Of a stretch of 64,000 nt of DNA, positions 1 through 64,000 are shown one piece after another (the first letter of the stretch is position 1; each line of letters begins with the position of its first letter). The notes under the pieces were generated by a model. It ran no database searches. It saw only the letters and a program-made list of their open reading frames with translations, and was not told where the DNA came from. The position numbers were made by a program, and so were the translations under genes. Source of the DNA: Armatimonadota bacterium (GTDB lineage: Bacteria > Armatimonadota > HRBIN16); assembly GCA_963677485.1 (NCBI GenBank), contig OY781964.1:224001-288000 (forward strand). Direction: 5' to 3'.

Positions 1-3000
1 GATCTCCCATTGGTTGCGCAAACCTATCGCAGCCTCGGTCTCTCGCCCTGAGAAAGCATCACGAGAGCGATATTCGCTAAATACGTGCGCACTGCCCAGG
101 TAGTCAGTATCAATGCCGATCACTGAAGTCTGTTGAGATTGGTTGGCATTTAACAGGTATCTTCCCGACAGTGTGGAGTTGAACTCCTGCCGTGCATACA
201 GACGGCCACGGTTCGCGAATAGATATTCGCCACCTACTGCCAGCACATGTTTGGTAGCATCACTGATGTCCTGTTCATATTCTGAGTAGAAGGTGGCCGA
301 AGCCCATTTCGGTACCAGCTTAGTGATCTTCGCTCTAAAACTTGTGAAATTCACAGGAGGATCAGTCGTACCGCCTGTCGGTAACAGGGCTCTAGTCTCT
401 TCGGCATGACGAAAACCAAATTCCAGCCGAAGTTCAGGCGAAATCGACTGTTCTACGCTGGCGGAGATTCCTGTACGGTTCGTGCCCATGCTTCGGTCTT
501 CAGACTGGATAGCCTCGGTCATGAACCGCGTATTTTGATTGTGCAGGTATGAGATTTTCGACGATATCTCTACGCGCCCCTTACCGATTGAAGCAGCAGT
601 ATTTTCAAACGACATATCTGTGCTGGCAGCCATGATACGCGCCTGTAACTTACCGGTTTCATGCGAATATTCAACACGCTGCCCTGTGCCCTTACCGAGA
701 AGATCGCTAGACGTTTGAGCCAGTTCACCGGTCAGTTTCGTATTCGCGTTGATCATCCATTCTGCAGACAAACCGGACATAGACCACGGATTACCGGGGA
801 CATCTGCACTGACATATGTGCCTCTGAGTATGAGGTTCTTTTTGAGGTTCAGTCGCCCGTCTACTCCAGCAGTGACGTATTTGGGACCTCCAGAGTCTAC
901 CTCATAGCTGACACGTACTGAAACAGGGTTCATATTTTCATCGAAACTCGGCACCGGCGATTTGAACAGTATTGTCGCGTTATTCAGGTCGACTGTATAT
1001 TGAAAATACCTGGTCATAGGTGTCGTCTTCAAGATTACAGAAGGTTGATTGCGATCACGGACCAGGATTTCGACTCTCTCGGTATTGTCTACCATCAAGC
1101 CCGGGCCAAGACTGTATGGGCCCGACGTTCCGTTCGCCAACACCTCAACGATGTTCTGACGCATACTATCATAACTAGCGAAGAGATTGACTGCACTTGT
1201 GCCCGTCTCATGATGTGTCATCAAGCCTGTCAAGCTTCGGTTATAATTGCTTAGGTGCCGTCCTTCATCGGAAGTGCTCGTTGAGAAGTCACCGTACATC
1301 ATAAAGGACTGGCGTTTCTCAAGGCGAATATATGTTTTTTGGGATGTCTGACCGTCAAATCCTTTGATCGAGGAATCGCCATATACAGGGTAAAATTCGT
1401 CGGGCTGGATGTCTCTGAAGAGTCTACCAAGTTTGTCTTTGTTGGACTGGTATGCTAAAGTCAACAACGTGTCGTCGTTGATACGCCCTTTCATAAACAC
1501 GGAGGCTTGGCTGTGGCTCAGAACCGTCGATTCGTTCTGTGCCAATCCAAGATCAACTACACCAACCGCCAGCATAGGACGCAGATTGGGAACAAACTCC
1601 AATTTGACCTTGCTGGACATCAAGCCGCTGGAAACCCTCAAGTTGGTCACACAAGCCTCGCGCGGTGGCAACAGCTCATACTTACCTTCGCCTCCGTCCA
1701 AAAACACCTGAACCCCTTGCTCAAGTGGATTCAAGTCTGTGACATTCCATTCGGCTCCGTCATTTTCTAGCGTGATCGGTGTGCGTGTTTGCACCAAAAT
1801 CCCGTTCGAGTCCACTAATCTGATGATGATAGGTAAAGGTGCTTTTGTGTCTGCGACATGCTTTCCCTCAGGAACGACGATGTCGATCTTGCTTAAGGCG
1901 CCGGAGGTGACGACGTTGATTTTGGCCTCACCACGGTCGTTACCTAAGCCGTCACGTTGGGTGACGGTGACGACATTGGTTCCGGGCTTGAACTCAACGC
2001 CGATATACTCCCAAACCTCGATATTTTTAATGAAGTAAGTGTGCTTAGCACCGACTTGGTCATCAGATATCACCTTGCCATTCACCCGCAGGATAAATGT
2101 ACTTCCGATGCGTCCCTTCACGATCAGATTCCAGATTGGTATAGGCAGCACATCACCTGAGTTAATATCTACAAAACCCAGATCATTAGTAAAACTGGGT
2201 ATCCTGTCCACCAACGGAGCCGTCTGTGCAGCACGGACTGGTGCAGACGGTAAAGAGCTGTTGCCTTGCCCTGCAGAACTGCCTGGCAGGGGCAGGTTGT
2301 TAACTATCGACTCGTTGTTCCCGGACGTGTATCCACTGGCTAATGTAGATCGGGTTTCGCTGATATCTACAGGATTGGGCGTCACAGGTAGAGTAGTCGC
2401 TAATGCAATGGTGGTCTCGCCTTGGATCTTGGCCAGCGCCTTCTTGCGCAGAGCAGCCTCTTCTTTGATTTTGGGGTCACTGTTTTTGATGGCGAAATTC
2501 ACTTTCCGCATCTCGCCAAGCCGAATCTCCGCAAACGAGCTGCCCGGATCACCCACGCTCTCATGGCCTGCTTGTGAGAGCACCGCATTAGCCGGGAGTG
2601 ATAACAGGTCAACCTTGAGTACATGGGTTCCAGCAGATAAGGCATACAGACTGTATTTACCTTCGCCATCCGTAATCACAAAGGAGCCATCGTCTAGACA
2701 GATGCGGACCCCAGGCATCCCCTGCTCGGTGGGATCCACTATGCCGTTGCCATTGTCGTCAATAAACACCCTACCGATCACTACACCCTGATCTGTGAAA
2801 ACGCCCATCCGCAGTCGAACTTCAGACACGCCAACGTTCGATGATATCGGTCCATAACTAGAATTCGCTGCTGCCTTAGCCGTGTTCCTTAACACGCTCT
2901 CACGTGTTCCTGACTTTATACCAACACGATAAGAGACCACAACCGAACTACCGGGTTTCATCTCGTCGATCGTGAAGGACATGTTCGCTCCGTTCGCCAC

Positions 3001-5016
3001 AACGGGATCGTCCGCCTTTATCTTGTTGACATAGGTGGTACCAGGCATGTAGACCTCCCCGGTGGGCAGGGTGTCTGTGATGGCAACATCAGTTAAAGTG
3101 GTGCCTGTATCATTCTTAAGGCGCAAGGTGTAGTCGATCATCTCGCCCACTTCAACGGTCTGCTTTGACGAGCTCTTTTCCATGATGAACCCACTGCCCG
3201 CATTGAAATCTAATGGGATATCCAACGATATGGCCGATGACGCTACGGTAGTCATGAACTGCCCACCGTAGGAGGCCACAGGATCAACAGACCGACCGAC
3301 GGGTAATGATGAAGCAGGCAGTGTTGAAGGAAATACATAGTTACCTGGAGGTGTGACGATGATTTTATACGAACCGGGCACGACATATGGAAACCGGAAC
3401 ACACCATCGCTTCCTGTGGTCAATGGGTTGTTAACCGGTGTCACCCCATCCATTGCCAGCACCTTAGCTAGGCCACCGGCATCGCCGCCATTACTCACAC
3501 CCGTGACATCAACCAATGTGACCTGGGCGTTGGCAACTGGTGTGTTAGTGCGACTATCGAACACGACACAAAACGGGTCAACCGTAACGAAGTCGGTTAC
3601 GGTCTGTCCATACTGGTCGGTAAAGGTCGCAGTCAACTTGTCGTTTGGCCTGGTTTCTAGTATCCCATTCCCTGGTATCGCGGTAGATTGCGAAGCATCA
3701 GCCGTTACGATGGCCTGGTCTATGCGGAAGATACCTGTGTTAGGGCCAGTTTCAGTAGCCGTCACAGTTTCGCTGTCGCCTGTTAAGGCCGATGTAATGG
3801 TGATGTGGATAGTTTCTGCCATGCCAGGATCAAGGTTACACTCTGCAGCCATGATCTCCAAGAACAAGTGGTTACCTATGGCCTCCAGATCAGTCGGGCG
3901 AGCATAACCACTATCCCAATAGAATGAAATCTGAGGAGCTTTGCTTTCAACGGCTACCACTACCGCATTTGAGGTAGCCAGCAGATCGCCTGCCGTCGCC
4001 GGATCGACGCAGCGCAACCGAGCGGTGTTCCTGATATCGATATTAATGGTGTTGTGCAGCTTCACGCGTAACACACACTCGAATCGTTCCCCTGCATTCA
4101 AATGCCGGAGGCCATATGCCACACGGTCCACCGATGTGATATCTGAAGGAGCGGTACTGAAATATGAGTTTTGAGGGTCACCCAATCTGTGGTACAACAC
4201 AGTTCCGCTGCCATTTCCATGTAATTCAACAAAGGATGTATTGGCAGGGATATCATCCACACACATCACATATTTCTCATCGTGGCCGTTCACTTGGATA
4301 GTGGCAGGCAGCGCATCCACAAGCCCTGCATTTGCTCCTTGTATCGAAAAGTCCACAGACTCACCAGCGCGGGCAGATGCCTGCAATGCTGATTTTGTCA
4401 ACAAGAGTTCAACGGAACTACCTATCCTGAATGTATCGCGATTACTGGCGGACACGGCACTCAACACAGTCGTAGCCTGCAGTAGGATTATACACTTATC
4501 GCCGTATGGGATACCCGCAGGAATGACATTCGCGAAGACTAGTTGAACCCGTTGGCCAGGATCAAGCTCAATCGTGCTTCCATCGGCCATGTATGGCTCC
4601 CCAGAGTTGACCACACCATCACCATTCGTATCAACATATAGCCGAATGCTTGATATGGTATAGTTGGAGTCTTTATCGCACCAATATGATAGCTTGTATG
4701 TTGACTTAATATTCCCTGTGTTCTGAATTATATGTGAGGTGTATACTGTGTCACCTGGTACGCAGGCCACTGTGTTATCCGTCGTCAACAACAAGGATTC
4801 AAGAGGTTGTACGATCACACGAACGATGTTTGTTTGAAGTGTGTATTTCGCTCCCGTTTCGGGATCTGTATAGTGGTTGGTCGCCTGGTTTTCAATGACT
4901 GTACCGGCCATCGGAGCAGCACCGTAGGTAAGTGCAGCGCACCATAATAAAAATAGTATGGTTACACCGATTATCATACGGCGGATATTATCGATCCGTT
5001 GATTGTTGCTGCTCAT
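1..5016 (-). CDS. Large DUF11 (conserved repeat) / SdrD-B-like surface or outer-membrane protein, runs off the left edge (partial, about 1670 aa visible)
   Basis: Absent from the ORF track because there is no stop in the window. Hand translation from ATG 5016: signal peptide then AAPMAGTVIENQATNHY; internal IGRVFIDDNGNG..GVRICLDDGSFVITDGEGKYS; the same frame at base 1 reads ..DAFSGRETEAAIGLRNQWEI. The full frame was not checked codon by codon. Confidence 0.8.
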   Translation of the reverse strand, partial: MSSNNQRIDNIRRMIIGVTILFLLWCAALTYGAAPMAGTVIENQATNHYTDPETGAKYTLQTNIVRVIVQPLESLLLTTDNTVACVPGDTVYTSHIIQNTGNIKSTYKLSYWCDKDSNYTISSIRLYVDTNGDGVVNSGEPYMADGSTIELDPGQRVQLVFANVIPAGIPYGDKCIILLQATTVLSAVSASNRDTFRIGSSVELLLTKSALQASARAGESVDFSIQGANAGLVDALPATIQVNGHDEKYVMCVDDIPANTSFVELHGNGSGTVLYHRLGDPQNSYFSTAPSDITSVDRVAYGLRHLNAGERFECVLRVKLHNTINIDIRNTARLRCVDPATAGDLLATSNAVVVAVESKAPQISFYWDSGYARPTDLEAIGNHLFLEIMAAECNLDPGMAETIHITITSALTGDSETVTATETGPNTGIFRIDQAIVTADASQSTAIPGNGILETRPNDKLTATFTDQYGQTVTDFVTVDPFCVVFDSRTNTPVANAQVTLVDVTGVSNGGDAGGLAKVLAMDGVTPVNNPLTTGSDGVFRFPYVVPGSYKIIVTPPGNYVFPSTLPASSLPVGRSVDPVASYGGQFMTTVASSAISLDIPLDFNAGSGFIMEKSSSKQTVEVGEMIDYTLRLKNDTGTTLTDVAITDTLPTGEVYMPGTTYVNKIKADDPVVANGANMSFTIDEMKPGSSVVVSYRVGIKSGTRESVLRNTAKAAANSSYGPISSNVGVSEVRLRMGVFTDQGVVIGRVFIDDNGNGIVDPTEQGMPGVRICLDDGSFVITDGEGKYSLYALSAGTHVLKVDLLSLPANAVLSQAGHESVGDPGSSFAEIRLGEMRKVNFAIKNSDPKIKEEAALRKKALAKIQGETTIALATTLPVTPNPVDISETRSTLASGYTSGNNESIVNNLPLPGSSAGQGNSSLPSAPVRAAQTAPLVDRIPSFTNDLGFVDINSGDVLPIPIWNLIVKGRIGSTFILRVNGKVISDDQVGAKHTYFIKNIEVWEYIGVEFKPGTNVVTVTQRDGLGNDRGEAKINVVTSGALSKIDIVVPEGKHVADTKAPLPIIIRLVDSNGILVQTRTPITLENDGAEWNVTDLNPLEQGVQVFLDGGEGKYELLPPREACVTNLRVSSGLMSSKVKLEFVPNLRPMLAVGVVDLGLAQNESTVLSHSQASVFMKGRINDDTLLTLAYQSNKDKLGRLFRDIQPDEFYPVYGDSSIKGFDGQTSQKTYIRLEKRQSFMMYGDFSTSTSDEGRHLSNYNRSLTGLMTHHETGTSAVNLFASYDSMRQNIVEVLANGTSGPYSLGPGLMVDNTERVEILVRDRNQPSVILKTTPMTRYFQYTVDLNNATILFKSPVPSFDENMNPVSVRVSYEVDSGGPKYVTAGVDGRLNLKKNLILRGTYVSADVPGNPWSMSGLSAEWMINANTKLTGELAQTSSDLLGKGTGQRVEYSHETGKLQARIMAASTDMSFENTAASIGKGRVEISSKISYLHNQNTRFMTEAIQSEDRSMGTNRTGISASVEQSISPELRLEFGFRHAEETRALLPTGGTTDPPVNFTSFRAKITKLVPKWASATFYSEYEQDISDATKHVLAVGGEYLFANRGRLYARQEFNSTLSGRYLLNANQSQQTSVIGIDTDYLGSAHVFSEYRSRDAFSGRETEAAIGLRNQWEI

Positions 5017-5035
5017 CACGGTCTGTCGCCACCAA

Positions 5036-5088
5036 CTCCTGCCTGCACATGCTGTTCTATTTCTTGTCACAGCATGTGCAGGCAGGAG
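5036..5088. promoter_or_regulatory. Perfect 20-bp inverted repeat between two DUF11 genes (mRNA stability or attenuation hairpin)
   Basis: ctcctgcctgcacatgctgt (5036-5055) / acagcatgtgcaggcaggag (5069-5088), 13-nt loop, no U-tract. Confidence 0.6.
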
Positions 5089-5123
5089 CAATCCTGCTGT
5101 CAGTATTGCTCCTGCTTTCAACC

Positions 5124-7782
5124 CTACTGGTTGATCTTGACTTCGAAGTAGATTACAGCGGTTTGTCCAGGTGCCAACGACAGGATCGTTGCACTAACCG
5201 TTCCGACTGAACCTGCAGATGGGACCGTAATCGCGGTGAAGCTTGAGCCGCCGTCAAACGTGATGGCTCCCACTCCAGTAGCGCTCACCGTTCCGTCGCC
5301 AGCATGATATGTTGTATACGCTGGTGTGGAGTCGGTGATTACGATGTTAGAGTTTGTCGTGGTGCCAGTATTGGTTGCTGTGATCCGATAGCGGACACAC
5401 GAACCAGGTACTGCACCGGTGGTGATATTGGTTTGCTGGTATGCCCCTTCAGGGGTACCATTCCCATCAGCATCCAGAGCCTGCTCTTTAATGATGCGAA
5501 CGTCACCGGCGATCACGGTAGATGTGTCTTTGACGATCGCAGGAGCAGGAGCTGCTGTGCTGTATGTGCCTTGGGTTGTTGTAGCGGTCAATGTGCAGAC
5601 ATCGACGATACCTGCAGATGCGCCTGATGGAGCATAGACCTTCACGAAGAGAGTGGCCGATTCGCCAGGATCGAGCCCAGCACCGGTGCTTGCACCATTA
5701 AGGCCACCCACAAGTGAATCGAGACTATTAATAATGGCGTCACCGGAGTCCAGAACGCCGTTATTGTTTTTGTCCCAGTAAATCGCTGAACTAAAGCCAG
5801 ATTGAGTATCTGCTGTAGTCAAAGAGATCAAGCTGGCGAGACCATCACCTTCATGAACGTTACCGTTGTTGGCGATGGTATGGGTATAAACAACAGAACC
5901 ACCAGGGAATACCTGACCACTGTTGTTTGGCACTGTAGAGATATTCCGCATCATGTTGATGGTGACAGCATCGTGCTTGATGTCGAAGGCACCGGTTGTT
6001 GGCGACGTCACACGATAGTAAATGTTGTAGGTGCCAGCGGGTGCATTGGGAGCCGTATAGATATCGGAATGGACATGCATACTACCACCTGGTGCAATCA
6101 TACCTGTTTCAGATATGATTGTTTCGGTATCATTTTCATTTAGTATGCTCCAGCCGATTGGCAGCACGATAGTCGCAAATGTGGGGTCTGTACTGGCCTG
6201 TATGATATACGAGTCAGGAACTGAGCTCGTGTTGTTGACATACAGATCCATATCAACATGATATGCTGGCGGCACGGACTTGATGGTCACAGGCGAGCCT
6301 TCAGGACCTGTGCCCAGACCATCGGCTGCTGTCGCTCCATTGGCGATCGATCTGTTGTTGGTTAAGTCTACAGTACTGCGAGTGATCACGCTGACTGTAT
6401 CTGTGGTAGTCGCGAACTTCGTTGCATCTACTGAGGAAGTAGCAGTTTTGTCAACAGAGTAACCCTTATTGCCCCATGCATCAGCAGGCAGTTTTACCTT
6501 GACAACTACGTTATAGGTCGCACCAGGATCTAGAGGTCCTGTATCTGGTATGCTGTCTCCGTTGGTATCAAGCAATGGTGTCACGCCATCGCTGCGATAC
6601 AGAACGATAGTTGATCCTATAGGAAAGACATTGTTCGACAGAGTGATATCGAAGGTGTCGATACTGTTACCATTGTTTGTCACGACGTTGGTGAACGTCA
6701 CGGTGGCCCCTTGAGAAGAACTGGGCAGAGTCTGTCCAATAATAGCGACAGCGACAGTCGGGTCAACATAGAAGTCCGTTGTATTGGTACTTCCTGCGAT
6801 GATTGCGCCTGTTCCATCGTTGTATTCGTAGGTGGCCCTGTTGTAGATATCACCCGACATAGCATTGCTGTCGATTGAAACCTGGAAGCTAATTGATCCC
6901 GAGTTTGTCTTAGCCAATGTCGATATCTTTGCGGTGATGGTTCGGGTTCCAGCCGAGTAGCTGTAGTCGATACCTGCAGGGTCGCCACCAACCGCATCAG
7001 TAACCGGGGCTCCACTCCATTTTGCGCTACCGAGGATATAGGTCATTCCTACAGGAATCACATCGGTAATGACGAAATTAGTGGCATCCTGGTTGCCTGG
7101 GTTGGAGTAGGTGAATGTAAAAGTGACTGGCGATGTGCCCGTAAAGCCGTGGTAAATATCTTCAGCCTTGCTGATGACTATCACAGCGTTATTAGTCACA
7201 GTCACATTATCGGTATTCGAAGCTGTCTTCGTACCGTCAAACTGGCTGGTGGCCGTTACTGTCAGAACAGCCGTGCCACTTATCACGTTTGGAATCGTGC
7301 CCACGATCACAAACTTAAAGTTGCCGCCGGCAGGCACGGCACCTGTGGAGGTAATAGCCGCAGCACCTGGGTCTGCGATTCCATCTCCATTCGCATCTGG
7401 ATAAATCAGCACGCCAGTCAAGTCAAAACTGTCGCCTCCAGACTGCAAGATAGATAGATTGAAAGTGTCCGTCCCATTCCCTGTGTTATTAAGGGTGTGA
7501 GGGAAACTTACCAAACCAGACGGAGGTGCATACTTCACATTGTCCGAAGTTAATGTGAGGCTGGCTACCTGCTGAACTATGTTATTTATTAACAGCGTTC
7601 GATGTGACGTTGTGCACAGTTCCACTGGCATCAGTGTAGGTTGCAGATGCCTGGTTGCCGATGGAAGTGCCTGCTTCTGGAACCGCTGCCATCACCGGTG
7701 CCTGTGTATACAGGCCCATAGTTAACGCAATGAAACAGAGTTTCATTGCGTTAGCACCGAGTCGGAGCAAGGAGTTTTTCAT
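5124..7782 (-). pseudogene. Secreted multi-DUF11 fimbrial/adhesin-like protein, frameshifted near 7583-7590
   Basis: Signal peptide plus AGTSIGNQASATYTD..TSNAV in ORF 7582..7782; the continuation IVQQVASLTLT.. lies in another frame (5124..7631); TATT is duplicated at the junction. Confidence 0.8.
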
Positions 7783-7871
7783 CTGTTAATTCCTTTCTAG
7801 TTTTGTTATTACTGTTGCTACCATTACAGGTACCGCATGTCCAATACCGTTGTATGGAAGTGCGTAGTCGA

Positions 7872-8399
7872 TCAGCGGATTTTGGCTTTGTTAGTTTTCA
7901 CACCTGGTTGGGCAGAAAGCAGTTTGACCCGTGCTATCACGACCAGGTTCTTACCGTTTTCTTGTTTGCCCACCTTCCATTTGATAAACCTGTATGACTC
8001 CATAGGAAGCTTTATGGTCTTTTCCTTACCATTTGAGTCCTTAATCAGCTTCACTAATGGAATAGTAGAGAAATGTGATCCATCGGTACTAGCTTCAGCC
8101 TTGGAAGGCTTACAGCTGTCCTCAATGTAGACAGAACCTGCAGGAATGGGTAAGACTGGCTGTATAGCAGTAATCGTCTTCCCTGTTTGGTTCGTGAGTG
8201 TAAGTTGATATTCAATGATATCACCTGGGGTCGCTCGAGCAGCAGACACTAGTTGCTCTTTACCGTTTGAGCGAGAGACCTTGAAAGCAGCAAGGACGCT
8301 TGATACACCGGTTTTATCGGCTGCATGCGAAACAGCGAAGCCGGTAAGCAGGCAAAGCACTGAAATCGCTATGCCAGAAGCAGCGGAGACGAGTTTCAT
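7872..8399 (-). CDS. Small secreted DUF11-like protein, first gene of the operon
   Basis: Signal peptide, PGDIIEYQLTLTN motif, AGAGG-like RBS. Confidence 0.8.
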   Translation of the reverse strand: MKLVSAASGIAISVLCLLTGFAVSHAADKTGVSSVLAAFKVSRSNGKEQLVSAARATPGDIIEYQLTLTNQTGKTITAIQPVLPIPAGSVYIEDSCKPSKAEASTDGSHFSTIPLVKLIKDSNGKEKTIKLPMESYRFIKWKVGKQENGKNLVVIARVKLLSAQPGVKTNKAKIR

Positions 8400-9233
8400 T
8401 TAGACAACCTCTCTGTTGGTTACTATCAGGTCGGCCTGCTCTATGATAGATAGCCACAGGCTTCTCAACGCATACTACACCGGTTTCATGAAGCGTATTC
8501 ATTGGCTGTCAGTATGCGTAAGCTGGATTGGATACGACACAGCGGGGTGCCGTAGAATTCCATACATCCGTTTGAATGGACTGTGTCTGATACCCCATAC
8601 CAAAACATTCAGGAGAACCTTGGGTATGGGCTTAAGGAGGTTCAGCATATATACGATGAAGTATCACACGCAGTTTATCCAAGCTCCATTACACAGACGG
8701 CCGGATGATATACAACGAGTATACCTTAGGCTTCACCATAAACATGCGATTTACATCAAAATAGTAAACTAGTAGCAAAATCGCATAGCATTATGGTTGA
8801 AGTCTCATCGTCATCCACTTCCGTGAAGTCAGCGTCATGATCCTTCAACCCCCACTTCCCATTGCTGATTGTTTGTTCACTAGTATATGCAGGGTGTGCA
8901 ATGAGATGGTGGTGGTGGCGTGACGCAAAGAGAGTCCATAGTCAGTGGGTGATCGGCGGGGTCGATAAATACGGTCGGCCGACGAATGCTTACAATGGAG
9001 GGTTCACGACAGTTGCTGTCTATGATCGGCAACTTCGAGGCATGGGTGATGAAGTGATCCAGTTCCTGAGGAAAGCTTACGAACCGCCGACTCTGTTCGC
9101 CCGGTCCGGCACGTTAAGACCATTAGTTGAGGACAACCATATATACGATGGAGCAAGGAACTGATGCAGAGAAGAAGAGATTTTAATGCCTGGGTAGACA
9201 AGATCGAGTTTGAATTGAAAGTAATGCCGCGGT

Positions 9234-9264
9234 AAAAAAAAGCCTCAACCTTTCGGTTGAGGCT
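9234..9264 (-). terminator. Rho-independent terminator of tRNA-Met copy 1
   Basis: agcctcaacc-GAAA-ggttgaggct followed by a T-run on the minus strand. Confidence 0.85.
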
Positions 9265-9268
9265 AACA

Positions 9269-9344
9269 TGGGTGCGGGGGAAAGATTCGAACTTACGACC
9301 TCCGGGTTATGAGCCCGGCGAGCTGACCACTGCTCCACCCCGCA
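9269..9344 (-). tRNA. tRNA-Met (CAT), initiator-like, copy 1
   Basis: TGCGGGGTGGAGCAGTGGTCAGCTCGCCGGGCTCATAACCCGGAGGTCGTAAGTTCGAATCTTTCCCCCGCACCCA; three G-C pairs in the anticodon stem; encoded CCA. Confidence 0.95.
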
Positions 9345-12300
9345 TAGATAGTATACCAATTCCCCCAGGAAATAGCCCGTCAGGAAAAAAGCCTTCCGGG
9401 CTATCACCTACACGCCGTTAAACAGGCACAGCCTGCCCCATCTCAACCGTCACCTGGTGAACATGCCCGTCATCATGCCGCGTGATCTGCCTGTCAGGAA
9501 CCGCCTCACCATCCAGCATCACAGTCACCACTCCGCTGTTTACTCCGTTTGGGTTCGTGACATGAATTTCGTAGCTGGCACTGAAGTAGCGATATGTCAT
9601 CCGATACTCCTTCCAATCCACTGGGATGCACGGAGTGATCGTGAAGGCATCACCATGAAGCGTTAGCCCCAGCAGCGCCTCTACCGAGACACGGTACATC
9701 CAGGCAGACGAACCTGTGTACCAGCTCCATCCACCGCGTCCGGCATGCGGGTCTACGCTATACACATCGGCGGCCATCACATACGGCTCTACCTTGTATG
9801 TTGCTACATCACGTTCATTCGATGTGTGGTTAATGGGGTTCAACCAGTGCAGCAGCATAGCCGCCAGGTCACCTTGCCCTAGACGAGCCGCAGCTAACGC
9901 TACCCAGACGGCTGCGTGAGTATATTGCCCGCCATTTTCGCGAACACCCGGTAGATACCCCTTGATATATCCAGGCTCCAGTGCCGACCGGTCAAACGGT
10001 GGTGTCAATAATAGTACCAACTGCTTTTCAGGCCGCAGCAGATACTCACCCAACGAGGCCATGGCTTCCCTGGCCCGAGATAGTGGTGCGGTGCCTGATA
10101 TGGCCGACCAAGACTGCGCAAGCGAGTCGATTTGGCACTCTTCATTCAGCGCAGAGCCAAGAGCCTGACCATCATCCATATACGCACGTCGGTACCACCG
10201 ACCGTCCCAACCACTCGTCTCAATCGCGGTGGCCAGCTTTGAGCTCGCTTCATGGTATAGTTGCGAACGGTGATCATCCCCACGCGAGAGGCATATCTCG
10301 GCGAAGCGTGGGAGCACGGTTGTCAGGAACCAGCCAAGCCAGATGCTCTCGCCCTTGCCTTCGCGACCAACCAGACTCATGCCATCGTTCCAGTCGCAAG
10401 AACCGATTAGGGGCAGACCATGTTCACCCAGCAGCTTGATGCTGCGGTCGAGAGAACGGATGCAGTGGTCATAGAGAGTTCCGTGTGACTCAGCCACAGC
10501 CGGGATGTTATAACGGTCATCTTCATGTGCTTCTAGAGGAAGATCAGTCAGATACTGAGCGGACTCATCTAGAATCCCTGTATCACCTATCGTCGAAACA
10601 TAGTCAGCCACCACGTAAGGCAGCCACAGGTAGTCATCGGAACACCTGCTGCGAATGCCTGCACCCAACGGTGGATGCCACCAGTGCTGCACATCACCTT
10701 CCTCATACTGCCGGGCGGCGGCTCGCAATATCTGCTCACGAGTCATATCCGGGTCCGTATAAACTAGCGCCATCACATCCTGTAGCTGATCGCGGAAGCC
10801 ATACGCCCCTCCCGATTGGTAGAAACCCGACCGGGCCCAGAGACGACTGCTGATCGTCTGGTAGAGCAACCATCTGTTGAGCTGTATATCAAGTGAGTGG
10901 TCAGGAGTCTCCACTTGTATGGTGTTGAGCTGGTCATCCCAGTAGTGGCAGACATGCTCCAGGGCCTCTTGAGCCGCTCCCGGTCGCCGGAACCGGTAGA
11001 CCAAGTCACGAACCTGAGTGAGGTCGTCGCCCTCGCCCAGCACGAACAGAACCTCCTTCTCAACCTTTGGGTAAAGAGTGAACTTAATCTGTGATGCTGC
11101 GCACGGATCATACCCCGCTCCGATACGGCCCGACAACGAAACCCGCGACAGGGCAGCCGGTGAACTCATGGAACCATTCCGCCCTATGAACTCAGTCCGG
11201 TCACCGGTCAGCGTGCGATGAGGTTCACCTACCACATCCCAATAGGCGATGCGTGAGGCGTATGTTTCATCCTGGTAGGCATTGCGCGCCGTCATGACGC
11301 CTGTCTCAACATCCACATCGGTCACCATATAAGGTGCGGTGAACTGCCGATCAGTGCCCAGCACCCACTCCACATAACCGGTAGCCGAAAGCGACCGAGC
11401 TCTTACCGTGTCGTTACGCAGCTTCAGCCGGAATATCTTCGCGCGGCAGTCCACCGGCACAAACACGGTCAGCTCCTGCCAGCAGCCGTGACTGTGGTGT
11501 TCAAAAACTGTATACCCCTGGCCGTGACGGATTTGATACGGGCTGTCATCTCTGACTGGTGAAGGGCATGGCGACCAAAACTGACCCGTGTCTTCGTCAC
11601 GAAGGTATATCGCCTCACCCACCGGATCGCTCACTGGGTCGTTTGACCACGGTGAAAGCCGATGGTCATGACTGTTGTCTGTCCAGCTATACCCCGCTCC
11701 AGATTCAGACACCACACTACCAAACCTCGGATTGGCCAATACATTGACCCATGGTGCAGGTGTGGTCTCACCGGCAGCAAGCGTGATGATATACTCGTGT
11801 CCATCACGTGTAAACCCGCCCAAACCATTCGCGAAACTGATTTCGGGATTGGCAAGCGCAACCTCAGGATACACGCGCTTCACAAATGAAGCGCGAAGCT
11901 GCTTCGGCAATGGATAGTCCAGAAGCTGCAGCTCCAGTTGCCTCTGCATCGTGCCTGCTCCTCCGCTGAGGATCACCCGAGCCGCAGCCGACAATGTTAA
12001 GGCCTCTTCATCCCCTAGAACCTCCCGTTGCTTCATAAACACACCACCAGGCCGGTTCTCCATATCGCGGTCATGGCTCTCAACGAACAACTCCCTAATG
12101 CGATCACGCAGAGGCTGTAGATACCCCCCCTGCTGTTCGTTCACAATCACCAGATCGCTGCCCATACCTTTGTATCGCAGATATGCGTGTGCCTGCAGTG
12201 CGTCGCGCACCAGCTCCACTTCATCATCTCGGCTGATCCGCACCAGCATGATGGGCAGATCCCCCGATATCCCCTCCGCCCACAGCCCGGACTGACCACG

Positions 12301-15300
12301 GCGGTTGCGTGCGATGATATTTCCTTGAGTACGCCGGCGTGGACTTGGATACAATAACCGACTGGCAAGGCGTTGTGCCAGATGCGCCTTTTCGGCCGTC
12401 ATCTGCAGGAAGCGCAGCTCAATCTGGCTGTGTGTCCAAGCTAAGGCGAAGGTATGATCGGCATTTGATGTCTGCTCGTAGAACTCCACCAGTTCCATCG
12501 CCTGTTCACGGTCTGTCGCCATGGCTGTGGTGAAGTACACGCTGACCGTTTCGCCGGGTTCGATCCGAATCCGCCGACGTATTGAAAGAATCGGGTCAAG
12601 AACGGCACCCTCGCCGTTGCTGAGCTGGTGATGCCGCTCCATGGCAGCAGGATCGTGAGCATCGCGTCCTCGCCCGATGAATCCCTCACGGCTGGTCTCG
12701 TAGTTCACATAACCGTATGTCTTGCCAGCGAATGCGAAAACATGCACGAGGCATGGAGTGACTTCATTGGGTGTCCGCGGGCGTCTTTTGCATAGTAGCG
12801 CATCTTTTTCCGGTATCTTTTCGGTCTGCACGAATAGTTTGCTAAATGCGGGATGAGCGAGATCCGCCATGAACGGTGCCAGGACGACCTCGCAATAACT
12901 CGTCAGCTCTAGTCGACGCGTCTGGCTGCCGTGATTCGTGAGCGATACTCGCCGCACTTCTGCATTGTGCTCCGGGCTCACGGTCACATCCATATGAGTT
13001 TCAATACCGCCATCGTGACGTATGTACTCCACTCGGTCTGCCGAAAATGTGACGGAGTAGTCTTCAGGCTGCATGACATGCTCAGCCCGATTCTGCCCCA
13101 ACGGTTTACTTGCCGCTGACCAGATTTTGTCATTCTCCAAGTCGCGGATATAGCAGTAGCTACCCCACGAATCGCGTGTCGGGTCAGCACGCCAGCGCGT
13201 CACGGAGACACCATCGCAACTGCTGTATCCCCCTCCGGCTGCGGTGAGCAGCACCGAATAGTGACCGTTTGACAGGAAGTGCCCTTCTGGCTCCGGGGTG
13301 TCAGGAGTTGTGTAACGGCGGGTGATCGGTGCTTCTATCGGACTGCTGATTCGGCAGGCCACATCGTCAGACTGCGGGTCCTCCGTCAGAACCACGTACC
13401 GAGGCAGCCGCTCCTGCAGCAGCAGCTCCGTCGCACGCACCATGGGTTCGGAATGGAATCTTCGCTGCATGATATTGCGCTGCAGCGCATTGGTTATCGA
13501 CAGTAAGGACATCCCCTGGTGATGAGCCATCTCGCTGCGGATGATAACCGACTTGGTGCCAGACGGCAGCCGCTCAGACGTATAATCAAGCGCTTCATAT
13601 AGTCCATACAGGTTTTCCATCCCTTTTGTAATCAGCCTGCGGATGTTGCGCATGGCGACCCCTGGGTCTACAGCCAGAGCCAGCATAGTGGCGTATGGCG
13701 CCACGACATAGTCAGAAGACAGACCTCGCTTCACACCAAGCCCTGGTGTGCCAAACGCCATATAGCTATAGTTCATATGTATATCGCGGGCGTTGAACCC
13801 TGATTCGGAAACGCCCCAGGGAAGGCCTAACTCAGAACCATAGGCCTGTTGCCGCTTCACAACCGCCACATACGTTTCGTCCAGCAGGCAGCCAGGGTAG
13901 TTTCGCATCAGCAACAGCGGCATCAAGTATTCGAACATCGTGCCGCTCCAGGATAACAATGCCCGCATGTTCCCGACCTGAATAAACTTGCGTCCCAGTA
14001 AAAACCAGTGCTTCTCGGGCACATCGCCCTTGGCAATCGCCACAAAACTGGCCATACGCGCTTCAGAGGCTAGCAGGTCATAATAGGCCGCATCGACCTT
14101 CGTATTATCGACCTGGTATCCTATGTGGAACAGGTTGCGTTTGGGATTGTAGAGCAGCGAAAAGTCCATCTCCTCAACACGCCTGGTCAGCCATTCGGTC
14201 AGCGTTTGACAGCGTTCTCGTATATGAATGACTTCATCATGAAGTGAAGGAGCATCAGGAGCCAGCCCCAGCACCAATGCGAGTGTGGTTTCCGGCACAT
14301 GAAGTATCTCCAGAATGCCTTGCTTCAGTGCGATCAGACTGCCTGCCAGGTTGCCGCTATCCACCGTTGAGATATATCGAGGCTCTAGAACGGCCAAGGT
14401 CTGTGTATCATACCAGTTATACCAGTGACCTGAAATACACGGCAGCTTCTGCATGGTATCCACGGTCCGGCAGATTCTATCCAGCATATCCCTCAAGCTG
14501 AGGAAGCCAAGGTCGTAAGCAGCCAACGCTGACAGTAGATACATGCCCATATTGGTAGGTGAAGTCCTATGGGCAACAGTGCCTTCAAGATGAGAGCTGG
14601 CGGTATCGACATGCTCCTGGTAGTTATCAGGCGGAAGGTCGTTGTCATCAGTCCCCACCATATCCGCAAAAAACTGCCAGGTCTTGCGTGCCAGATCGGT
14701 TAATGACTGGCGGTCCCGCTCACTAAGGGTGATGGACCTTGAAACACTCGGGCGGCTTACCAGCCAGGCTATGACGGGCGAAAACAGCCATAACAGCAGC
14801 AATGGCGCCAGCCATGCGAAAGAGGCTGTGTGATATGCCAGTACAGCCACGATAATCAACCCAGCAGACACCGGGGCCGCCCACATCGAGTATATGTAGT
14901 CCCCTACCCCTTTTCGCAGCCGCTGCTCAGCGCTGGCGGCGGTCTCCCACTCCAATAGTTGCCGTTGCGATGTCAACAGCCGCGCGAGCGTGCTTATTAC
15001 AGCGTTGAGCATCACATACGCCTGATGCGGCAGCAACGTGATGGACAGCATCAGTTGACGAAGCATCACACCAAGGTGCGGGAACAGGCGCCGAAAGGCA
15101 CCATTCATGAAGATAGACCAGTTTGTGCGCAGATCATCCGTCACATATATCATGATAGGAAAGGCCAAGGCTAATAACGCGAAACCCAGCCACAGGCCAT
15201 AGCCACCAGGTAAAACAGTCATACCAGCCGTCAGCATGATAAAAGTAGCAGGGGCGACCAGGCTGCGGCGTAGATTGTCCAGTATTTTCCATCGCGAGAT

Positions 15301-17264
15301 GAGCGTGAGTGGGTTGGCAATACGCTCCCCTGCCGCATTCCGCGGAGAAGTCAATAACCATGGCAGGAGCTGCCAGTCGCCGCGGACCCATCGATGAATT
15401 CGCGAAACAGATGCCAGATAGTGCGCAGGATAACTGTCCACCATCTCGATGTCGGTCACCATACCGGCGCGTACATGGGTACCTTCCAGCAGGTCATGGC
15501 TAAGCACGCTGTTTTCGGGCAGTGTACTGTCCAATATAGTGATAAAGGTATCTACATCGTAGATGCCCTTACCCATGTAGATGCCCTCTTGAAACAGGTC
15601 CTGGTAGATATCCGAGACAGCGGTGGGATAAGGATCGACGCCTGTTTGACCGGCATAGATAGAAGCAAACAGTGACCGGCTGGCGCTCGTGACCCCAATG
15701 GTCACCCGCGGCTGCAGCACACCATATCCTTCGATTACCCGTGTATGCGCTTCGTTCATGATCGCCTGGTTCAACGGATGAGCTAATGTGCCAATCAACC
15801 TCTTCGCAGCATCCCTGGGTAGTTGGGTATCTTCATCTAATGTGATGACGAATCGGGTGCCCTGGATGACCGTCAAGTCACCGACGACAGGAATAAAACT
15901 GGTGTCAGTATTGCCCCTTAACAGGCGATTGAACTCCTCAAGCTTGCCGCGCTTGCGCTCCCAGCCCATCCATGTGCCGGCCACAGGGTTCCAGGTGCGT
16001 TTGCGTTGGAACAGGTAAAACACAGTTTCATCACCCGGATACTTCTCATTCAATGCCCGCACGGCCCGCTGTGCATATTCAAGGTGTTCATTCTCATGCG
16101 GTAAACGCTGCTCTGTGGCGTCGGGGAAGTCACTTAGCAAGGCAAAATGCAGATGGCTCTCCATGTTGGCCAGGTAATACACTTCCATCTGGTTCACTAA
16201 TGACTGCGTACGACGGTCATCTATGAGCATGGTATGTATCACCACCACGCTGCGCAGATCCTGCGGGATGCCTTCTTTTAACTCCAGCTTAGGCAAGCGG
16301 CACGGTGGAACTGACCTCATGACAGACCACCCGATCACGTTGATGGCCAAGTCACTGGCTGGTAGGATCATCAACACAAGAGCCCACCACCAGCCTACCG
16401 GATTAGTAGGAGCAGCTAGATACATCATTAACGCTACGATCACGCCAGTGAAGAGGATGATGGCTGCTGGATACAGTGGCGGAGCGATGTGGTCTACCAT
16501 ACGGCCAACATGGTAGAAAACACCAGATGCACGGCCACGCAGACGCACATTCAACTCTTCACGCCCGCGGTCGATTAAGTAAAATCCGATGTGCTGGCGC
16601 TTAATGGGTAAGTCGCCGCGTGTCATCGCCTCCGTGGCAAGCGTGACTACACAATGAGCCACGTCCATCTCGACATTATGTGTTGCTTTAGCAATCGCCT
16701 CAACAGCATGACGGTACCGGTCTCGCGTGGGGAAGTCCATCTGAACATAGGTGCCACAGGGGTCTTCGCGCAGTATCGCATCCATCCGGCTGACACGTTC
16801 GAAGAAGTCTGTCCAGTCGTATTCGGCGATGAACCGAAGGCTGGTGATACAGTTGCTCACAGATGCCAGGTTCGCAGCCTCATCGCTGTGGGTGATTTGC
16901 TTGATGTCGTCAAAGCTCATGTTTTGAAGAGCTAGCCGTTCGTCCAGCCACTTCCAGAGCGGGGTAGCTTGCGGGCCTTGATCCAGGAACCGCTGCAGCA
17001 AATACACCGAAAACACGGGATCGAGCGTGCCCAACAGACTGTCATGTTCGGCGATGATGGCATCAAGTCGGGTCGGGTCGACACTCGCTTCAGCGAATAG
17101 ATGGTCTGCCCACTCATCGGCCATCGCCCGCCGCTGTTGGCCATACACAATCTGTTGGGTGAGGCGCTGAAGGTTCTGCACCAAAGCGATCTGCATCATT
17201 GTCGGCAAAGCCCAGAGTTCGCCGCTAGAGAGGGTCACTTCCGTCTGGTATCCATTGGTAAATC

Positions 17265-18924
17265 CTAAGGCGGCTTAGCCGCAACCAAAAAAGGAATGAT
17301 TGCATTCGCCACGTAATATACATTCAAACACCCTTTCGTGAGGTTGCCCAGAATGACATCACTTCAAGAACGCTATGCAAAGCAGATAGCTGGGGTATAT
17401 TCATGCTTCGACCGCATAGTTATCACCGGTACAATCCCAGGCTGGTGTCATAGCGACGGAATGGGCATCTATCTTCATCAACGCAACATCAGGCTATTTG
17501 ACTTTCCTAAGGAATTTGCCGAACCTCTACGAGATGAGATCAAAGCCAATGCGGAACGCCTTGCCGTTACCAACAGCATTGAAATTGAGTATATACGCCG
17601 TGCCTCTTCATTTCGAAAAGAAGACCGCATCAAAGAGATCATTAGTAGTCGAGGGTGTCACCCCGGTCTCGTCCACATATTCTCAGTGTTGGAAAAATGT
17701 CCTGCATACACCCCGTGGCACGACAAGATTACCCACAAAACCCGGCTGAATATCAAGGAGACCAAGTGTCTTCATTACTACTTCTATTTCATCGATGCAG
17801 AGTTTGGACTGTGCTATCTACGAGTTCCGACCTGGGTGCCCTTCCGTCTGCAATTCTATTGTAATGGACACAATTATCTCGCGCATTGCCTTCAATCCGA
17901 GGGAGTAGTTTTCACTCCACTGGACAACGCCTTTGTAAAAATCGACGACTTTAGCTGTGCTCAGAGGCTGGCAGACGCTTTTCCTGCTGATAAGCTGCAC
18001 CATGCGCTGGATGCATTTGCCAGAATGTATTGCCCCGTGATACGGCTTGCTGACAATTCATATCATTGGTCGCTAATGCAGGTGGAATATGCTACAGACA
18101 TCGTGTTCAAACGCGCCGAAGACCTCAAAGCCATCTACGATAATCTAGTCAAAACAGCGATACATACGGTAACGCCAGAGTCTATCGCGATGTTTCTTGG
18201 TAAGAAACTTGATGGGCGAACACTCGCTGAGATCGGCACTGACTACAAGTTCGATCGCCGCATACAAGGCACGCGCATCAAACACTACATGGGATGGGCT
18301 TCTATCAAAATGTATGACAAGCAAGGGATAATCTTGCGTATCGAGACGACTGTGAATGACGTCTCTGAATTTAAACACTACCGTGAGGTAGAACATCATG
18401 ATGGGACGACTGAGATTAAATACGCCCCTATGCAAAAGACCATCTACAGCCTTCCTCCATTGAGGGAACTGTTATTATCTGCAAACAACAGATATCTTGA
18501 CTTTCTTTCCGCCCTTGATGACAACAGCGATGGTGAACATCAGATCATCAAAATCGCGACCTCGACCACCCGTGATCATCGCTCGTATCGAGGATTCAAC
18601 CTTTTCCTCAAGAAGGATTTGGAATGTCTCATTGCACTTGCTCGCGGAGAGGGATGCATCAGCGGGATCACAAACCGTATGCTTCAAAAAGCCTTACCGC
18701 AGATGTCCAGCTCTCAGATATCATACTTCATCAAGCGATGCCGAGTATTCCGGCTCGTTAAAAAATGCGGTAAACGCTACAAATACTACCTCACTGCACT
18801 TGGCAAGCGTATCATCATGGCAGCACTTGCTATTCGCCAGATCGTTGTGCCTAACGCTTTGTGTGGTGCGTAATATCAGAATATTCTATACACCGTGTTC
18901 AAAATATGGTTGGTAAGATACTAA
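17265..18924 (+). mobile_element. IS-like element, 1,656 bp plus one CTAA copy, no terminal inverted repeats, hairpin at the left end
   Basis: CTAA at 17265-17268 and 18921-18924; splits the glucan synthase in mid-codon; single ORF. Confidence 0.92.
17353..18873 (+). CDS. Putative transposase of non-DDE type, with Rep_trans-like motifs and a C-terminal winged helix
   Basis: 506 aa filling the element; motifs SCFDRIVITG, CLHYYFYF, QVEYATDIVF, SIKMYDK..LRIETT; basic wHTH-like C-terminus. Confidence 0.8.
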   Translation: MTSLQERYAKQIAGVYSCFDRIVITGTIPGWCHSDGMGIYLHQRNIRLFDFPKEFAEPLRDEIKANAERLAVTNSIEIEYIRRASSFRKEDRIKEIISSRGCHPGLVHIFSVLEKCPAYTPWHDKITHKTRLNIKETKCLHYYFYFIDAEFGLCYLRVPTWVPFRLQFYCNGHNYLAHCLQSEGVVFTPLDNAFVKIDDFSCAQRLADAFPADKLHHALDAFARMYCPVIRLADNSYHWSLMQVEYATDIVFKRAEDLKAIYDNLVKTAIHTVTPESIAMFLGKKLDGRTLAEIGTDYKFDRRIQGTRIKHYMGWASIKMYDKQGIILRIETTVNDVSEFKHYREVEHHDGTTEIKYAPMQKTIYSLPPLRELLLSANNRYLDFLSALDDNSDGEHQIIKIATSTTRDHRSYRGFNLFLKKDLECLIALARGEGCISGITNRMLQKALPQMSSSQISYFIKRCRVFRLVKKCGKRYKYYLTALGKRIIMAALAIRQIVVPNALCGA

Positions 18925-19605
18925 TAATGCCTCTTCGGAGAGCAGACCGTCTGTATGGGCAACCAACTCATACGCGATACCATATATCCGTGGATACCCG
19001 CTTAATGATGTGGTAACGAGCTGAGGGAGTTCCTTATAGAACCCGGAAGGCATATTTTTACGAATATCGCGAACTTGCCCGTGTATGATGTACGCATTAT
19101 CAAGCAGCCATTCCACAGACCGGCTAAGGGGTACACGGTCTCTCACCCAGCTAGTAATGATCTTCTGAGAGGCGTTCAACGCACGGTAGTCGGCTTCAAG
19201 GCGCGCCAGCAATCGGTGCGAGCGACGAGTATGCTTGGTGACGGAATGTGTACGGGCCAACGTTTGAGCGTATGCTTCAAGCTGATTTGGTGGCAGCAGA
19301 ACGTCGCGGATTGGTGTCGATACTGGTTCGATCGCGATTCCGGTACGCAACCAGGCAACATGAGAAGGCTTCATAAATTGTTCATCATAGTCATACTTTC
19401 TGTGAGGCAGTTCGCTTACACACTAAGGGTACCCGTTCCTGCCCTGCTGATATCGTGAAAAAGCTGTCAGTTAGATAATTCATACAGAAATGGTGATGAA
19501 ATACTTACAGAGCGGCTCCATTGAATATTTGCAACCTTTGTATTTGGCTGATACTGACATATTTACTAGTGCTTAGGGTTTGTGTGGGGCAGGATGGAGA
19601 AAATG

Positions 19606-19632
19606 AAAAAACCTCAACCTTTCGGTTGAGGT
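19606..19632 (-). terminator. Rho-independent terminator of tRNA-Met copy 2
   Basis: aacctcaacc-GAAA-ggttgaggtt plus T-run on the minus strand. Confidence 0.85.
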
Positions 19633-19637
19633 TAACA

Positions 19638-19713
19638 TGGGTGCGGGGGAAAGATTCGAACTTACGACCTCCGGGTTATGAGCCCGGCGAGCTGACCACT
19701 GCTCCACCCCGCA
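19638..19713 (-). tRNA. tRNA-Met (CAT), initiator-like, copy 2
   Basis: Identical to 9269..9344. Confidence 0.95.
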
Positions 19714-19718
19714 AAGAT

Positions 19719-19747
19719 AGTATATCAATTCCAACTACACATTGCAA
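19719..19747 (-). promoter_or_regulatory. Sigma70-type promoter of tRNA copy 2
   Basis: TTGCAA-N17-TATACT on the minus strand just upstream of the tRNA; copy 1 keeps TGgTATACT. Confidence 0.7.
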
Positions 19748-19894
19748 GTGTGCCAATTTGGATGCTCGCATCATGGCTGATTGCTGTGATTTCGCTCCTT
19801 GACAAGGCAGTCACACATATATATGTATGTAAGGAGAAAACCTAATCGCCAGTATGAGGCATCACGATGCTAACCAGTGCTCACATAAAACGAG

Positions 19895-19925
19895 GGGCCA
19901 TCGCAGCGCGAAGCTGCGATGGCCC
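19895..19925. terminator. GC-rich hairpin downstream of the sugar kinase operon
   Basis: gggccatcgcagc-gcgaa-gctgcgatggccc. Confidence 0.6.
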
Positions 19926-19948
19926 TGTAATGCACGGTGATCCGTAGC

Positions 19949-21430
19949 CTAAGCCTGCGGTATCAACGCCTTCGTCAGATGCCGGTATTTCGCGGCGCGC
20001 TGCTGATAGATGCCGTGACGGCGCGTATCGGGATCAAACACCCGCCCCCTCTTCACCCACTGAGCGGCCAACGCCGCAGGGTCGGTAAAAACCCCGCTGC
20101 CCAGACCGGCCAGCATGGCTGCTCCCAGCGTGCCCGCTTCGGTGTTCTGAAGCCGCACAAAGGGGATGCCCATGATGTCAGCCTTCAACTGCATCCACAC
20201 GTCGTTGTTGGCCCCACCGCCGTTTGCTACGAACTCGGTGGTGTCCATGCCAGTGTCAAACAGCGGCTGCATGCGTTCGGCAAACCAGAAGGTCTCCCCT
20301 TCCATCACCGCTTTCATGATCTCCTCACGCGTGGAGTTCATCTTCAGTCCGACGATGGCCCCCTCGGCGTCCGGCACGAAATGCGGATATGGCGTGGTAT
20401 CAAAATACGGCAGCACGGTGAGCTCTGTCGGCTCTTCCGGCACCAGTTTGCCAAGCTCAGTGAATACATCCACCCCCTGGGCCGCCAGTTCCGGTGCGAA
20501 GGTATCACGGAACCAGCGCATCAATGCCCCACCCTGGTTATAGATGAATGACACATACAACCCCGGCAGTGTGTGGTGCTCGATGTTCAGCCCAAGCTTC
20601 ATCATCTGACCCATGTCAGGGATGCCCTGATAAGTAGGCGTGATGCACTCGTAGGTGCCGATGCCGGTCACGGAACGTCCGCCAGAGGTGATCCCGGCGC
20701 CCAGGCTGCAGCAGCACTGATCATGTCCGCCCACAACCACCTTCACGCCATGCGGCAGACCCAGTTTGTCCGCCATCTGATCGCTGACCACACCCGCCAC
20801 CGCTCCGCCAGGAAGCGGCTTCGGCAGCAGCTCGCGGGCGATCCCGCTGGCGGACAGCAGCTCATCGCTCCAGTCCTGCTTCACGATGTCAAACAGCAGC
20901 GTGCGGTTGGCGTGGGAATAGCTGGTGGTCGGTTCGCAGCCCAGCATGAACATCACCAGGTCGCCCATCAGCAGGAACTTGTCGGTCTGCTGATACACCT
21001 CAGGGTTGTTATCCTGAAGCCAGCGCATCTTGGGCATCGAATAGTTACTGCCCGGGAAGTTGGGGTTGATGCGGTAGAACGCCTCCAGCCCCATCTTCTC
21101 CACAAGCTGATTGGCATATTCCTCCCCGCGGATATCCGAGGAGAGGATGCATCGGTCGAGTATCTGACGGTCACCGCCGACAGGAGTCACCGCTTCGCCC
21201 ATCGAGCTCACGCAGAGAGCCGTGATGGGGTCTTGCTTCGACTGCGCGGCGACCTCGGAGATCACCTGCCACAGATCGGCCAAAACCACACGGCTATCCA
21301 GCTCTGCCCAGCCGGGCCTGGGAATCGCCGTGGGATACTCCCGCGACGCGGTGGCCAGGCACCGGCCTTCTAGACTGAAGGCCGATGCTTTGCAGCGTGT
21401 GGTCCCGACATCAATGCCCAGCAGGCTCAT
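19949..21430 (-). CDS. FGGY-family carbohydrate kinase (xylulokinase-like)
   Basis: LLGIDVGTT, GGHDQ, GGGA and EAGTLGAAMLAG motifs. Confidence 0.9.
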   Translation of the reverse strand: MSLLGIDVGTTRCKASAFSLEGRCLATASREYPTAIPRPGWAELDSRVVLADLWQVISEVAAQSKQDPITALCVSSMGEAVTPVGGDRQILDRCILSSDIRGEEYANQLVEKMGLEAFYRINPNFPGSNYSMPKMRWLQDNNPEVYQQTDKFLLMGDLVMFMLGCEPTTSYSHANRTLLFDIVKQDWSDELLSASGIARELLPKPLPGGAVAGVVSDQMADKLGLPHGVKVVVGGHDQCCCSLGAGITSGGRSVTGIGTYECITPTYQGIPDMGQMMKLGLNIEHHTLPGLYVSFIYNQGGALMRWFRDTFAPELAAQGVDVFTELGKLVPEEPTELTVLPYFDTTPYPHFVPDAEGAIVGLKMNSTREEIMKAVMEGETFWFAERMQPLFDTGMDTTEFVANGGGANNDVWMQLKADIMGIPFVRLQNTEAGTLGAAMLAGLGSGVFTDPAALAAQWVKRGRVFDPDTRRHGIYQQRAAKYRHLTKALIPQA

Positions 21431-22830
21431 ACTGTGGTCACCTCAAAACCGAGGTAGCGTGAGAGAGCCTCAAGCAACGCCACCTGCAGATGCCCCTGGG
21501 TCATGGCCACATGGTGCCGGTGCCCTTGGTATCCGATGGTGTAGAGGGTATTCTGCAGATCGGCTGTCTCCAACACGCCAGCGCATCCGAAGAAGTCCGC
21601 GGGTATCTTGTCGCCGGTAATTTTGCCTTCGCCTAGATACATTTTGACCTTGCCGTTCTCGGTCAAAAGTCCGCCATAAGTGACATCCATCGGCCTAATG
21701 CGTCCCACGTTGCATCCGTAAGAGCAGCCTGGGCCCACGGTGGTCAGCAGGATGGAGTGGTCAACCACCTCACCCTTGCTCACCATCATGCTCTGAGGAA
21801 CGGGGCCGCAATGGAACACGATGCACTTGTTCTCTTGGTCTTCGTAGTTGTTGTTCCAGTCCAACAAGGTCGCCGGTGAAGCGCTGGCTTGCTGCAGAGC
21901 GTACATCGCCACGGCGTTCGCTACGTCGGTTTCGCAGGCGGCCACGACGCCGCGGTCGTTCATTTCGCTCAACAGCACGCAGGGGCTGATACCCAGCTCC
22001 TTCTGCAGCTCGATCCAGCAGCGAACTGCGATGGCTTGCAGCTCACCTTCCGCTACGATCTGGTCAAATACGACAGCCAGACGGGCGATGTTTTCGAAGT
22101 TTTGGGCGGGCACATTCTTGAAGCCGGTGTAGTTTTTCAAAGTGGTCAGTTTCGCTGCCAGAGCGGCATCATCGGCTGCCAGTGCTTTGGTGCGGGCGAT
22201 GACTTCCGACATGTCGAAGGTCTCCACAGTCACGCCGTGGCGCTCCAATGTGAGTTCGTCGGTGCGCACCGTCTTGAATGGAGAGGTGCGGGCACCAACC
22301 ATGCCCACGCGCATCCCCTTCACGGAGCCAACCACACGGCAGACCGCTGCAAAATCGGCCAGTTGCCGCGCAAACACCTCACCCGATGGGTGCGAGGTGT
22401 GCGGCTTGAAGGTTGTAAATGCAATCTGGTGCTGGAAAAACACGTCCATGATGCTGAACTTACCGCAGAAGGAGTCACGGCGCAGCTCAGGGCTCATCTT
22501 GTCCAGTTCGTCTGGATAGGCCTGCAGCAGGATCGGCACACCGGCATTCTTCAGAGCAGCCACCGCGCCGTTCTCGTCGCCGAAGTTGGGCAGGCTGAGG
22601 ATCACGCCCTGGTACTCGCCACGGTGCGAGGCCAGCCAGGCGGCGTAGACATCGCCCTCCTGCTTGGTCTCGACAGCGCCGTAACGGGTCGCGGCTTCGT
22701 CCATGATCAGCACATTGTGCCCCTGCTTCTCCACGGCCTCGACCAGCTCCTTGCGTGCACTGGCGATCAGGCTGGCTGGAAAGAATCCACGGTTACCAAA
22801 ATACAGGGCAAAAGTCAGTTTGCGGTTCAT
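21427..22830 (-). CDS. L-fucose/L-arabinose isomerase family protein
   Basis: NFGDE, RRDSFCGK, ACETD, FHCG and GHRHH motifs; overlaps the kinase start by 4 nt. Confidence 0.85.
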   Translation of the reverse strand: MNRKLTFALYFGNRGFFPASLIASARKELVEAVEKQGHNVLIMDEAATRYGAVETKQEGDVYAAWLASHRGEYQGVILSLPNFGDENGAVAALKNAGVPILLQAYPDELDKMSPELRRDSFCGKFSIMDVFFQHQIAFTTFKPHTSHPSGEVFARQLADFAAVCRVVGSVKGMRVGMVGARTSPFKTVRTDELTLERHGVTVETFDMSEVIARTKALAADDAALAAKLTTLKNYTGFKNVPAQNFENIARLAVVFDQIVAEGELQAIAVRCWIELQKELGISPCVLLSEMNDRGVVAACETDVANAVAMYALQQASASPATLLDWNNNYEDQENKCIVFHCGPVPQSMMVSKGEVVDHSILLTTVGPGCSYGCNVGRIRPMDVTYGGLLTENGKVKMYLGEGKITGDKIPADFFGCAGVLETADLQNTLYTIGYQGHRHHVAMTQGHLQVALLEALSRYLGFEVTTV

Positions 22831-22876
22831 CGGTCATCCACCTCGTTGGGTTATAGTCGTCGGAATTCAGAGTTGT

Positions 22877-23881
22877 TCAGCGGTACCACAGGGTCAGATA
22901 GCTCTTCACTATCTTCTTCATCTCTTCGAAAACCAGTTGCTGCCGGTAGCTGGTGGTGAAGTAGCCGAGATTGGATTTACTCTGCACATCGGCATTCGCT
23001 CCCAGCAGACCTTCGGCTTGCAGGCGTTTCGCAGCTTCGGCACCCGCCACCTTGGCGGCGTTGCGGCACATATCTTCCAGCAGCGCAGGGCAGCTATCGC
23101 GCTCTAGTGCGGTCCAGATGTTCACCTTGCACACACCATCCGACATCAGGTTCGCGACTTGACTGGGTGGCACAGAGGAGCAACCGTGCAGAACCAACCG
23201 AGGACCCACTTTGCCCGAAATCTCGCGGGCCAAGTCACCGTGGTAGGTCAGCTCGGTGTTGCTGGCCCGGTGCTCGGTGCCCAGGTTCACCACCAAAAAG
23301 TCGCAGCCAGTCATCGCGTGGTAGCGTGCTGCATCTTCCGGTGAGGTCAATCGGCAGGCACCCTCGCCGCCCGCGTCAGCAACTTCATCGCAGGCGCCCT
23401 CAATCACAATCTCGTGACCATGCTGCTTTACGAACTTCGCGGTGAGTGCGGCATTTTCGTCCAGCGGCAGTGCCGAGGCATCATACATGATGGAGCTGAA
23501 CGGCACCATATCCCAGCCCAGCAGCTCGATGTCGTCATTGTATTGCACATGGTCCAGGTGCGACATCACATTCAGATGGCTGTAAGGGGAATCCTCACCC
23601 GACAGCACCTGTAGATCAGCTAGGAACAGTTTAAGCCCCATCCGCCAGTTGCGGGTGTGCGTGTAGTGCGTGGTTTGGGAGCGGTGGCTGTATAGATTCG
23701 TGATCGCCACGGTGATCGGCAGGTTGGGCTGACCAATCTCTTTTCCATACTCATCGGTTGCCGCCAGGATCGCCTCCATGGTGGTGAGATTCTCCGCACA
23801 GAATGTGGGCACGACCCAGCCTTTCGCGGCGGCATCTGCGTAGATGCCCATCACGGCATCGCGTTTGTATACTAATGGCAT
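22877..23881 (-). CDS. Class II fructose/tagatose-bisphosphate aldolase family
   Basis: HLDH, SIMYDAS, GTEH, LVLHG and KVNIWT motifs. Confidence 0.88.
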   Translation of the reverse strand: MPLVYKRDAVMGIYADAAAKGWVVPTFCAENLTTMEAILAATDEYGKEIGQPNLPITVAITNLYSHRSQTTHYTHTRNWRMGLKLFLADLQVLSGEDSPYSHLNVMSHLDHVQYNDDIELLGWDMVPFSSIMYDASALPLDENAALTAKFVKQHGHEIVIEGACDEVADAGGEGACRLTSPEDAARYHAMTGCDFLVVNLGTEHRASNTELTYHGDLAREISGKVGPRLVLHGCSSVPPSQVANLMSDGVCKVNIWTALERDSCPALLEDMCRNAAKVAGAEAAKRLQAEGLLGANADVQSKSNLGYFTTSYRQQLVFEEMKKIVKSYLTLWYR

Positions 23882-23963
23882 ATTTCACCTCAGATTTTTT
23901 GCTTTATACCCATACTATTGCACGAATCGCTCTCAATTCGCACATCTTATTACGCAATGTGCG

Positions 23964-24002
23964 TGGACTTTCTTGCAATGCCAGTGGGGCATTGACCATA
24001 AT
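23964..24002 (+). promoter_or_regulatory. Promoter of PocR-AraC regulator 1
   Basis: TGGACTTTCTTGCAA-N18-CATAAT, conserved at 30495-30532. Confidence 0.6.
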
Positions 24003-24020
24003 GTAATACGGAGGATGCTC

Positions 24021-24878
24021 ATGTCATACCAACTGCGCGTGATCTTGGGGCCGGAGGTTCAGCGGGTATTTGATCACTTCAGTGCCTGCTTTAATATCCG
24101 CATCCTTTTCTTTGATGCAAATGGTCAGATGCTGAGCGTCGGGCAGAACCGGCCGGACTCGGTCTACTGCCGTTTGATGCGCCGGCACCTCTACGGTAAA
24201 CAGACCTGCTTCGCGCAGGATGAAGCGAAACGGCAGGAATCCGCCTCCACGCACAGTCTGGTCTGCTACCAGTGTCACGCAGGGCTCATGGAGGCGATCA
24301 TCCCGATCTACCATCAGCAGCAGTTACTCGGCACCGTGTTCATCGGCCAGTTTCGAAGCAGTGAGCAGATATCGCCGTGGGTAAAACGCGATGCCTGTGC
24401 CAGCGATGTGCTGAGCTCCGTAGAAGCCGCTTTCCATGAGCTGCCCTACGTGCCGCAAGAGCGTATCGACCACATTCTGGGTCTGTTCAACATCCTCGTG
24501 GAGTACATCATTGCTCAACGCATGATCAGCATGGGGCCAGACAACCTGGTGGGCAAGTTGGTGGCACTGATGGAGCAGCGGATATCGGGCTCTTTTACGC
24601 TGCAGCAAGCCGCCTCGGCCGTGGGAAAAAGCCCCTCCAGCGTCTCCCATCTGTTTAAAAAACACTTCGGTCAGTCCTTCAAGCAGGCTTTTTTGGAGAT
24701 GAAGTTGGCCCACGCGGACGAGATGCTGCACGGCCAGCATATGACCTCCATCACTCAGGTGGCGGAAGCGATAGGATACGATGACCCCCAATACTTCAGC
24801 CGGTTATACAAAAAGCACCGCGGCACCACGCCCAGCATGTCCAGACCAGCCGCTAAGGACGCAGAGTCGGTAGCTTAA
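24021..24878 (+). CDS. AraC-family regulator with PocR ligand-binding domain
   Basis: YC..CHAGLMEAIIPI..GQFR (PocR), [14 protein letters not shown] (AraC HTH); GGAGG RBS (start 24015 or 24021). Confidence 0.9.
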   Translation: MSYQLRVILGPEVQRVFDHFSACFNIRILFFDANGQMLSVGQNRPDSVYCRLMRRHLYGKQTCFAQDEAKRQESASTHSLVCYQCHAGLMEAIIPIYHQQQLLGTVFIGQFRSSEQISPWVKRDACASDVLSSVEAAFHELPYVPQERIDHILGLFNILVEYIIAQRMISMGPDNLVGKLVALMEQRISGSFTLQQAASAVGKSPSSVSHLFKKHFGQSFKQAFLEMKLAHADEMLHGQHMTSITQVAEAIGYDDPQYFSRLYKKHRGTTPSMSRPAAKDAESVA

Positions 24879-25067
24879 TCGCCCGACGGAACGGTCCAAT
24901 CCGTCGCATCTGTCGGATTCTTCCCAGTCAAACGATCGGAGTAGGCACCCGCCCCGGACATTGGCAACACTGGCTTGCAGATCACAGACCACAAATGTAA
25001 GGTGCACCTATTTATCCAGAATACCTTTACAAATCCACAGGTCTGTGATATATCTCTATAAACCAAC

Positions 25068-25100
25068 AAAGAGCCTTCCGTCACTGACGGAAGGCTCTTT
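25068..25100. terminator. Bidirectional terminator
   Basis: aaagagccttccgtca-c-tgacggaaggctcttt between convergent genes. Confidence 0.8.
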
Positions 25101-25117
25101 GCGTAGGATCAGCTTGC

Positions 25118-26350
25118 TTAGTTCAGCCTATGGTCCGAAGACCCAACCCCCACGATCGTCCACTTGCCCTTTTTGGGGACCATTGTGTAGGTGACATATG
25201 CCACCTTGTAATGTTGGTCAGCATCATAAAACTGCTGCTTGGCATATGCGGTGTAAGCCCCATCCGACCTTTTGGCTACTTTATATGGCGCAAACATGAT
25301 CGTACCTGTGTTCCGCATCGCATCTGCAGTCATATCGCGGTAGTCATTACCGGGCATCGAATAAGCATATTTGCCGTCGATGTAGACCGCCACTCTTTCT
25401 GTTGGGGTGATATGCCGCGTAATCGGGATGCCGTTGTCATTTAGCCACGAGCTAAATATGTCGGTTAGCGCTGAGTTAAGGCTCGAATATTGGTCGTTGC
25501 GTTGGTAGCTGCTGTCATAGTATCTGTAGTCGGGTACCGGATAGTATACATAAACTGGCTGCCTCACGATGACAACCCGTTCCGCATTGATGAACAGCAG
25601 CCCATGTGTGTAGTATGGCGCGTTGAAGTGTCGGTACTTCGGCTTGCCGAATGCCCAGCCTCCGTATTTGAACCCTTTTTTGTTACCATAGCCGTCATAG
25701 TAATAATAACCAGTCTGGTAGCGTGGTTTGTGCCACTTCGTGACATACACGGGATTGACCTGTGCTCTCGTGCCCCAGCCCTGCAGAGATTCGCCACGCT
25801 TTGCGCGCTGGTAAGCGGCCATTCCAGACTTGCTGGTAGGTCGTGATTGCTTGCCTGGTCGACTGAGCACGGCATTACCAGTAGCCTTCATGTCCGGGCG
25901 GCCTTGCTGATGAACGCTGGTCTTACCAGACGGCTTCGCAATATTCGTTCGGCCCTTCTGCTGGACACTAGTCTTGCCAGACGACTTCGCAGTATTCTTG
26001 CGGCCTTGTTGGATGCTCGTCTTGCTGGACGATTTCGCAGTATTCCTGCGGCCTTGTTGGACGCTCGTCTTGCCAGACGACTTCGCGGTACTCCGGCGGT
26101 CTTGCTGGACACTCGTCTTGCCAGATGACTTCGCAGTATTCCTGCGGCCTTGCTGGACACTCGTCTTGCCAGATGATTTCGCGGTATTCCGGCGGTCTTG
26201 CTGGACGCTGGTTTTGCCAGACGACTTCGCATCGTCTCCGCCCGATTTGTCTCCACGAGCCATACCCGTCGCTACAACGAACAACACACACATAGAAACT
26301 GCGAACGCAGTCACTAGCAGTGATATCTTCGATTTCATTGTCTTAGGCAT
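25118..26350 (-). CDS. Secreted basic repeat protein with a Tyr-rich segment and an NTF2-like C-terminal domain
   Basis: Signal/TM segment, seven AKSSGKTSVQQ repeats, globular C-terminus; fold call is tentative. Confidence 0.7.
   Translation of the reverse strand: MPKTMKSKISLLVTAFAVSMCVLFVVATGMARGDKSGGDDAKSSGKTSVQQDRRNTAKSSGKTSVQQGRRNTAKSSGKTSVQQDRRSTAKSSGKTSVQQGRRNTAKSSSKTSIQQGRKNTAKSSGKTSVQQKGRTNIAKPSGKTSVHQQGRPDMKATGNAVLSRPGKQSRPTSKSGMAAYQRAKRGESLQGWGTRAQVNPVYVTKWHKPRYQTGYYYYDGYGNKKGFKYGGWAFGKPKYRHFNAPYYTHGLLFINAERVVIVRQPVYVYYPVPDYRYYDSSYQRNDQYSSLNSALTDIFSSWLNDNGIPITRHITPTERVAVYIDGKYAYSMPGNDYRDMTADAMRNTGTIMFAPYKVAKRSDGAYTAYAKQQFYDADQHYKVAYVTYTMVPKKGKWTIVGVGSSDHRLN
25895..26232 (-). repeat. 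Coding tandem repeat, about 7 x 48 bp
   Basis: AKSSGKTSVQQ(D/G)RRNT units, the last two degenerate. Confidence 0.9.
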
Positions 26351-27255
26351 TGATTACACCTCGTTCTCCCGTCTCCATATGCTGGATTCGGTGTTGCATG
26401 ATACCGCTGGTAATATAAGACGCTGCTGTATGTAGCGTTTCCGAGCTTCAAGCGGAGTAATATAGCCCGTCTTCCTCATTTGCTATGAACGTTTCCGATG
26501 GTATCTCAGATCAAGCACAGCATCACATAGTCCAGCATGGGATATGAAAGACGTGCCCAAAACCGACTTTCAATCTGAACGTTCTTTTGAACATTCGACA
26601 GTCTCATCGGTATGGAACTCTAGCGCGACCCCGAAGACACTTCACCTCACGTCTATATGACTGACTCATTTTGCTAAGATGCTGTCTCGCCCATTTGACC
26701 GCTTCTATCAACCCCCATGATGTTTGGTTCGGACACCACGGCATTGACATAGATTCAAAAGGGTGCAACTTCAAAAACTGCAGGTCAGGATTGGGGCCGC
26801 TTGTCGCGGCAGTATCACGAAGGCTGTACCGATAGTGGATTCATCTTCGCCAGTGTGACCTGACCGAACCGTCTGTCTACAGCCAACCTATTTCGTGTGT
26901 GACCAAAGTATACCCTTTTAACTAAGTGATAATGTTGATATATATTGTCGTAATACCTGTATATACCACCTGTTTTGGGATTTAGGTGCTGTCAATAGAG
27001 GGGGGTTCTTGTCATGATCAGGAATGTATCGACCGATTCAGCCGCCAAACAGTATCATGAGGTTGCTGTTCATCTTTAAACTCACCGCGGTTTCGAGCGT
27101 GTGATTTAGAGGAGATATAAGGGTCTGGCGGGGGCAGTTGAAACAGTGATCACGTGGAGTTCGCCATTTCGCAGATCTTTTTCCATTAATCACCACGCTG
27201 TATGATCTCAAGGATGATCCTGCGGGTACTATCGTGCAATGAATAAAGGCATATG

Positions 27256-27283
27256 AAAACGGCCCGGATAACCGGACCGTTTT
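27256..27283 (-). terminator. Terminator of the prepilin-GRE operon
   Basis: aaaacggtccgg-ttat-ccgggccgtttt on the minus strand. Confidence 0.75.
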
Positions 27284-27327
27284 GTATCGAATCGAATGAA
27301 CGAATACCATCAACCGAACGAGGCTCT

Positions 27328-29538
27328 CTAAACCACCTGTTGGGTACGGTTGATGATCATGTCCTGCCACTGTTTATTCAACGTGGCAAAGCGTGCGCTC
27401 CATCCAGCAACACGCACGGACAGGTTGGGATACTTCTCAGGATGCTTTTGGGCGTCCATCAACACCACGGAGTCGACCACATCGATATGCAGGAAACAAC
27501 CACCCATCTTCATGAAGCCCTTTAACAAGCCGACCATGGTTTGGATGCCCTTGTCGCCTTTCACCGAAGATGGCATGACCTTCAGCTCAAACGCACCGAT
27601 ACCGGGCAGGTTCGTGAAGTCCATCTTGCAATAGCTGCACAACGCCGCCGTGGGGCCGTATTTGTCGCTGCCAGGAGACGGCGAGAAGTTGGTTGCCAAA
27701 ATGTCGCCAGCATGGTGACCATCGGCAGTGGCCTTGCGGACAGGGCTCCACTCCAGTTCACGACCAAAAGTGCTGATACCCGCTGGACGGAACACACCTT
27801 TACGGAATTTCGTTTCAGCCACCAACGTGGTAAAGCTGTTGTAAACACGCTCTGCCATGGCGTCAGCCTGGTCGTTGTCATTCCCGTAGGTAGGCACTCG
27901 GCTGGCCAGCAGCCGTCTGAGGCTCTCGTTATCTCGCCAGTCGCTGCGGATGGCCGTTACCAAGTCGTCCCAGCTCACCAGTTTGGTGTCGAAAACCGCC
28001 TGTTTGATCGCCATCAGGCTGTTGGCGGTATCCGCCATTCCGCCGGCATGGCAGGCTAACTGGTAGTATTTCGCCCCGCGGTCGTTATAGTCGGCTGCGT
28101 TCTCGATACAACCTTCCACGAACAGCGAAGGAACCGTAGCGGGACCGCCTCCCACCATCCAGCCATCTGCGATCTCGTGATACCATTTCACGTGGGTGGC
28201 CAGACGCTGTTCAAACGCGGTATATAGTTGATCGAAGTCAGCATATTTCGGTATGGGGTTGGAAGCACTCTGCACGCCCATCACCTCTTGGAGTAGCTGC
28301 AAGGTGTCAAACGGCATATAGGTAAACGCCGTTTTACCAGGAACCAGCACTTCCCAGCATCCGTCATTGGTGAAGTTGCGCGCCTCTTCCAAGGGATATC
28401 CCAACTTCGTCATCGCCTCAATGACCACAGGCTCATTGTAGGTGGCGATAATACCTCCACCCAGCCGCTGAACCTCTGCGATGCGCTTCAGCAACAGCTC
28501 GGGTGATTTTGGGCTCAGACGCACTGCAATTGGGAAGTCACTCATGCGAAGCTCTTCCACCACATCCAGCACGAGGTATGTGACTGGATTGGTGACCTCA
28601 ACACCCTTCTCGTCGATCCCGCCGAGTATGATGTTCTGGTAGAACTGCGCATCGCCGCTGCCAGGCCCCACTGGTTTTGTCCACTCCGCGCCCATTAGCC
28701 AGAAGTGCGCCACCAGCTCGCGGGCCTCGTTCAGGCTGATCTTGCCTGCAGCGAGGTCTTTGGCAAGCAGCGGTCCCAGCATCTTGTCGATGCGTCCGAT
28801 ACCGCTCCAGTTGCCGCACAGCCGGGTCCACGCCCAGGTCAGATGCAATGCCAGCACGCCCTCAAAGAAGGTGGTGGGTGCATGTTCCGGCACCCGCTTC
28901 ATGGCTTCCGCGATCTGGGTGGCCCCTTTGGATGCTGCCAACTCCATATTGCGTTTGTGCCATGCACCATATGCATCGAGACAGATGCGCATTGACTCTA
29001 AATAGTCGCGTTGTTTTGTGCTAAGATTGGTATCTTTGAGGCGCGACATGAGTTTCGCTCGTACGCCGCCCATGCCAGTCCGTAGTGCCTGTTCGTAACC
29101 GAATGTCGTATGGCTCACACTCGACTGGTTGTATAGCGGAACTTGATGCCCGGCAGCTTCGATCACGGTGGCACTGCCGATGAGTCTCATACCCGGTTCA
29201 AATCGCAGCGGAGCATTCTCTGAGATCAGCCGTACGCTCTGGGCATACTTCATATACTCGCTCATGCCCGTGACATCGACTTTGTCTTCCAGCTTAAAGG
29301 GAAGCGATACCATCTCACGCCCCCACTCACCCATCACCGCTTTGGTGGCGAGGCAGATGGTGGCATCACACAGGCGCATCTTGTGGGGTAGAGTGCAGAC
29401 TTGGTTGTTGTTATCAGCCAGACTTGGTGGTGTTATTTTGGCCGTAGAGCTCTCTTTAGCTGAAGTCATTTGTGCGGCACCGATCATACCAGCTCCGATA
29501 GCGGTTGCACCAGATAATAGAAACTTGCGTCGATCCAT
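27328..29538 (-). CDS. Glycyl radical enzyme (PFL superfamily) with a twin-arginine signal peptide
   Basis: MDRRKFLLSG.. Tat motif; GIGRID; Cys loop NDGCWE; Gly loop VRVAGWS; GGAGG RBS. Confidence 0.88.
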   Translation of the reverse strand: MDRRKFLLSGATAIGAGMIGAAQMTSAKESSTAKITPPSLADNNNQVCTLPHKMRLCDATICLATKAVMGEWGREMVSLPFKLEDKVDVTGMSEYMKYAQSVRLISENAPLRFEPGMRLIGSATVIEAAGHQVPLYNQSSVSHTTFGYEQALRTGMGGVRAKLMSRLKDTNLSTKQRDYLESMRICLDAYGAWHKRNMELAASKGATQIAEAMKRVPEHAPTTFFEGVLALHLTWAWTRLCGNWSGIGRIDKMLGPLLAKDLAAGKISLNEARELVAHFWLMGAEWTKPVGPGSGDAQFYQNIILGGIDEKGVEVTNPVTYLVLDVVEELRMSDFPIAVRLSPKSPELLLKRIAEVQRLGGGIIATYNEPVVIEAMTKLGYPLEEARNFTNDGCWEVLVPGKTAFTYMPFDTLQLLQEVMGVQSASNPIPKYADFDQLYTAFEQRLATHVKWYHEIADGWMVGGGPATVPSLFVEGCIENAADYNDRGAKYYQLACHAGGMADTANSLMAIKQAVFDTKLVSWDDLVTAIRSDWRDNESLRRLLASRVPTYGNDNDQADAMAERVYNSFTTLVAETKFRKGVFRPAGISTFGRELEWSPVRKATADGHHAGDILATNFSPSPGSDKYGPTAALCSYCKMDFTNLPGIGAFELKVMPSSVKGDKGIQTMVGLLKGFMKMGGCFLHIDVVDSVVLMDAQKHPEKYPNLSVRVAGWSARFATLNKQWQDMIINRTQQVV

Positions 29539-29619
29539 ATAAGCCTCCCATCATTGAATAGTAAGGGTGTAGTATCACTGGCTCCACATGGGCATACCAT
29601 GTGGAGCCATGTGAACAGG

Positions 29620-30396
29620 CTAGTTGGTGCAGCCTGGCATCACCCAGCCGTCTGGTCGTGCTCCGAAATTCCAAGCTTCCCAGTTACAGGTCAGTGCAGA
29701 CATCTTCTTGTGCCCTGCATGGCCATCGATGTATGAGATGTTGATACCCTCAGTGTGGCGATAGCTCACAATTCCGTTATTCAATCCAATCAGGGTCAGC
29801 TTACCGTCTGTTTTGGAGACAGCATTCCAGCCGTCCCAAGTGCTGCAAAAGTGTGTGTAGAATGTGTCGCTACCTTCAAGCACAGCGATTGTTTGAGTGG
29901 GACTATCAGCGTCATTCTCGCTGACAGGATAGCTGTATTTGCCATTGTATGATGCGTTGGTGCCCTCAGGCCAATGCCAGCCTGGGGTTTCATTCATGGC
30001 GTATGTGGTAGTCATCAAGGAGCCAGGGTAACCGCCAAGATTGGCGATGTACCAATCCACTATCCATTGGGTTTTCGATCTGTCTCTCACTGACGGACAA
30101 ACAAAGATCGATCGTGATTTGGTGTATGGCAGTATTTTGTTACCCCAACTCACGTTATCAATCTTGCCGTCACCTGTGACATCCTGTGACCAATCGTACA
30201 CGCTGACGCAGCTGCCATCGCAATCATCGGCGTAAAGTTTCATAGCCAAACCAATCTGTTTCATGTTGCTTAAACATGCACTCTGTTTGGCCTTCTCACG
30301 TGCTTGAGCGAATACAGGGAATAAGATGGCGGCCAAGATCGCGATGATCGCGATCACCACCAGCAGTTCAATTAGTGTGAACCCGTTGCGCTTCAT
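29620..30396 (-). CDS. Prepilin-type N-methylation / DUF1559 / H-X9-DG protein
   Basis: MKRNG|[52 protein letters not shown]; AGGAG RBS. Confidence 0.93.
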
Positions 30397-30553
30397 TGAT
30401 ATCTCCTGTTGCCGGTATATAGGAAGTAGACCAGCGTATATAATACATTTGCCCCATATAAAGACAAATTGACATAAACAAACTGTGCTAACCATGGAGT
30501 TTCTTGCAAGGATGCAAGGTATTACGCATAATATAAAGCAGGAGATTTCACAA

Positions 30554-31402
30554 ATGCCATATAATTTGCGAGTCATTCTGGGGCCTGAGGTTCAAAGTAT
30601 CTTTGACAATTTCAGTGCCTGCTTTAACATCCGAATCCAGTTTTTCGATTACACTGGGCAGATTCTCAGCGTCGGCCAGAACCGTCCTGAAGAGGTTTAT
30701 TGCCGACTAGTACAGCGGCAACTCTACGGCAAACAGGCATGCACTGATCAAGTGCATACAGCATGTGCCAAAGCCATCAACACGCGCTCGCTTGTCTGTT
30801 ACAAATGCCACGCCGGGTTGGCAGAGGCGATCATCCCGATTTTTCACAACGACCAGTTACTAGGTAAAGTGTTTATCGGTCAGTTCCGCAGTATCGAAAA
30901 GATTCCCGCCAAGGTGCTTGCTGATGCGGAAGAGCGTGGTCTGGGTAGTTCGTTACAGGTCGCTTTTGACGAGTTGCCATATGTACCGCAAGAACGCATG
31001 GACCACATTCTTGGAATACTCAGTACTCTCGTGGGTTACATCATCACACAGCGCATGGTCAGTTTTGAACTCGACAGCGTCGTGCAACAGCTGGTCAACC
31101 TGTTGGATGAGAACATTGCTAGCTCACTGACTCTTCAAGATGCCGCCGAAGCGGTGGGCAAAAGCCCCTCCAGCGTATCTCATCTGTTCCGCAAGCAGTT
31201 TGGGCAGTCGTTCAAGCAGGCGTTCCTGAGCTTCAAGTTGGCCCATGCCGATGTGTTGTTAAAGACCCAATCTGAGATGACGATTAAGCAAATTGCCGAA
31301 GCAGTTGGCTACGATGACCCACTGTATTTCAGTCGGTTGTATAAGAAATACCGCGGGATCACCCCCAGTGCCATTCGGACAGAGGAAGCACCCATCCTTT
31401 AA
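30554..31402 (+). CDS. AraC-family regulator with PocR domain (paralog of 24021..24878)
   Basis: Highly similar sequence: [38 protein letters not shown]. Confidence 0.9.
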
Positions 31403-31475
31403 GCTAAATATACAGGTACTATAATAGGTAACGCAGTGCGATCAACATCAATGTCGCCTGCAGACAGCCAAAGAG

Positions 31476-34400
31476 GTGCCTGTAATGCTGCTCTCATCAT
31501 TAATGGTCGCGGTCGTGATGACGCTGATCGCCGTGCTCTTCCTGCCCAGGAAGGCCATGGCCGCCATGAACAACCTGGTATCCAACCCCGGATTTGAACA
31601 GCTTGACGCCAATAACAAGCCGGACGGATGGAGCAGCTTCAACGATCGTGACGCGGCACGCTTTGAGGTGACCAGCGACGAGGTGTTTGCCGGCCGATAC
31701 GCAATGCACCTCAGCACCCCTGAGGTGACTGTTTGGTCACCTTACTTCTCAAAAATGTTGACACTCACCCCCGGTGCCGAATACACCCTGGCAGGATTCT
31801 GCAAGACCCAGCTTAAGGGTGCGGACATGCTGTTCTCACTTCGCGAGGTCAGCTCCGCCGGTCAGAGCGTAGTCTTCCGGGAGGTAGCGGTCCCAGCGGA
31901 GACCGACTGGAAGTTTTTTTCAGCGACATTCAAAGTAGGTGCTGACACCACCTCCGGACAGGTGTTCCTGCTGCTTCGCAACGGTCTGGGCGATGCCTGG
32001 ATAGACGACATCATGCTGGTAGAGGGCAAACCCGCGGAGTTAGCGGAACAAGCCAAGCGGAAACCACAGCCCGCCTTACCTCCACGCAACGTGCCAGTGA
32101 TGACGGTCGGCAGCAACTTAATCACAAATAACCACTTTGAACAGGCGCTGGATGGATGGACTTTTGTACACGGTGATGAGAGCCAAACCGCGGTGGTCGA
32201 CCCCCACGTTGCCTTCACCGGCAGCCGGAGTGCCTGCCAGACCCACAAATCAGGTGGAATACCCGGAAGCTGGCTGTCCTTGAAATCACCCATCGCCGTG
32301 AGATCGGGCTCCGAGTTCGTGCTGTCAGGCTGGCTGCGCACCGAAGGTCACAGCAACTGGACCGGTGTACCCATCGACCGTGCCAAGCGCGACGAAGGAG
32401 CCTGCATCATACTGCAGGTGCAGGATGACAAGAAGCAGGTGATCAGCGAATCCTGGAGCCGCACCTGGCACACGAACGGCCAGTGGCAAAGGGTCCTGAC
32501 ATCGGCCAGAATACCGGTCAACGGCTGGTACATCAACGTGCGGCTTTTCCACGGTGATCTGAAGGGCAAAAGCTGGTGCGATGGAATTCGGTTGGAACTC
32601 ACCGCTGGCACTCCAGACGCAACGCCTGCTTGGCGGCTGCCTCGCGATGTGTATCAAGCCGGACCGCTTCCTCCGGGCTTCACGGGCACAGCCCGTTTGG
32701 CCGCCCGGTCAGGCGATAAAGAGCTGGTCATATTGCTCAGCGCGAAAGATTCCGTCACCTTCCCATTGGTTGACCACTCGGTGCCAGGTAGTTTTCGCAT
32801 CACGGGCTCAGCCCGAGGGAGTGGGACATCAACGCTCATACTGCGCAGTGTGGATGTGTACGGCCACATCCTGGCGGAAACCACAGCACCGCTGGTGTTG
32901 GCGGGCAACTGGTCTGACTGGCAGCATGAATACACCCCTCATGTGGAAGCCGCCTGGTTCACGCTGTCTGCACGCTGTGACACCGGCAAGCTGGAGCTGC
33001 AAGAATTAAGAGCTATCCGCAGCTCCAGCCAAACGCTCCAGCAATACATGGACGCTCCGCCATCCGTGCCCACCCCTACGGCACTGGCACCCAAACAATC
33101 AAGCTTCCCGACGGTGAAGCGGGTGATGCGCGGCAGTGCCCCGCAGATCACTGTCAACGGCAAAACCGTGAACTTCGACCAGTATTGGCATGAGAATGTG
33201 CCGCATGAGCGGGTGATGCAGAGCTGCCGCGGTGGTGACCTGGTAATGGCCGTGATCATGAACAAGCTGGACTGGTCAACAACCCCCGCGACCATCAACA
33301 CGATTGCACTCGACCAGCAGATACAGGCGATACTCCGGCGATACCCTGAGGCCTGGATCACCATCACACCGGACACGACCGCATCTGAACACTCGGACAA
33401 GCCATGGATCGCCAGCAATCCTTCTGAGCGGTATGTGAATGACCTCGGCGAGTCTCAGGTGCCAGGCTACAGCGGGGAGTTGCGCTACTTCCCATCAATG
33501 GCCTCAGAGAAATGGCAGCAGGATGTAGACACTATGCTGCGCAGCTTGGTCAGCCACGTCAAGCAATCCGACTACGCCTCGCGGGTGATCGGGTTTCAGC
33601 TCAGCCCCTACGAGTGGTTCCAGTGGGAATGGATGCGGAGCCGTATAGACATCAGTGAGCCGATGCAGAAGTCCTTCCGCAAGTGGTTAAACGAGAAGTA
33701 TCAGTCCGATACCGCATTGCAGTCGGCATGGGTGGACCCAGCTGTCAGCCTGCAGACGGCGGTGATCCCGAGCCTGCAGCAGCGGCGGGCCACCACCGAT
33801 GGAGTTTTCAGAGACCCGCAAAAACACCAGTCTTCTATCGACTTTTCACGCTTCTATAACGAGCTCATTCCAGAGCTGTTGGCACGGCAAGCCGCGACGG
33901 TCAAACAAGCCGTCGGCAGTCCGATCCTATGCGGAACCTTCTACGGTTACATCACCACGATGATCGACGGCCCATCGCATGAATCGTCTGGGCACCTGGC
34001 GGTCGATAAGCTGCTGAAGTCAAAACAGATTGACTATGTCATTGCACCCAGCGACGGCTACATTTTCGAGCGCGAAATCGGCGGCACCGGCGGGTATATG
34101 ACCACCGCCGACAGTTTCCGGCTGAACAACGTGCTGTGGATGAACCAGCCTGACCACCGCACCCACTGGGCGCCTGACAACCTCGCCCGCACGGAGACCA
34201 CCGTGGAAGACATCCAGCTGTTCCGGCGGGAGTTCGCCCTGAACCTGACAACCCACACCGGCCAGCAGTACCTCGACTTCTCAACGGGCACCGCACTGGG
34301 AGACCGGCGCATCGGCAACGAGCTGGAGCACTACGGACGCATCCGGCAGTTCGCCGCGACCCTCGAACCCGATGTGGATGTCAGCCAGATGGCGGTGGTG

Positions 34401-35240
34401 GTCAGCGAAACGGCAGCCGATGTGATCGGCACCGAAGCCGTGCTGATGGACGGTGCGACCATCTACCACCAACGCCCGCTTTACTACCGCAGCGGAATGC
34501 CCCACTCCACTTGCCTGACCAGCGACCTGTTGAATCCGCAGCTCAACAAGCAGCGTTTATGGGTGTTCCCTAACGCCTGGCGGTTGAGCGCAGACGAGAT
34601 GGCGACCATCAAATCGCAGTGTATGAAGAACGGCAACCTGTTGTTGTTCATGTATGCCCCGGGATATGTCACAAGCAAAGCGTCGACGGACAACATCAGC
34701 AAGCTGTTGGGCATGAAGGTAGTCATCAGGCCCGACCTCAAGGACTCACGCATCACCATCTCGAATGATACCGGCGTCAGTGAGCTGCATGACTCGAAGG
34801 GGATACGCTACGGCCACTCGCCGAAACTCGCCTGGACTCCGCTTTTCGCGGTGGATGACCCTCGGGCGACTGCGCTGGGCCGATACTCAGATGGCCGTGT
34901 GGGACTCGCGATGCGTGAATTCGGCAGCTACCGCGTGGCCTACTCAGCCATCGGCATGATTCCACCGGCACTGCTGCGTGACCTCGGCCGGCTTGCGAAA
35001 GCGCACATCTATGTTGACAGCAACGATGCATTGTATGCCAGTAAGCAGTTCCTGGGTATTCATGCGCGCTCCGAGGGTAGCAAGCGGATCCAGTTGCCCC
35101 GGAAATGCGATGTTTATGACCTGTTCTCACACGAAGTGGTTGTGAAATCCGTCCGTGAGTTCACTGTCACCATGCTCGCATTCACCACACGCCTGTTCTA
35201 TCTTGGGGATGCCAATAAGGCCAGAGGGTTTTTCAAATAG
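31476..35240 (+). CDS. Large secreted glycoside hydrolase-like protein: CBM4/9-like domains plus GH42/beta-galactosidase-like catalytic and trimerization regions
   Basis: Signal peptide; NLVSNPGFE and NLITNNHFE CBM starts; W.DDI motifs; FRKWLNEKY..L..AW segment. Confidence 0.7.
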   Translation: MPVMLLSSLMVAVVMTLIAVLFLPRKAMAAMNNLVSNPGFEQLDANNKPDGWSSFNDRDAARFEVTSDEVFAGRYAMHLSTPEVTVWSPYFSKMLTLTPGAEYTLAGFCKTQLKGADMLFSLREVSSAGQSVVFREVAVPAETDWKFFSATFKVGADTTSGQVFLLLRNGLGDAWIDDIMLVEGKPAELAEQAKRKPQPALPPRNVPVMTVGSNLITNNHFEQALDGWTFVHGDESQTAVVDPHVAFTGSRSACQTHKSGGIPGSWLSLKSPIAVRSGSEFVLSGWLRTEGHSNWTGVPIDRAKRDEGACIILQVQDDKKQVISESWSRTWHTNGQWQRVLTSARIPVNGWYINVRLFHGDLKGKSWCDGIRLELTAGTPDATPAWRLPRDVYQAGPLPPGFTGTARLAARSGDKELVILLSAKDSVTFPLVDHSVPGSFRITGSARGSGTSTLILRSVDVYGHILAETTAPLVLAGNWSDWQHEYTPHVEAAWFTLSARCDTGKLELQELRAIRSSSQTLQQYMDAPPSVPTPTALAPKQSSFPTVKRVMRGSAPQITVNGKTVNFDQYWHENVPHERVMQSCRGGDLVMAVIMNKLDWSTTPATINTIALDQQIQAILRRYPEAWITITPDTTASEHSDKPWIASNPSERYVNDLGESQVPGYSGELRYFPSMASEKWQQDVDTMLRSLVSHVKQSDYASRVIGFQLSPYEWFQWEWMRSRIDISEPMQKSFRKWLNEKYQSDTALQSAWVDPAVSLQTAVIPSLQQRRATTDGVFRDPQKHQSSIDFSRFYNELIPELLARQAATVKQAVGSPILCGTFYGYITTMIDGPSHESSGHLAVDKLLKSKQIDYVIAPSDGYIFEREIGGTGGYMTTADSFRLNNVLWMNQPDHRTHWAPDNLARTETTVEDIQLFRREFALNLTTHTGQQYLDFSTGTALGDRRIGNELEHYGRIRQFAATLEPDVDVSQMAVVVSETAADVIGTEAVLMDGATIYHQRPLYYRSGMPHSTCLTSDLLNPQLNKQRLWVFPNAWRLSADEMATIKSQCMKNGNLLLFMYAPGYVTSKASTDNISKLLGMKVVIRPDLKDSRITISNDTGVSELHDSKGIRYGHSPKLAWTPLFAVDDPRATALGRYSDGRVGLAMREFGSYRVAYSAIGMIPPALLRDLGRLAKAHIYVDSNDALYASKQFLGIHARSEGSKRIQLPRKCDVYDLFSHEVVVKSVREFTVTMLAFTTRLFYLGDANKARGFFK

Positions 35241-35287
35241 GCGTCAGTCCTAATCGGACGGATCCGTCCGATGAGGACTGACGCCTA
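35238..35287. repeat. Near-perfect 50-bp palindrome (terminator or REP-like)
   Basis: taggcgtcagtcct-a-atcggacgga|tccgtccgat-g-aggactgacgccta. Confidence 0.75.
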
Positions 35288-35407
35288 ACCGGTGCGGCCC
35301 TTTCCACAACGCGGAAGGAGACTTCGGTTATAATAGATTAGGTAACGCCCCGGATTATCCCCTATATTTTTACCGGATGGCGTTGTGCTATACGCGGAGG
35401 CTATTCT

Positions 35408-36691
35408 TTGGAGAAGTTCGAAATCACTGGTGGTGTCCCCCTGAAGGGTGATATCGAGGTGAGCGGCAGTAAGAACGCCACGCTGGCTATTATGGCGGGG
35501 GCATTACTCTCATCGGAACCGGTGATTCTGAAGAATGTGCCGCGGATTTCAGACACAACGCTGATGGTCTCCATGCTCAGACACCTCGGCTGCGAGGCCG
35601 ACTGGGTCACCCCGCGCTCACTGTTCATCGATGCCAGCCGCATTCTGCACACGGAAGTTCCCGCCGACGAAGCCACGAAGATGCGCGCCAGCTTCCACGT
35701 GGCAGGTCCCCTACTGGCCCGCTGCGGTTATGCACGGCTGCCCCTACCGGGCGGCTGTAACATTGCCAAAGGCGGTCGGCCGGTGAACTTTCATGAAAAA
35801 GGGCTTAAAATGCTGGGCACCAGAGTGGAAGATGATGGAAACTTCATCTCCTTTGAGGCCAAACAGTTAACGGGAGCCACGATTTTCCTGCAGTTCCCCA
35901 GTGCCGGTGCCACCGAGCACCTGATGACCGCGGCAGTGCTGGCAAAAGGCATCACGATCATCGAGAACGCGGCGCAAGAGCCTGAGGTGGTCGATCTGGC
36001 CGCCTTCCTGACCGCCATCGGAGCACGCATCGTCGGAGCTGGAACCCGCCGCATCACCATCGAAGGGGTTCCCCGCCTGAAAGGTGGAGAGCACTCGATC
36101 ATTACCGACCGCATGGAAGTTGGCACCTTTGCTTTAGCGGCCGCCGCCACCCGCGGATCGGTGCATATCGTGAATGCCGACCGTCTAGCGCTGGCCCCTG
36201 TCACCGCCAAGCTCCGTGAAGCGGGTGTGATAGTCGAGGAAATGTCCAGCGGAGGCATCCGCGTGCAGAACACAGGACGGCCGCTGCCAATCCAGATACG
36301 CACCCACCCCCATCCCGGATTCCCGACTGACATGCAGCAGCCGATGGGTGCCTTGCTGGCCACGGCACAAGGCGTTTCGGTGATCACCGAAGGTGTTTAT
36401 GACCAGCGTTTCAACTACACCCAGCACCTTCGCAATATGGGTGCAGACATCACCCTGGGTGAACGCACCGCAGTCATCCGCGGTGTTGCCAGATTGCATG
36501 CTGCGACTGTGCAGGCTGTAGACCTTCGGGCAGGAGCCGCGATGATCATTGCGGCACTCAGTGCGGAAGGCACCAGCATTATTGAAGATATTGAACACAT
36601 TGATCGTGGTTACTCATCGATCGAGAAGAAGCTGAATCAGCTTGGCGCGCAAGTGGCTCGGGTAAATATACCAGAACCCGTTGCGGCTTAG
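35408..36691 (+). CDS. murA: UDP-N-acetylglucosamine 1-carboxyvinyltransferase
   Basis: SGSKNA, LPGGC, HPGFPTDMQ, DLRAGAA, HIDRGY. Confidence 0.97.
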   Translation: MEKFEITGGVPLKGDIEVSGSKNATLAIMAGALLSSEPVILKNVPRISDTTLMVSMLRHLGCEADWVTPRSLFIDASRILHTEVPADEATKMRASFHVAGPLLARCGYARLPLPGGCNIAKGGRPVNFHEKGLKMLGTRVEDDGNFISFEAKQLTGATIFLQFPSAGATEHLMTAAVLAKGITIIENAAQEPEVVDLAAFLTAIGARIVGAGTRRITIEGVPRLKGGEHSIITDRMEVGTFALAAAATRGSVHIVNADRLALAPVTAKLREAGVIVEEMSSGGIRVQNTGRPLPIQIRTHPHPGFPTDMQQPMGALLATAQGVSVITEGVYDQRFNYTQHLRNMGADITLGERTAVIRGVARLHAATVQAVDLRAGAAMIIAALSAEGTSIIEDIEHIDRGYSSIEKKLNQLGAQVARVNIPEPVAA

Positions 36692-36722
36692 CACTGAATA
36701 GACTGTATAGAGAGGCCAAACC

Positions 36723-37745
36723 ATGATAAGAATGACCCCGGAGTTGGGTATCGACCTTGGAACTGCCAATATCCTTGTGTACGTACGAGGAAAAGGTGTC
36801 GTTCTAAACGAGCCTTCGGTTGTGGCCATCTCTGCAACAAATAAGAAGGTATTAGCGATCGGTGAAGAGGCGCGGCTGATGCTGGGCCGCACACCAGGCA
36901 ACATCCTGGCCACTCGACCGATGAGTGAGGGCGTGATCGCCGACTACGCCACCACTCGCAAGATGCTGGAGCACCTGATCTGCAAGGTATGCGGCCATCG
37001 TCGGCTGTTCAAACCGAAAGTATTAGTCTGCGTGCCCAGCGGTGTAACGCCCGTTGAGCGCCGTGCCGTGATCCTGGCCACCCGCGAAGCCGGTGCTGGC
37101 GAAGCCTACACCATCGAGGAGCCGATGGCGGCCGCCATCGGTGCTGGTCTGCCCATCAGCCATCCGGGAGGCAACCTGGTGCTTGATATCGGCGGAGGCA
37201 CCAGCGATGTGGCCGTGATATCACTGGAGGGCATTGTCATCCGCGGCTCCGTACGCGTAGGCGGAAACAAAATGGATGAGGTGATCATCCGCTACATCCG
37301 CAACCAGTACAACCTGATGATCGGTGACCGCACCGCGGAAGAGATCAAAATCCGCATCGGCAGTGCCTACCCGCTGGAGCAGGAGATCGACATGGAAGTG
37401 CGCGGTCGTGACCTGATCGCCGGCCTTCCAAAGACCATCACCATCAGCTCAGAGGAAATCCGCGAGGCTCTGCAGGAGCCCGTAAACGCCATGGTGGATA
37501 AAGTGAAGTCCGTGCTCGAAGTTACCCCGCCGGAACTGGCCGCGGACATCATCGAGCGTGGCATCACGCTGACCGGCGGCGGTGCCCTGCTCAGGGGGCT
37601 TGACCACTTGATACACAGCGTGACAGGGTTGGACGTTCGCGTGGCCGACGACCCGTTGAGCTGCGTGGCCATCGGCTGCGGCCGTGCGCTTGAGGAGTTC
37701 GGAGCGATCCGCGAAAGCAGCGTGATCCTGGGCGACCGCTACTAA
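36723..37745 (+). CDS. mreB: Rod shape-determining protein MreB/Mbl
   Basis: [33 protein letters not shown]. Confidence 0.97.
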
Positions 37746-37766
37746 GCGCCAGTCGCCTTTTTGTCC

Positions 37767-37796
37767 AACAGGCCAGCGGAAATCCGCTGGCCTGTT
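37767..37796 (+). terminator. Hairpin after mreB
   Basis: aacaggccagcgg-aaat-ccgctggcctgtt. Confidence 0.7.
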
Positions 37797-37826
37797 CTGG
37801 GTTGGTGGGTGGGGTTTGGGTAGGCA

Positions 37827-37924
37827 CGTAGGGGCATGGCGTGCCGTGCCCTCCAGGGTGGGCTGTGCTCTCCGGCCAACAGGATATCATGGCGTTCCAG
37901 GGCACGGCACGCCATGCCCCTACG
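37827..37924. repeat. GTAG-type REP doublet (26-bp perfect inverted pair)
   Basis: cgtaggggcatggcgtgccgtgccct ... agggcacggcacgccatgcccctacg. Confidence 0.85.
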
Positions 37925-37952
37925 ATTGGCACAGGGAACATTACAGCATTTA

Positions 37953-38025
37953 CCTTTGCGTCTTTGCCCCCTTGCGCCTTTGCGTTAAAATCCATCCCCT
38001 TCGCGTCTTCGCGTCTTCGCGTGAC
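37953..38025 (+). repeat. Two short tandem-repeat units (4 x cctttgcg-like; 3 x tcttcgcg) upstream of the MmeI-like gene
   Basis: Read directly from the sequence. Confidence 0.85.
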
Positions 38026-38088
38026 ACCGCCTCTTCATCGGCTTGGGTTACAATAACCATGGAGAATCGTTGATAAGGGTGTGTGACT

Positions 38089-40872
38089 ATGAGCCGATTG
38101 AGTTGGAACCAGATACGGGCGAATGCTGCCCATTTCGCCGATGAATGGCATGATGCCAGTTACGAACGCGGCGAAACACAGAGCTTTTATAATGACTTTT
38201 TCGAGGTATTCGGAGTGCGCCGGCGCAAGGTGGCCACGTTCGAGGAGCCAGTCAAGAAACTGGGCGGCAGCCAGGGGTTCATTGACCTGTTCTGGAAAGG
38301 CGTGCTGCTGGTAGAGCAGAAAAGCGCAGGCCGTAACCTGACCCTCGCCAAGGAGCAGGCATTACAATATTTCCCAGGCTTGAAGGACTACGAACTGCCC
38401 CGATACATCCTGCTGTGCGACTTCCAAAGCTTCGAGCTTTACGACCTGGATGAACGCACCACCACCTGCTTTGCCTTACCCGATTTTCCGCAGTATGTGG
38501 AGCATTTCGGCTTCATTCTGGGCATCGAAAAGCGCTCCTTCCGCGACCAGGACCCGGTGAACATCCAAGCCTCGGAGCTGATGGGCCGTCTGCACGATGC
38601 ACTGTATGCCTCCGGGTACCGCGGGCATGACCTGGAACATCTGCTGGTGCGGCTGCTGTTCTGTCTGTTCGCCGATGACACGGGCATCTTTGAACCGGTC
38701 GGACTATTCAACGACCTGATCCTGCAGCGCACCAACGATGATGGCTCCGATGTGGGGCCGTGGCTGATGCAGTTGTTTGATGTGCTGAACGAACCGGAGA
38801 CTGAACGGCAGAGCAACCTTGATGAGGATTTGAACGCCTTCCCCTATATCAACGGCAACCTGTTTGCTCAACGGCTCCGTGTGCCTGCCTTCAACGCCCA
38901 GATGCGCGAGATCATGCTGGAGGCCTGCGCCTTCAACTGGGATGCCATCTCGCCCGCCATCTTCGGATCCCTCTTCCAGTCTGTGATGAATGCCGGCCAG
39001 CGACGGGCAATCGGCGCGCACTATACCACCGAGAAAAACATTCTTAAGGTCATCGAACCACTGTTCTTAGATGAGCTCCGGGCCGAATTTACCCGCTTGC
39101 AGGCTCGACGTGATAACAGTCGACGGTCGGCCTTGGAGGCGTTCCACGAGAAGCTGGCAAGTCTGCGATTTTTCGACCCCGCCTGCGGATGCGGTAACTT
39201 TCTGATCATCGCCTACCGGGAACTTCGTGACCTTGAGATGCAGCTCATTCGGGAGTTGAATCCAGCAGGCCAGTTGGTCACAGACATTGACGCCCTGATC
39301 AGGGTGAATGTGCACCAGTTCTACGGCATCGAGATTGAGGAGTTCCCCGCGCGCATCGCCGAGGTAGCGCTGTGGATGATGGACCACATCTGCAACAACC
39401 GGATGTCGTTGGCGATGGGGCAGGTGTTCCTGCGCATCCCGCTCAAAACCTCACCGCACATCCACAACAGCGATGCGTTGGAGCTGGACTGGCAGAGCGT
39501 ACTCCCCGCGGAAGAGTGCAGCTATATCATGGGTAACCCGCCGTTCATCGGGGCGAAGTTCCAGACTGCGGAGCAGCGTCAGCAGGTTCGTGATGTCGCC
39601 CGTCTTGGCGGCAGCGGTGGCACATTGGACTATGTGACCGCATGGTTCCTGAAAGCCAGCGACTACGTGGCGCAGTATGACATCCGCATCGGTTTTGTTT
39701 CCACCAACTCCATCACACAGGGCGAGCAGGTGGCGCAGCTCTGGCCGCTGCTGTTCGAGCGTTACGGCATGGAGATATGCTTTGCACACAGCACTTTCGC
39801 CTGGGGCAGCGACGCCCGGGGCATGGCTCATGTGCATGTGGTGGTGCTGGGTCTGTGCAAGCGGGCCTTTGAGCCGAAGAGCAAGCGGCTGTTCAGCTAC
39901 CCGAGCATACAAGGTGACCCGCTGGAGAGCCGTCACGGCAAGTTGTCACCCTACCTTCTGGACGCCAGCAACCTCGCCAACCCGCATGTGGTGGTTCGTG
40001 AAGAGTCGCGCCCCATCAATGGCTTACCTTTTTTGGTGGTGGGTTCACAGCCAATTGATGGCGGGAACATGATATTTGCACCTGATGAATATAAGGAATT
40101 CGTTAAAGTTGAACCAGCAGCTGAGGGGCTCATTCACCCATTTATCGGTGCCGATGAGTTGATCAATGGCAAAATACGATATATTCTGGCATTGCAAGGT
40201 ACAAACCCTCACCAACTACGCAACATGCCCTACGTAATGGCACGTCTAGAAAGGGTCAGAGGTTTTCGAGCTGAAAGTAAGCGACCCAAAACCAGAGAGC
40301 TTGCCGAAACACCAGCACTTTTTGCCTTTACTACAATACCTTCGGGACCGTTTATGGCGATACCAAAAGTCAGCTCTGAACGAAGAGAATACATACCTTT
40401 CGCCTACTATACTCCTCCGACCATCCCAAGCGACCTGGTGTTTGTTCTTAATCATGCAGAGCCTTGGCACTTTACTCTTCTCACTTCCCGAATGCATATG
40501 GCCTGGCTGCGTGCGGTCGGTGGTCGTTTGAAAAGCGATTACCGCTATTCCGGTGGGATGGTCTACAACACGTTCCCCATACCGGAGCTGACGGACGAAA
40601 GCAGGGCGCGGTTGGGTAACCTTGCGCAGGCCGTGCTGGACGCCCGGGCGCGCTACCCCGAGTGCAGCCTGGCTGATCTATACGACACCCTCTCCATGCC
40701 CACCGAGCTTCGGAAGGCACACAAGGCACTCGACACCGCCGTCGACCGCCTCTACCGCCCAGCCCCCTTCGCGGACGACCGCGAGCGCGTGGAGCACCTG
40801 CTGGCCCGCTACGAGGCCATGACCGCCGGTCTGCTCACCGCCCCCGCGCCCAAGCGGCGCCGGGCGAGGTAG
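38089..40872 (+). CDS. Type IIL (MmeI-like) restriction-modification enzyme
   Basis: PD-ExK IDLFWKGVLLVEQK; motif I FDPACGCGNF; motif IV GNPPF; TNSITQGEQV; SLADLYD..LRKAH C-terminus. Confidence 0.93.
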   Translation: MSRLSWNQIRANAAHFADEWHDASYERGETQSFYNDFFEVFGVRRRKVATFEEPVKKLGGSQGFIDLFWKGVLLVEQKSAGRNLTLAKEQALQYFPGLKDYELPRYILLCDFQSFELYDLDERTTTCFALPDFPQYVEHFGFILGIEKRSFRDQDPVNIQASELMGRLHDALYASGYRGHDLEHLLVRLLFCLFADDTGIFEPVGLFNDLILQRTNDDGSDVGPWLMQLFDVLNEPETERQSNLDEDLNAFPYINGNLFAQRLRVPAFNAQMREIMLEACAFNWDAISPAIFGSLFQSVMNAGQRRAIGAHYTTEKNILKVIEPLFLDELRAEFTRLQARRDNSRRSALEAFHEKLASLRFFDPACGCGNFLIIAYRELRDLEMQLIRELNPAGQLVTDIDALIRVNVHQFYGIEIEEFPARIAEVALWMMDHICNNRMSLAMGQVFLRIPLKTSPHIHNSDALELDWQSVLPAEECSYIMGNPPFIGAKFQTAEQRQQVRDVARLGGSGGTLDYVTAWFLKASDYVAQYDIRIGFVSTNSITQGEQVAQLWPLLFERYGMEICFAHSTFAWGSDARGMAHVHVVVLGLCKRAFEPKSKRLFSYPSIQGDPLESRHGKLSPYLLDASNLANPHVVVREESRPINGLPFLVVGSQPIDGGNMIFAPDEYKEFVKVEPAAEGLIHPFIGADELINGKIRYILALQGTNPHQLRNMPYVMARLERVRGFRAESKRPKTRELAETPALFAFTTIPSGPFMAIPKVSSERREYIPFAYYTPPTIPSDLVFVLNHAEPWHFTLLTSRMHMAWLRAVGGRLKSDYRYSGGMVYNTFPIPELTDESRARLGNLAQAVLDARARYPECSLADLYDTLSMPTELRKAHKALDTAVDRLYRPAPFADDRERVEHLLARYEAMTAGLLTAPAPKRRRAR

Positions 40873-40898
40873 GGGGAATGGGGCAGGCACAAGGTGAT

Positions 40899-41210
40899 GG
40901 GGCAACCACGGGGGGTTGCCCCTAGTACGCGCGTTCCGCAAATGCCAATCTCCGATTGGCATTTGCCTCCCCATCCGTGCCATCCGTTCAATCCGTGGTT
41001 CAGAAATTCCCGGAGAAACCACATGGAGCCGTGGCGTCTATAATAAGGGCGGTTCGCGAACCGCCACCACATAAGTCCATCGCACGGGCGACCACCAGTC
41101 GCCCCTACGCGAACCCTTGGCACGCCCGTCCCCATCAGCGTCCATCTGCGTTCATCCGCGGTTCAGGAATTCCCCTCCCCCTCCGCGTCCTCCGCGTCTC
41201 CGCGTGACAG
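40899..41210 (+). repeat. Mosaic cluster of REP-like hairpins and triple short repeats downstream of the MmeI-like gene
   Basis: Hairpins at 40899-40925, 40938-40966, 41046-41065 and 41086-41109; triple repeats at 40972-41000, 41133-41163 and 41180-41210. Confidence 0.85.
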
Positions 41211-41223
41211 ATCCCCGTCCCCG

Positions 41224-42600
41224 TCACACCTCCACGGTGATCGGTCCAGCGGCTGACCAGTCACCCTGCGGCGAGTCCTCGCCGGGTAGCTTCGTCTTGG
41301 TGTCGGGCCAGGGCTCAAGCCGGCCTGTCAGCAGCGGGTCGTCCGTCTGCTCCATCCAGCGTTGCAAACGGCCCCGCATCTCAACCAAAACATCCGCATA
41401 TGAAACATCCGATGCGCAGTTGCAGGCCTCATTGGGATCAAACACCAGGTCATACAGCTCCTCAGTCACCTGAGCCCGATGGTCCCAGTCCGCTTGCCGG
41501 AGTAAAGTTTTGGTGACACTGTCATCGCAGTTAGGCAGCACCGGACCCTCTTGTGGCGTAAACCGGCGGATGTAGTTGTATCGTAGAGTCCGCACCGAGC
41601 GCATCGGCTCCGCGGCAGCGTGCCAGTTTACCTCCGCAAAGGCCTCATCACGTATCGTGTCGCCTGCACTGACCATTGGCATGAGCGAGGAACCTTCAAG
41701 CCAGTCGGGAGCCGTTAAGCCAGCCACCTCGCAGATGGTGGGGAACAGATCCACATGGCTGACCAGCCCGTCCATCACACGGCCGCCGTGCAGCCCGGAG
41801 GTCTGGTAGCGCATCATCAGCAGCACCCCTGTGCCGTGACTGGTCAGGTTGCACTTCATCAGCGGATAGGCGATGCCATGATCGGTGGTGATGACCACCA
41901 GGGTGTTGTGCGCCAGACCAGCCAGCTTCAGTGCCTCCAACACTCGCCCGACGCAGGCATCCAGCCTGTACGCCGCCACCCTAAAATCGGCAAAATCCTG
42001 CCTGACCTCAGGTGTGTCCGGCAGCGGAGCTGGAGGCCGCACGTAACGGGCATCGCCTTCCGGCGCATGGCGCGTGGTATGCCACTGCTCGCCGTCACCC
42101 ATCCGGTGCGTCAGCATGAACCCGCAGTCCAGGAAAAACGGCTGTTGGCCATCGGACTTCAGAATGTAGTCACAGGCCGCCTGGGCAAACCAGTCGTTCT
42201 GAGACTCAAAGTCGTTTACCCAGACGGGAGGGTTCTCCGTATACAACAGTCTGTCATAGCCCAGATCAGGCAGTCTCTCAGCTGATGCCACATGCTGCAC
42301 ACCGGCCAACGCGGTGGCGTAGCCATTCGTCTTCAGGAAGCTTGCCAGGTGGTGCGAAGGCTCTGTCAGCCGTCCACCAAGGTGGGCCAAAGCCACCATA
42401 CCGTTCTGATGGGGATACTGGCCTGTGAGCAGCGATGCGCGGCTGGGAGAGCAAGTTGGGGCGGCACTGTAGGCGTTACGAAACAGCACACTTTGCTCAG
42501 CAAAGCGTTGAAGGTTCGGGGTTTTGACCGCATATCCATATGGCTGGATATACCGGCCGGTATCATGAGAATGAATATAGATGACGTTCGGATGGCCCAT
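41224..42600 (-). CDS. Sulfatase (formylglycine-dependent, sulfamidase-like)
   Basis: PNVIYIHSHD, CSPSRASLLTG, TTDHG, EELYDL. Confidence 0.92.
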   Translation of the reverse strand: MGHPNVIYIHSHDTGRYIQPYGYAVKTPNLQRFAEQSVLFRNAYSAAPTCSPSRASLLTGQYPHQNGMVALAHLGGRLTEPSHHLASFLKTNGYATALAGVQHVASAERLPDLGYDRLLYTENPPVWVNDFESQNDWFAQAACDYILKSDGQQPFFLDCGFMLTHRMGDGEQWHTTRHAPEGDARYVRPPAPLPDTPEVRQDFADFRVAAYRLDACVGRVLEALKLAGLAHNTLVVITTDHGIAYPLMKCNLTSHGTGVLLMMRYQTSGLHGGRVMDGLVSHVDLFPTICEVAGLTAPDWLEGSSLMPMVSAGDTIRDEAFAEVNWHAAAEPMRSVRTLRYNYIRRFTPQEGPVLPNCDDSVTKTLLRQADWDHRAQVTEELYDLVFDPNEACNCASDVSYADVLVEMRGRLQRWMEQTDDPLLTGRLEPWPDTKTKLPGEDSPQGDWSAAGPITVEV

Positions 42601-42660
42601 GGCTTAGGTGTCCTATCTGCCGTGACACAAATTCAACCGCACGGCAGGCATATTATAACC

Positions 42661-43584
42661 CTATACGATGGGGATGCGCTTCGGTTTGCTGAACACACAC
42701 CTTACGAGTCTATACAGGCTTTTCATGCGCAGCGGATACCGCAGCCAGTTCCGGGCCCATATGCCGATGGCCGTCTTGCGGTGCCCCAATATCTCGTGGG
42801 CTCCCGCCAGGCAGGCCTCACTGTGGATCAGCGCGAGTTTCATCTCTTTGGGGTCTGCGGCGGTGCTGACCAATCGGGCTTCATTCTTGCGGATCGCCGA
42901 TTCCCTGACCCATGTCTCATCATCAAACACGTGGCGGCGCTGCCGTGAGGCGTTCGCTCCATGGATACGGTAGCGGGTATACTCGGCGGGCACAAACTCG
43001 ATATCACCCACCGTGGCCAGGCGCAGCCACATATGCCAGTCACCCGATCCGAACAGCCGGGGCTCGAACAACCCGACTTCCTTGAGTATGCTGCTGCGCA
43101 TCAATACGGAGGAGGCGATCATGCAGTTCGCGCGGATGAGGTTGGTCATGATATTGCCCGATGGCGGCGACGGCCAGTCAAATCCAAAAGGGTTCTGATC
43201 GACCTTATTACCGTTGGCGTCCACGAAACCTCCGCCGGTATGGGCTGCTGTGGCTTGGGGGTTAGCCTGCATGGCGGCCACCTGAGCCGACAACTTGCCA
43301 GCCTCCCAGTAGTCATCGCTGTTCAAGATCGCTATGAACTCACCTTGGGCCAGTCGGATGCCGCGGTTCAGTGCGCCGTATGTGCCGCCGGTCTTCTGAC
43401 ACTCTAGACGGATTTTCCCGCCATAACCCTTAAGTATCTCTACCGATTGGTCTGATGAGCCATCGTCAACCACTATGACTTCGATCTGAGGGTAGTCCTG
43501 ATTCAATACCGAGTCAATGCACTGAGCAATAAACTGAGCATGGTTATAGCTCGAAATGACGACGGATACCAGTCCCTTAACCAA
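42661..43584 (-). CDS. Glycosyltransferase family 2
   Basis: VSVVISSYN, VVDDGSSD, LNSDD, YRIH. Confidence 0.9.
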   Translation of the reverse strand: MVKGLVSVVISSYNHAQFIAQCIDSVLNQDYPQIEVIVVDDGSSDQSVEILKGYGGKIRLECQKTGGTYGALNRGIRLAQGEFIAILNSDDYWEAGKLSAQVAAMQANPQATAAHTGGGFVDANGNKVDQNPFGFDWPSPPSGNIMTNLIRANCMIASSVLMRSSILKEVGLFEPRLFGSGDWHMWLRLATVGDIEFVPAEYTRYRIHGANASRQRRHVFDDETWVRESAIRKNEARLVSTAADPKEMKLALIHSEACLAGAHEILGHRKTAIGIWARNWLRYPLRMKSLYRLVRCVFSKPKRIPIV

Positions 43585-43634
43585 AGCTATGTCCCTTCAG
43601 ATATGGCCATTTGTAACAACCATGTCACAATAAT

Positions 43635-43664
43635 CAGCCCCCTTTGAATGATCAAAGGGGGCTG
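43635..43664 (-). terminator. Hairpin after argF
   Basis: cagccccctttga-atga-tcaaagggggctg. Confidence 0.7.
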
Positions 43665-43672
43665 TGTTCAAT

Positions 43673-44638
43673 CTAGAATCCACCTACCAGCGCGGCGATC
43701 ACAGCCTTTTGGGCATGGAGCCGGTTCTCAGCTTGATCGAAAACTATGCTCTGGGCACTGTCCATCACATCATCTGTGATTTCGGAGCCCCTGTGTGCGG
43801 GCAGACAATGCATGGCCACCGCGTCAGGTTTCGCAGCACTCATCAACGCGCTGTTCACCTGGAAGCCCTTGAAGTCTTGTTCGCGTTTGGCGGTCTCCGC
43901 TTCCTGCCCCATGCTGGCCCAGACATCGGTATAGACGGCATCTGCGCCCTCTACTGCCGCGTAAGGGTCGTTCACGATCTCCACGTTCGAACCCGAAGCC
44001 TCGGCGAAAGTGCGTGCTATCTCCACATACTTGGCACTTGGTTCGTAACCAACCGGACAGGCCACCGTGATATTCACTCCGGTATGTCCCGCCAGCAGCA
44101 TCAAGCTATGCGCCACGTTGTTCCCGTCGCCTATATACGCCATCTTCAGGCCTTCAAGGTGCCCTTTCGATTCGCGCAGGGCCAGGAAATCCGCCAGAGC
44201 CTGGCAGGGATGTTCCTCGTCACACAGCGCGTTGATCACGGGCTTATCGCCCCACTGCGCCAAATCCACCAGCGATTCATGTGCAAACACCCGTCCCATC
44301 ACCACATGGCACCAGCGCTCCAGGTTTCGGGCGATGTCCGCCACGCTCTCGCGCTTACCCAGTCCGATTTCGGCTGGGCTGAGGTAGACCGCGTGTCCGC
44401 CCAGTTGCACCATGGCGGTTTCAAAAGTAAAGCGGGTACGCAGTGAAGGCTTCTCGAAAATCATAGCCAAAATGCGTAGGTTGTCCCAGTGCAGGCGCTC
44501 TGCACCGGCACGTGTGCCTTCTTTCAGTCTGGCGGCCAACTCCAGCAACGCTAGTGCCTCTTGTTTCGAGATGTCCTTGATACCGAGCAGGTCGCGTGAC
44601 TGCAGCGACTCTACCGGTGTGAGAAGCTCATGTGCCAT
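43673..44638 (-). CDS. argF: Ornithine carbamoyltransferase
   Basis: FEKPSLRT, HPCQ, GDGNN, WASMG, HCLP, QAENR. Confidence 0.95.
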   Translation of the reverse strand: MAHELLTPVESLQSRDLLGIKDISKQEALALLELAARLKEGTRAGAERLHWDNLRILAMIFEKPSLRTRFTFETAMVQLGGHAVYLSPAEIGLGKRESVADIARNLERWCHVVMGRVFAHESLVDLAQWGDKPVINALCDEEHPCQALADFLALRESKGHLEGLKMAYIGDGNNVAHSLMLLAGHTGVNITVACPVGYEPSAKYVEIARTFAEASGSNVEIVNDPYAAVEGADAVYTDVWASMGQEAETAKREQDFKGFQVNSALMSAAKPDAVAMHCLPAHRGSEITDDVMDSAQSIVFDQAENRLHAQKAVIAALVGGF

Positions 44639-44763
44639 CACATACGTTCCCCTTTCTAAATGCGTGTACGAATACAGTTTATCAGATGAAATCCGCATTG
44701 CCTAAAAACGGAACGTCGGAGCCGTATAGACCCCGACGTAACCATTGAATACTGAGAAGAAGA

Positions 44764-45069
44764 CTAGCCGGCTTCGCTATCCACAATCAACGGCACGATG
44801 AACATGCCGTCACGCTTTTCTGGTGCATTAGCCACCACTTGGTCGGGTGTCAGCCCCTGTTCGGCCTTGTCTTCCCGCAGCACGTTATATACTGGGAAGG
44901 AGTGAGCGGTCGGCTCAACATTCGAGGTGTCGAGCTCTTGAAGCTTTTCAAACTGCCCCATGAGGCCGTTCAAGTGCTTCTCCATGCTCTGCATCTCATC
45001 GGGATCGAGCTGCAACCGAGCCAACCTCGCCACATGGGCGATCTCTTTTTGTGTTAGTCTTTCTGCCAT
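44764..45069 (-). CDS. gatC: Asp/Glu-tRNA amidotransferase subunit C
   Basis: HVARLARL, LRED, NAPE..FIVP. Confidence 0.92.
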   Translation of the reverse strand: MAERLTQKEIAHVARLARLQLDPDEMQSMEKHLNGLMGQFEKLQELDTSNVEPTAHSFPVYNVLREDKAEQGLTPDQVVANAPEKRDGMFIVPLIVDSEAG

Positions 45070-45095
45070 GCTATTTCCTTGTAAGTAACTGGTCA

Positions 45096-45180
45096 TAGGG
45101 GCGCCTCTTGTGGGCGCCCTAAAGAACAACAAACCATCAACAGAGCAACGTTTCGGGCGCCCACAAGGGACGCCCCTACG
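45096..45180. repeat. GTAG-type REP doublet
   Basis: taggggcgcctcttgtgggcgccc ... gggcgcccacaagggacgcccctacg. Confidence 0.8.
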
Positions 45181-45238
45181 GTCATATCAGTCATAGCGTA
45201 GGCTGCCATGAGCTCATGCGACGGTGCTGTCTACTTGA

Positions 45239-45757
45239 TTACAGTCTGCAACCGACTGACAGAACAATCGAGTCACCACGGTCACCACGTCCGCCCACTG
45301 CGTCGGTGAAGTTATAGTTCGCTTCAACAAACACGCGGTCCGTCAGATTGGAACCTAAACTTAACTTGGCACCAATAACCATCTCTGCGCCGTTACCAGC
45401 AGGTTTCAGCCAGTATGGACCAAAGCCGATGCCGACATAGGTCTTCTCCAAGCCGTCAATAAAGAAATACTGGTTCATCGTCAACGATGTGATGCTGCCA
45501 GTCTGACCATTTTTACTGCGCTGTGCATAGTCCAGACAGAGTCTGGAATCGCCTTCGGGGATCAAGCCTGTAGGCAGTTTCGCCTCTGCACCGAGTGACA
45601 GCCAAGTGTCGCTGGGTTGCATTGCTGCTGTCTGAACATAAGATGCGCCGATTTTGACGGCGTAACTCTTACCATTATCGTCTGCGGTTGCGCACACGGA
45701 AGCTGCCAAAGTGACAACGGCCGCGGCAAGGACTGCGATCGAACGAATGCTGAGCAT
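45239..45757 (-). CDS. Small outer-membrane beta-barrel protein
   Basis: Signal peptide; alternating beta pattern (TYVGIGFGPY, VFVEANYNF). Confidence 0.7.
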   Translation of the reverse strand: MLSIRSIAVLAAAVVTLAASVCATADDNGKSYAVKIGASYVQTAAMQPSDTWLSLGAEAKLPTGLIPEGDSRLCLDYAQRSKNGQTGSITSLTMNQYFFIDGLEKTYVGIGFGPYWLKPAGNGAEMVIGAKLSLGSNLTDRVFVEANYNFTDAVGGRGDRGDSIVLSVGCRL

Positions 45758-45929
45758 GCTAAGTCACCTAAATGTGCCAATAGATTAAGGTTCATCTCGA
45801 TGATGTACCTTGCCTCATTATACGTTCGCAGTACGAGTGATGTCAAACTGCCAACACTTGAGGATACAATAATAGAGGTGAACCCATCTGGTTCCCGGAC
45901 GTCTATCTATGTAGGAAGGATGGACGTAT

Positions 45930-46559
45930 ATGAGCACACTTGCAGGATGTATGATGGCTGATTGCGACGCGTCACTGGTAGATAGATGCCTGACCAACGA
46001 TCCAAACGCCTTCGACGAGGTTGTAGATCGTTATCATCGACGCATCTATCATTATGTGAAGCGCATGGTCAAGGACGATACCACCGCAGAAGACCTTACA
46101 CAGGACACTTTCGTGAAAGCCTATCTGCATATCTCCAAATTCAGGCAGCAGAGTTCGCTTCAGACCTGGCTTTTTTCCATCGCGACCAATGTGGTGCGTG
46201 ACCACATTCGCAAGTGTTCACGACGTCCCAGCATTTTCAGCCTTTGGTCTAGCGGCCTTCAAAGCGAAGAAGATCAACAGATTGACATTCCCGATGTCAG
46301 CAACACTCCTGAGCTAAATTTACTATTATCGGAACAATCGGACACCATCAATGAACTCATCAACGCTCTTCCAGAGAAGATGCGTCAGGTTCTGGTGTTA
46401 TGCGACCTTGAGGAATTCACACAGGTCGAAGTAGGCATAATGCTGAACGTACCAAGTGGAACGGTGAAAAGCCGTTTGTTTCACGCCAGAGCCAAACTGA
46501 GAATTGGGTTGCAACCATATCTTGAGGGCCGATCCCCACGTGAGGTGACATCGCCATGA
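45930..46559 (+). CDS. ECF sigma-70 factor
   Basis: AEDLTQDTF, TWLFSIATN, GTVKSRLFHAR; true start may be about 20 nt downstream. Confidence 0.92.
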   Translation: MSTLAGCMMADCDASLVDRCLTNDPNAFDEVVDRYHRRIYHYVKRMVKDDTTAEDLTQDTFVKAYLHISKFRQQSSLQTWLFSIATNVVRDHIRKCSRRPSIFSLWSSGLQSEEDQQIDIPDVSNTPELNLLLSEQSDTINELINALPEKMRQVLVLCDLEEFTQVEVGIMLNVPSGTVKSRLFHARAKLRIGLQPYLEGRSPREVTSP

Positions 46560-46996
46560 ATACCTGTAAACAGCAAATCAACAATATCATGGACTACGTG
46601 GATGGCTCCTTGAACGGAGTTAAGCGCGAACAATTTGAAACTCATCTCCACGAATGTGCGAGCTGCACACAGTCGTTGCTCGCCATACAGCAAGGTTTAG
46701 CGGTAGCAAAGGCAGCTCACAGCTATTGCCCGCCGGAATCGGCATCGGTGAAGGTAAAAACTGCATTGAGGCTCGCAGCTCTCAAGCAGCGTATGGTCTG
46801 GCCTCGTCGTATCGCTTTTGCGGGCGCGTGTGCCTGCATCGTCACCATATCAATGCTGGTCTGGCATCCCTACGCTCAGACGAATAATCAAGTCAACATC
46901 AACAAACTGATAACTGAAGACCATGTATCATGGCAGAACTCCGAAGCATTCAGTGATCCAGCTTTAGCGGAGATCCGCACGGCGGAGCGTCTGTGA
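46556..46996 (+). CDS. Zinc-binding (zf-HC2) membrane anti-sigma factor
   Basis: HLHECASC (HxxxCxxC), one TM segment, coupled to the sigma gene. Confidence 0.85.
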   Translation: MNTCKQQINNIMDYVDGSLNGVKREQFETHLHECASCTQSLLAIQQGLAVAKAAHSYCPPESASVKVKTALRLAALKQRMVWPRRIAFAGACACIVTISMLVWHPYAQTNNQVNINKLITEDHVSWQNSEAFSDPALAEIRTAERL

Positions 46997-47955
46997 TGTT
47001 TCGGCGGGTTTTAGCTGTCTCGCTGCTGTTGTGCTGTTGTGGGTTGGTTCACGCCGATGACGCACTCGATATCCTGCGGCAGACGGCCGAATCAGAACAA
47101 AGCATTAAATTCCGCGGTGAACGAAGAACGGAGTTCCCCGATACCAACCATGCAGCAGTGGTTGAGATCGTGATACGCGATGGTATGCGCATCCGGAGCA
47201 CAATTGTGCAGCCTGAGAAGTTAAAAGGTCTTTTGGTCATAGATGATGGACAGAGGCTTTATGTGTTGAAGCCAGGAGAAGCTACGGCTACTCCGGCTCC
47301 CTCACGACAAGCGGAGTTGTCTCGCATGACTGCCGCACTGTTGAGGTTCATCCGTCAAGGTATCACCAAAGCCGAGGTTACAGGCACCGAAGTGGTAGCC
47401 GGCCGCTCCTGCAAAATCATACAGCTTGTGACGAATGGCATGCTTACCCACCGCCTGTGGATTGACGAAGATAGCTACGTCACACTCAAACAAGCCGAAT
47501 ACCAGTTTGGCGGAAAACCGCGGTTTATTCAAAGCTTCACGCGGTTTAAATCGCCTGTGAAGATACCTGGATCTACCTTCAAACTGCCCGCGAGCATCAA
47601 GCTCAATGAGACACCAGTAGTGACGGCCCCGCAATACTACCCGACCGTGAAGGAAGCTCAAAAGACCGTCGACTTTATCATTCGGTCGCCGAAAAACCTG
47701 CCCCCAGGATATAGGCTGGTAGGTGTGCGAGTCAACCCCTTCATGGGACGAGTGTTTGTCAGTCAGCACTTCACTAACAACCAGTTCAATATCACCGTCT
47801 TCCAGACTAAGGCGATGCGTGGCTCTGGCTTGAACAAGTTCAAACCCACCCCCCAGCACCAATGGATGTCATGGCAGCAGGATGGCATCGAATTTGGCAT
47901 TCTGGGTATGGTGCCTTATCAAGTGATGCAGCAGTTTGAACGGGTGATGAAGTAG
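46993..47955 (+). CDS. RseB/MucB (LolA-like fold) periplasmic regulator
   Basis: Signal peptide, VAGR.C..RLWIDEDSY motif, third gene of the ECF operon. Confidence 0.7.
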   Translation: MMFRRVLAVSLLLCCCGLVHADDALDILRQTAESEQSIKFRGERRTEFPDTNHAAVVEIVIRDGMRIRSTIVQPEKLKGLLVIDDGQRLYVLKPGEATATPAPSRQAELSRMTAALLRFIRQGITKAEVTGTEVVAGRSCKIIQLVTNGMLTHRLWIDEDSYVTLKQAEYQFGGKPRFIQSFTRFKSPVKIPGSTFKLPASIKLNETPVVTAPQYYPTVKEAQKTVDFIIRSPKNLPPGYRLVGVRVNPFMGRVFVSQHFTNNQFNITVFQTKAMRGSGLNKFKPTPQHQWMSWQQDGIEFGILGMVPYQVMQQFERVMK

Positions 47956-48139
47956 CCGTTGCGATCGGGCACCATGACAAACGGCTCTGAGTTAATACGC
48001 CGCTATATTTTCCTCAACGCCTCAATATTCTACACTCTGCCAGATCATACAAACTCTATGCCATTCTATCCATTTTCCACGCTTAAATCTGAGCTATAAT
48101 AGTACAAATACAGCTATTATCGTAAGGAGAATCCAATAG

Positions 48140-49255
48140 ATGCAGTCAACTAGTACAGGCCAGACAGCCGTTTTCGCAGGTGCAGCACAACCGCTTGAGC
48201 TCCGCTCCTATCCTGTCATGGAGCCTGATGCCCACACCACTCGGCTTCGTTTAGCCTACAGCGGAATCTGCGGCACGGATGTTCACATCGCCGAAGGCAG
48301 GCTGGCGATGCCGGCAGGCTGCATTCCCGGTCATGAATTTGTGGGGATCATCGAAGCGATCGGTGAAGGCACCGCTACAGATGCACTGGGGCAACCAATC
48401 AAGCCCGGTGACGCCGCTATTGCCTGCATCGCCGTGCCCTGCGGTAAGTGCTTCAATTGCTTGAATGGCGGATCCGCCAACTGCCTGAACTTCGGATTAA
48501 CAAACTCCCAGGATGCCTCCGTGGCACCGCACTTTCATGGAGGGTATGGCGAGTTTCTATTCCACCCCACCCAGAAACTGGTGCTGATCCCTGAAGGCAT
48601 CGATCTGGCTGCAGCGGCAGCTTTCCCGTGTGCAGGCCCGACTATCATACAGGCCTTCATGAACGCTGGCCCGTTGCAGGCGGGTGAACTGGTGGTGGTG
48701 CAAGGCACTGGGCCGGTTGGTCTTTTTGCCATCGCATGGGCTTCGGCAGCGGGCTGTGTGGTAGCCGCCATCGGCTCATCATCGAACCCAGAACGCATGG
48801 AAATGGCGAAGTCTTTAGGGGCAACTCTCGTATGGGACCGCCGCACCAGCACTCCAGAACAGCGCCTGTCCGATGTACAGAAGATGGCCAAGGAGCTAAA
48901 CCGTGGTGACGGAGCCGATGTGGTGATCGAAGCCTCGGGAGCTCCCAGTGCGATCCCAGAAGGTCTCAATCTGGTGCGCACCCGTGGACGCTACCTGGTG
49001 CCAGGCCAGTATTCCCTCAGCGGTGCTGTGGAGATACAGCCGCAGCTCATTACCTTTAAGGCGATCCAGATCAGCGGGAGCAGCCAGTATACAATCGCCG
49101 ACCTGGGCACATACGTGCAGTTCCTGCAGAATCACCCTGAACTGTATGCGGCCTTTGCCAGCACGATCACCCACAGGTATGCCATTTCGGAAGTCAACAC
49201 CGCTCTAGCAAACGCTAGCCAGGGCAAATCCATCAAGGGAGTATTTGTCGCATGA
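48140..49255 (+). CDS. Zinc-dependent alcohol dehydrogenase (MDR family)
   Basis: GICGTD, GHE, CGKCFNC..C, GTGPVG. Confidence 0.92.
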   Translation: MQSTSTGQTAVFAGAAQPLELRSYPVMEPDAHTTRLRLAYSGICGTDVHIAEGRLAMPAGCIPGHEFVGIIEAIGEGTATDALGQPIKPGDAAIACIAVPCGKCFNCLNGGSANCLNFGLTNSQDASVAPHFHGGYGEFLFHPTQKLVLIPEGIDLAAAAAFPCAGPTIIQAFMNAGPLQAGELVVVQGTGPVGLFAIAWASAAGCVVAAIGSSSNPERMEMAKSLGATLVWDRRTSTPEQRLSDVQKMAKELNRGDGADVVIEASGAPSAIPEGLNLVRTRGRYLVPGQYSLSGAVEIQPQLITFKAIQISGSSQYTIADLGTYVQFLQNHPELYAAFASTITHRYAISEVNTALANASQGKSIKGVFVA

Positions 49256-51351
49256 TCACAACAGCAGCACCCTCATGGCAGACTGTATTAGGCCAGACCA
49301 GAGCCGCGAATGCCTCTGCCCGCGGCCGCTACGACTTGCGCAAACTCTACCGCGTAGAGGCGTATCGCACACATTCTGGTGAGCCCGAACCGATAGTCCG
49401 TGCCTTCGCATTTGCGAATGTGCTGGACAACATATCCCTGCACTGCGACGATGACGAGTTGTTCGCTGGCAGCCCTGTGGGCTTCCTGAGTCACACACTG
49501 CCTGATGATATATCTGATGCGGAGTTTGAACAGATCGCCACCGAACATGATTCGCGGGGTCACAGGAACTTTATCACAGGATGGGACCACTCGCTGGCGG
49601 ATTACCGCACCCTGCTCTCTGAGGGGATCTGTGGGATGATGGCCAAAGTCGACCATTCTGTGTCCCAGCATACCGAACCTGACCGGCTCAACTATTTGAG
49701 GGCCATTAAGATCGTGCTGGAAGGCCTGTCACGCTTCGCCTTGCGCTACGCTGATGCCTGCGAAGCAGTTGAGAACACCCTCACTTCAGCAAATCTGCGG
49801 CAGATTGCCTGGCAGCCCCCTCTGACACTGCAACAGGCGATGCAGCTCGTATGGCTAACCCACATGGCCTTCAGCAGCGAAGGTCGCGGGCATATGGCCC
49901 TCGGGCGCATTGACCAGTATCTATTGCCGTTCTACAAGAGCGACATGGCTAATGGGACGATCACCGAATCGGATGCACTGGACTGCTTCTGCCACCTGTG
50001 GGCAAAAATCGAGGCCCTTGGCGAGGTTACCAACATCTGCATCGGCGGACTGACACCGCAAGGCGAAGACGCCACTAACGAGCTCTCCTACATCTGCCTC
50101 GATGCCACTCGCCTCATACAGTCACCGCATACCAACCTTTCTGCGCGGTTCCATGACGGCACCCCGGAAGCGTTCCATCGGGCCTGTTTTGAGTGCATCC
50201 GCACCGGTGTGGGATTCCCCGCGATCTTCAATGACCATGTGCTTCTGCCGGGCTTGGAAGAGATTGGGATACCGAGTGAAGTCGCCAGAGATTATTGCAT
50301 GGTGGGCTGCATCGAGACGATGCTGGCCGGACGACAGCAAGCCTGGTCGGACAACCGGTTCAACACCCCGATCTGCCTGCTCAGTGCCATGAAACGGCTG
50401 TCGGAGGAGCAGGATAAATCGTATGATCGGCTGGAGGAGCTGCTAAGGGAAGAGCTCAGCCTGGAGATGGAAAAACACACGAGATTCATCGACGAGATAT
50501 CCACATCGCAGCCAGCGGAGCAAATCCCCGACCCATTCCTCTCCGCGCTCACGCAAGACTGTATCGGCAGAGCGCGTGACATCAACGACGGCGGAGCCCT
50601 TTTCCAGCGGTTCATCGGTGTCGCCATAATGGGTCTGGCCACCATGGCCGATTCGCTGGCCGCGATCAAGAAGCTGGTGTTTGAGCAGAAATCCATCAAA
50701 TGGGATGAGCTTATGAAGGCCCTGGAGGCCGACTTCAAGGGCTACGAGTGGCTTCAGCAGATGCTTCTCAACCGCGCCCCGAAATATGGCAATGACGACC
50801 CGTATGTAGATGAACTTGCCGCATGGATCGTAGACTACAGCTCCAAAGAGGTGTTGAAACACCATGTCTCCACCGGCGGACGATATGTCGGTGCTTTTGC
50901 GGCCAACATCTCCAACATATACGCCGGGATGGAAGTGGGTGCCACACCAGACGGCCGGAACGCCAATACCCCGCTCAGTGATGCAGCCAGCCCCCACTAC
51001 TACCGCGATTGCCACGGCCCCACCGCGTTCATCAACTCGGTCAGCCGACCAGATTACCACCGCGCGCTAACGGGGAGTGTGGTGAACATGAAGTTCGATC
51101 CCGAACACTTCCAGGGCGAAGCAGGCGCCGACCGGTTCTCAGCCTTTACCCATGCATTTTTGGCTGGCCGCATACCGGAGCTGCAGTTTAACTTCACCGG
51201 TAACGAGCAGTTGCACAAGGCACTCGAGAACCCAGACCAGTATAAGGGCCTCGTGGTGCGTGTCAGCGGGTTTTCGGCTTACTTCACGCGGCTGACACCG
51301 GAAGTCCAACAGGACATTCTTCGCCGTCGCGCTCACAACGCGGGCAAATAG
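49252..51351 (+). CDS. Glycyl radical enzyme (PFL superfamily), cytoplasmic
   Basis: LGRIDQY, Cys loop VGCIE, KYGND, ATPDGR, Gly loop VRVSGFS. Confidence 0.9.
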   Translation: MITTAAPSWQTVLGQTRAANASARGRYDLRKLYRVEAYRTHSGEPEPIVRAFAFANVLDNISLHCDDDELFAGSPVGFLSHTLPDDISDAEFEQIATEHDSRGHRNFITGWDHSLADYRTLLSEGICGMMAKVDHSVSQHTEPDRLNYLRAIKIVLEGLSRFALRYADACEAVENTLTSANLRQIAWQPPLTLQQAMQLVWLTHMAFSSEGRGHMALGRIDQYLLPFYKSDMANGTITESDALDCFCHLWAKIEALGEVTNICIGGLTPQGEDATNELSYICLDATRLIQSPHTNLSARFHDGTPEAFHRACFECIRTGVGFPAIFNDHVLLPGLEEIGIPSEVARDYCMVGCIETMLAGRQQAWSDNRFNTPICLLSAMKRLSEEQDKSYDRLEELLREELSLEMEKHTRFIDEISTSQPAEQIPDPFLSALTQDCIGRARDINDGGALFQRFIGVAIMGLATMADSLAAIKKLVFEQKSIKWDELMKALEADFKGYEWLQQMLLNRAPKYGNDDPYVDELAAWIVDYSSKEVLKHHVSTGGRYVGAFAANISNIYAGMEVGATPDGRNANTPLSDAASPHYYRDCHGPTAFINSVSRPDYHRALTGSVVNMKFDPEHFQGEAGADRFSAFTHAFLAGRIPELQFNFTGNEQLHKALENPDQYKGLVVRVSGFSAYFTRLTPEVQQDILRRRAHNAGK

Positions 51352-51386
51352 GCATACTTAACACTACGAATATCGGGGAGCATTCA

Positions 51387-52964
51387 TTGGATAGAAAAGG
51401 CATCGTCAACATCATCAACTTCATCCGCGCGGTCGACCCGCGCGACCCACGCATCGACCTGATAGGCACCGTGGCGAATCAAATTGAGCTTGTGAACAAG
51501 CACAACTTCGCCGCCACCTGGCTGCTGCAGTACGATGCGTTGATCATGCCCGAATACGTGCAGATGCTGAAGGCCGCCGGTCCACAGCACGAAATCGGCG
51601 CGTGGTTCGAGACCCCTCAGCCACTGGTTGAGAAGGCAGGCATCAAGTGGCGCGGCCGACCAGGTTTCGCGTGGGACTGGCACACCGATGTCGGCTTTTC
51701 CGTGGGATATACCCCGGCTGAGCGCGAAAAGATGGCCGATGTGTTCATGGAGGAGTTCAAAGCGGTATTTGGTAAATACCCGGCGTCAGTGGGCTCCTGG
51801 TTCATGGATGCGCACCTGATTGGCTATCTTGCCGACCGCTACGGCGTCTGCTCATCATGTAACTGCCGCGACCAGATTGGAACCGATGGCTATACCCTGT
51901 GGGGCGGATACTGGGGGCAAGCCTTCTATCCCAGCCGCAAGAACGCCTATATGCCGGCCCAGACCGCCAAAAACCAGATTCCTGTGCCGGTATTCAGAAT
52001 GCTTGGGAGCGACCCAATCTACCAGTATTCCGCCAACCTGGGCGGAAACGGACAGGGCGTGATGACGCTGGAGCCAGTCTACGCTGGTGATGGCGGTGGT
52101 GGTGATCCCAAGTGGGTGCGCTGGTTCTTCGATACGACTTACGGCTCCCCATGCCTCACTTTCGCCTACGCTCAAGCGGGTCAGGAGAACTCCTTCGGCT
52201 GGCCCGGCATGTCCAAAGGGCTGACAGACCAAATCCAGCTGCTTGCCTCCTTGTCGGCTGAGGGCAAACTGACCGTTGAGACGCTAGAGGCATCATCAGC
52301 TTGGTTCCGCAAGCACTACCCCGTCACCCCAGCCTCTGCCGTCACGGCACTGACCGACTGGCGCGGCGATGGGAGGAAGGCGGTTTGGTACAACAGCCGG
52401 TTCTACCGAACCAACCACTTCTGGAGCACAGAGGGCTTCATGATCCGCGACCTGCACATATTTGATGAGAACTACACCGAACGATACCTGACAGAGATCT
52501 GCACCACGCACGACGCGGCATACGATACCCTGCCCATCTGCGATGGCTTCGTGTGGAGCGACCACGAGTATTCAGCGGGCGTCCGGCTGTGGCTGCAGCA
52601 TGCCGATGGCAGTCGAACCCAGCTTGGTAAGGTCGACCCCAAAGTCTCTGAAGACGGCCAGAACCTGCGGATCAGCTGGAAAGAAGATGATGGCACCTCC
52701 GTCAAGATTGTCAATAAGCCAGACACCCTGGAGATCACCATCACCCCTGCCGATTCTAAAGCGCAGTGTTACGCCGAACTAAGCTGGGCGGACGGGAAAG
52801 CAGAGCCGATTAAGATGGTAAAAACCCACAACATACTCTATACCTACGAGCACTTCGACTACGAGTTGCAGTGTACCGTCGGCGAGATGTCGTCTGATCT
52901 ATCGGCCCACGCCATCAGGATCAAGCCCAGCAACCATAAAATCAGCCTGCGGTTCAGGAAGTAG
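51387..52964 (+). CDS. Conserved hypothetical protein, polysaccharide deacetylase/glycoside hydrolase-like barrel
   Basis: TWLLQYDAL, HEIGAWFE, FGKYPASVGSW; GGGGAG RBS with TTG start. Confidence 0.6.
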   Translation: MDRKGIVNIINFIRAVDPRDPRIDLIGTVANQIELVNKHNFAATWLLQYDALIMPEYVQMLKAAGPQHEIGAWFETPQPLVEKAGIKWRGRPGFAWDWHTDVGFSVGYTPAEREKMADVFMEEFKAVFGKYPASVGSWFMDAHLIGYLADRYGVCSSCNCRDQIGTDGYTLWGGYWGQAFYPSRKNAYMPAQTAKNQIPVPVFRMLGSDPIYQYSANLGGNGQGVMTLEPVYAGDGGGGDPKWVRWFFDTTYGSPCLTFAYAQAGQENSFGWPGMSKGLTDQIQLLASLSAEGKLTVETLEASSAWFRKHYPVTPASAVTALTDWRGDGRKAVWYNSRFYRTNHFWSTEGFMIRDLHIFDENYTERYLTEICTTHDAAYDTLPICDGFVWSDHEYSAGVRLWLQHADGSRTQLGKVDPKVSEDGQNLRISWKEDDGTSVKIVNKPDTLEITITPADSKAQCYAELSWADGKAEPIKMVKTHNILYTYEHFDYELQCTVGEMSSDLSAHAIRIKPSNHKISLRFRK

Positions 52965-52982
52965 CCAATATATCAGCCAAGT

Positions 52983-53026
52983 GGCCCCTCCGGTGGTGTG
53001 TCTGTCACCGCCGAGGGGCCGTTTTT
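52983..53026 (+). terminator. Rho-independent terminator
   Basis: ggcccctc..gaggggcc followed by gttttt. Confidence 0.75.
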
Positions 53027-53114
53027 GTATTTACGGTATATGCTTCACTCACACGGTTAAAATCAGGCCAAATATGTGCTATAGTAAACCAATAAACCAC
53101 TCTAAGGAAGTGTC

Positions 53115-55301
53115 ATGGCAAACTTGATCTTCACATTCGCGTTCGCTCTATGCCTCAGCTTGCTGTTCATCAAGCCAAAACGTGTCTACGCACAGGAGGC
53201 ACCAGTCAGCATCCGCAGTTTCCAGCCCACCGTTGGTGTGTGCCGTGCGCAGCGGGCCACCACACTCGACGCGGTTCTGGTTAATAACGCAAATTCCGCC
53301 ACAAACATCGAATACAAGCTCACCCTTCCTGCAGGCATCCGCCTCCATAAAGGTCAGCCAGGTGCTCGGATCAGCCTGAAGCAGGTCATCACCAAGCTCA
53401 ACTGGCTCGTAGAGGCTGCTTCTGAGGGTGTGGATGACATGAAGCTGGAGGCTTTCGTAGGCGGACGGCTGGTGGCATCCTACCCGCTGCAGCTCAGATT
53501 CCTGCAGCCGATGGCCGTGAAAAAGCTGCCCTACATTCCAGAGCCGGAGCCTGTGAAGCACAAGCTGTTGATCGGTGCCCACAACTGCCCGCTTTGGGAG
53601 CACGACAAGCCCAACATGTGGTCACAACTGCTCAAACACCCGGAACGTACACCCGCGCTAGGGTTCTACAGCCAGGAAAATCCGCAGATCGCTGACTGGG
53701 AAACCAAATGGTGTGCCGAACACGGTTTGGACTACTTTATCTACTGCTGGTACCGGTCAAGCCAAGGCGAAGCCGTGAAGCAAAAGTTCGGCAGTGCGAT
53801 CCATAACGCCTTTTACCACTCACGGTATGAGAAATACATGAAGTTCACCATCATGTGGGAAAACCAATCCATAGGCTCATCTGGGGTAGCTGACGAGAAG
53901 GACTTGATGAACAACCTCATGCCTTTTTGGATCAACAACTACTTCAAACGGGACAGCTACCTGAAGATCGACAACAAGCCGGTGCTGTATATCTACCGTC
54001 CTGAGAACCTCATCATCGACCTCGGCGGCATCGAGAACGTGCCCAAGGCGTTTGACAAGATGCGGCAGGCCTGCGTGAAGGCGGGTTTCGACGGCCTCAC
54101 CATTCTGGGCGAATACCGCGGACTTGACCCCAACCACTTAACTCTCATGAAGCAGTTGGGCCTTGACTATACCTTTGCTTATTGCTGGGGTATTCAAGAC
54201 AGCCCGAAACCTGATGTGGTGGTCGATACCCAGATGCACTATATCAAGGCCACGCAAGAGCTGGGCATCATCCCGCAGGTGGTCACCGTCTCGCAGGCCT
54301 GGAGCGGCTGGTCCGATGAAGGCAGCATTTGGAAGCTCCCACCGGCAGATTTCGAGCGGTTGCTGAGGCAGGCCAAGGATTTCATCGGCACCATACCCCA
54401 AAACGAGCTGGGCAGCCGCATGTTAATTCTGGACAACTGGAACGAGTGGGGTGAAGGTCACTACATCGCCTCATACCGTGAATATGGCTTTGGATACCTC
54501 GACGCGGTGCGCAATGTGTTTTCCGACGCACCCAAAGAGCACATCGACCTGCTGCCCGAGGATATCGGCATAGGGCCGTACGACCTGGATTACAAAGCCT
54601 ACACGAAACGTCAGGATGCGCTCTCCGAGCATCTAGGCGACGTCGTCACAAAGAAGGGCGCTGACGAAAAAGGGCTGATCGGATGGTGGTCATTTGATGA
54701 GAGCAGGAATGCGCCGTATGTGCTGGACTACTCCGGTCACCGATTGGGCGGGTATCTCTACGAAACCACCCGCACCAAGGGGTGGGACGGCAACGCGCTG
54801 AACTGTCAGGGCGGATGCGCGGTCATCGCCAACAACGCGCTGCTGGCGCCCCAAACGGGCCTCACCTTCTCGCTATGGGTGTATACCGATAAGGCAAACC
54901 AATCGGACCGCTGGATGCTCAACCGCATCTTGTCGGGTCGGTTGGATACCGGCTACCGATTGGGGTTTACGGAGGGGTGTGTCACCTTCGCCATGCCGCT
55001 GACCGAGTGGAGTCACCACGTAACGACTTCCCGACCGCTGCCTGTGGGTAAATGGGTTTATCTCGCGGTGACCTATGATAATCGCACGATCCGCATCTAT
55101 ATAGATGGTGTGGAGAGCGCTTCACTGGAGCGGGGGGGGCCTGTGAAGGGCAACGACCTGAACCTGTGCATCGGCAACTTCGATCCTGGCCACGGTGCCT
55201 TTTTCCAGGGCAAGATCGATGAGGTCAAGCTCTACAACCGCGCACTCATCCCCGCGGAGCTGCGCCGTCACGCCGCCGAGAAGCCCCCTGTGGCGAAGTA
55301 G
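53115..55301 (+). CDS. Secreted GH99-like/WbsX-like glycoside hydrolase with C-terminal LamG domain
   Basis: Signal peptide; PALGFY, FIYCWY, NWNEWGEG; LamG GKIDEVKLYNRAL. Confidence 0.8.
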   Translation: MANLIFTFAFALCLSLLFIKPKRVYAQEAPVSIRSFQPTVGVCRAQRATTLDAVLVNNANSATNIEYKLTLPAGIRLHKGQPGARISLKQVITKLNWLVEAASEGVDDMKLEAFVGGRLVASYPLQLRFLQPMAVKKLPYIPEPEPVKHKLLIGAHNCPLWEHDKPNMWSQLLKHPERTPALGFYSQENPQIADWETKWCAEHGLDYFIYCWYRSSQGEAVKQKFGSAIHNAFYHSRYEKYMKFTIMWENQSIGSSGVADEKDLMNNLMPFWINNYFKRDSYLKIDNKPVLYIYRPENLIIDLGGIENVPKAFDKMRQACVKAGFDGLTILGEYRGLDPNHLTLMKQLGLDYTFAYCWGIQDSPKPDVVVDTQMHYIKATQELGIIPQVVTVSQAWSGWSDEGSIWKLPPADFERLLRQAKDFIGTIPQNELGSRMLILDNWNEWGEGHYIASYREYGFGYLDAVRNVFSDAPKEHIDLLPEDIGIGPYDLDYKAYTKRQDALSEHLGDVVTKKGADEKGLIGWWSFDESRNAPYVLDYSGHRLGGYLYETTRTKGWDGNALNCQGGCAVIANNALLAPQTGLTFSLWVYTDKANQSDRWMLNRILSGRLDTGYRLGFTEGCVTFAMPLTEWSHHVTTSRPLPVGKWVYLAVTYDNRTIRIYIDGVESASLERGGPVKGNDLNLCIGNFDPGHGAFFQGKIDEVKLYNRALIPAELRRHAAEKPPVAK

Positions 55302-55369
55302 CGACACAGGCGCCAAATTGGTAATTGTCAATTAACAATTGTCAACAGCGTGGCGAAGTCACGTAACCG

Positions 55370-55406
55370 ACTCCCCGCCGGCATCGCCGGCGGGGAGTTT
55401 TCGTTT
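55370..55406 (+). terminator. Rho-independent terminator
   Basis: ctccccgccggc-atc-gccggcggggag followed by ttttcgttt. Confidence 0.8.
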
Positions 55407-55536
55407 GTGGGAGGGGTGGGCGCAGTTTGGCAATTTCGTTGAAAAGGGATTGACTCTGCGTGTGACAACGTGCATAATAGGGGTAATGGCTGGAGGAAGT
55501 CACGAACTTCTCCTGGCTCTACGAAGGAGTACGCCC

Positions 55537-57591
55537 ATGTCGCGCTTATTTGCTTTAATGTCATCTGTCTGGTTAGTTGTATCGATGCTATGTATAACAG
55601 CATTGCCGGTAAATGCAGCACCAACGATCACGTCATTCACTCCGAACACTGCCAAGGTTGGGCAAGTGGTTACGATCACTGGAACAAGCTTCACGGGTGC
55701 AACTTCGGTAGAATTCAACGGCACATCGGCGGATGTTTATACTGTCAATAGTGCCACCTCCATACTGTCCACCGTACCTAGAGGGGCCACGACAGGCAAG
55801 ATTTCGGTTACAACACCTGCGGGCATGGCCACCAGTTCATCAGACTTTACAGTGATACCCGCACCCATCATAGATTCTTTTACTCCGGTAAGCGGCAAAG
55901 TCGGGCAGACAGTCGCAATTTCCGGTATGAACTTCTATGGGGCGACTTCTGTGAAGTTCAATGGTACAGCAACGACCTTCACTATCGATAGCGATAGCAA
56001 TATAACTACAAAGGTACCAAACGGAGCTACCACTGGTACAATCTCGGTTGCTACCCCCTCGATTAAAGCCACCAGTGCTACCATCTTCACCGTATATTAT
56101 CTACCAACCATATCTTCTTTTGACTCAGATGGGGGTATCGTAGGGCAAACTATCTCCATCACAGGAACGAACTTCGCTGGTGCGACTTCAGTTGAATTCA
56201 ACGGAACACCGGCTTCATCCTACACAGTCAAGAGTGCGACTACACTCTTAGCCACAGTGCCGGACGGAGCCACGACAGGCCCTATCACCGTAGTATCTCC
56301 CTTCTACAGGGGCTCTAGTGCGAAGGATTTTGTTATATATGAAAGCTTAGGCCGCGGTGGAACCATTGATGTATGGGGGCAACAACGCCAAGTTGCAGGA
56401 ATATATAATGGTTATGTTGCTGCAACTGCAAGGGATCAATATATAATTGGACTGGACATCTACGGTTCAGTGTCTGTATGGGGTAGTGATTATGGGTTGA
56501 GTAATGTACCTTCACCTAACAACGGATTCACAGCCATCGATACATATAATGGTCGTGTTGTTGGGTTGAAAAGAGACGGTTCTATCGTTTGCTGGGGCAA
56601 TAACGGAGGATCAAGCAATCTATTGATCGTTCCAAAGCCTAATACGGACTTCACTGCTATCGCCGCAGGACAAGGACATACAATTGGACTAAAGAGTGAT
56701 GGATCGGTCGTGTGCTGGGGTGATAACTCGCAGGGACAATTGAATATTCCTGTGCCTAACCAAGATTTCACTGCCATCTCAGCGGGTAGTCGCCACAGTA
56801 TTGGACTAAAGCAGGACGGCTCCGTCGTATGCTGGGGTTCTAATGGGTACGGCCAGCGGGATGTTCCCTATCCCAACAAGGACTTCACGGCTGTGGTGGC
56901 AGGCGAACAGCATTCAATAGGTCTTAAAAATGATGGGACGATCATTTGCTGGGGATGGAATGGGGTAGGGCAATGTGATGTACCATATCCCCATAAGGAC
57001 TTTGTTGCCATCGCGGCTGGAGAAAGGCATTCTGTTGGTATGAAAGTCGACGGAACGATCGTTTGTTGGGGAGAAAATGGTTACGGTCAGTGTTCAGTGC
57101 CACAACCTAACAGTGGGTTTATTGCTATTGCTGCGGGTGGCGGCTACTCCACTATCGCCATCCGCAGTGTACAAGCCATTTCGGGTCAAATTCAATTAAG
57201 TGACTTTATTGGCAGTATATCGTCGCAGAGATTTACGGCTGAGGTGAAAAGCGCATCGGATCCTAGCATCTGGCATACACTGAGTCTGACCCAACAAGGC
57301 AATGGCAACTTCAATCTCTCCACCTATTTACAACCACCATATGATATCCGCATCTCAGGCTCTCACTTTCTGGCTGTGAAGTCCACGAATGTCAGTTCCG
57401 ATCAAAGCCTCAATATCGCACTCACGAACGGTGATGCCGACGGAGATGGTCAAATCAACCTTTTTGACTTCGTGGTGCTTGATACACAATTCGGACATCC
57501 GACTGCTATGTCTGACCTTGATGGTGATGGCCAGGTGAATCTGTTTGACTACGTGGTTATCGACCAAAACTTTGGTGCTCAAGGGGACTAA
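55537..57591 (+). CDS. Secreted protein: 3 IPT/TIG domains, RCC1-like propeller, dockerin/EF-hand-like C-terminus
   Basis: PTITSFTP..VTITG repeats; IAAG..HSIGLK.DG.VVCWG.N repeats; GDADGDGQINLFDF and DLDGDGQVNLFDY; AAGGAG RBS. Confidence 0.85.
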   Translation: MSRLFALMSSVWLVVSMLCITALPVNAAPTITSFTPNTAKVGQVVTITGTSFTGATSVEFNGTSADVYTVNSATSILSTVPRGATTGKISVTTPAGMATSSSDFTVIPAPIIDSFTPVSGKVGQTVAISGMNFYGATSVKFNGTATTFTIDSDSNITTKVPNGATTGTISVATPSIKATSATIFTVYYLPTISSFDSDGGIVGQTISITGTNFAGATSVEFNGTPASSYTVKSATTLLATVPDGATTGPITVVSPFYRGSSAKDFVIYESLGRGGTIDVWGQQRQVAGIYNGYVAATARDQYIIGLDIYGSVSVWGSDYGLSNVPSPNNGFTAIDTYNGRVVGLKRDGSIVCWGNNGGSSNLLIVPKPNTDFTAIAAGQGHTIGLKSDGSVVCWGDNSQGQLNIPVPNQDFTAISAGSRHSIGLKQDGSVVCWGSNGYGQRDVPYPNKDFTAVVAGEQHSIGLKNDGTIICWGWNGVGQCDVPYPHKDFVAIAAGERHSVGMKVDGTIVCWGENGYGQCSVPQPNSGFIAIAAGGGYSTIAIRSVQAISGQIQLSDFIGSISSQRFTAEVKSASDPSIWHTLSLTQQGNGNFNLSTYLQPPYDIRISGSHFLAVKSTNVSSDQSLNIALTNGDADGDGQINLFDFVVLDTQFGHPTAMSDLDGDGQVNLFDYVVIDQNFGAQGD

Positions 57592-57902
57592 GTGGTGTAT
57601 CACATCATCACCATTATGTTGAATCGGAAACAATCGAAAGCAGAAGTGTTGAGTTGTCGGTTGCTTGCCAGGTCGGGCGAACCATAGGCATATCATGTAA
57701 CCTACACACCCATCTTCTCGATGAGTGTTTAGGTTGCGGTATGATTGAATATCCCAAAATGTTGGCTGCGCAGGCCAGGATGGCAAGTGGGCGATGATTT
57801 ATGTGGCTAAGCTTTATATCAACATGAGCGATGTTGATATAGTAATAAGGACGTAAAAACTACGAACTATTGCCCAACTATACATATGCATGGAGTAGTG
57901 AC

Positions 57903-59663
57903 ATGGTCGATTCAATAACGAATTTAGCATTTTCAATGAGCGCAAGTAAAGGGGTGTACGCCTTACTACTGGGGTCGGGTATTAGTCGGTCTGCCGGGAT
58001 ACTTACAGGATGGGAAATAACGCTAGAGCTCATCAGAAAGCATGCTCATATTATAGATCCTGATCTACAACTGGATGAGCAAGGATGTATTGATTGGTAT
58101 CATCAACATATTACAAACGGACAAAATATTGAACATGGACGGTATCCCGATTACTCCAAGGTCGTAGAGGCACTTGCCCCCGAGCAAGTTGACCGTCAGG
58201 CATTACTTCGTCCGTATTTTGAACCTACAGAAATAGATCGTGAGCAAAACAAAAAGGTACCTACTCAGGCGCATCATGCCATCGCTAAGTTGATAAAATC
58301 CGGACATGTCAAGCTGGTGCTAACTACGAATTTCGATCATTTACTAGAACTGGCGTTAGCAGACATAGGAATTGAACCAGACATCATTAGTACTGTAGAT
58401 GATCTTCAGGGACGAAGACCTATCTGCCACTCCCCACATTGCATCGTGAAGCTGCATGGTGACTACCAAGACTTGAGAATAAAAAACACATTAACAGAAC
58501 TCTCGGTTTATGAAACAGAGTTCAATGATCTACTAGATCACGTGCTTGATGACTATGGCTTAGTGATCTGCGGATGGTCCGCAGAATGGGATATAGCTTT
58601 GAGGGAAGCCATCATGCGTGCTCCAAATAGACGGTATTCAACCTACTACACATCATATGGTAAACCTGGCACACAAGCCCAAGAACTGATCCAGAAAAGA
58701 AAGGCTACAGAAATCCAGATTGATGGAGCTGATGAGTTTTTCACAGCCCTGCAGGAGCAAGTTCAGTCCATTGAGGAATATTCACGCCATCATCCTGATT
58801 TAATCGAACTCGCCGTAGCGATGATGAAGCATTATATGGCCGATGCAAATCGACGTATTCAACTGGAGGACTTCGTCGATCAAGTGACGACAGATACCAT
58901 AGCTTCGTTGAAGAAAATTTGGGATAGCCCTAGTTATGGAACAATTAATGAACTGATTGAACTATTTCATAGAATTGAAACGGCTTGTTCAATGCTTACA
59001 GCCATAGCAGCTATAGGAGGCGCGTTTTATGCCAAAGAACATGAGCAGATGTGGACTCGAGTCATAAAACAATTATTAGTCTATTCCGATTCAAGCATTT
59101 CTAGTAAACGCAATGAAATACGTCGTTGCCCGGTCCGAATCATATTGTATGCACTTAGTATCGGCGCAGTGAGGGGTGGGCATATCCAGATGATTAGTAT
59201 GCTTCTCAACGTTTCATGCAGCAACTATCAAGAAAGAGAAGTATCTGTGGTCGATATTGCTAAGCGTTTCTGTGCTGACGCATATACATGGCGAGACTAT
59301 AAACCCATCATCCATATGAGCGAATGGCTGTACGATACATTGCGTCAACCATTTATGCAGCTGCTACATGATGAGAGTATGTATAAGCAGATATTTGATA
59401 CTGCTGATATTCTGATATCTCTTGGGGTTGCCTACCGAGGGAAAATTGGCGGAAGCATGCAGTTCTTGGTGGGTCTATATGGTATTCGAGACCATCATTA
59501 CACGTTACTAAAAAGACAAATCGAAGAATCTATTAGTATTTACAAGAACAGTTCGGAATATGTGAGTATAGGTTTCATTGGCTATGATGCAACTGAATGC
59601 GAAGACACATTGAAAGAATTCCATGAGGAATTCATTAAGCAATGCGCCGTGTTGAAAGGGTAA
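57903..59663 (+). CDS. SIR2-family (SIR2_2-like) protein, probable anti-phage NADase
   Basis: LLLGSGISRSAG, TTNFD, KLHGD, ICGWS; AT-rich codon usage. Confidence 0.85.
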   Translation: MVDSITNLAFSMSASKGVYALLLGSGISRSAGILTGWEITLELIRKHAHIIDPDLQLDEQGCIDWYHQHITNGQNIEHGRYPDYSKVVEALAPEQVDRQALLRPYFEPTEIDREQNKKVPTQAHHAIAKLIKSGHVKLVLTTNFDHLLELALADIGIEPDIISTVDDLQGRRPICHSPHCIVKLHGDYQDLRIKNTLTELSVYETEFNDLLDHVLDDYGLVICGWSAEWDIALREAIMRAPNRRYSTYYTSYGKPGTQAQELIQKRKATEIQIDGADEFFTALQEQVQSIEEYSRHHPDLIELAVAMMKHYMADANRRIQLEDFVDQVTTDTIASLKKIWDSPSYGTINELIELFHRIETACSMLTAIAAIGGAFYAKEHEQMWTRVIKQLLVYSDSSISSKRNEIRRCPVRIILYALSIGAVRGGHIQMISMLLNVSCSNYQEREVSVVDIAKRFCADAYTWRDYKPIIHMSEWLYDTLRQPFMQLLHDESMYKQIFDTADILISLGVAYRGKIGGSMQFLVGLYGIRDHHYTLLKRQIEESISIYKNSSEYVSIGFIGYDATECEDTLKEFHEEFIKQCAVLKG

Positions 59664-59829
59664 AACAAGATGCGCCGACATTTATGAATTAATCGAAATG
59701 AGCTACAGTCCAAACATAAATGACAAAACTGTCAGTTCATTGTAAATATCATTTGCAACGACTAGCTTACATGCCAACCGTCAGACTTATATATCACCAA
59801 ATCCGTATCCACCACGTTCCAACCACCAC

Positions 59830-59966
59830 CTCGGGAGGCCAATCGGGAGATTGGCGTTCCCAGGAGGCCATACGCCATAGTCATACCTCCTAATCTGTGT
59901 CATCTGCGTAATCTGTGGATAATCCCTCCCCCTCCGTGTCCTCCGCGCCTCCGCGTGCGATAATCC
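59830..59966 (+). repeat. REP-like hairpin plus two triple short repeats downstream of SIR2
   Basis: gccaatc-ggga-gattggc; aatctgtgt/catctgcgt/aatctgtgg; cctccgtgt/cctccgcgc/ctccgcgtg. Confidence 0.85.
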
Positions 59967-60108
59967 CAGCCCCAACCGCCCGCATGTAGCAATGCAACTG
60001 GTATTTGTAGCATAATACTGGTATCCGGTGACCATTCTATTTCAGCCATCATTAACTCCATTGAACGTTTTGAGTGACGCATCGGCCATCTTTCGGAGGT
60101 GTTTTCAT

Positions 60109-62592
60109 ATGTCAAAGTTGCGTGCATTGCTGGCCGTCTGCCTGGTGCTGATAGTCTCCGCACTCCCAGGTTATGCCGCCCGCGATACCATCAAACTGGC
60201 CACTATCAGTTCAAACTACCGGGCAGCCCTCATGGAGATCGCAAAACGCTACGAGAAAACCCATCCCGATGTGTCCGTTGAAGTCACCATCGTACCGCAG
60301 AACTTCGAAACATGGATTCGCACCCGCTTCGCTGCCGGCGGCGACCAGCTCCCAGACATCTATAATGCCAACTACACCGTGGGCTATGAGCGCATGGGCA
60401 AGCTGGTCAACCTCTGGCCATTCCTTCAGAAAACCAACCCCTACACCGGCAAGCGTTGGTATGACATGTTCTATACCGAGCAGTTGGAGCGGTTCAAACT
60501 CGGCGGAGAGCTATACTGGGTGCCAATCGACACCATCGAAATCGCGATGTTCTACAACCGCGACATCTTCGACAAGCTCCACCTGCAGGAACCCAAAACC
60601 TGGAATGAGCTGTTGGACACCTGCAAGCTGATCAAAAAGGCGGGCCTGGCACCTGTCGCCATCGGAGGGAACGCCTCATCGTTCTGGGTCGGTGATATGG
60701 GCTGGCTGATCCGCATGTTCAGCGATGTCTACATGCGCAAGTTCGTGCCGTCGATTATCGCCCAGCCCGGTGACTGGGATTATGACGCTACCCGTAACAA
60801 GAGTTTCAAATATAACGGCCAAGACCCGATGAAGGATCTGATGGTCGTGATGGATAACGAGCGGCTGCAAAACCGCATCCTGGATGGCTCGATCAACCTG
60901 GCCGGTCCTGAAATGCGGCAGATGTATGTCAAGCTTAAGCAGTTCTCACAGTATTTCCAGCCAGGTTATCTTGGCACTGACCCAGCCTCCGCCAACCGGT
61001 TGTGGTATCGGCAGAAGGCGGCGATGATACTGCTGACCAGCTCCTCCGTGACCGGCATCGTGCGTGACTTCAAGCGGATGCCGAAAGAGGACCGCTTCCG
61101 GTTTGGCAACTTCTGGTTCCCGAAAATCACGGACGACCCGATGGCCTGCGGCCCCTTCCGCGGAGTCGGCGGCCCCGGGATGCCGTTGTGCGTCACCAAC
61201 AAGAAGAACCCCGAGCACCACGCTCGAGTGGTCGACTTCTTGATGTTCATGACCGCACCTCAGAACGTCCGCCTGTTCATCGAGATGACCCTGGCCGACG
61301 ACCAGCCTCTGACAGGCCCGCTCACCGTGCGCGATGTGCCTCTCCCCCCTGCCATCGCCGATCAGATGAGTGTATTCACCGGCCATGGCTACGAGAAACT
61401 GACCTTCCGCGGTCTGGAAGACGAGCAGGAGAGCACCTTTGAATGGAGTGTCCTGGCCCAGGAATACATGGCCGGGCGTCTGGAGCTGAGCAGCTTCCTG
61501 ACACAGTACAAAGACTCGATGATCAAGGCAGTGCCCCGGATGCGGGCGAAGAACGGCGTGGATGGCAATCCCAAAACGCACGATATTCCACCCGATATCG
61601 CCGTAGTCCGCTCACGATGGAACCCGTTTGAGAACGGCTCCTTCATGCTGGGCATCATCATCGTGCTGTTCGGCGGCTTTGGTATATGGCATGTCAGCCG
61701 CTCCAGAGGCGCAGCCCGCAGGCAAACAATCACCGCTTACGTGCTGCTTCTCCCCACGTTTATATTGCTGGGTGCGTTTAACTACTTCCCCGCTCTGTCG
61801 GGACTGTATCACGCCTTCACCCGTTGGGAAGAAGGCCGCGGGGCGGTCTTTAACGGTATGGACAACTTCAAGGTCATGGCACAGGACATGGTTTTGTGGC
61901 GAGGCATCGGAAATATGATCACCCTGCTGGTAGCCGGGTTGTTCAAATCGATCGTGGTACCGTTCATTGCGGCTGAGCTGATACTGGCACTCATTAGTGA
62001 TCGTGTACGGTATCTGTTCCGCACGCTATTCTTGATCCCCATGGTGGTGCCAGGTATGGTAAGCATCCTCATTTGGGGATTTATCTACGACCCCAACATG
62101 GGCATGTTGAACCAGGCACTGCAAGCAGTTGGCCTCGATAACCTGCAGCAAAACTGGCTGGGTGAGCCCTCGCTGGCCCTGCCAAGCATCATCTTCATGG
62201 GCTTCCCCTGGGTGGGAGCCTTCGGGCTGTTGATCTTCATGGCAGGCTTGATGGACATCCCTGACAGCGTGTATGAAGCCTACCGGATGGAGTCCAGCAA
62301 TCTGTTGAAGCGCATCTGCGCCATTGACGTCCCGCTGGTGAAGAGCCAGGTGCGGATGCTCATCATCCTATGCTTCATCGGCAGCCTGCAGGACTTCCAG
62401 ACGATCCTGCTGCTGACCGACGGCGGGCCTGGGCTCTCGACCACGGTGCCTGCGCTGCGGATGTACCATGAGGCGTTCCGGTTTACGCATTATGGCTATG
62501 GATCGGCCATCGGGCTGCTGCTGTTCATCATCGTGATGATGCTGACGGTTCTCAACATGAAGGTTCTCAAGCGATCGGAGTTGGAAGCATGA
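60109..62592 (+). CDS. Carbohydrate ABC transporter substrate-binding protein fused to a permease
   Basis: Signal peptide and SBP (LPDIY, MFYNRDIF, PKTWNEL), then TM helices with NWLG and DIPDSVYEA (EAA-like); GGAGG RBS. Confidence 0.88.
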   Translation: MSKLRALLAVCLVLIVSALPGYAARDTIKLATISSNYRAALMEIAKRYEKTHPDVSVEVTIVPQNFETWIRTRFAAGGDQLPDIYNANYTVGYERMGKLVNLWPFLQKTNPYTGKRWYDMFYTEQLERFKLGGELYWVPIDTIEIAMFYNRDIFDKLHLQEPKTWNELLDTCKLIKKAGLAPVAIGGNASSFWVGDMGWLIRMFSDVYMRKFVPSIIAQPGDWDYDATRNKSFKYNGQDPMKDLMVVMDNERLQNRILDGSINLAGPEMRQMYVKLKQFSQYFQPGYLGTDPASANRLWYRQKAAMILLTSSSVTGIVRDFKRMPKEDRFRFGNFWFPKITDDPMACGPFRGVGGPGMPLCVTNKKNPEHHARVVDFLMFMTAPQNVRLFIEMTLADDQPLTGPLTVRDVPLPPAIADQMSVFTGHGYEKLTFRGLEDEQESTFEWSVLAQEYMAGRLELSSFLTQYKDSMIKAVPRMRAKNGVDGNPKTHDIPPDIAVVRSRWNPFENGSFMLGIIIVLFGGFGIWHVSRSRGAARRQTITAYVLLLPTFILLGAFNYFPALSGLYHAFTRWEEGRGAVFNGMDNFKVMAQDMVLWRGIGNMITLLVAGLFKSIVVPFIAAELILALISDRVRYLFRTLFLIPMVVPGMVSILIWGFIYDPNMGMLNQALQAVGLDNLQQNWLGEPSLALPSIIFMGFPWVGAFGLLIFMAGLMDIPDSVYEAYRMESSNLLKRICAIDVPLVKSQVRMLIILCFIGSLQDFQTILLLTDGGPGLSTTVPALRMYHEAFRFTHYGYGSAIGLLLFIIVMMLTVLNMKVLKRSELEA

Positions 62593-63458
62593 GAGGTTAC
62601 AAATTCACATTCGGCCAGTTGATGGTCATAATAACGCTGGTGATACTGGCGGTACTGACCCTTCTACCGTTTTACATGACACTGATGATCTCGCAGAAGA
62701 CCAATGGTGAGATACTGAACCACTTCTGGGCCTGGCCACGCGAGTACCACCCGGAGTATTTCACGAAGGCGTTTCTGTTCATCAAACACTACATGCTGAA
62801 CTCCGTCACCACCGGTGCCATCTCCATTATCGGTTCGGTGTTCCTTTCGTCGCTGGCTGGATATGTATTTGCCCGGCTGGAGTTCGGCGGTAAGAACGTG
62901 CTCTACATGCTGATACTGGCGCTGATGATGATCCCTGGGCTGCTGACTTTAGTGCCGGCCTTCCTGTGGTACAAGGAGTTCCCGCTGGTGGGCGGTAACA
63001 ACTGGCTGGGCATTGGCGGCTCCGGGTTCCTCGATACCCGCTGGGCGGTAATCATCGCCGCAATATCGGGAGGGCAGGTTTTTGGCACCTTCCTCTGCCG
63101 CACCTTCTTTGAGTCGATCCCCTCCTCGCTGTTTGAATCGGCGCGTATGGACGGTGCCAGCGAGTTCCAGTGCTACTACAAGCTGGCGCTGCCTCTCTCG
63201 CTGCCGATCCTGGCCACACTGGCCATCATGGGTTTCGTTGGGGTGTATAACGACTATATCTGGCCGCTCATCACCATCGGCAATGACAAGATACAGCTCT
63301 TCTCGGTGGGCGTCACCAAGTTCGGTGCTGAGGGCAACCTGGACCAAGGGCCGATGATGGCAGGCTACCTGATCGGTGCGCTGCCGTTGATTTTGCTGTT
63401 TGCGGTGGGCATGAAGTTCTATGTCGAGGGCTTGACCCGCGGTGCCGTGAAGTCGTAG
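62589..63458 (+). CDS. Carbohydrate ABC transporter permease (MalG-like)
   Basis: AGYVFARLEF, ESARMDGAS, NDYIWPL. Confidence 0.92.
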   Translation: MRGYKFTFGQLMVIITLVILAVLTLLPFYMTLMISQKTNGEILNHFWAWPREYHPEYFTKAFLFIKHYMLNSVTTGAISIIGSVFLSSLAGYVFARLEFGGKNVLYMLILALMMIPGLLTLVPAFLWYKEFPLVGGNNWLGIGGSGFLDTRWAVIIAAISGGQVFGTFLCRTFFESIPSSLFESARMDGASEFQCYYKLALPLSLPILATLAIMGFVGVYNDYIWPLITIGNDKIQLFSVGVTKFGAEGNLDQGPMMAGYLIGALPLILLFAVGMKFYVEGLTRGAVKS

Positions 63459-63538
63459 GCCGGAAATTGCCACATGTGGCTGCCGGTGCTTACACGGTAG
63501 CCCATGCTGTAACTGATATGGGCTCTAGAATCGGCTAA

Positions 63539-63689
63539 GTCCGGGGCGGTCTGTGCGTTGGCTAGCGGTTGCAGAAGGCTCGAGACCGCGCCGGTCTGGC
63601 GGTTAGCCCCCGGGTTAGGTTTCGGGAACAAGACCGGCGCGGTCTATTGTCAGCGGTCATCGCAAGCGTACTGACAGACCGCCCCGGAC
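63539..63689. repeat. Nested inverted-repeat element (MITE-like or structured RNA)
   Basis: 16-bp outer IR 63539-63554 / 63674-63689; 15-bp inner IR 63583-63597 / 63631-63645. Confidence 0.7.
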
Positions 63690-63722
63690 ATAGGCAGCCA
63701 TTAACATTCGGGGCATCAAAGC

Positions 63723-64000
63723 TCACCCCAACCGACGCCCCGCCACAAACAGCCGCATGATGCTTTCGCTCACGCCCTCAATAAGGCATCCGGCATTCTC
63801 CATGGCATACTCCAGCGACACCGGCCCTGATGTGATACCAAAAGCAGCGGTTAAGCCTATGTCATGCAGACGGCTGATGTCACCACAAACCGATCCAGCG
63901 ATCGCCACCACAGGCACGTTCGCGATACTCGCCCGCTTGAGGATGCCCGCGATGGTCTTGCCGTTGGCGGTTTGGTCGTCAATACGGCCTTCACCGGTGA
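63723..64000 (-). CDS. Glycerate kinase, C-terminal part (starts beyond the window)
   Basis: TGEGRIDDQTANGKT..PVVAIAGSV. Confidence 0.85.
   Translation of the reverse strand, partial: TGEGRIDDQTANGKTIAGILKRASIANVPVVAIAGSVCGDISRLHDIGLTAAFGITSGPVSLEYAMENAGCLIEGVSESIMRLFVAGRRLG

Follow-up and report, generated by a model that had tools for sequence, protein, structure and literature searches.

Can an enzyme built around a protein free radical work outside the cytoplasm? Glycyl radical enzymes (GREs) are oxygen-labile and are activated by a radical-SAM activase. Because this activase is needed in the cytoplasm and oxygen destroys the enzymes, GREs have been treated as strictly intracellular, and to our knowledge all characterised members are cytoplasmic or housed in microcompartments. 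The Tat system exports folded proteins. Molybdoenzymes and [NiFe] hydrogenases are matured in the cytoplasm and then exported by Tat, and a radical-SAM maturase acts on sulfatases ahead of their export.

A gene from an Armatimonadota genome raises the question directly. It lies in a window of 64,000 nucleotides (C1:224001-288000, the whole stretch of DNA that was analysed) and encodes a GRE homolog, P0001, with a Tat-like N-terminus. A full-text search of main articles from journals open without subscription found no report of a Tat-exported or periplasmic GRE; the matching passages of PMC9324843, PMC9719856, PMC13027841 and PMC13131666 were reference-list entries or dealt with DyP-PFL fusions unrelated to GRE export.

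Gene, fold and active-site loops

The P0001 gene occupies positions 27328..29538 on the minus strand, and the ORF list and translation give a protein of 736 residues with an ATG start. A Shine-Dalgarno-like GGGAGG, read from the sequence at 29544..29549 (minus strand), stands 5 nt before this ATG and bears out the ribosome-binding site claimed in a first-pass annotation of the locus. With an in-frame stop 4 codons upstream, the start cannot lie further upstream. In translation, the N-terminus reads MDRRKFLLSGATAIGAGMIGAAQMTSA / MDRRKFLLSGATAIGAGMIGAAQMTSAKE. Just 3' of the stop codon is a terminator-like hairpin (27260..27274, minus strand), a weakly supported feature, since such hairpins are no more numerous in this region than chance would give.

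Pfam recognises both the PFL-like domain (PF02901, 308.8 bits against a cut-off of 24.3) and the Gly_radical domain (PF01228, 76 bits against 22.2). The AF2 model of P0001 (pLDDT 87.8, pTM 0.88) was compared by Foldseek with solved GRE dehydratases and lyases and resembles them with TMq values of 0.80-0.84. The best solved relative in sequence is the trans-4-hydroxy-L-proline dehydratase HypD (6vxc; 1.7e-67), and diol and glycerol dehydratases also match. The B12-independent glycerol dehydratase (1r8w) and the 1,2-propanediol dehydratase (5i2g, 9rcp) have the same ten-stranded barrel (TMq 0.80-0.83) and share with P0001 the C-terminal glycine loop and the Cys-x-Glu loop; their sequence hits lie at 1e-64 to 3e-66, with only 24% identity. 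These enzymes work on small diols, in the cytoplasm or in microcompartments, whereas P0001 has a Tat-type leader and a Trp after both Cys and Gly. The match of P0001 to the PFL-like profile begins at position 147 of 647, so its N-terminal region is shorter and different; the conserved core begins near L-P-H-K-M-R-L, which corresponds to the P-x-R-L-S anchor of the family. The YbiW/PflD 1,5-anhydroglucitol-6-phosphate and 1,5-anhydromannitol-6-phosphate dehydratases (8id7, 8id0) are GRE eliminases of sugar derivatives with TMq values of 0.82-0.83 to P0001 and 21% identity; they are cytoplasmic and take phosphorylated substrates.

P0001 scores below the cut-offs of the subfamily models for PFL2-3 (TIGR01774, 309 against 678), CutC (220 against 1050) and sulfopropanediol dehydratases (227-228 against 1000). 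Its 299.9 against the 1100 of the HypD equivalog NCBIfam sets it outside HypD as well. In the GRE tree the P0001 family forms its own clade on a long stem. Its representatives score 490 bits or more and other GREs no higher than 334 bits, which leaves a gap between the two. We place P0001 in a distinct GRE subfamily, so far uncharacterised. According to the sources, its members come from Armatimonadota, Hydrogenedentes, Phycisphaerae/Sedimentisphaeraceae and Bacteroidota; a search of the ESM Atlas returned generic GRE clusters only.

The loops on which radical catalysis would depend are well preserved. The Cys loop D392-G-C394-W-E396 (28351..28365, minus strand) aligns with the GCVE loop of HypD, and the predicted glycyl radical site, the glycine loop R709-V-A-G712-W-S running to residue 714 (27397..27414, minus strand), with the RVAGYS of HypD. 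Both align residue for residue, and HypD differs in having no signal; in diol dehydratase, too, the GCVE Cys is the residue matched to C394. The catalytic Cys, described as intact at first sight, is kept throughout, with DGCWE present in 121/121 family proteins and its columns invariant in the family alignment. The glycine loop had been called a variant. It is present, but it is not unusual: its Trp fits RVxG[FWY], which we take to be the GRE fingerprint, and it is the family norm, R[VI]xGW occurring in 118 of the 121 proteins, with G712 and W713 invariant in the alignment. Signal-bearing members have DGCWE in 82/82 cases and the glycine loop in 80/82. C394-W-E396 is the Cys-x-Glu motif of the GRE 1,2-eliminases (glycerol/diol dehydratase, HypD, CutC, IslA), and from these alignments we assign C394 as the thiyl-radical Cys and E396 as the Glu of the eliminase-type motif.

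The N-terminal leader

By inspection, the leader consists of D-R-R-K-F-L-L, an uncharged stretch of 16 residues, LLSGATAIGAGMIGAA, and T-S-A before K30; the cleavage site after T-S-A29 was judged by eye. Motif inspection and ortholog conservation predict a Tat-type signal peptide in codons 1-29 (29452..29538, minus strand), and model pLDDT a low-complexity linker between signal and folded domain in codons 30-48 (29395..29451, minus strand). Residues 1-48 are disordered in the AF2 model (pLDDT below 50), and the leader makes no contact with the fold.

The arginine pair and hydrophobic stretch that had first suggested Tat are not confined to one protein. By one and the same motif rule, 82/120 close homologs and 1/128 more distant GRE representatives have a Tat-type N-terminus, and the signal is judged to exceed chance. 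The RR pair, the h-region and the small-x-small site are intact in 82/82 signal-bearing members, and 13/13 variants with a Laminin_G_3 insertion carry the signal. The first-pass annotation had left room for orthologs lacking the N-terminal extension; the orthologs keep it. The signal is absent from 36/120 close homologs, some of which are probably mis-called starts, and two Firmicutes loci lack it. A signal-less paralog is conserved in the same genome and its two congeners, which makes the signal peptide a detachable module. The residue before the radical Gly is Ala in 79/80 Tat forms and Ser in 26/35 signal-less forms; an independent co-variation with the signal was rejected, with about 2-3 pairs going the same way and a median p of 0.5.

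In-frame ATGs exist downstream, and were translation to begin at one of them (M18, M24 or later) the signal would be an annotation artefact. We consider this barely credible, given the position of GGGAGG ahead of the first ATG, the conservation of the leader across phyla and the pattern of change in codons 1-22, where five orthologs or paralogs show 39 synonymously changed codons against 14 non-synonymous ones. To judge from these codons, purifying selection acts on the part of the gene that encodes the signal, and the downstream start envisaged earlier finds no favour in the sequence.

An unlikely alternative, which nevertheless deserves attention, is that P0001 is an activase-dependent GRE that stays in the cytoplasm, its RR peptide being a docking site for a chaperone or the activase, or a membrane tether, and no working export signal; NarG carries a vestigial Tat motif. 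The N-terminus of P0001 indeed matches neither Pfam TAT_signal (PF10518, E<=1) nor TIGR01409 (E<=10), the characterised GREs all reside in the cytoplasm or in microcompartments, and the signal-less members evidently function without the peptide. PF10518 does match 30/63 aligned family members at E<=1, P0001 not among them, and at one locus (L027) the Tat-signal HMM score of 21.2 bits exceeds the cut-off (16.7). Against a cytoplasmic enzyme speak the intact RR pair, h-region and cleavage site of all signal-bearing members, the lack of contact between leader and fold in the model, and neighbours that are PUL genes, Tat-sulfatases or other exported proteins. The same type of leader is found on CBM-bearing glycosidases of the genome: an NPCBM+Melibiase protein and a CBM_4_9/arabinofuranosidase-like protein have very similar RR N-termini. 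The single-contig genome, 97% complete, has no match to the microcompartment shell family PF00936. Microcompartment targeting of P0001 was itself rejected, there being no shell gene and the leader being an RR pair with a hydrophobic stretch and not amphipathic. As the conserved signal is one for the export of folded proteins, the periplasm is the probable place of action of P0001, with sugar-derived compounds as its probable substrates.

Proposed activation of the radical and translocation

As first annotated, the window holds no radical-SAM gene: none of the genome's 27 Radical_SAM matches falls within it, nor does any activase-like match. The genome has one full-length activase (C1:5192198-5193010, 353 bits), beside a different, canonical GRE, and up to seven GRE paralogs bearing the glycine loop. 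The lack of a neighbouring activase, true at the P0001 locus, is not a family trait. Directly downstream of the GRE, 11/21 distinct signal-bearing loci carry a GRE activase (TIGR02494, 308-326 bits, cut-off 174), a count to which L066 was added by hand; of the other genomes in which no activase is adjacent, 5/5 encode one at another place. From these gene orders, we read the missing neighbour as a peculiarity of the source genus and not of the family.

The activases also bear on where the radical would be installed. It is very improbable that the enzyme leaves the cytoplasm unactivated and receives its radical afterwards from an activase that is exported too: 12/12 family-adjacent activases start at the conserved FDIQRF..CxxxCxxC core without a leader, the genome's single activase matches TIGR02494 from the first position of the profile within an open frame of 296 aa, and neither SAM nor a low-potential reductant is known from the periplasm.

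A further reading would have P0001 exported without a radical, the GRE fold serving as a periplasmic non-radical enzyme or a sugar-binding protein. The window without an activase fits this, as does a periplasm without SAM and reductant, where repair would be impossible. Non-radical derivatives of the fold do exist in the genome, where two other GRE paralogs no longer have the RVxG loop. For P0001 itself we find this reading quite unlikely, since signal-bearing lineages at 50-60% identity keep Gly712, Cys394 and Glu396 without exception and since about half of the signal-bearing loci (those 11/21) have a dedicated activase directly downstream. The same two observations bear on the alternatives offered by the first-pass annotation: they disfavour the repurposed, non-radical fold and lend better support to a radical enzyme pre-activated and working in the periplasm, the localisation part of which stays a prediction from sequence.

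The means of export are encoded. The genome has a Tat translocase (TatC, 206.5 bits; two TatA/B/E matches, 64 and 62 bits), and TatC was found in 5/5 other genomes checked. It also encodes a heme-copper oxidase, which makes exposure to oxygen possible.

We moderately favour the explanation that P0001 is an eliminase-type GRE, activated in the cytoplasm, exported folded by Tat and acting on glycan-derived substrates; export, radical and substrate are all things we infer. As part of it, we propose that P0001 is a functional GRE of the Cys-x-Glu (1,2-eliminase/dehydratase) type. The precursor would fold in the cytoplasm, where the genome's only full-length radical-SAM activase would put the radical on Gly712. 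The folded, radical-bearing protein would then be exported by Tat (TatC and two TatA), and the signal cut near T-S-A29. In the periplasm the radical would pass from Gly712 to Cys394. By analogy with the solved eliminases, the Cys394 thiyl radical would take a hydrogen next to a hydroxyl, Glu396 would deprotonate this hydroxyl, and a neighbouring leaving group would be eliminated.

The Tat-exported molybdoenzymes and hydrogenases and the sulfatases follow the same logic, an oxygen-sensitive or radical-SAM-dependent maturation in the cytoplasm being followed by export. The proposed P0001 differs from them in that its exported 'cofactor' would be a protein free radical, not renewable outside the cytoplasm. 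Several observations count against the favoured explanation. The P0001 N-terminus fails both Tat-signal profiles and the window has no activase; the one activase would have to serve up to seven Gly-loop paralogs; a radical quenched after export would be beyond restoring; and the 36 close homologs have no signal.

Gene context and a possible role in glycan breakdown

The neighbours of P0001 give some clues to its substrate. On the same strand, 81 nt upstream, a gene (29620..30396, minus strand) encodes a DUF1559/prepilin-type N-methyl protein, recognised from its translation and Pfam N_methyl and SBP_bac_10 matches; the listed ORF extends to 30576, but a start before the N-methyl motif is likelier. 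Divergent from this pair is a PocR-sensor/AraC-type regulator (30485..31402, plus strand; Pfam PocR at 96 bits and HTH_AraC). L021 and L022, the two relatives closest to this locus, keep both the order of the pair and the divergent regulator. Beyond the regulator lies a gene (31476..35240, plus strand) for a predicted exported protein of 1254 residues. This protein combines a hydrophobic leader with CBM_4_9 and a weak GH42-like match, and the genome's second Tat-GRE copy has a paralog of it some 4 kb away.

Elsewhere in the family, one locus (L029) has the order SusC-SusD-GH97-GRE-activase, and in two others (L031 and L063) a Tat-signal sulfatase follows the GRE-activase pair. Neighbour clustering over 20 and then 29 loci found no conserved partner of the GRE other than the activase, with DUF1559, IclR or AraC regulators, sulfatase, GFO_IDH_MocA and Amidohydro_2 in patchy occurrence, and the two other subfamily paralogs of the genome have mostly housekeeping or unrelated neighbours. 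Without a conserved partner except the activase, any substrate of P0001 is a guess. The neighbourhood suggests a sugar or oligosaccharide of glycan origin, possibly sulfated, whose processing takes place outside the cytoplasm.

More tentatively, a protein radical that is formed in the cytoplasm and crosses the Tat pore might provide anaerobic diderm bacteria with a periplasmic radical eliminase that needs no oxygen and acts on complex or sulfated glycans. Where microcompartments are lacking, export may also spare the cytoplasm from reactive carbonyl products.

With a Tat signal conserved in so widespread a subfamily, the survival of a glycyl radical through export becomes a testable matter, as does a role for radical chemistry in anoxic periplasmic glycan breakdown. 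The P0001 subfamily is a candidate for oxygen-independent steps of polysaccharide degradation in several phyla. If true, it would represent a novel type of carbohydrate-active enzyme as well as a Tat cargo of a new sort, extending the range of what this system is known to export.

The gene, its product and its relatives

The gene of P0001, the glycyl radical enzyme (GRE) homolog under study, occupies positions 27328–29538 on the minus strand and runs for 736 codons from an ATG preceded, 5 nt upstream, by GGGAGG as read from the sequence. A longer N-terminal form is ruled out because an in-frame stop lies only four codons upstream. The product begins with MDRRKFLLSGATAIGAGMIGAAQMTSAKE, carries the Cys loop D392-G-C-W-E396 and the Gly loop R709-V-A-G-W-S714, and matches the Pfam domains PFL-like (residues 126–586, 308.8 bits) and Gly_radical (615–717, 76 bits). 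Translation, Pfam and a genome scan recovered everything the first-pass annotation had described here: the ORF, leader, ribosome-binding site, both loops and a window free of radical-SAM genes.

The closest NCBIfam models are of the PFL2-3/dehydratase type, yet P0001 scores far under all curated cut-offs (309 against 678 for TIGR01774, 300 against 1100 for the HypD model); judged by its sequence, it falls outside every characterised equivalog. Its best solved sequence relatives are HypD (1.7e-67), diol dehydratase and glycerol dehydratase, whose GCVE and RVAGYS align to its Cys and Gly loops, respectively. An AlphaFold2 model built with 63 homologs is confident (pLDDT 87.8, pTM 0.88; residues 1–48 below pLDDT 50) and superposes on GRE eliminases with TMq 0.80–0.84 at 21–24% identity. 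From the alignment and the model match, we assign to P0001 the predicted fold and Gly/Cys/Glu triad of eliminase-type GREs.

A word-indexed homolog search with P0001 scored 8000 candidates, 1708 of them at E≤1e-10. Across P0001 and 120 listed homologs, DGCWE is invariant (121/121) and R[VI]xGW nearly so (118/121). In a FastTree analysis of proteins of at least 660 aa, from which one 620-aa fragment was dropped, 120 proteins form a single long-stemmed clade with an SH-like support of 100, apart from six further PFL-like paralogs that the source genome encodes. When 1.84 billion cluster representatives were searched exhaustively with HMMER, full-length family representatives (at least 490 bits) were separated by a score gap from other GREs (at most 334 bits). 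Within a sample of the source genome's phylum, probably Armatimonadota, 30 of 301 genomes and 20 of 159 genera hold a member at E≤1e-120, and the source names of homologs include Armatimonadota, Chthonomonadales, Hydrogenedentes, Phycisphaerae, Sedimentisphaeraceae, Prolixibacteraceae and Sumerlaeia. The source genome encodes nine PFL-like paralogs, two of which have lost the RVxG loop. At 48140–51351 (plus strand), a 699-aa GRE without signal (RVSGFS and GCIE loops) accompanies a zinc-type alcohol dehydrogenase, its gene start overlapping the dehydrogenase stop by ATGA; the two look like a cytoplasmic dehydratase/reductase pair.

The Tat-type leader and the export machinery

Defining a Tat-type leader as RR-x-hydrophobic-hydrophobic with a subsequent run of 12 or more residues free of Asp, Glu and Lys, we found one in 82 of the 120 family proteins, the others lacking it (36) or being ambiguous (2, probably mis-called starts). 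The median distance from the annotated start to the RR pair is 8 residues, and that from the pair to the conserved P-x-R-L-S anchor of the fold is 48. Among the best 150 representatives at 50% identity, taken as a control, the rule picked out 1 of 128 other GREs and 2 of 22 proteins with family motifs, the latter few because many Tat forms collapse into few clusters. Over codons 1–22, P0001 and five orthologs or paralogs differ by 39 synonymous-changed codons against 14 non-synonymous, conservative ones, so that the leader is both translated and constrained. Conservation of the RR motif, which the first-pass annotation had proposed to check, is thereby borne out, and translation from a downstream start codon is barely credible.

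Pfam TAT_signal matches 30 of 63 aligned members at E≤1 and the member at locus L027 passes the TIGR01409 cut-off; neither profile matches the leader of P0001, which is therefore called Tat-type by inspection and by homology to members that pass. A cytoplasmic enzyme whose leader does not export is unlikely, if still the foremost rival. Genes for TatC and two TatA-type proteins are present in the source genome, and TatC occurs in 5/5 other genomes tested. A crude scan of the source genome for RR leaders gave 27 matches, only some convincing; two convincing ones closely resemble that of P0001 and belong to an NPCBM and Melibiase protein and to a CBM_4_9/arabinofuranosidase-like protein.

The source genome and two congeners each hold three subfamily copies, of which two bear the leader. 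The third, beginning MGIADLT, lacks it and is itself conserved across them, and two Firmicutes loci of the family also lack the leader, which thus behaves as a detachable targeting module. Its presence and absence imply about 10 changes on the tree, 6–7 of them forced by supported branches; since the more divergent representatives are signal-less, the signal looks derived within the family. All 13 variants with a Laminin_G_3 insertion bear it. At the position preceding the radical Gly, 79 of 80 Tat-bearing forms have Ala and 26 of 35 signal-less forms have Ser, a difference not significant after accounting for phylogeny. A leader of the RR type also occurs in P0258, a distant GRE representative outside the subfamily (GCEE and RVGGF loops); GREs may have acquired export signals on more than one occasion.

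Activase supply and probable radical competence

The single-contig genome of 5.22 Mb has 27 Radical_SAM matches, all of them outside the window, where no activase-like match was found either. The absence of a neighbouring activase, reported in the first-pass annotation, is a local feature of the P0001 locus and not one of the family. In 29 loci (28 distinct, L071 duplicating L028; 21 with signal and 7 without), a gene of about 300 aa directly follows the GRE at 11/21 signal-bearing loci, ten found by script and one by hand (L066, whose activase ORF is over-extended), and at 1/7 signal-less ones. Three of these genes score 308–326 bits with TIGR02494 (cut-off 174) and seven more were confirmed as activases by tblastn. 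Genomes without an activase beside the family locus have one elsewhere in 5/5 cases. In the source genome, the only full-length activase (C1:5192198–5193010, 353 bits) adjoins a canonical 792-aa GRE and shares 40–45% identity with family-linked activases; a remnant at C1:5196484–5196816 has an internal TGA stop.

Activase linkage and invariant catalytic residues in signal-bearing lineages argue that the putatively exported forms are genuine radical enzymes, and an exported protein with no radical function is distinctly improbable. Activation outside the cytoplasm is more improbable still: all 12 GRE-adjacent activases begin at the conserved FDIQRF...CxxxCxxC core, without a leader, and are therefore cytoplasmic.

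Glycan context and the proposed periplasmic role

A pilin-like DUF1559 gene lies 81 nt before the GRE gene. Divergent from this pair are a PocR/AraC regulator and a 1254-aa CBM_4_9/GH42-like protein predicted to be exported; downstream, there is a second PocR/AraC regulator as well as a gene set for isomerase, FGGY kinase and class-II aldolase. Elsewhere, family GREs stand behind SusC-SusD-GH97 (locus L029), beside GH77 and an IclR regulator (L033), or before a Tat-signal sulfatase (L031, L063). The window has its own sulfatase (41224–42600, minus), with a Pfam match from residue 4 and, as called, no signal peptide. A 410-aa protein (25118–26350, minus) combines a hydrophobic leader with some seven tandem repeats of 16 residues each (AKSSGKTSVQQGRRNT-like) and has no match in Pfam or NCBIfam. 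An 854-aa ORF (60028–62592, plus) unites SBP_bac_1, a domain for extracellular solute binding, with the ABC permease domain BPD_transp_1, and two very large minus-strand ORFs span 1–5121 (open-ended, more than 1707 aa) and 9418–17238 (2606 aa). A complete MmeI-type restriction-modification enzyme with all five MmeI domains lies at 38083–40872 (plus), and a SIR2_2-domain gene (57870–59663, plus) in a low-GC stretch (43–47%) may belong to a defence island.

The source genome yielded no BMC shell gene. Its two [FeFe]-hydrogenase-type genes and one heme-copper oxidase suggest a fermentative lifestyle with possible exposure to oxygen. The most economical reading, to which we give slightly better than an even chance, is that P0001 would be activated in the cytoplasm, exported by Tat folded and bearing its radical, with cleavage at a putative site, and would act in the periplasm as an eliminase on a glycan-derived substrate. 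The intact gene, its fold and catalytic motifs, the conserved leader, the activase linkage among orthologs, the Tat genes and a glycan setting outside the cytoplasm are established here, whereas export, activation ahead of it, the site of cleavage and the substrate are inferred. No account of a GRE that bears a Tat signal or resides in the periplasm turned up in full-text literature searches. The Tat export of a radical-bearing GRE proposed here is a directly testable claim.
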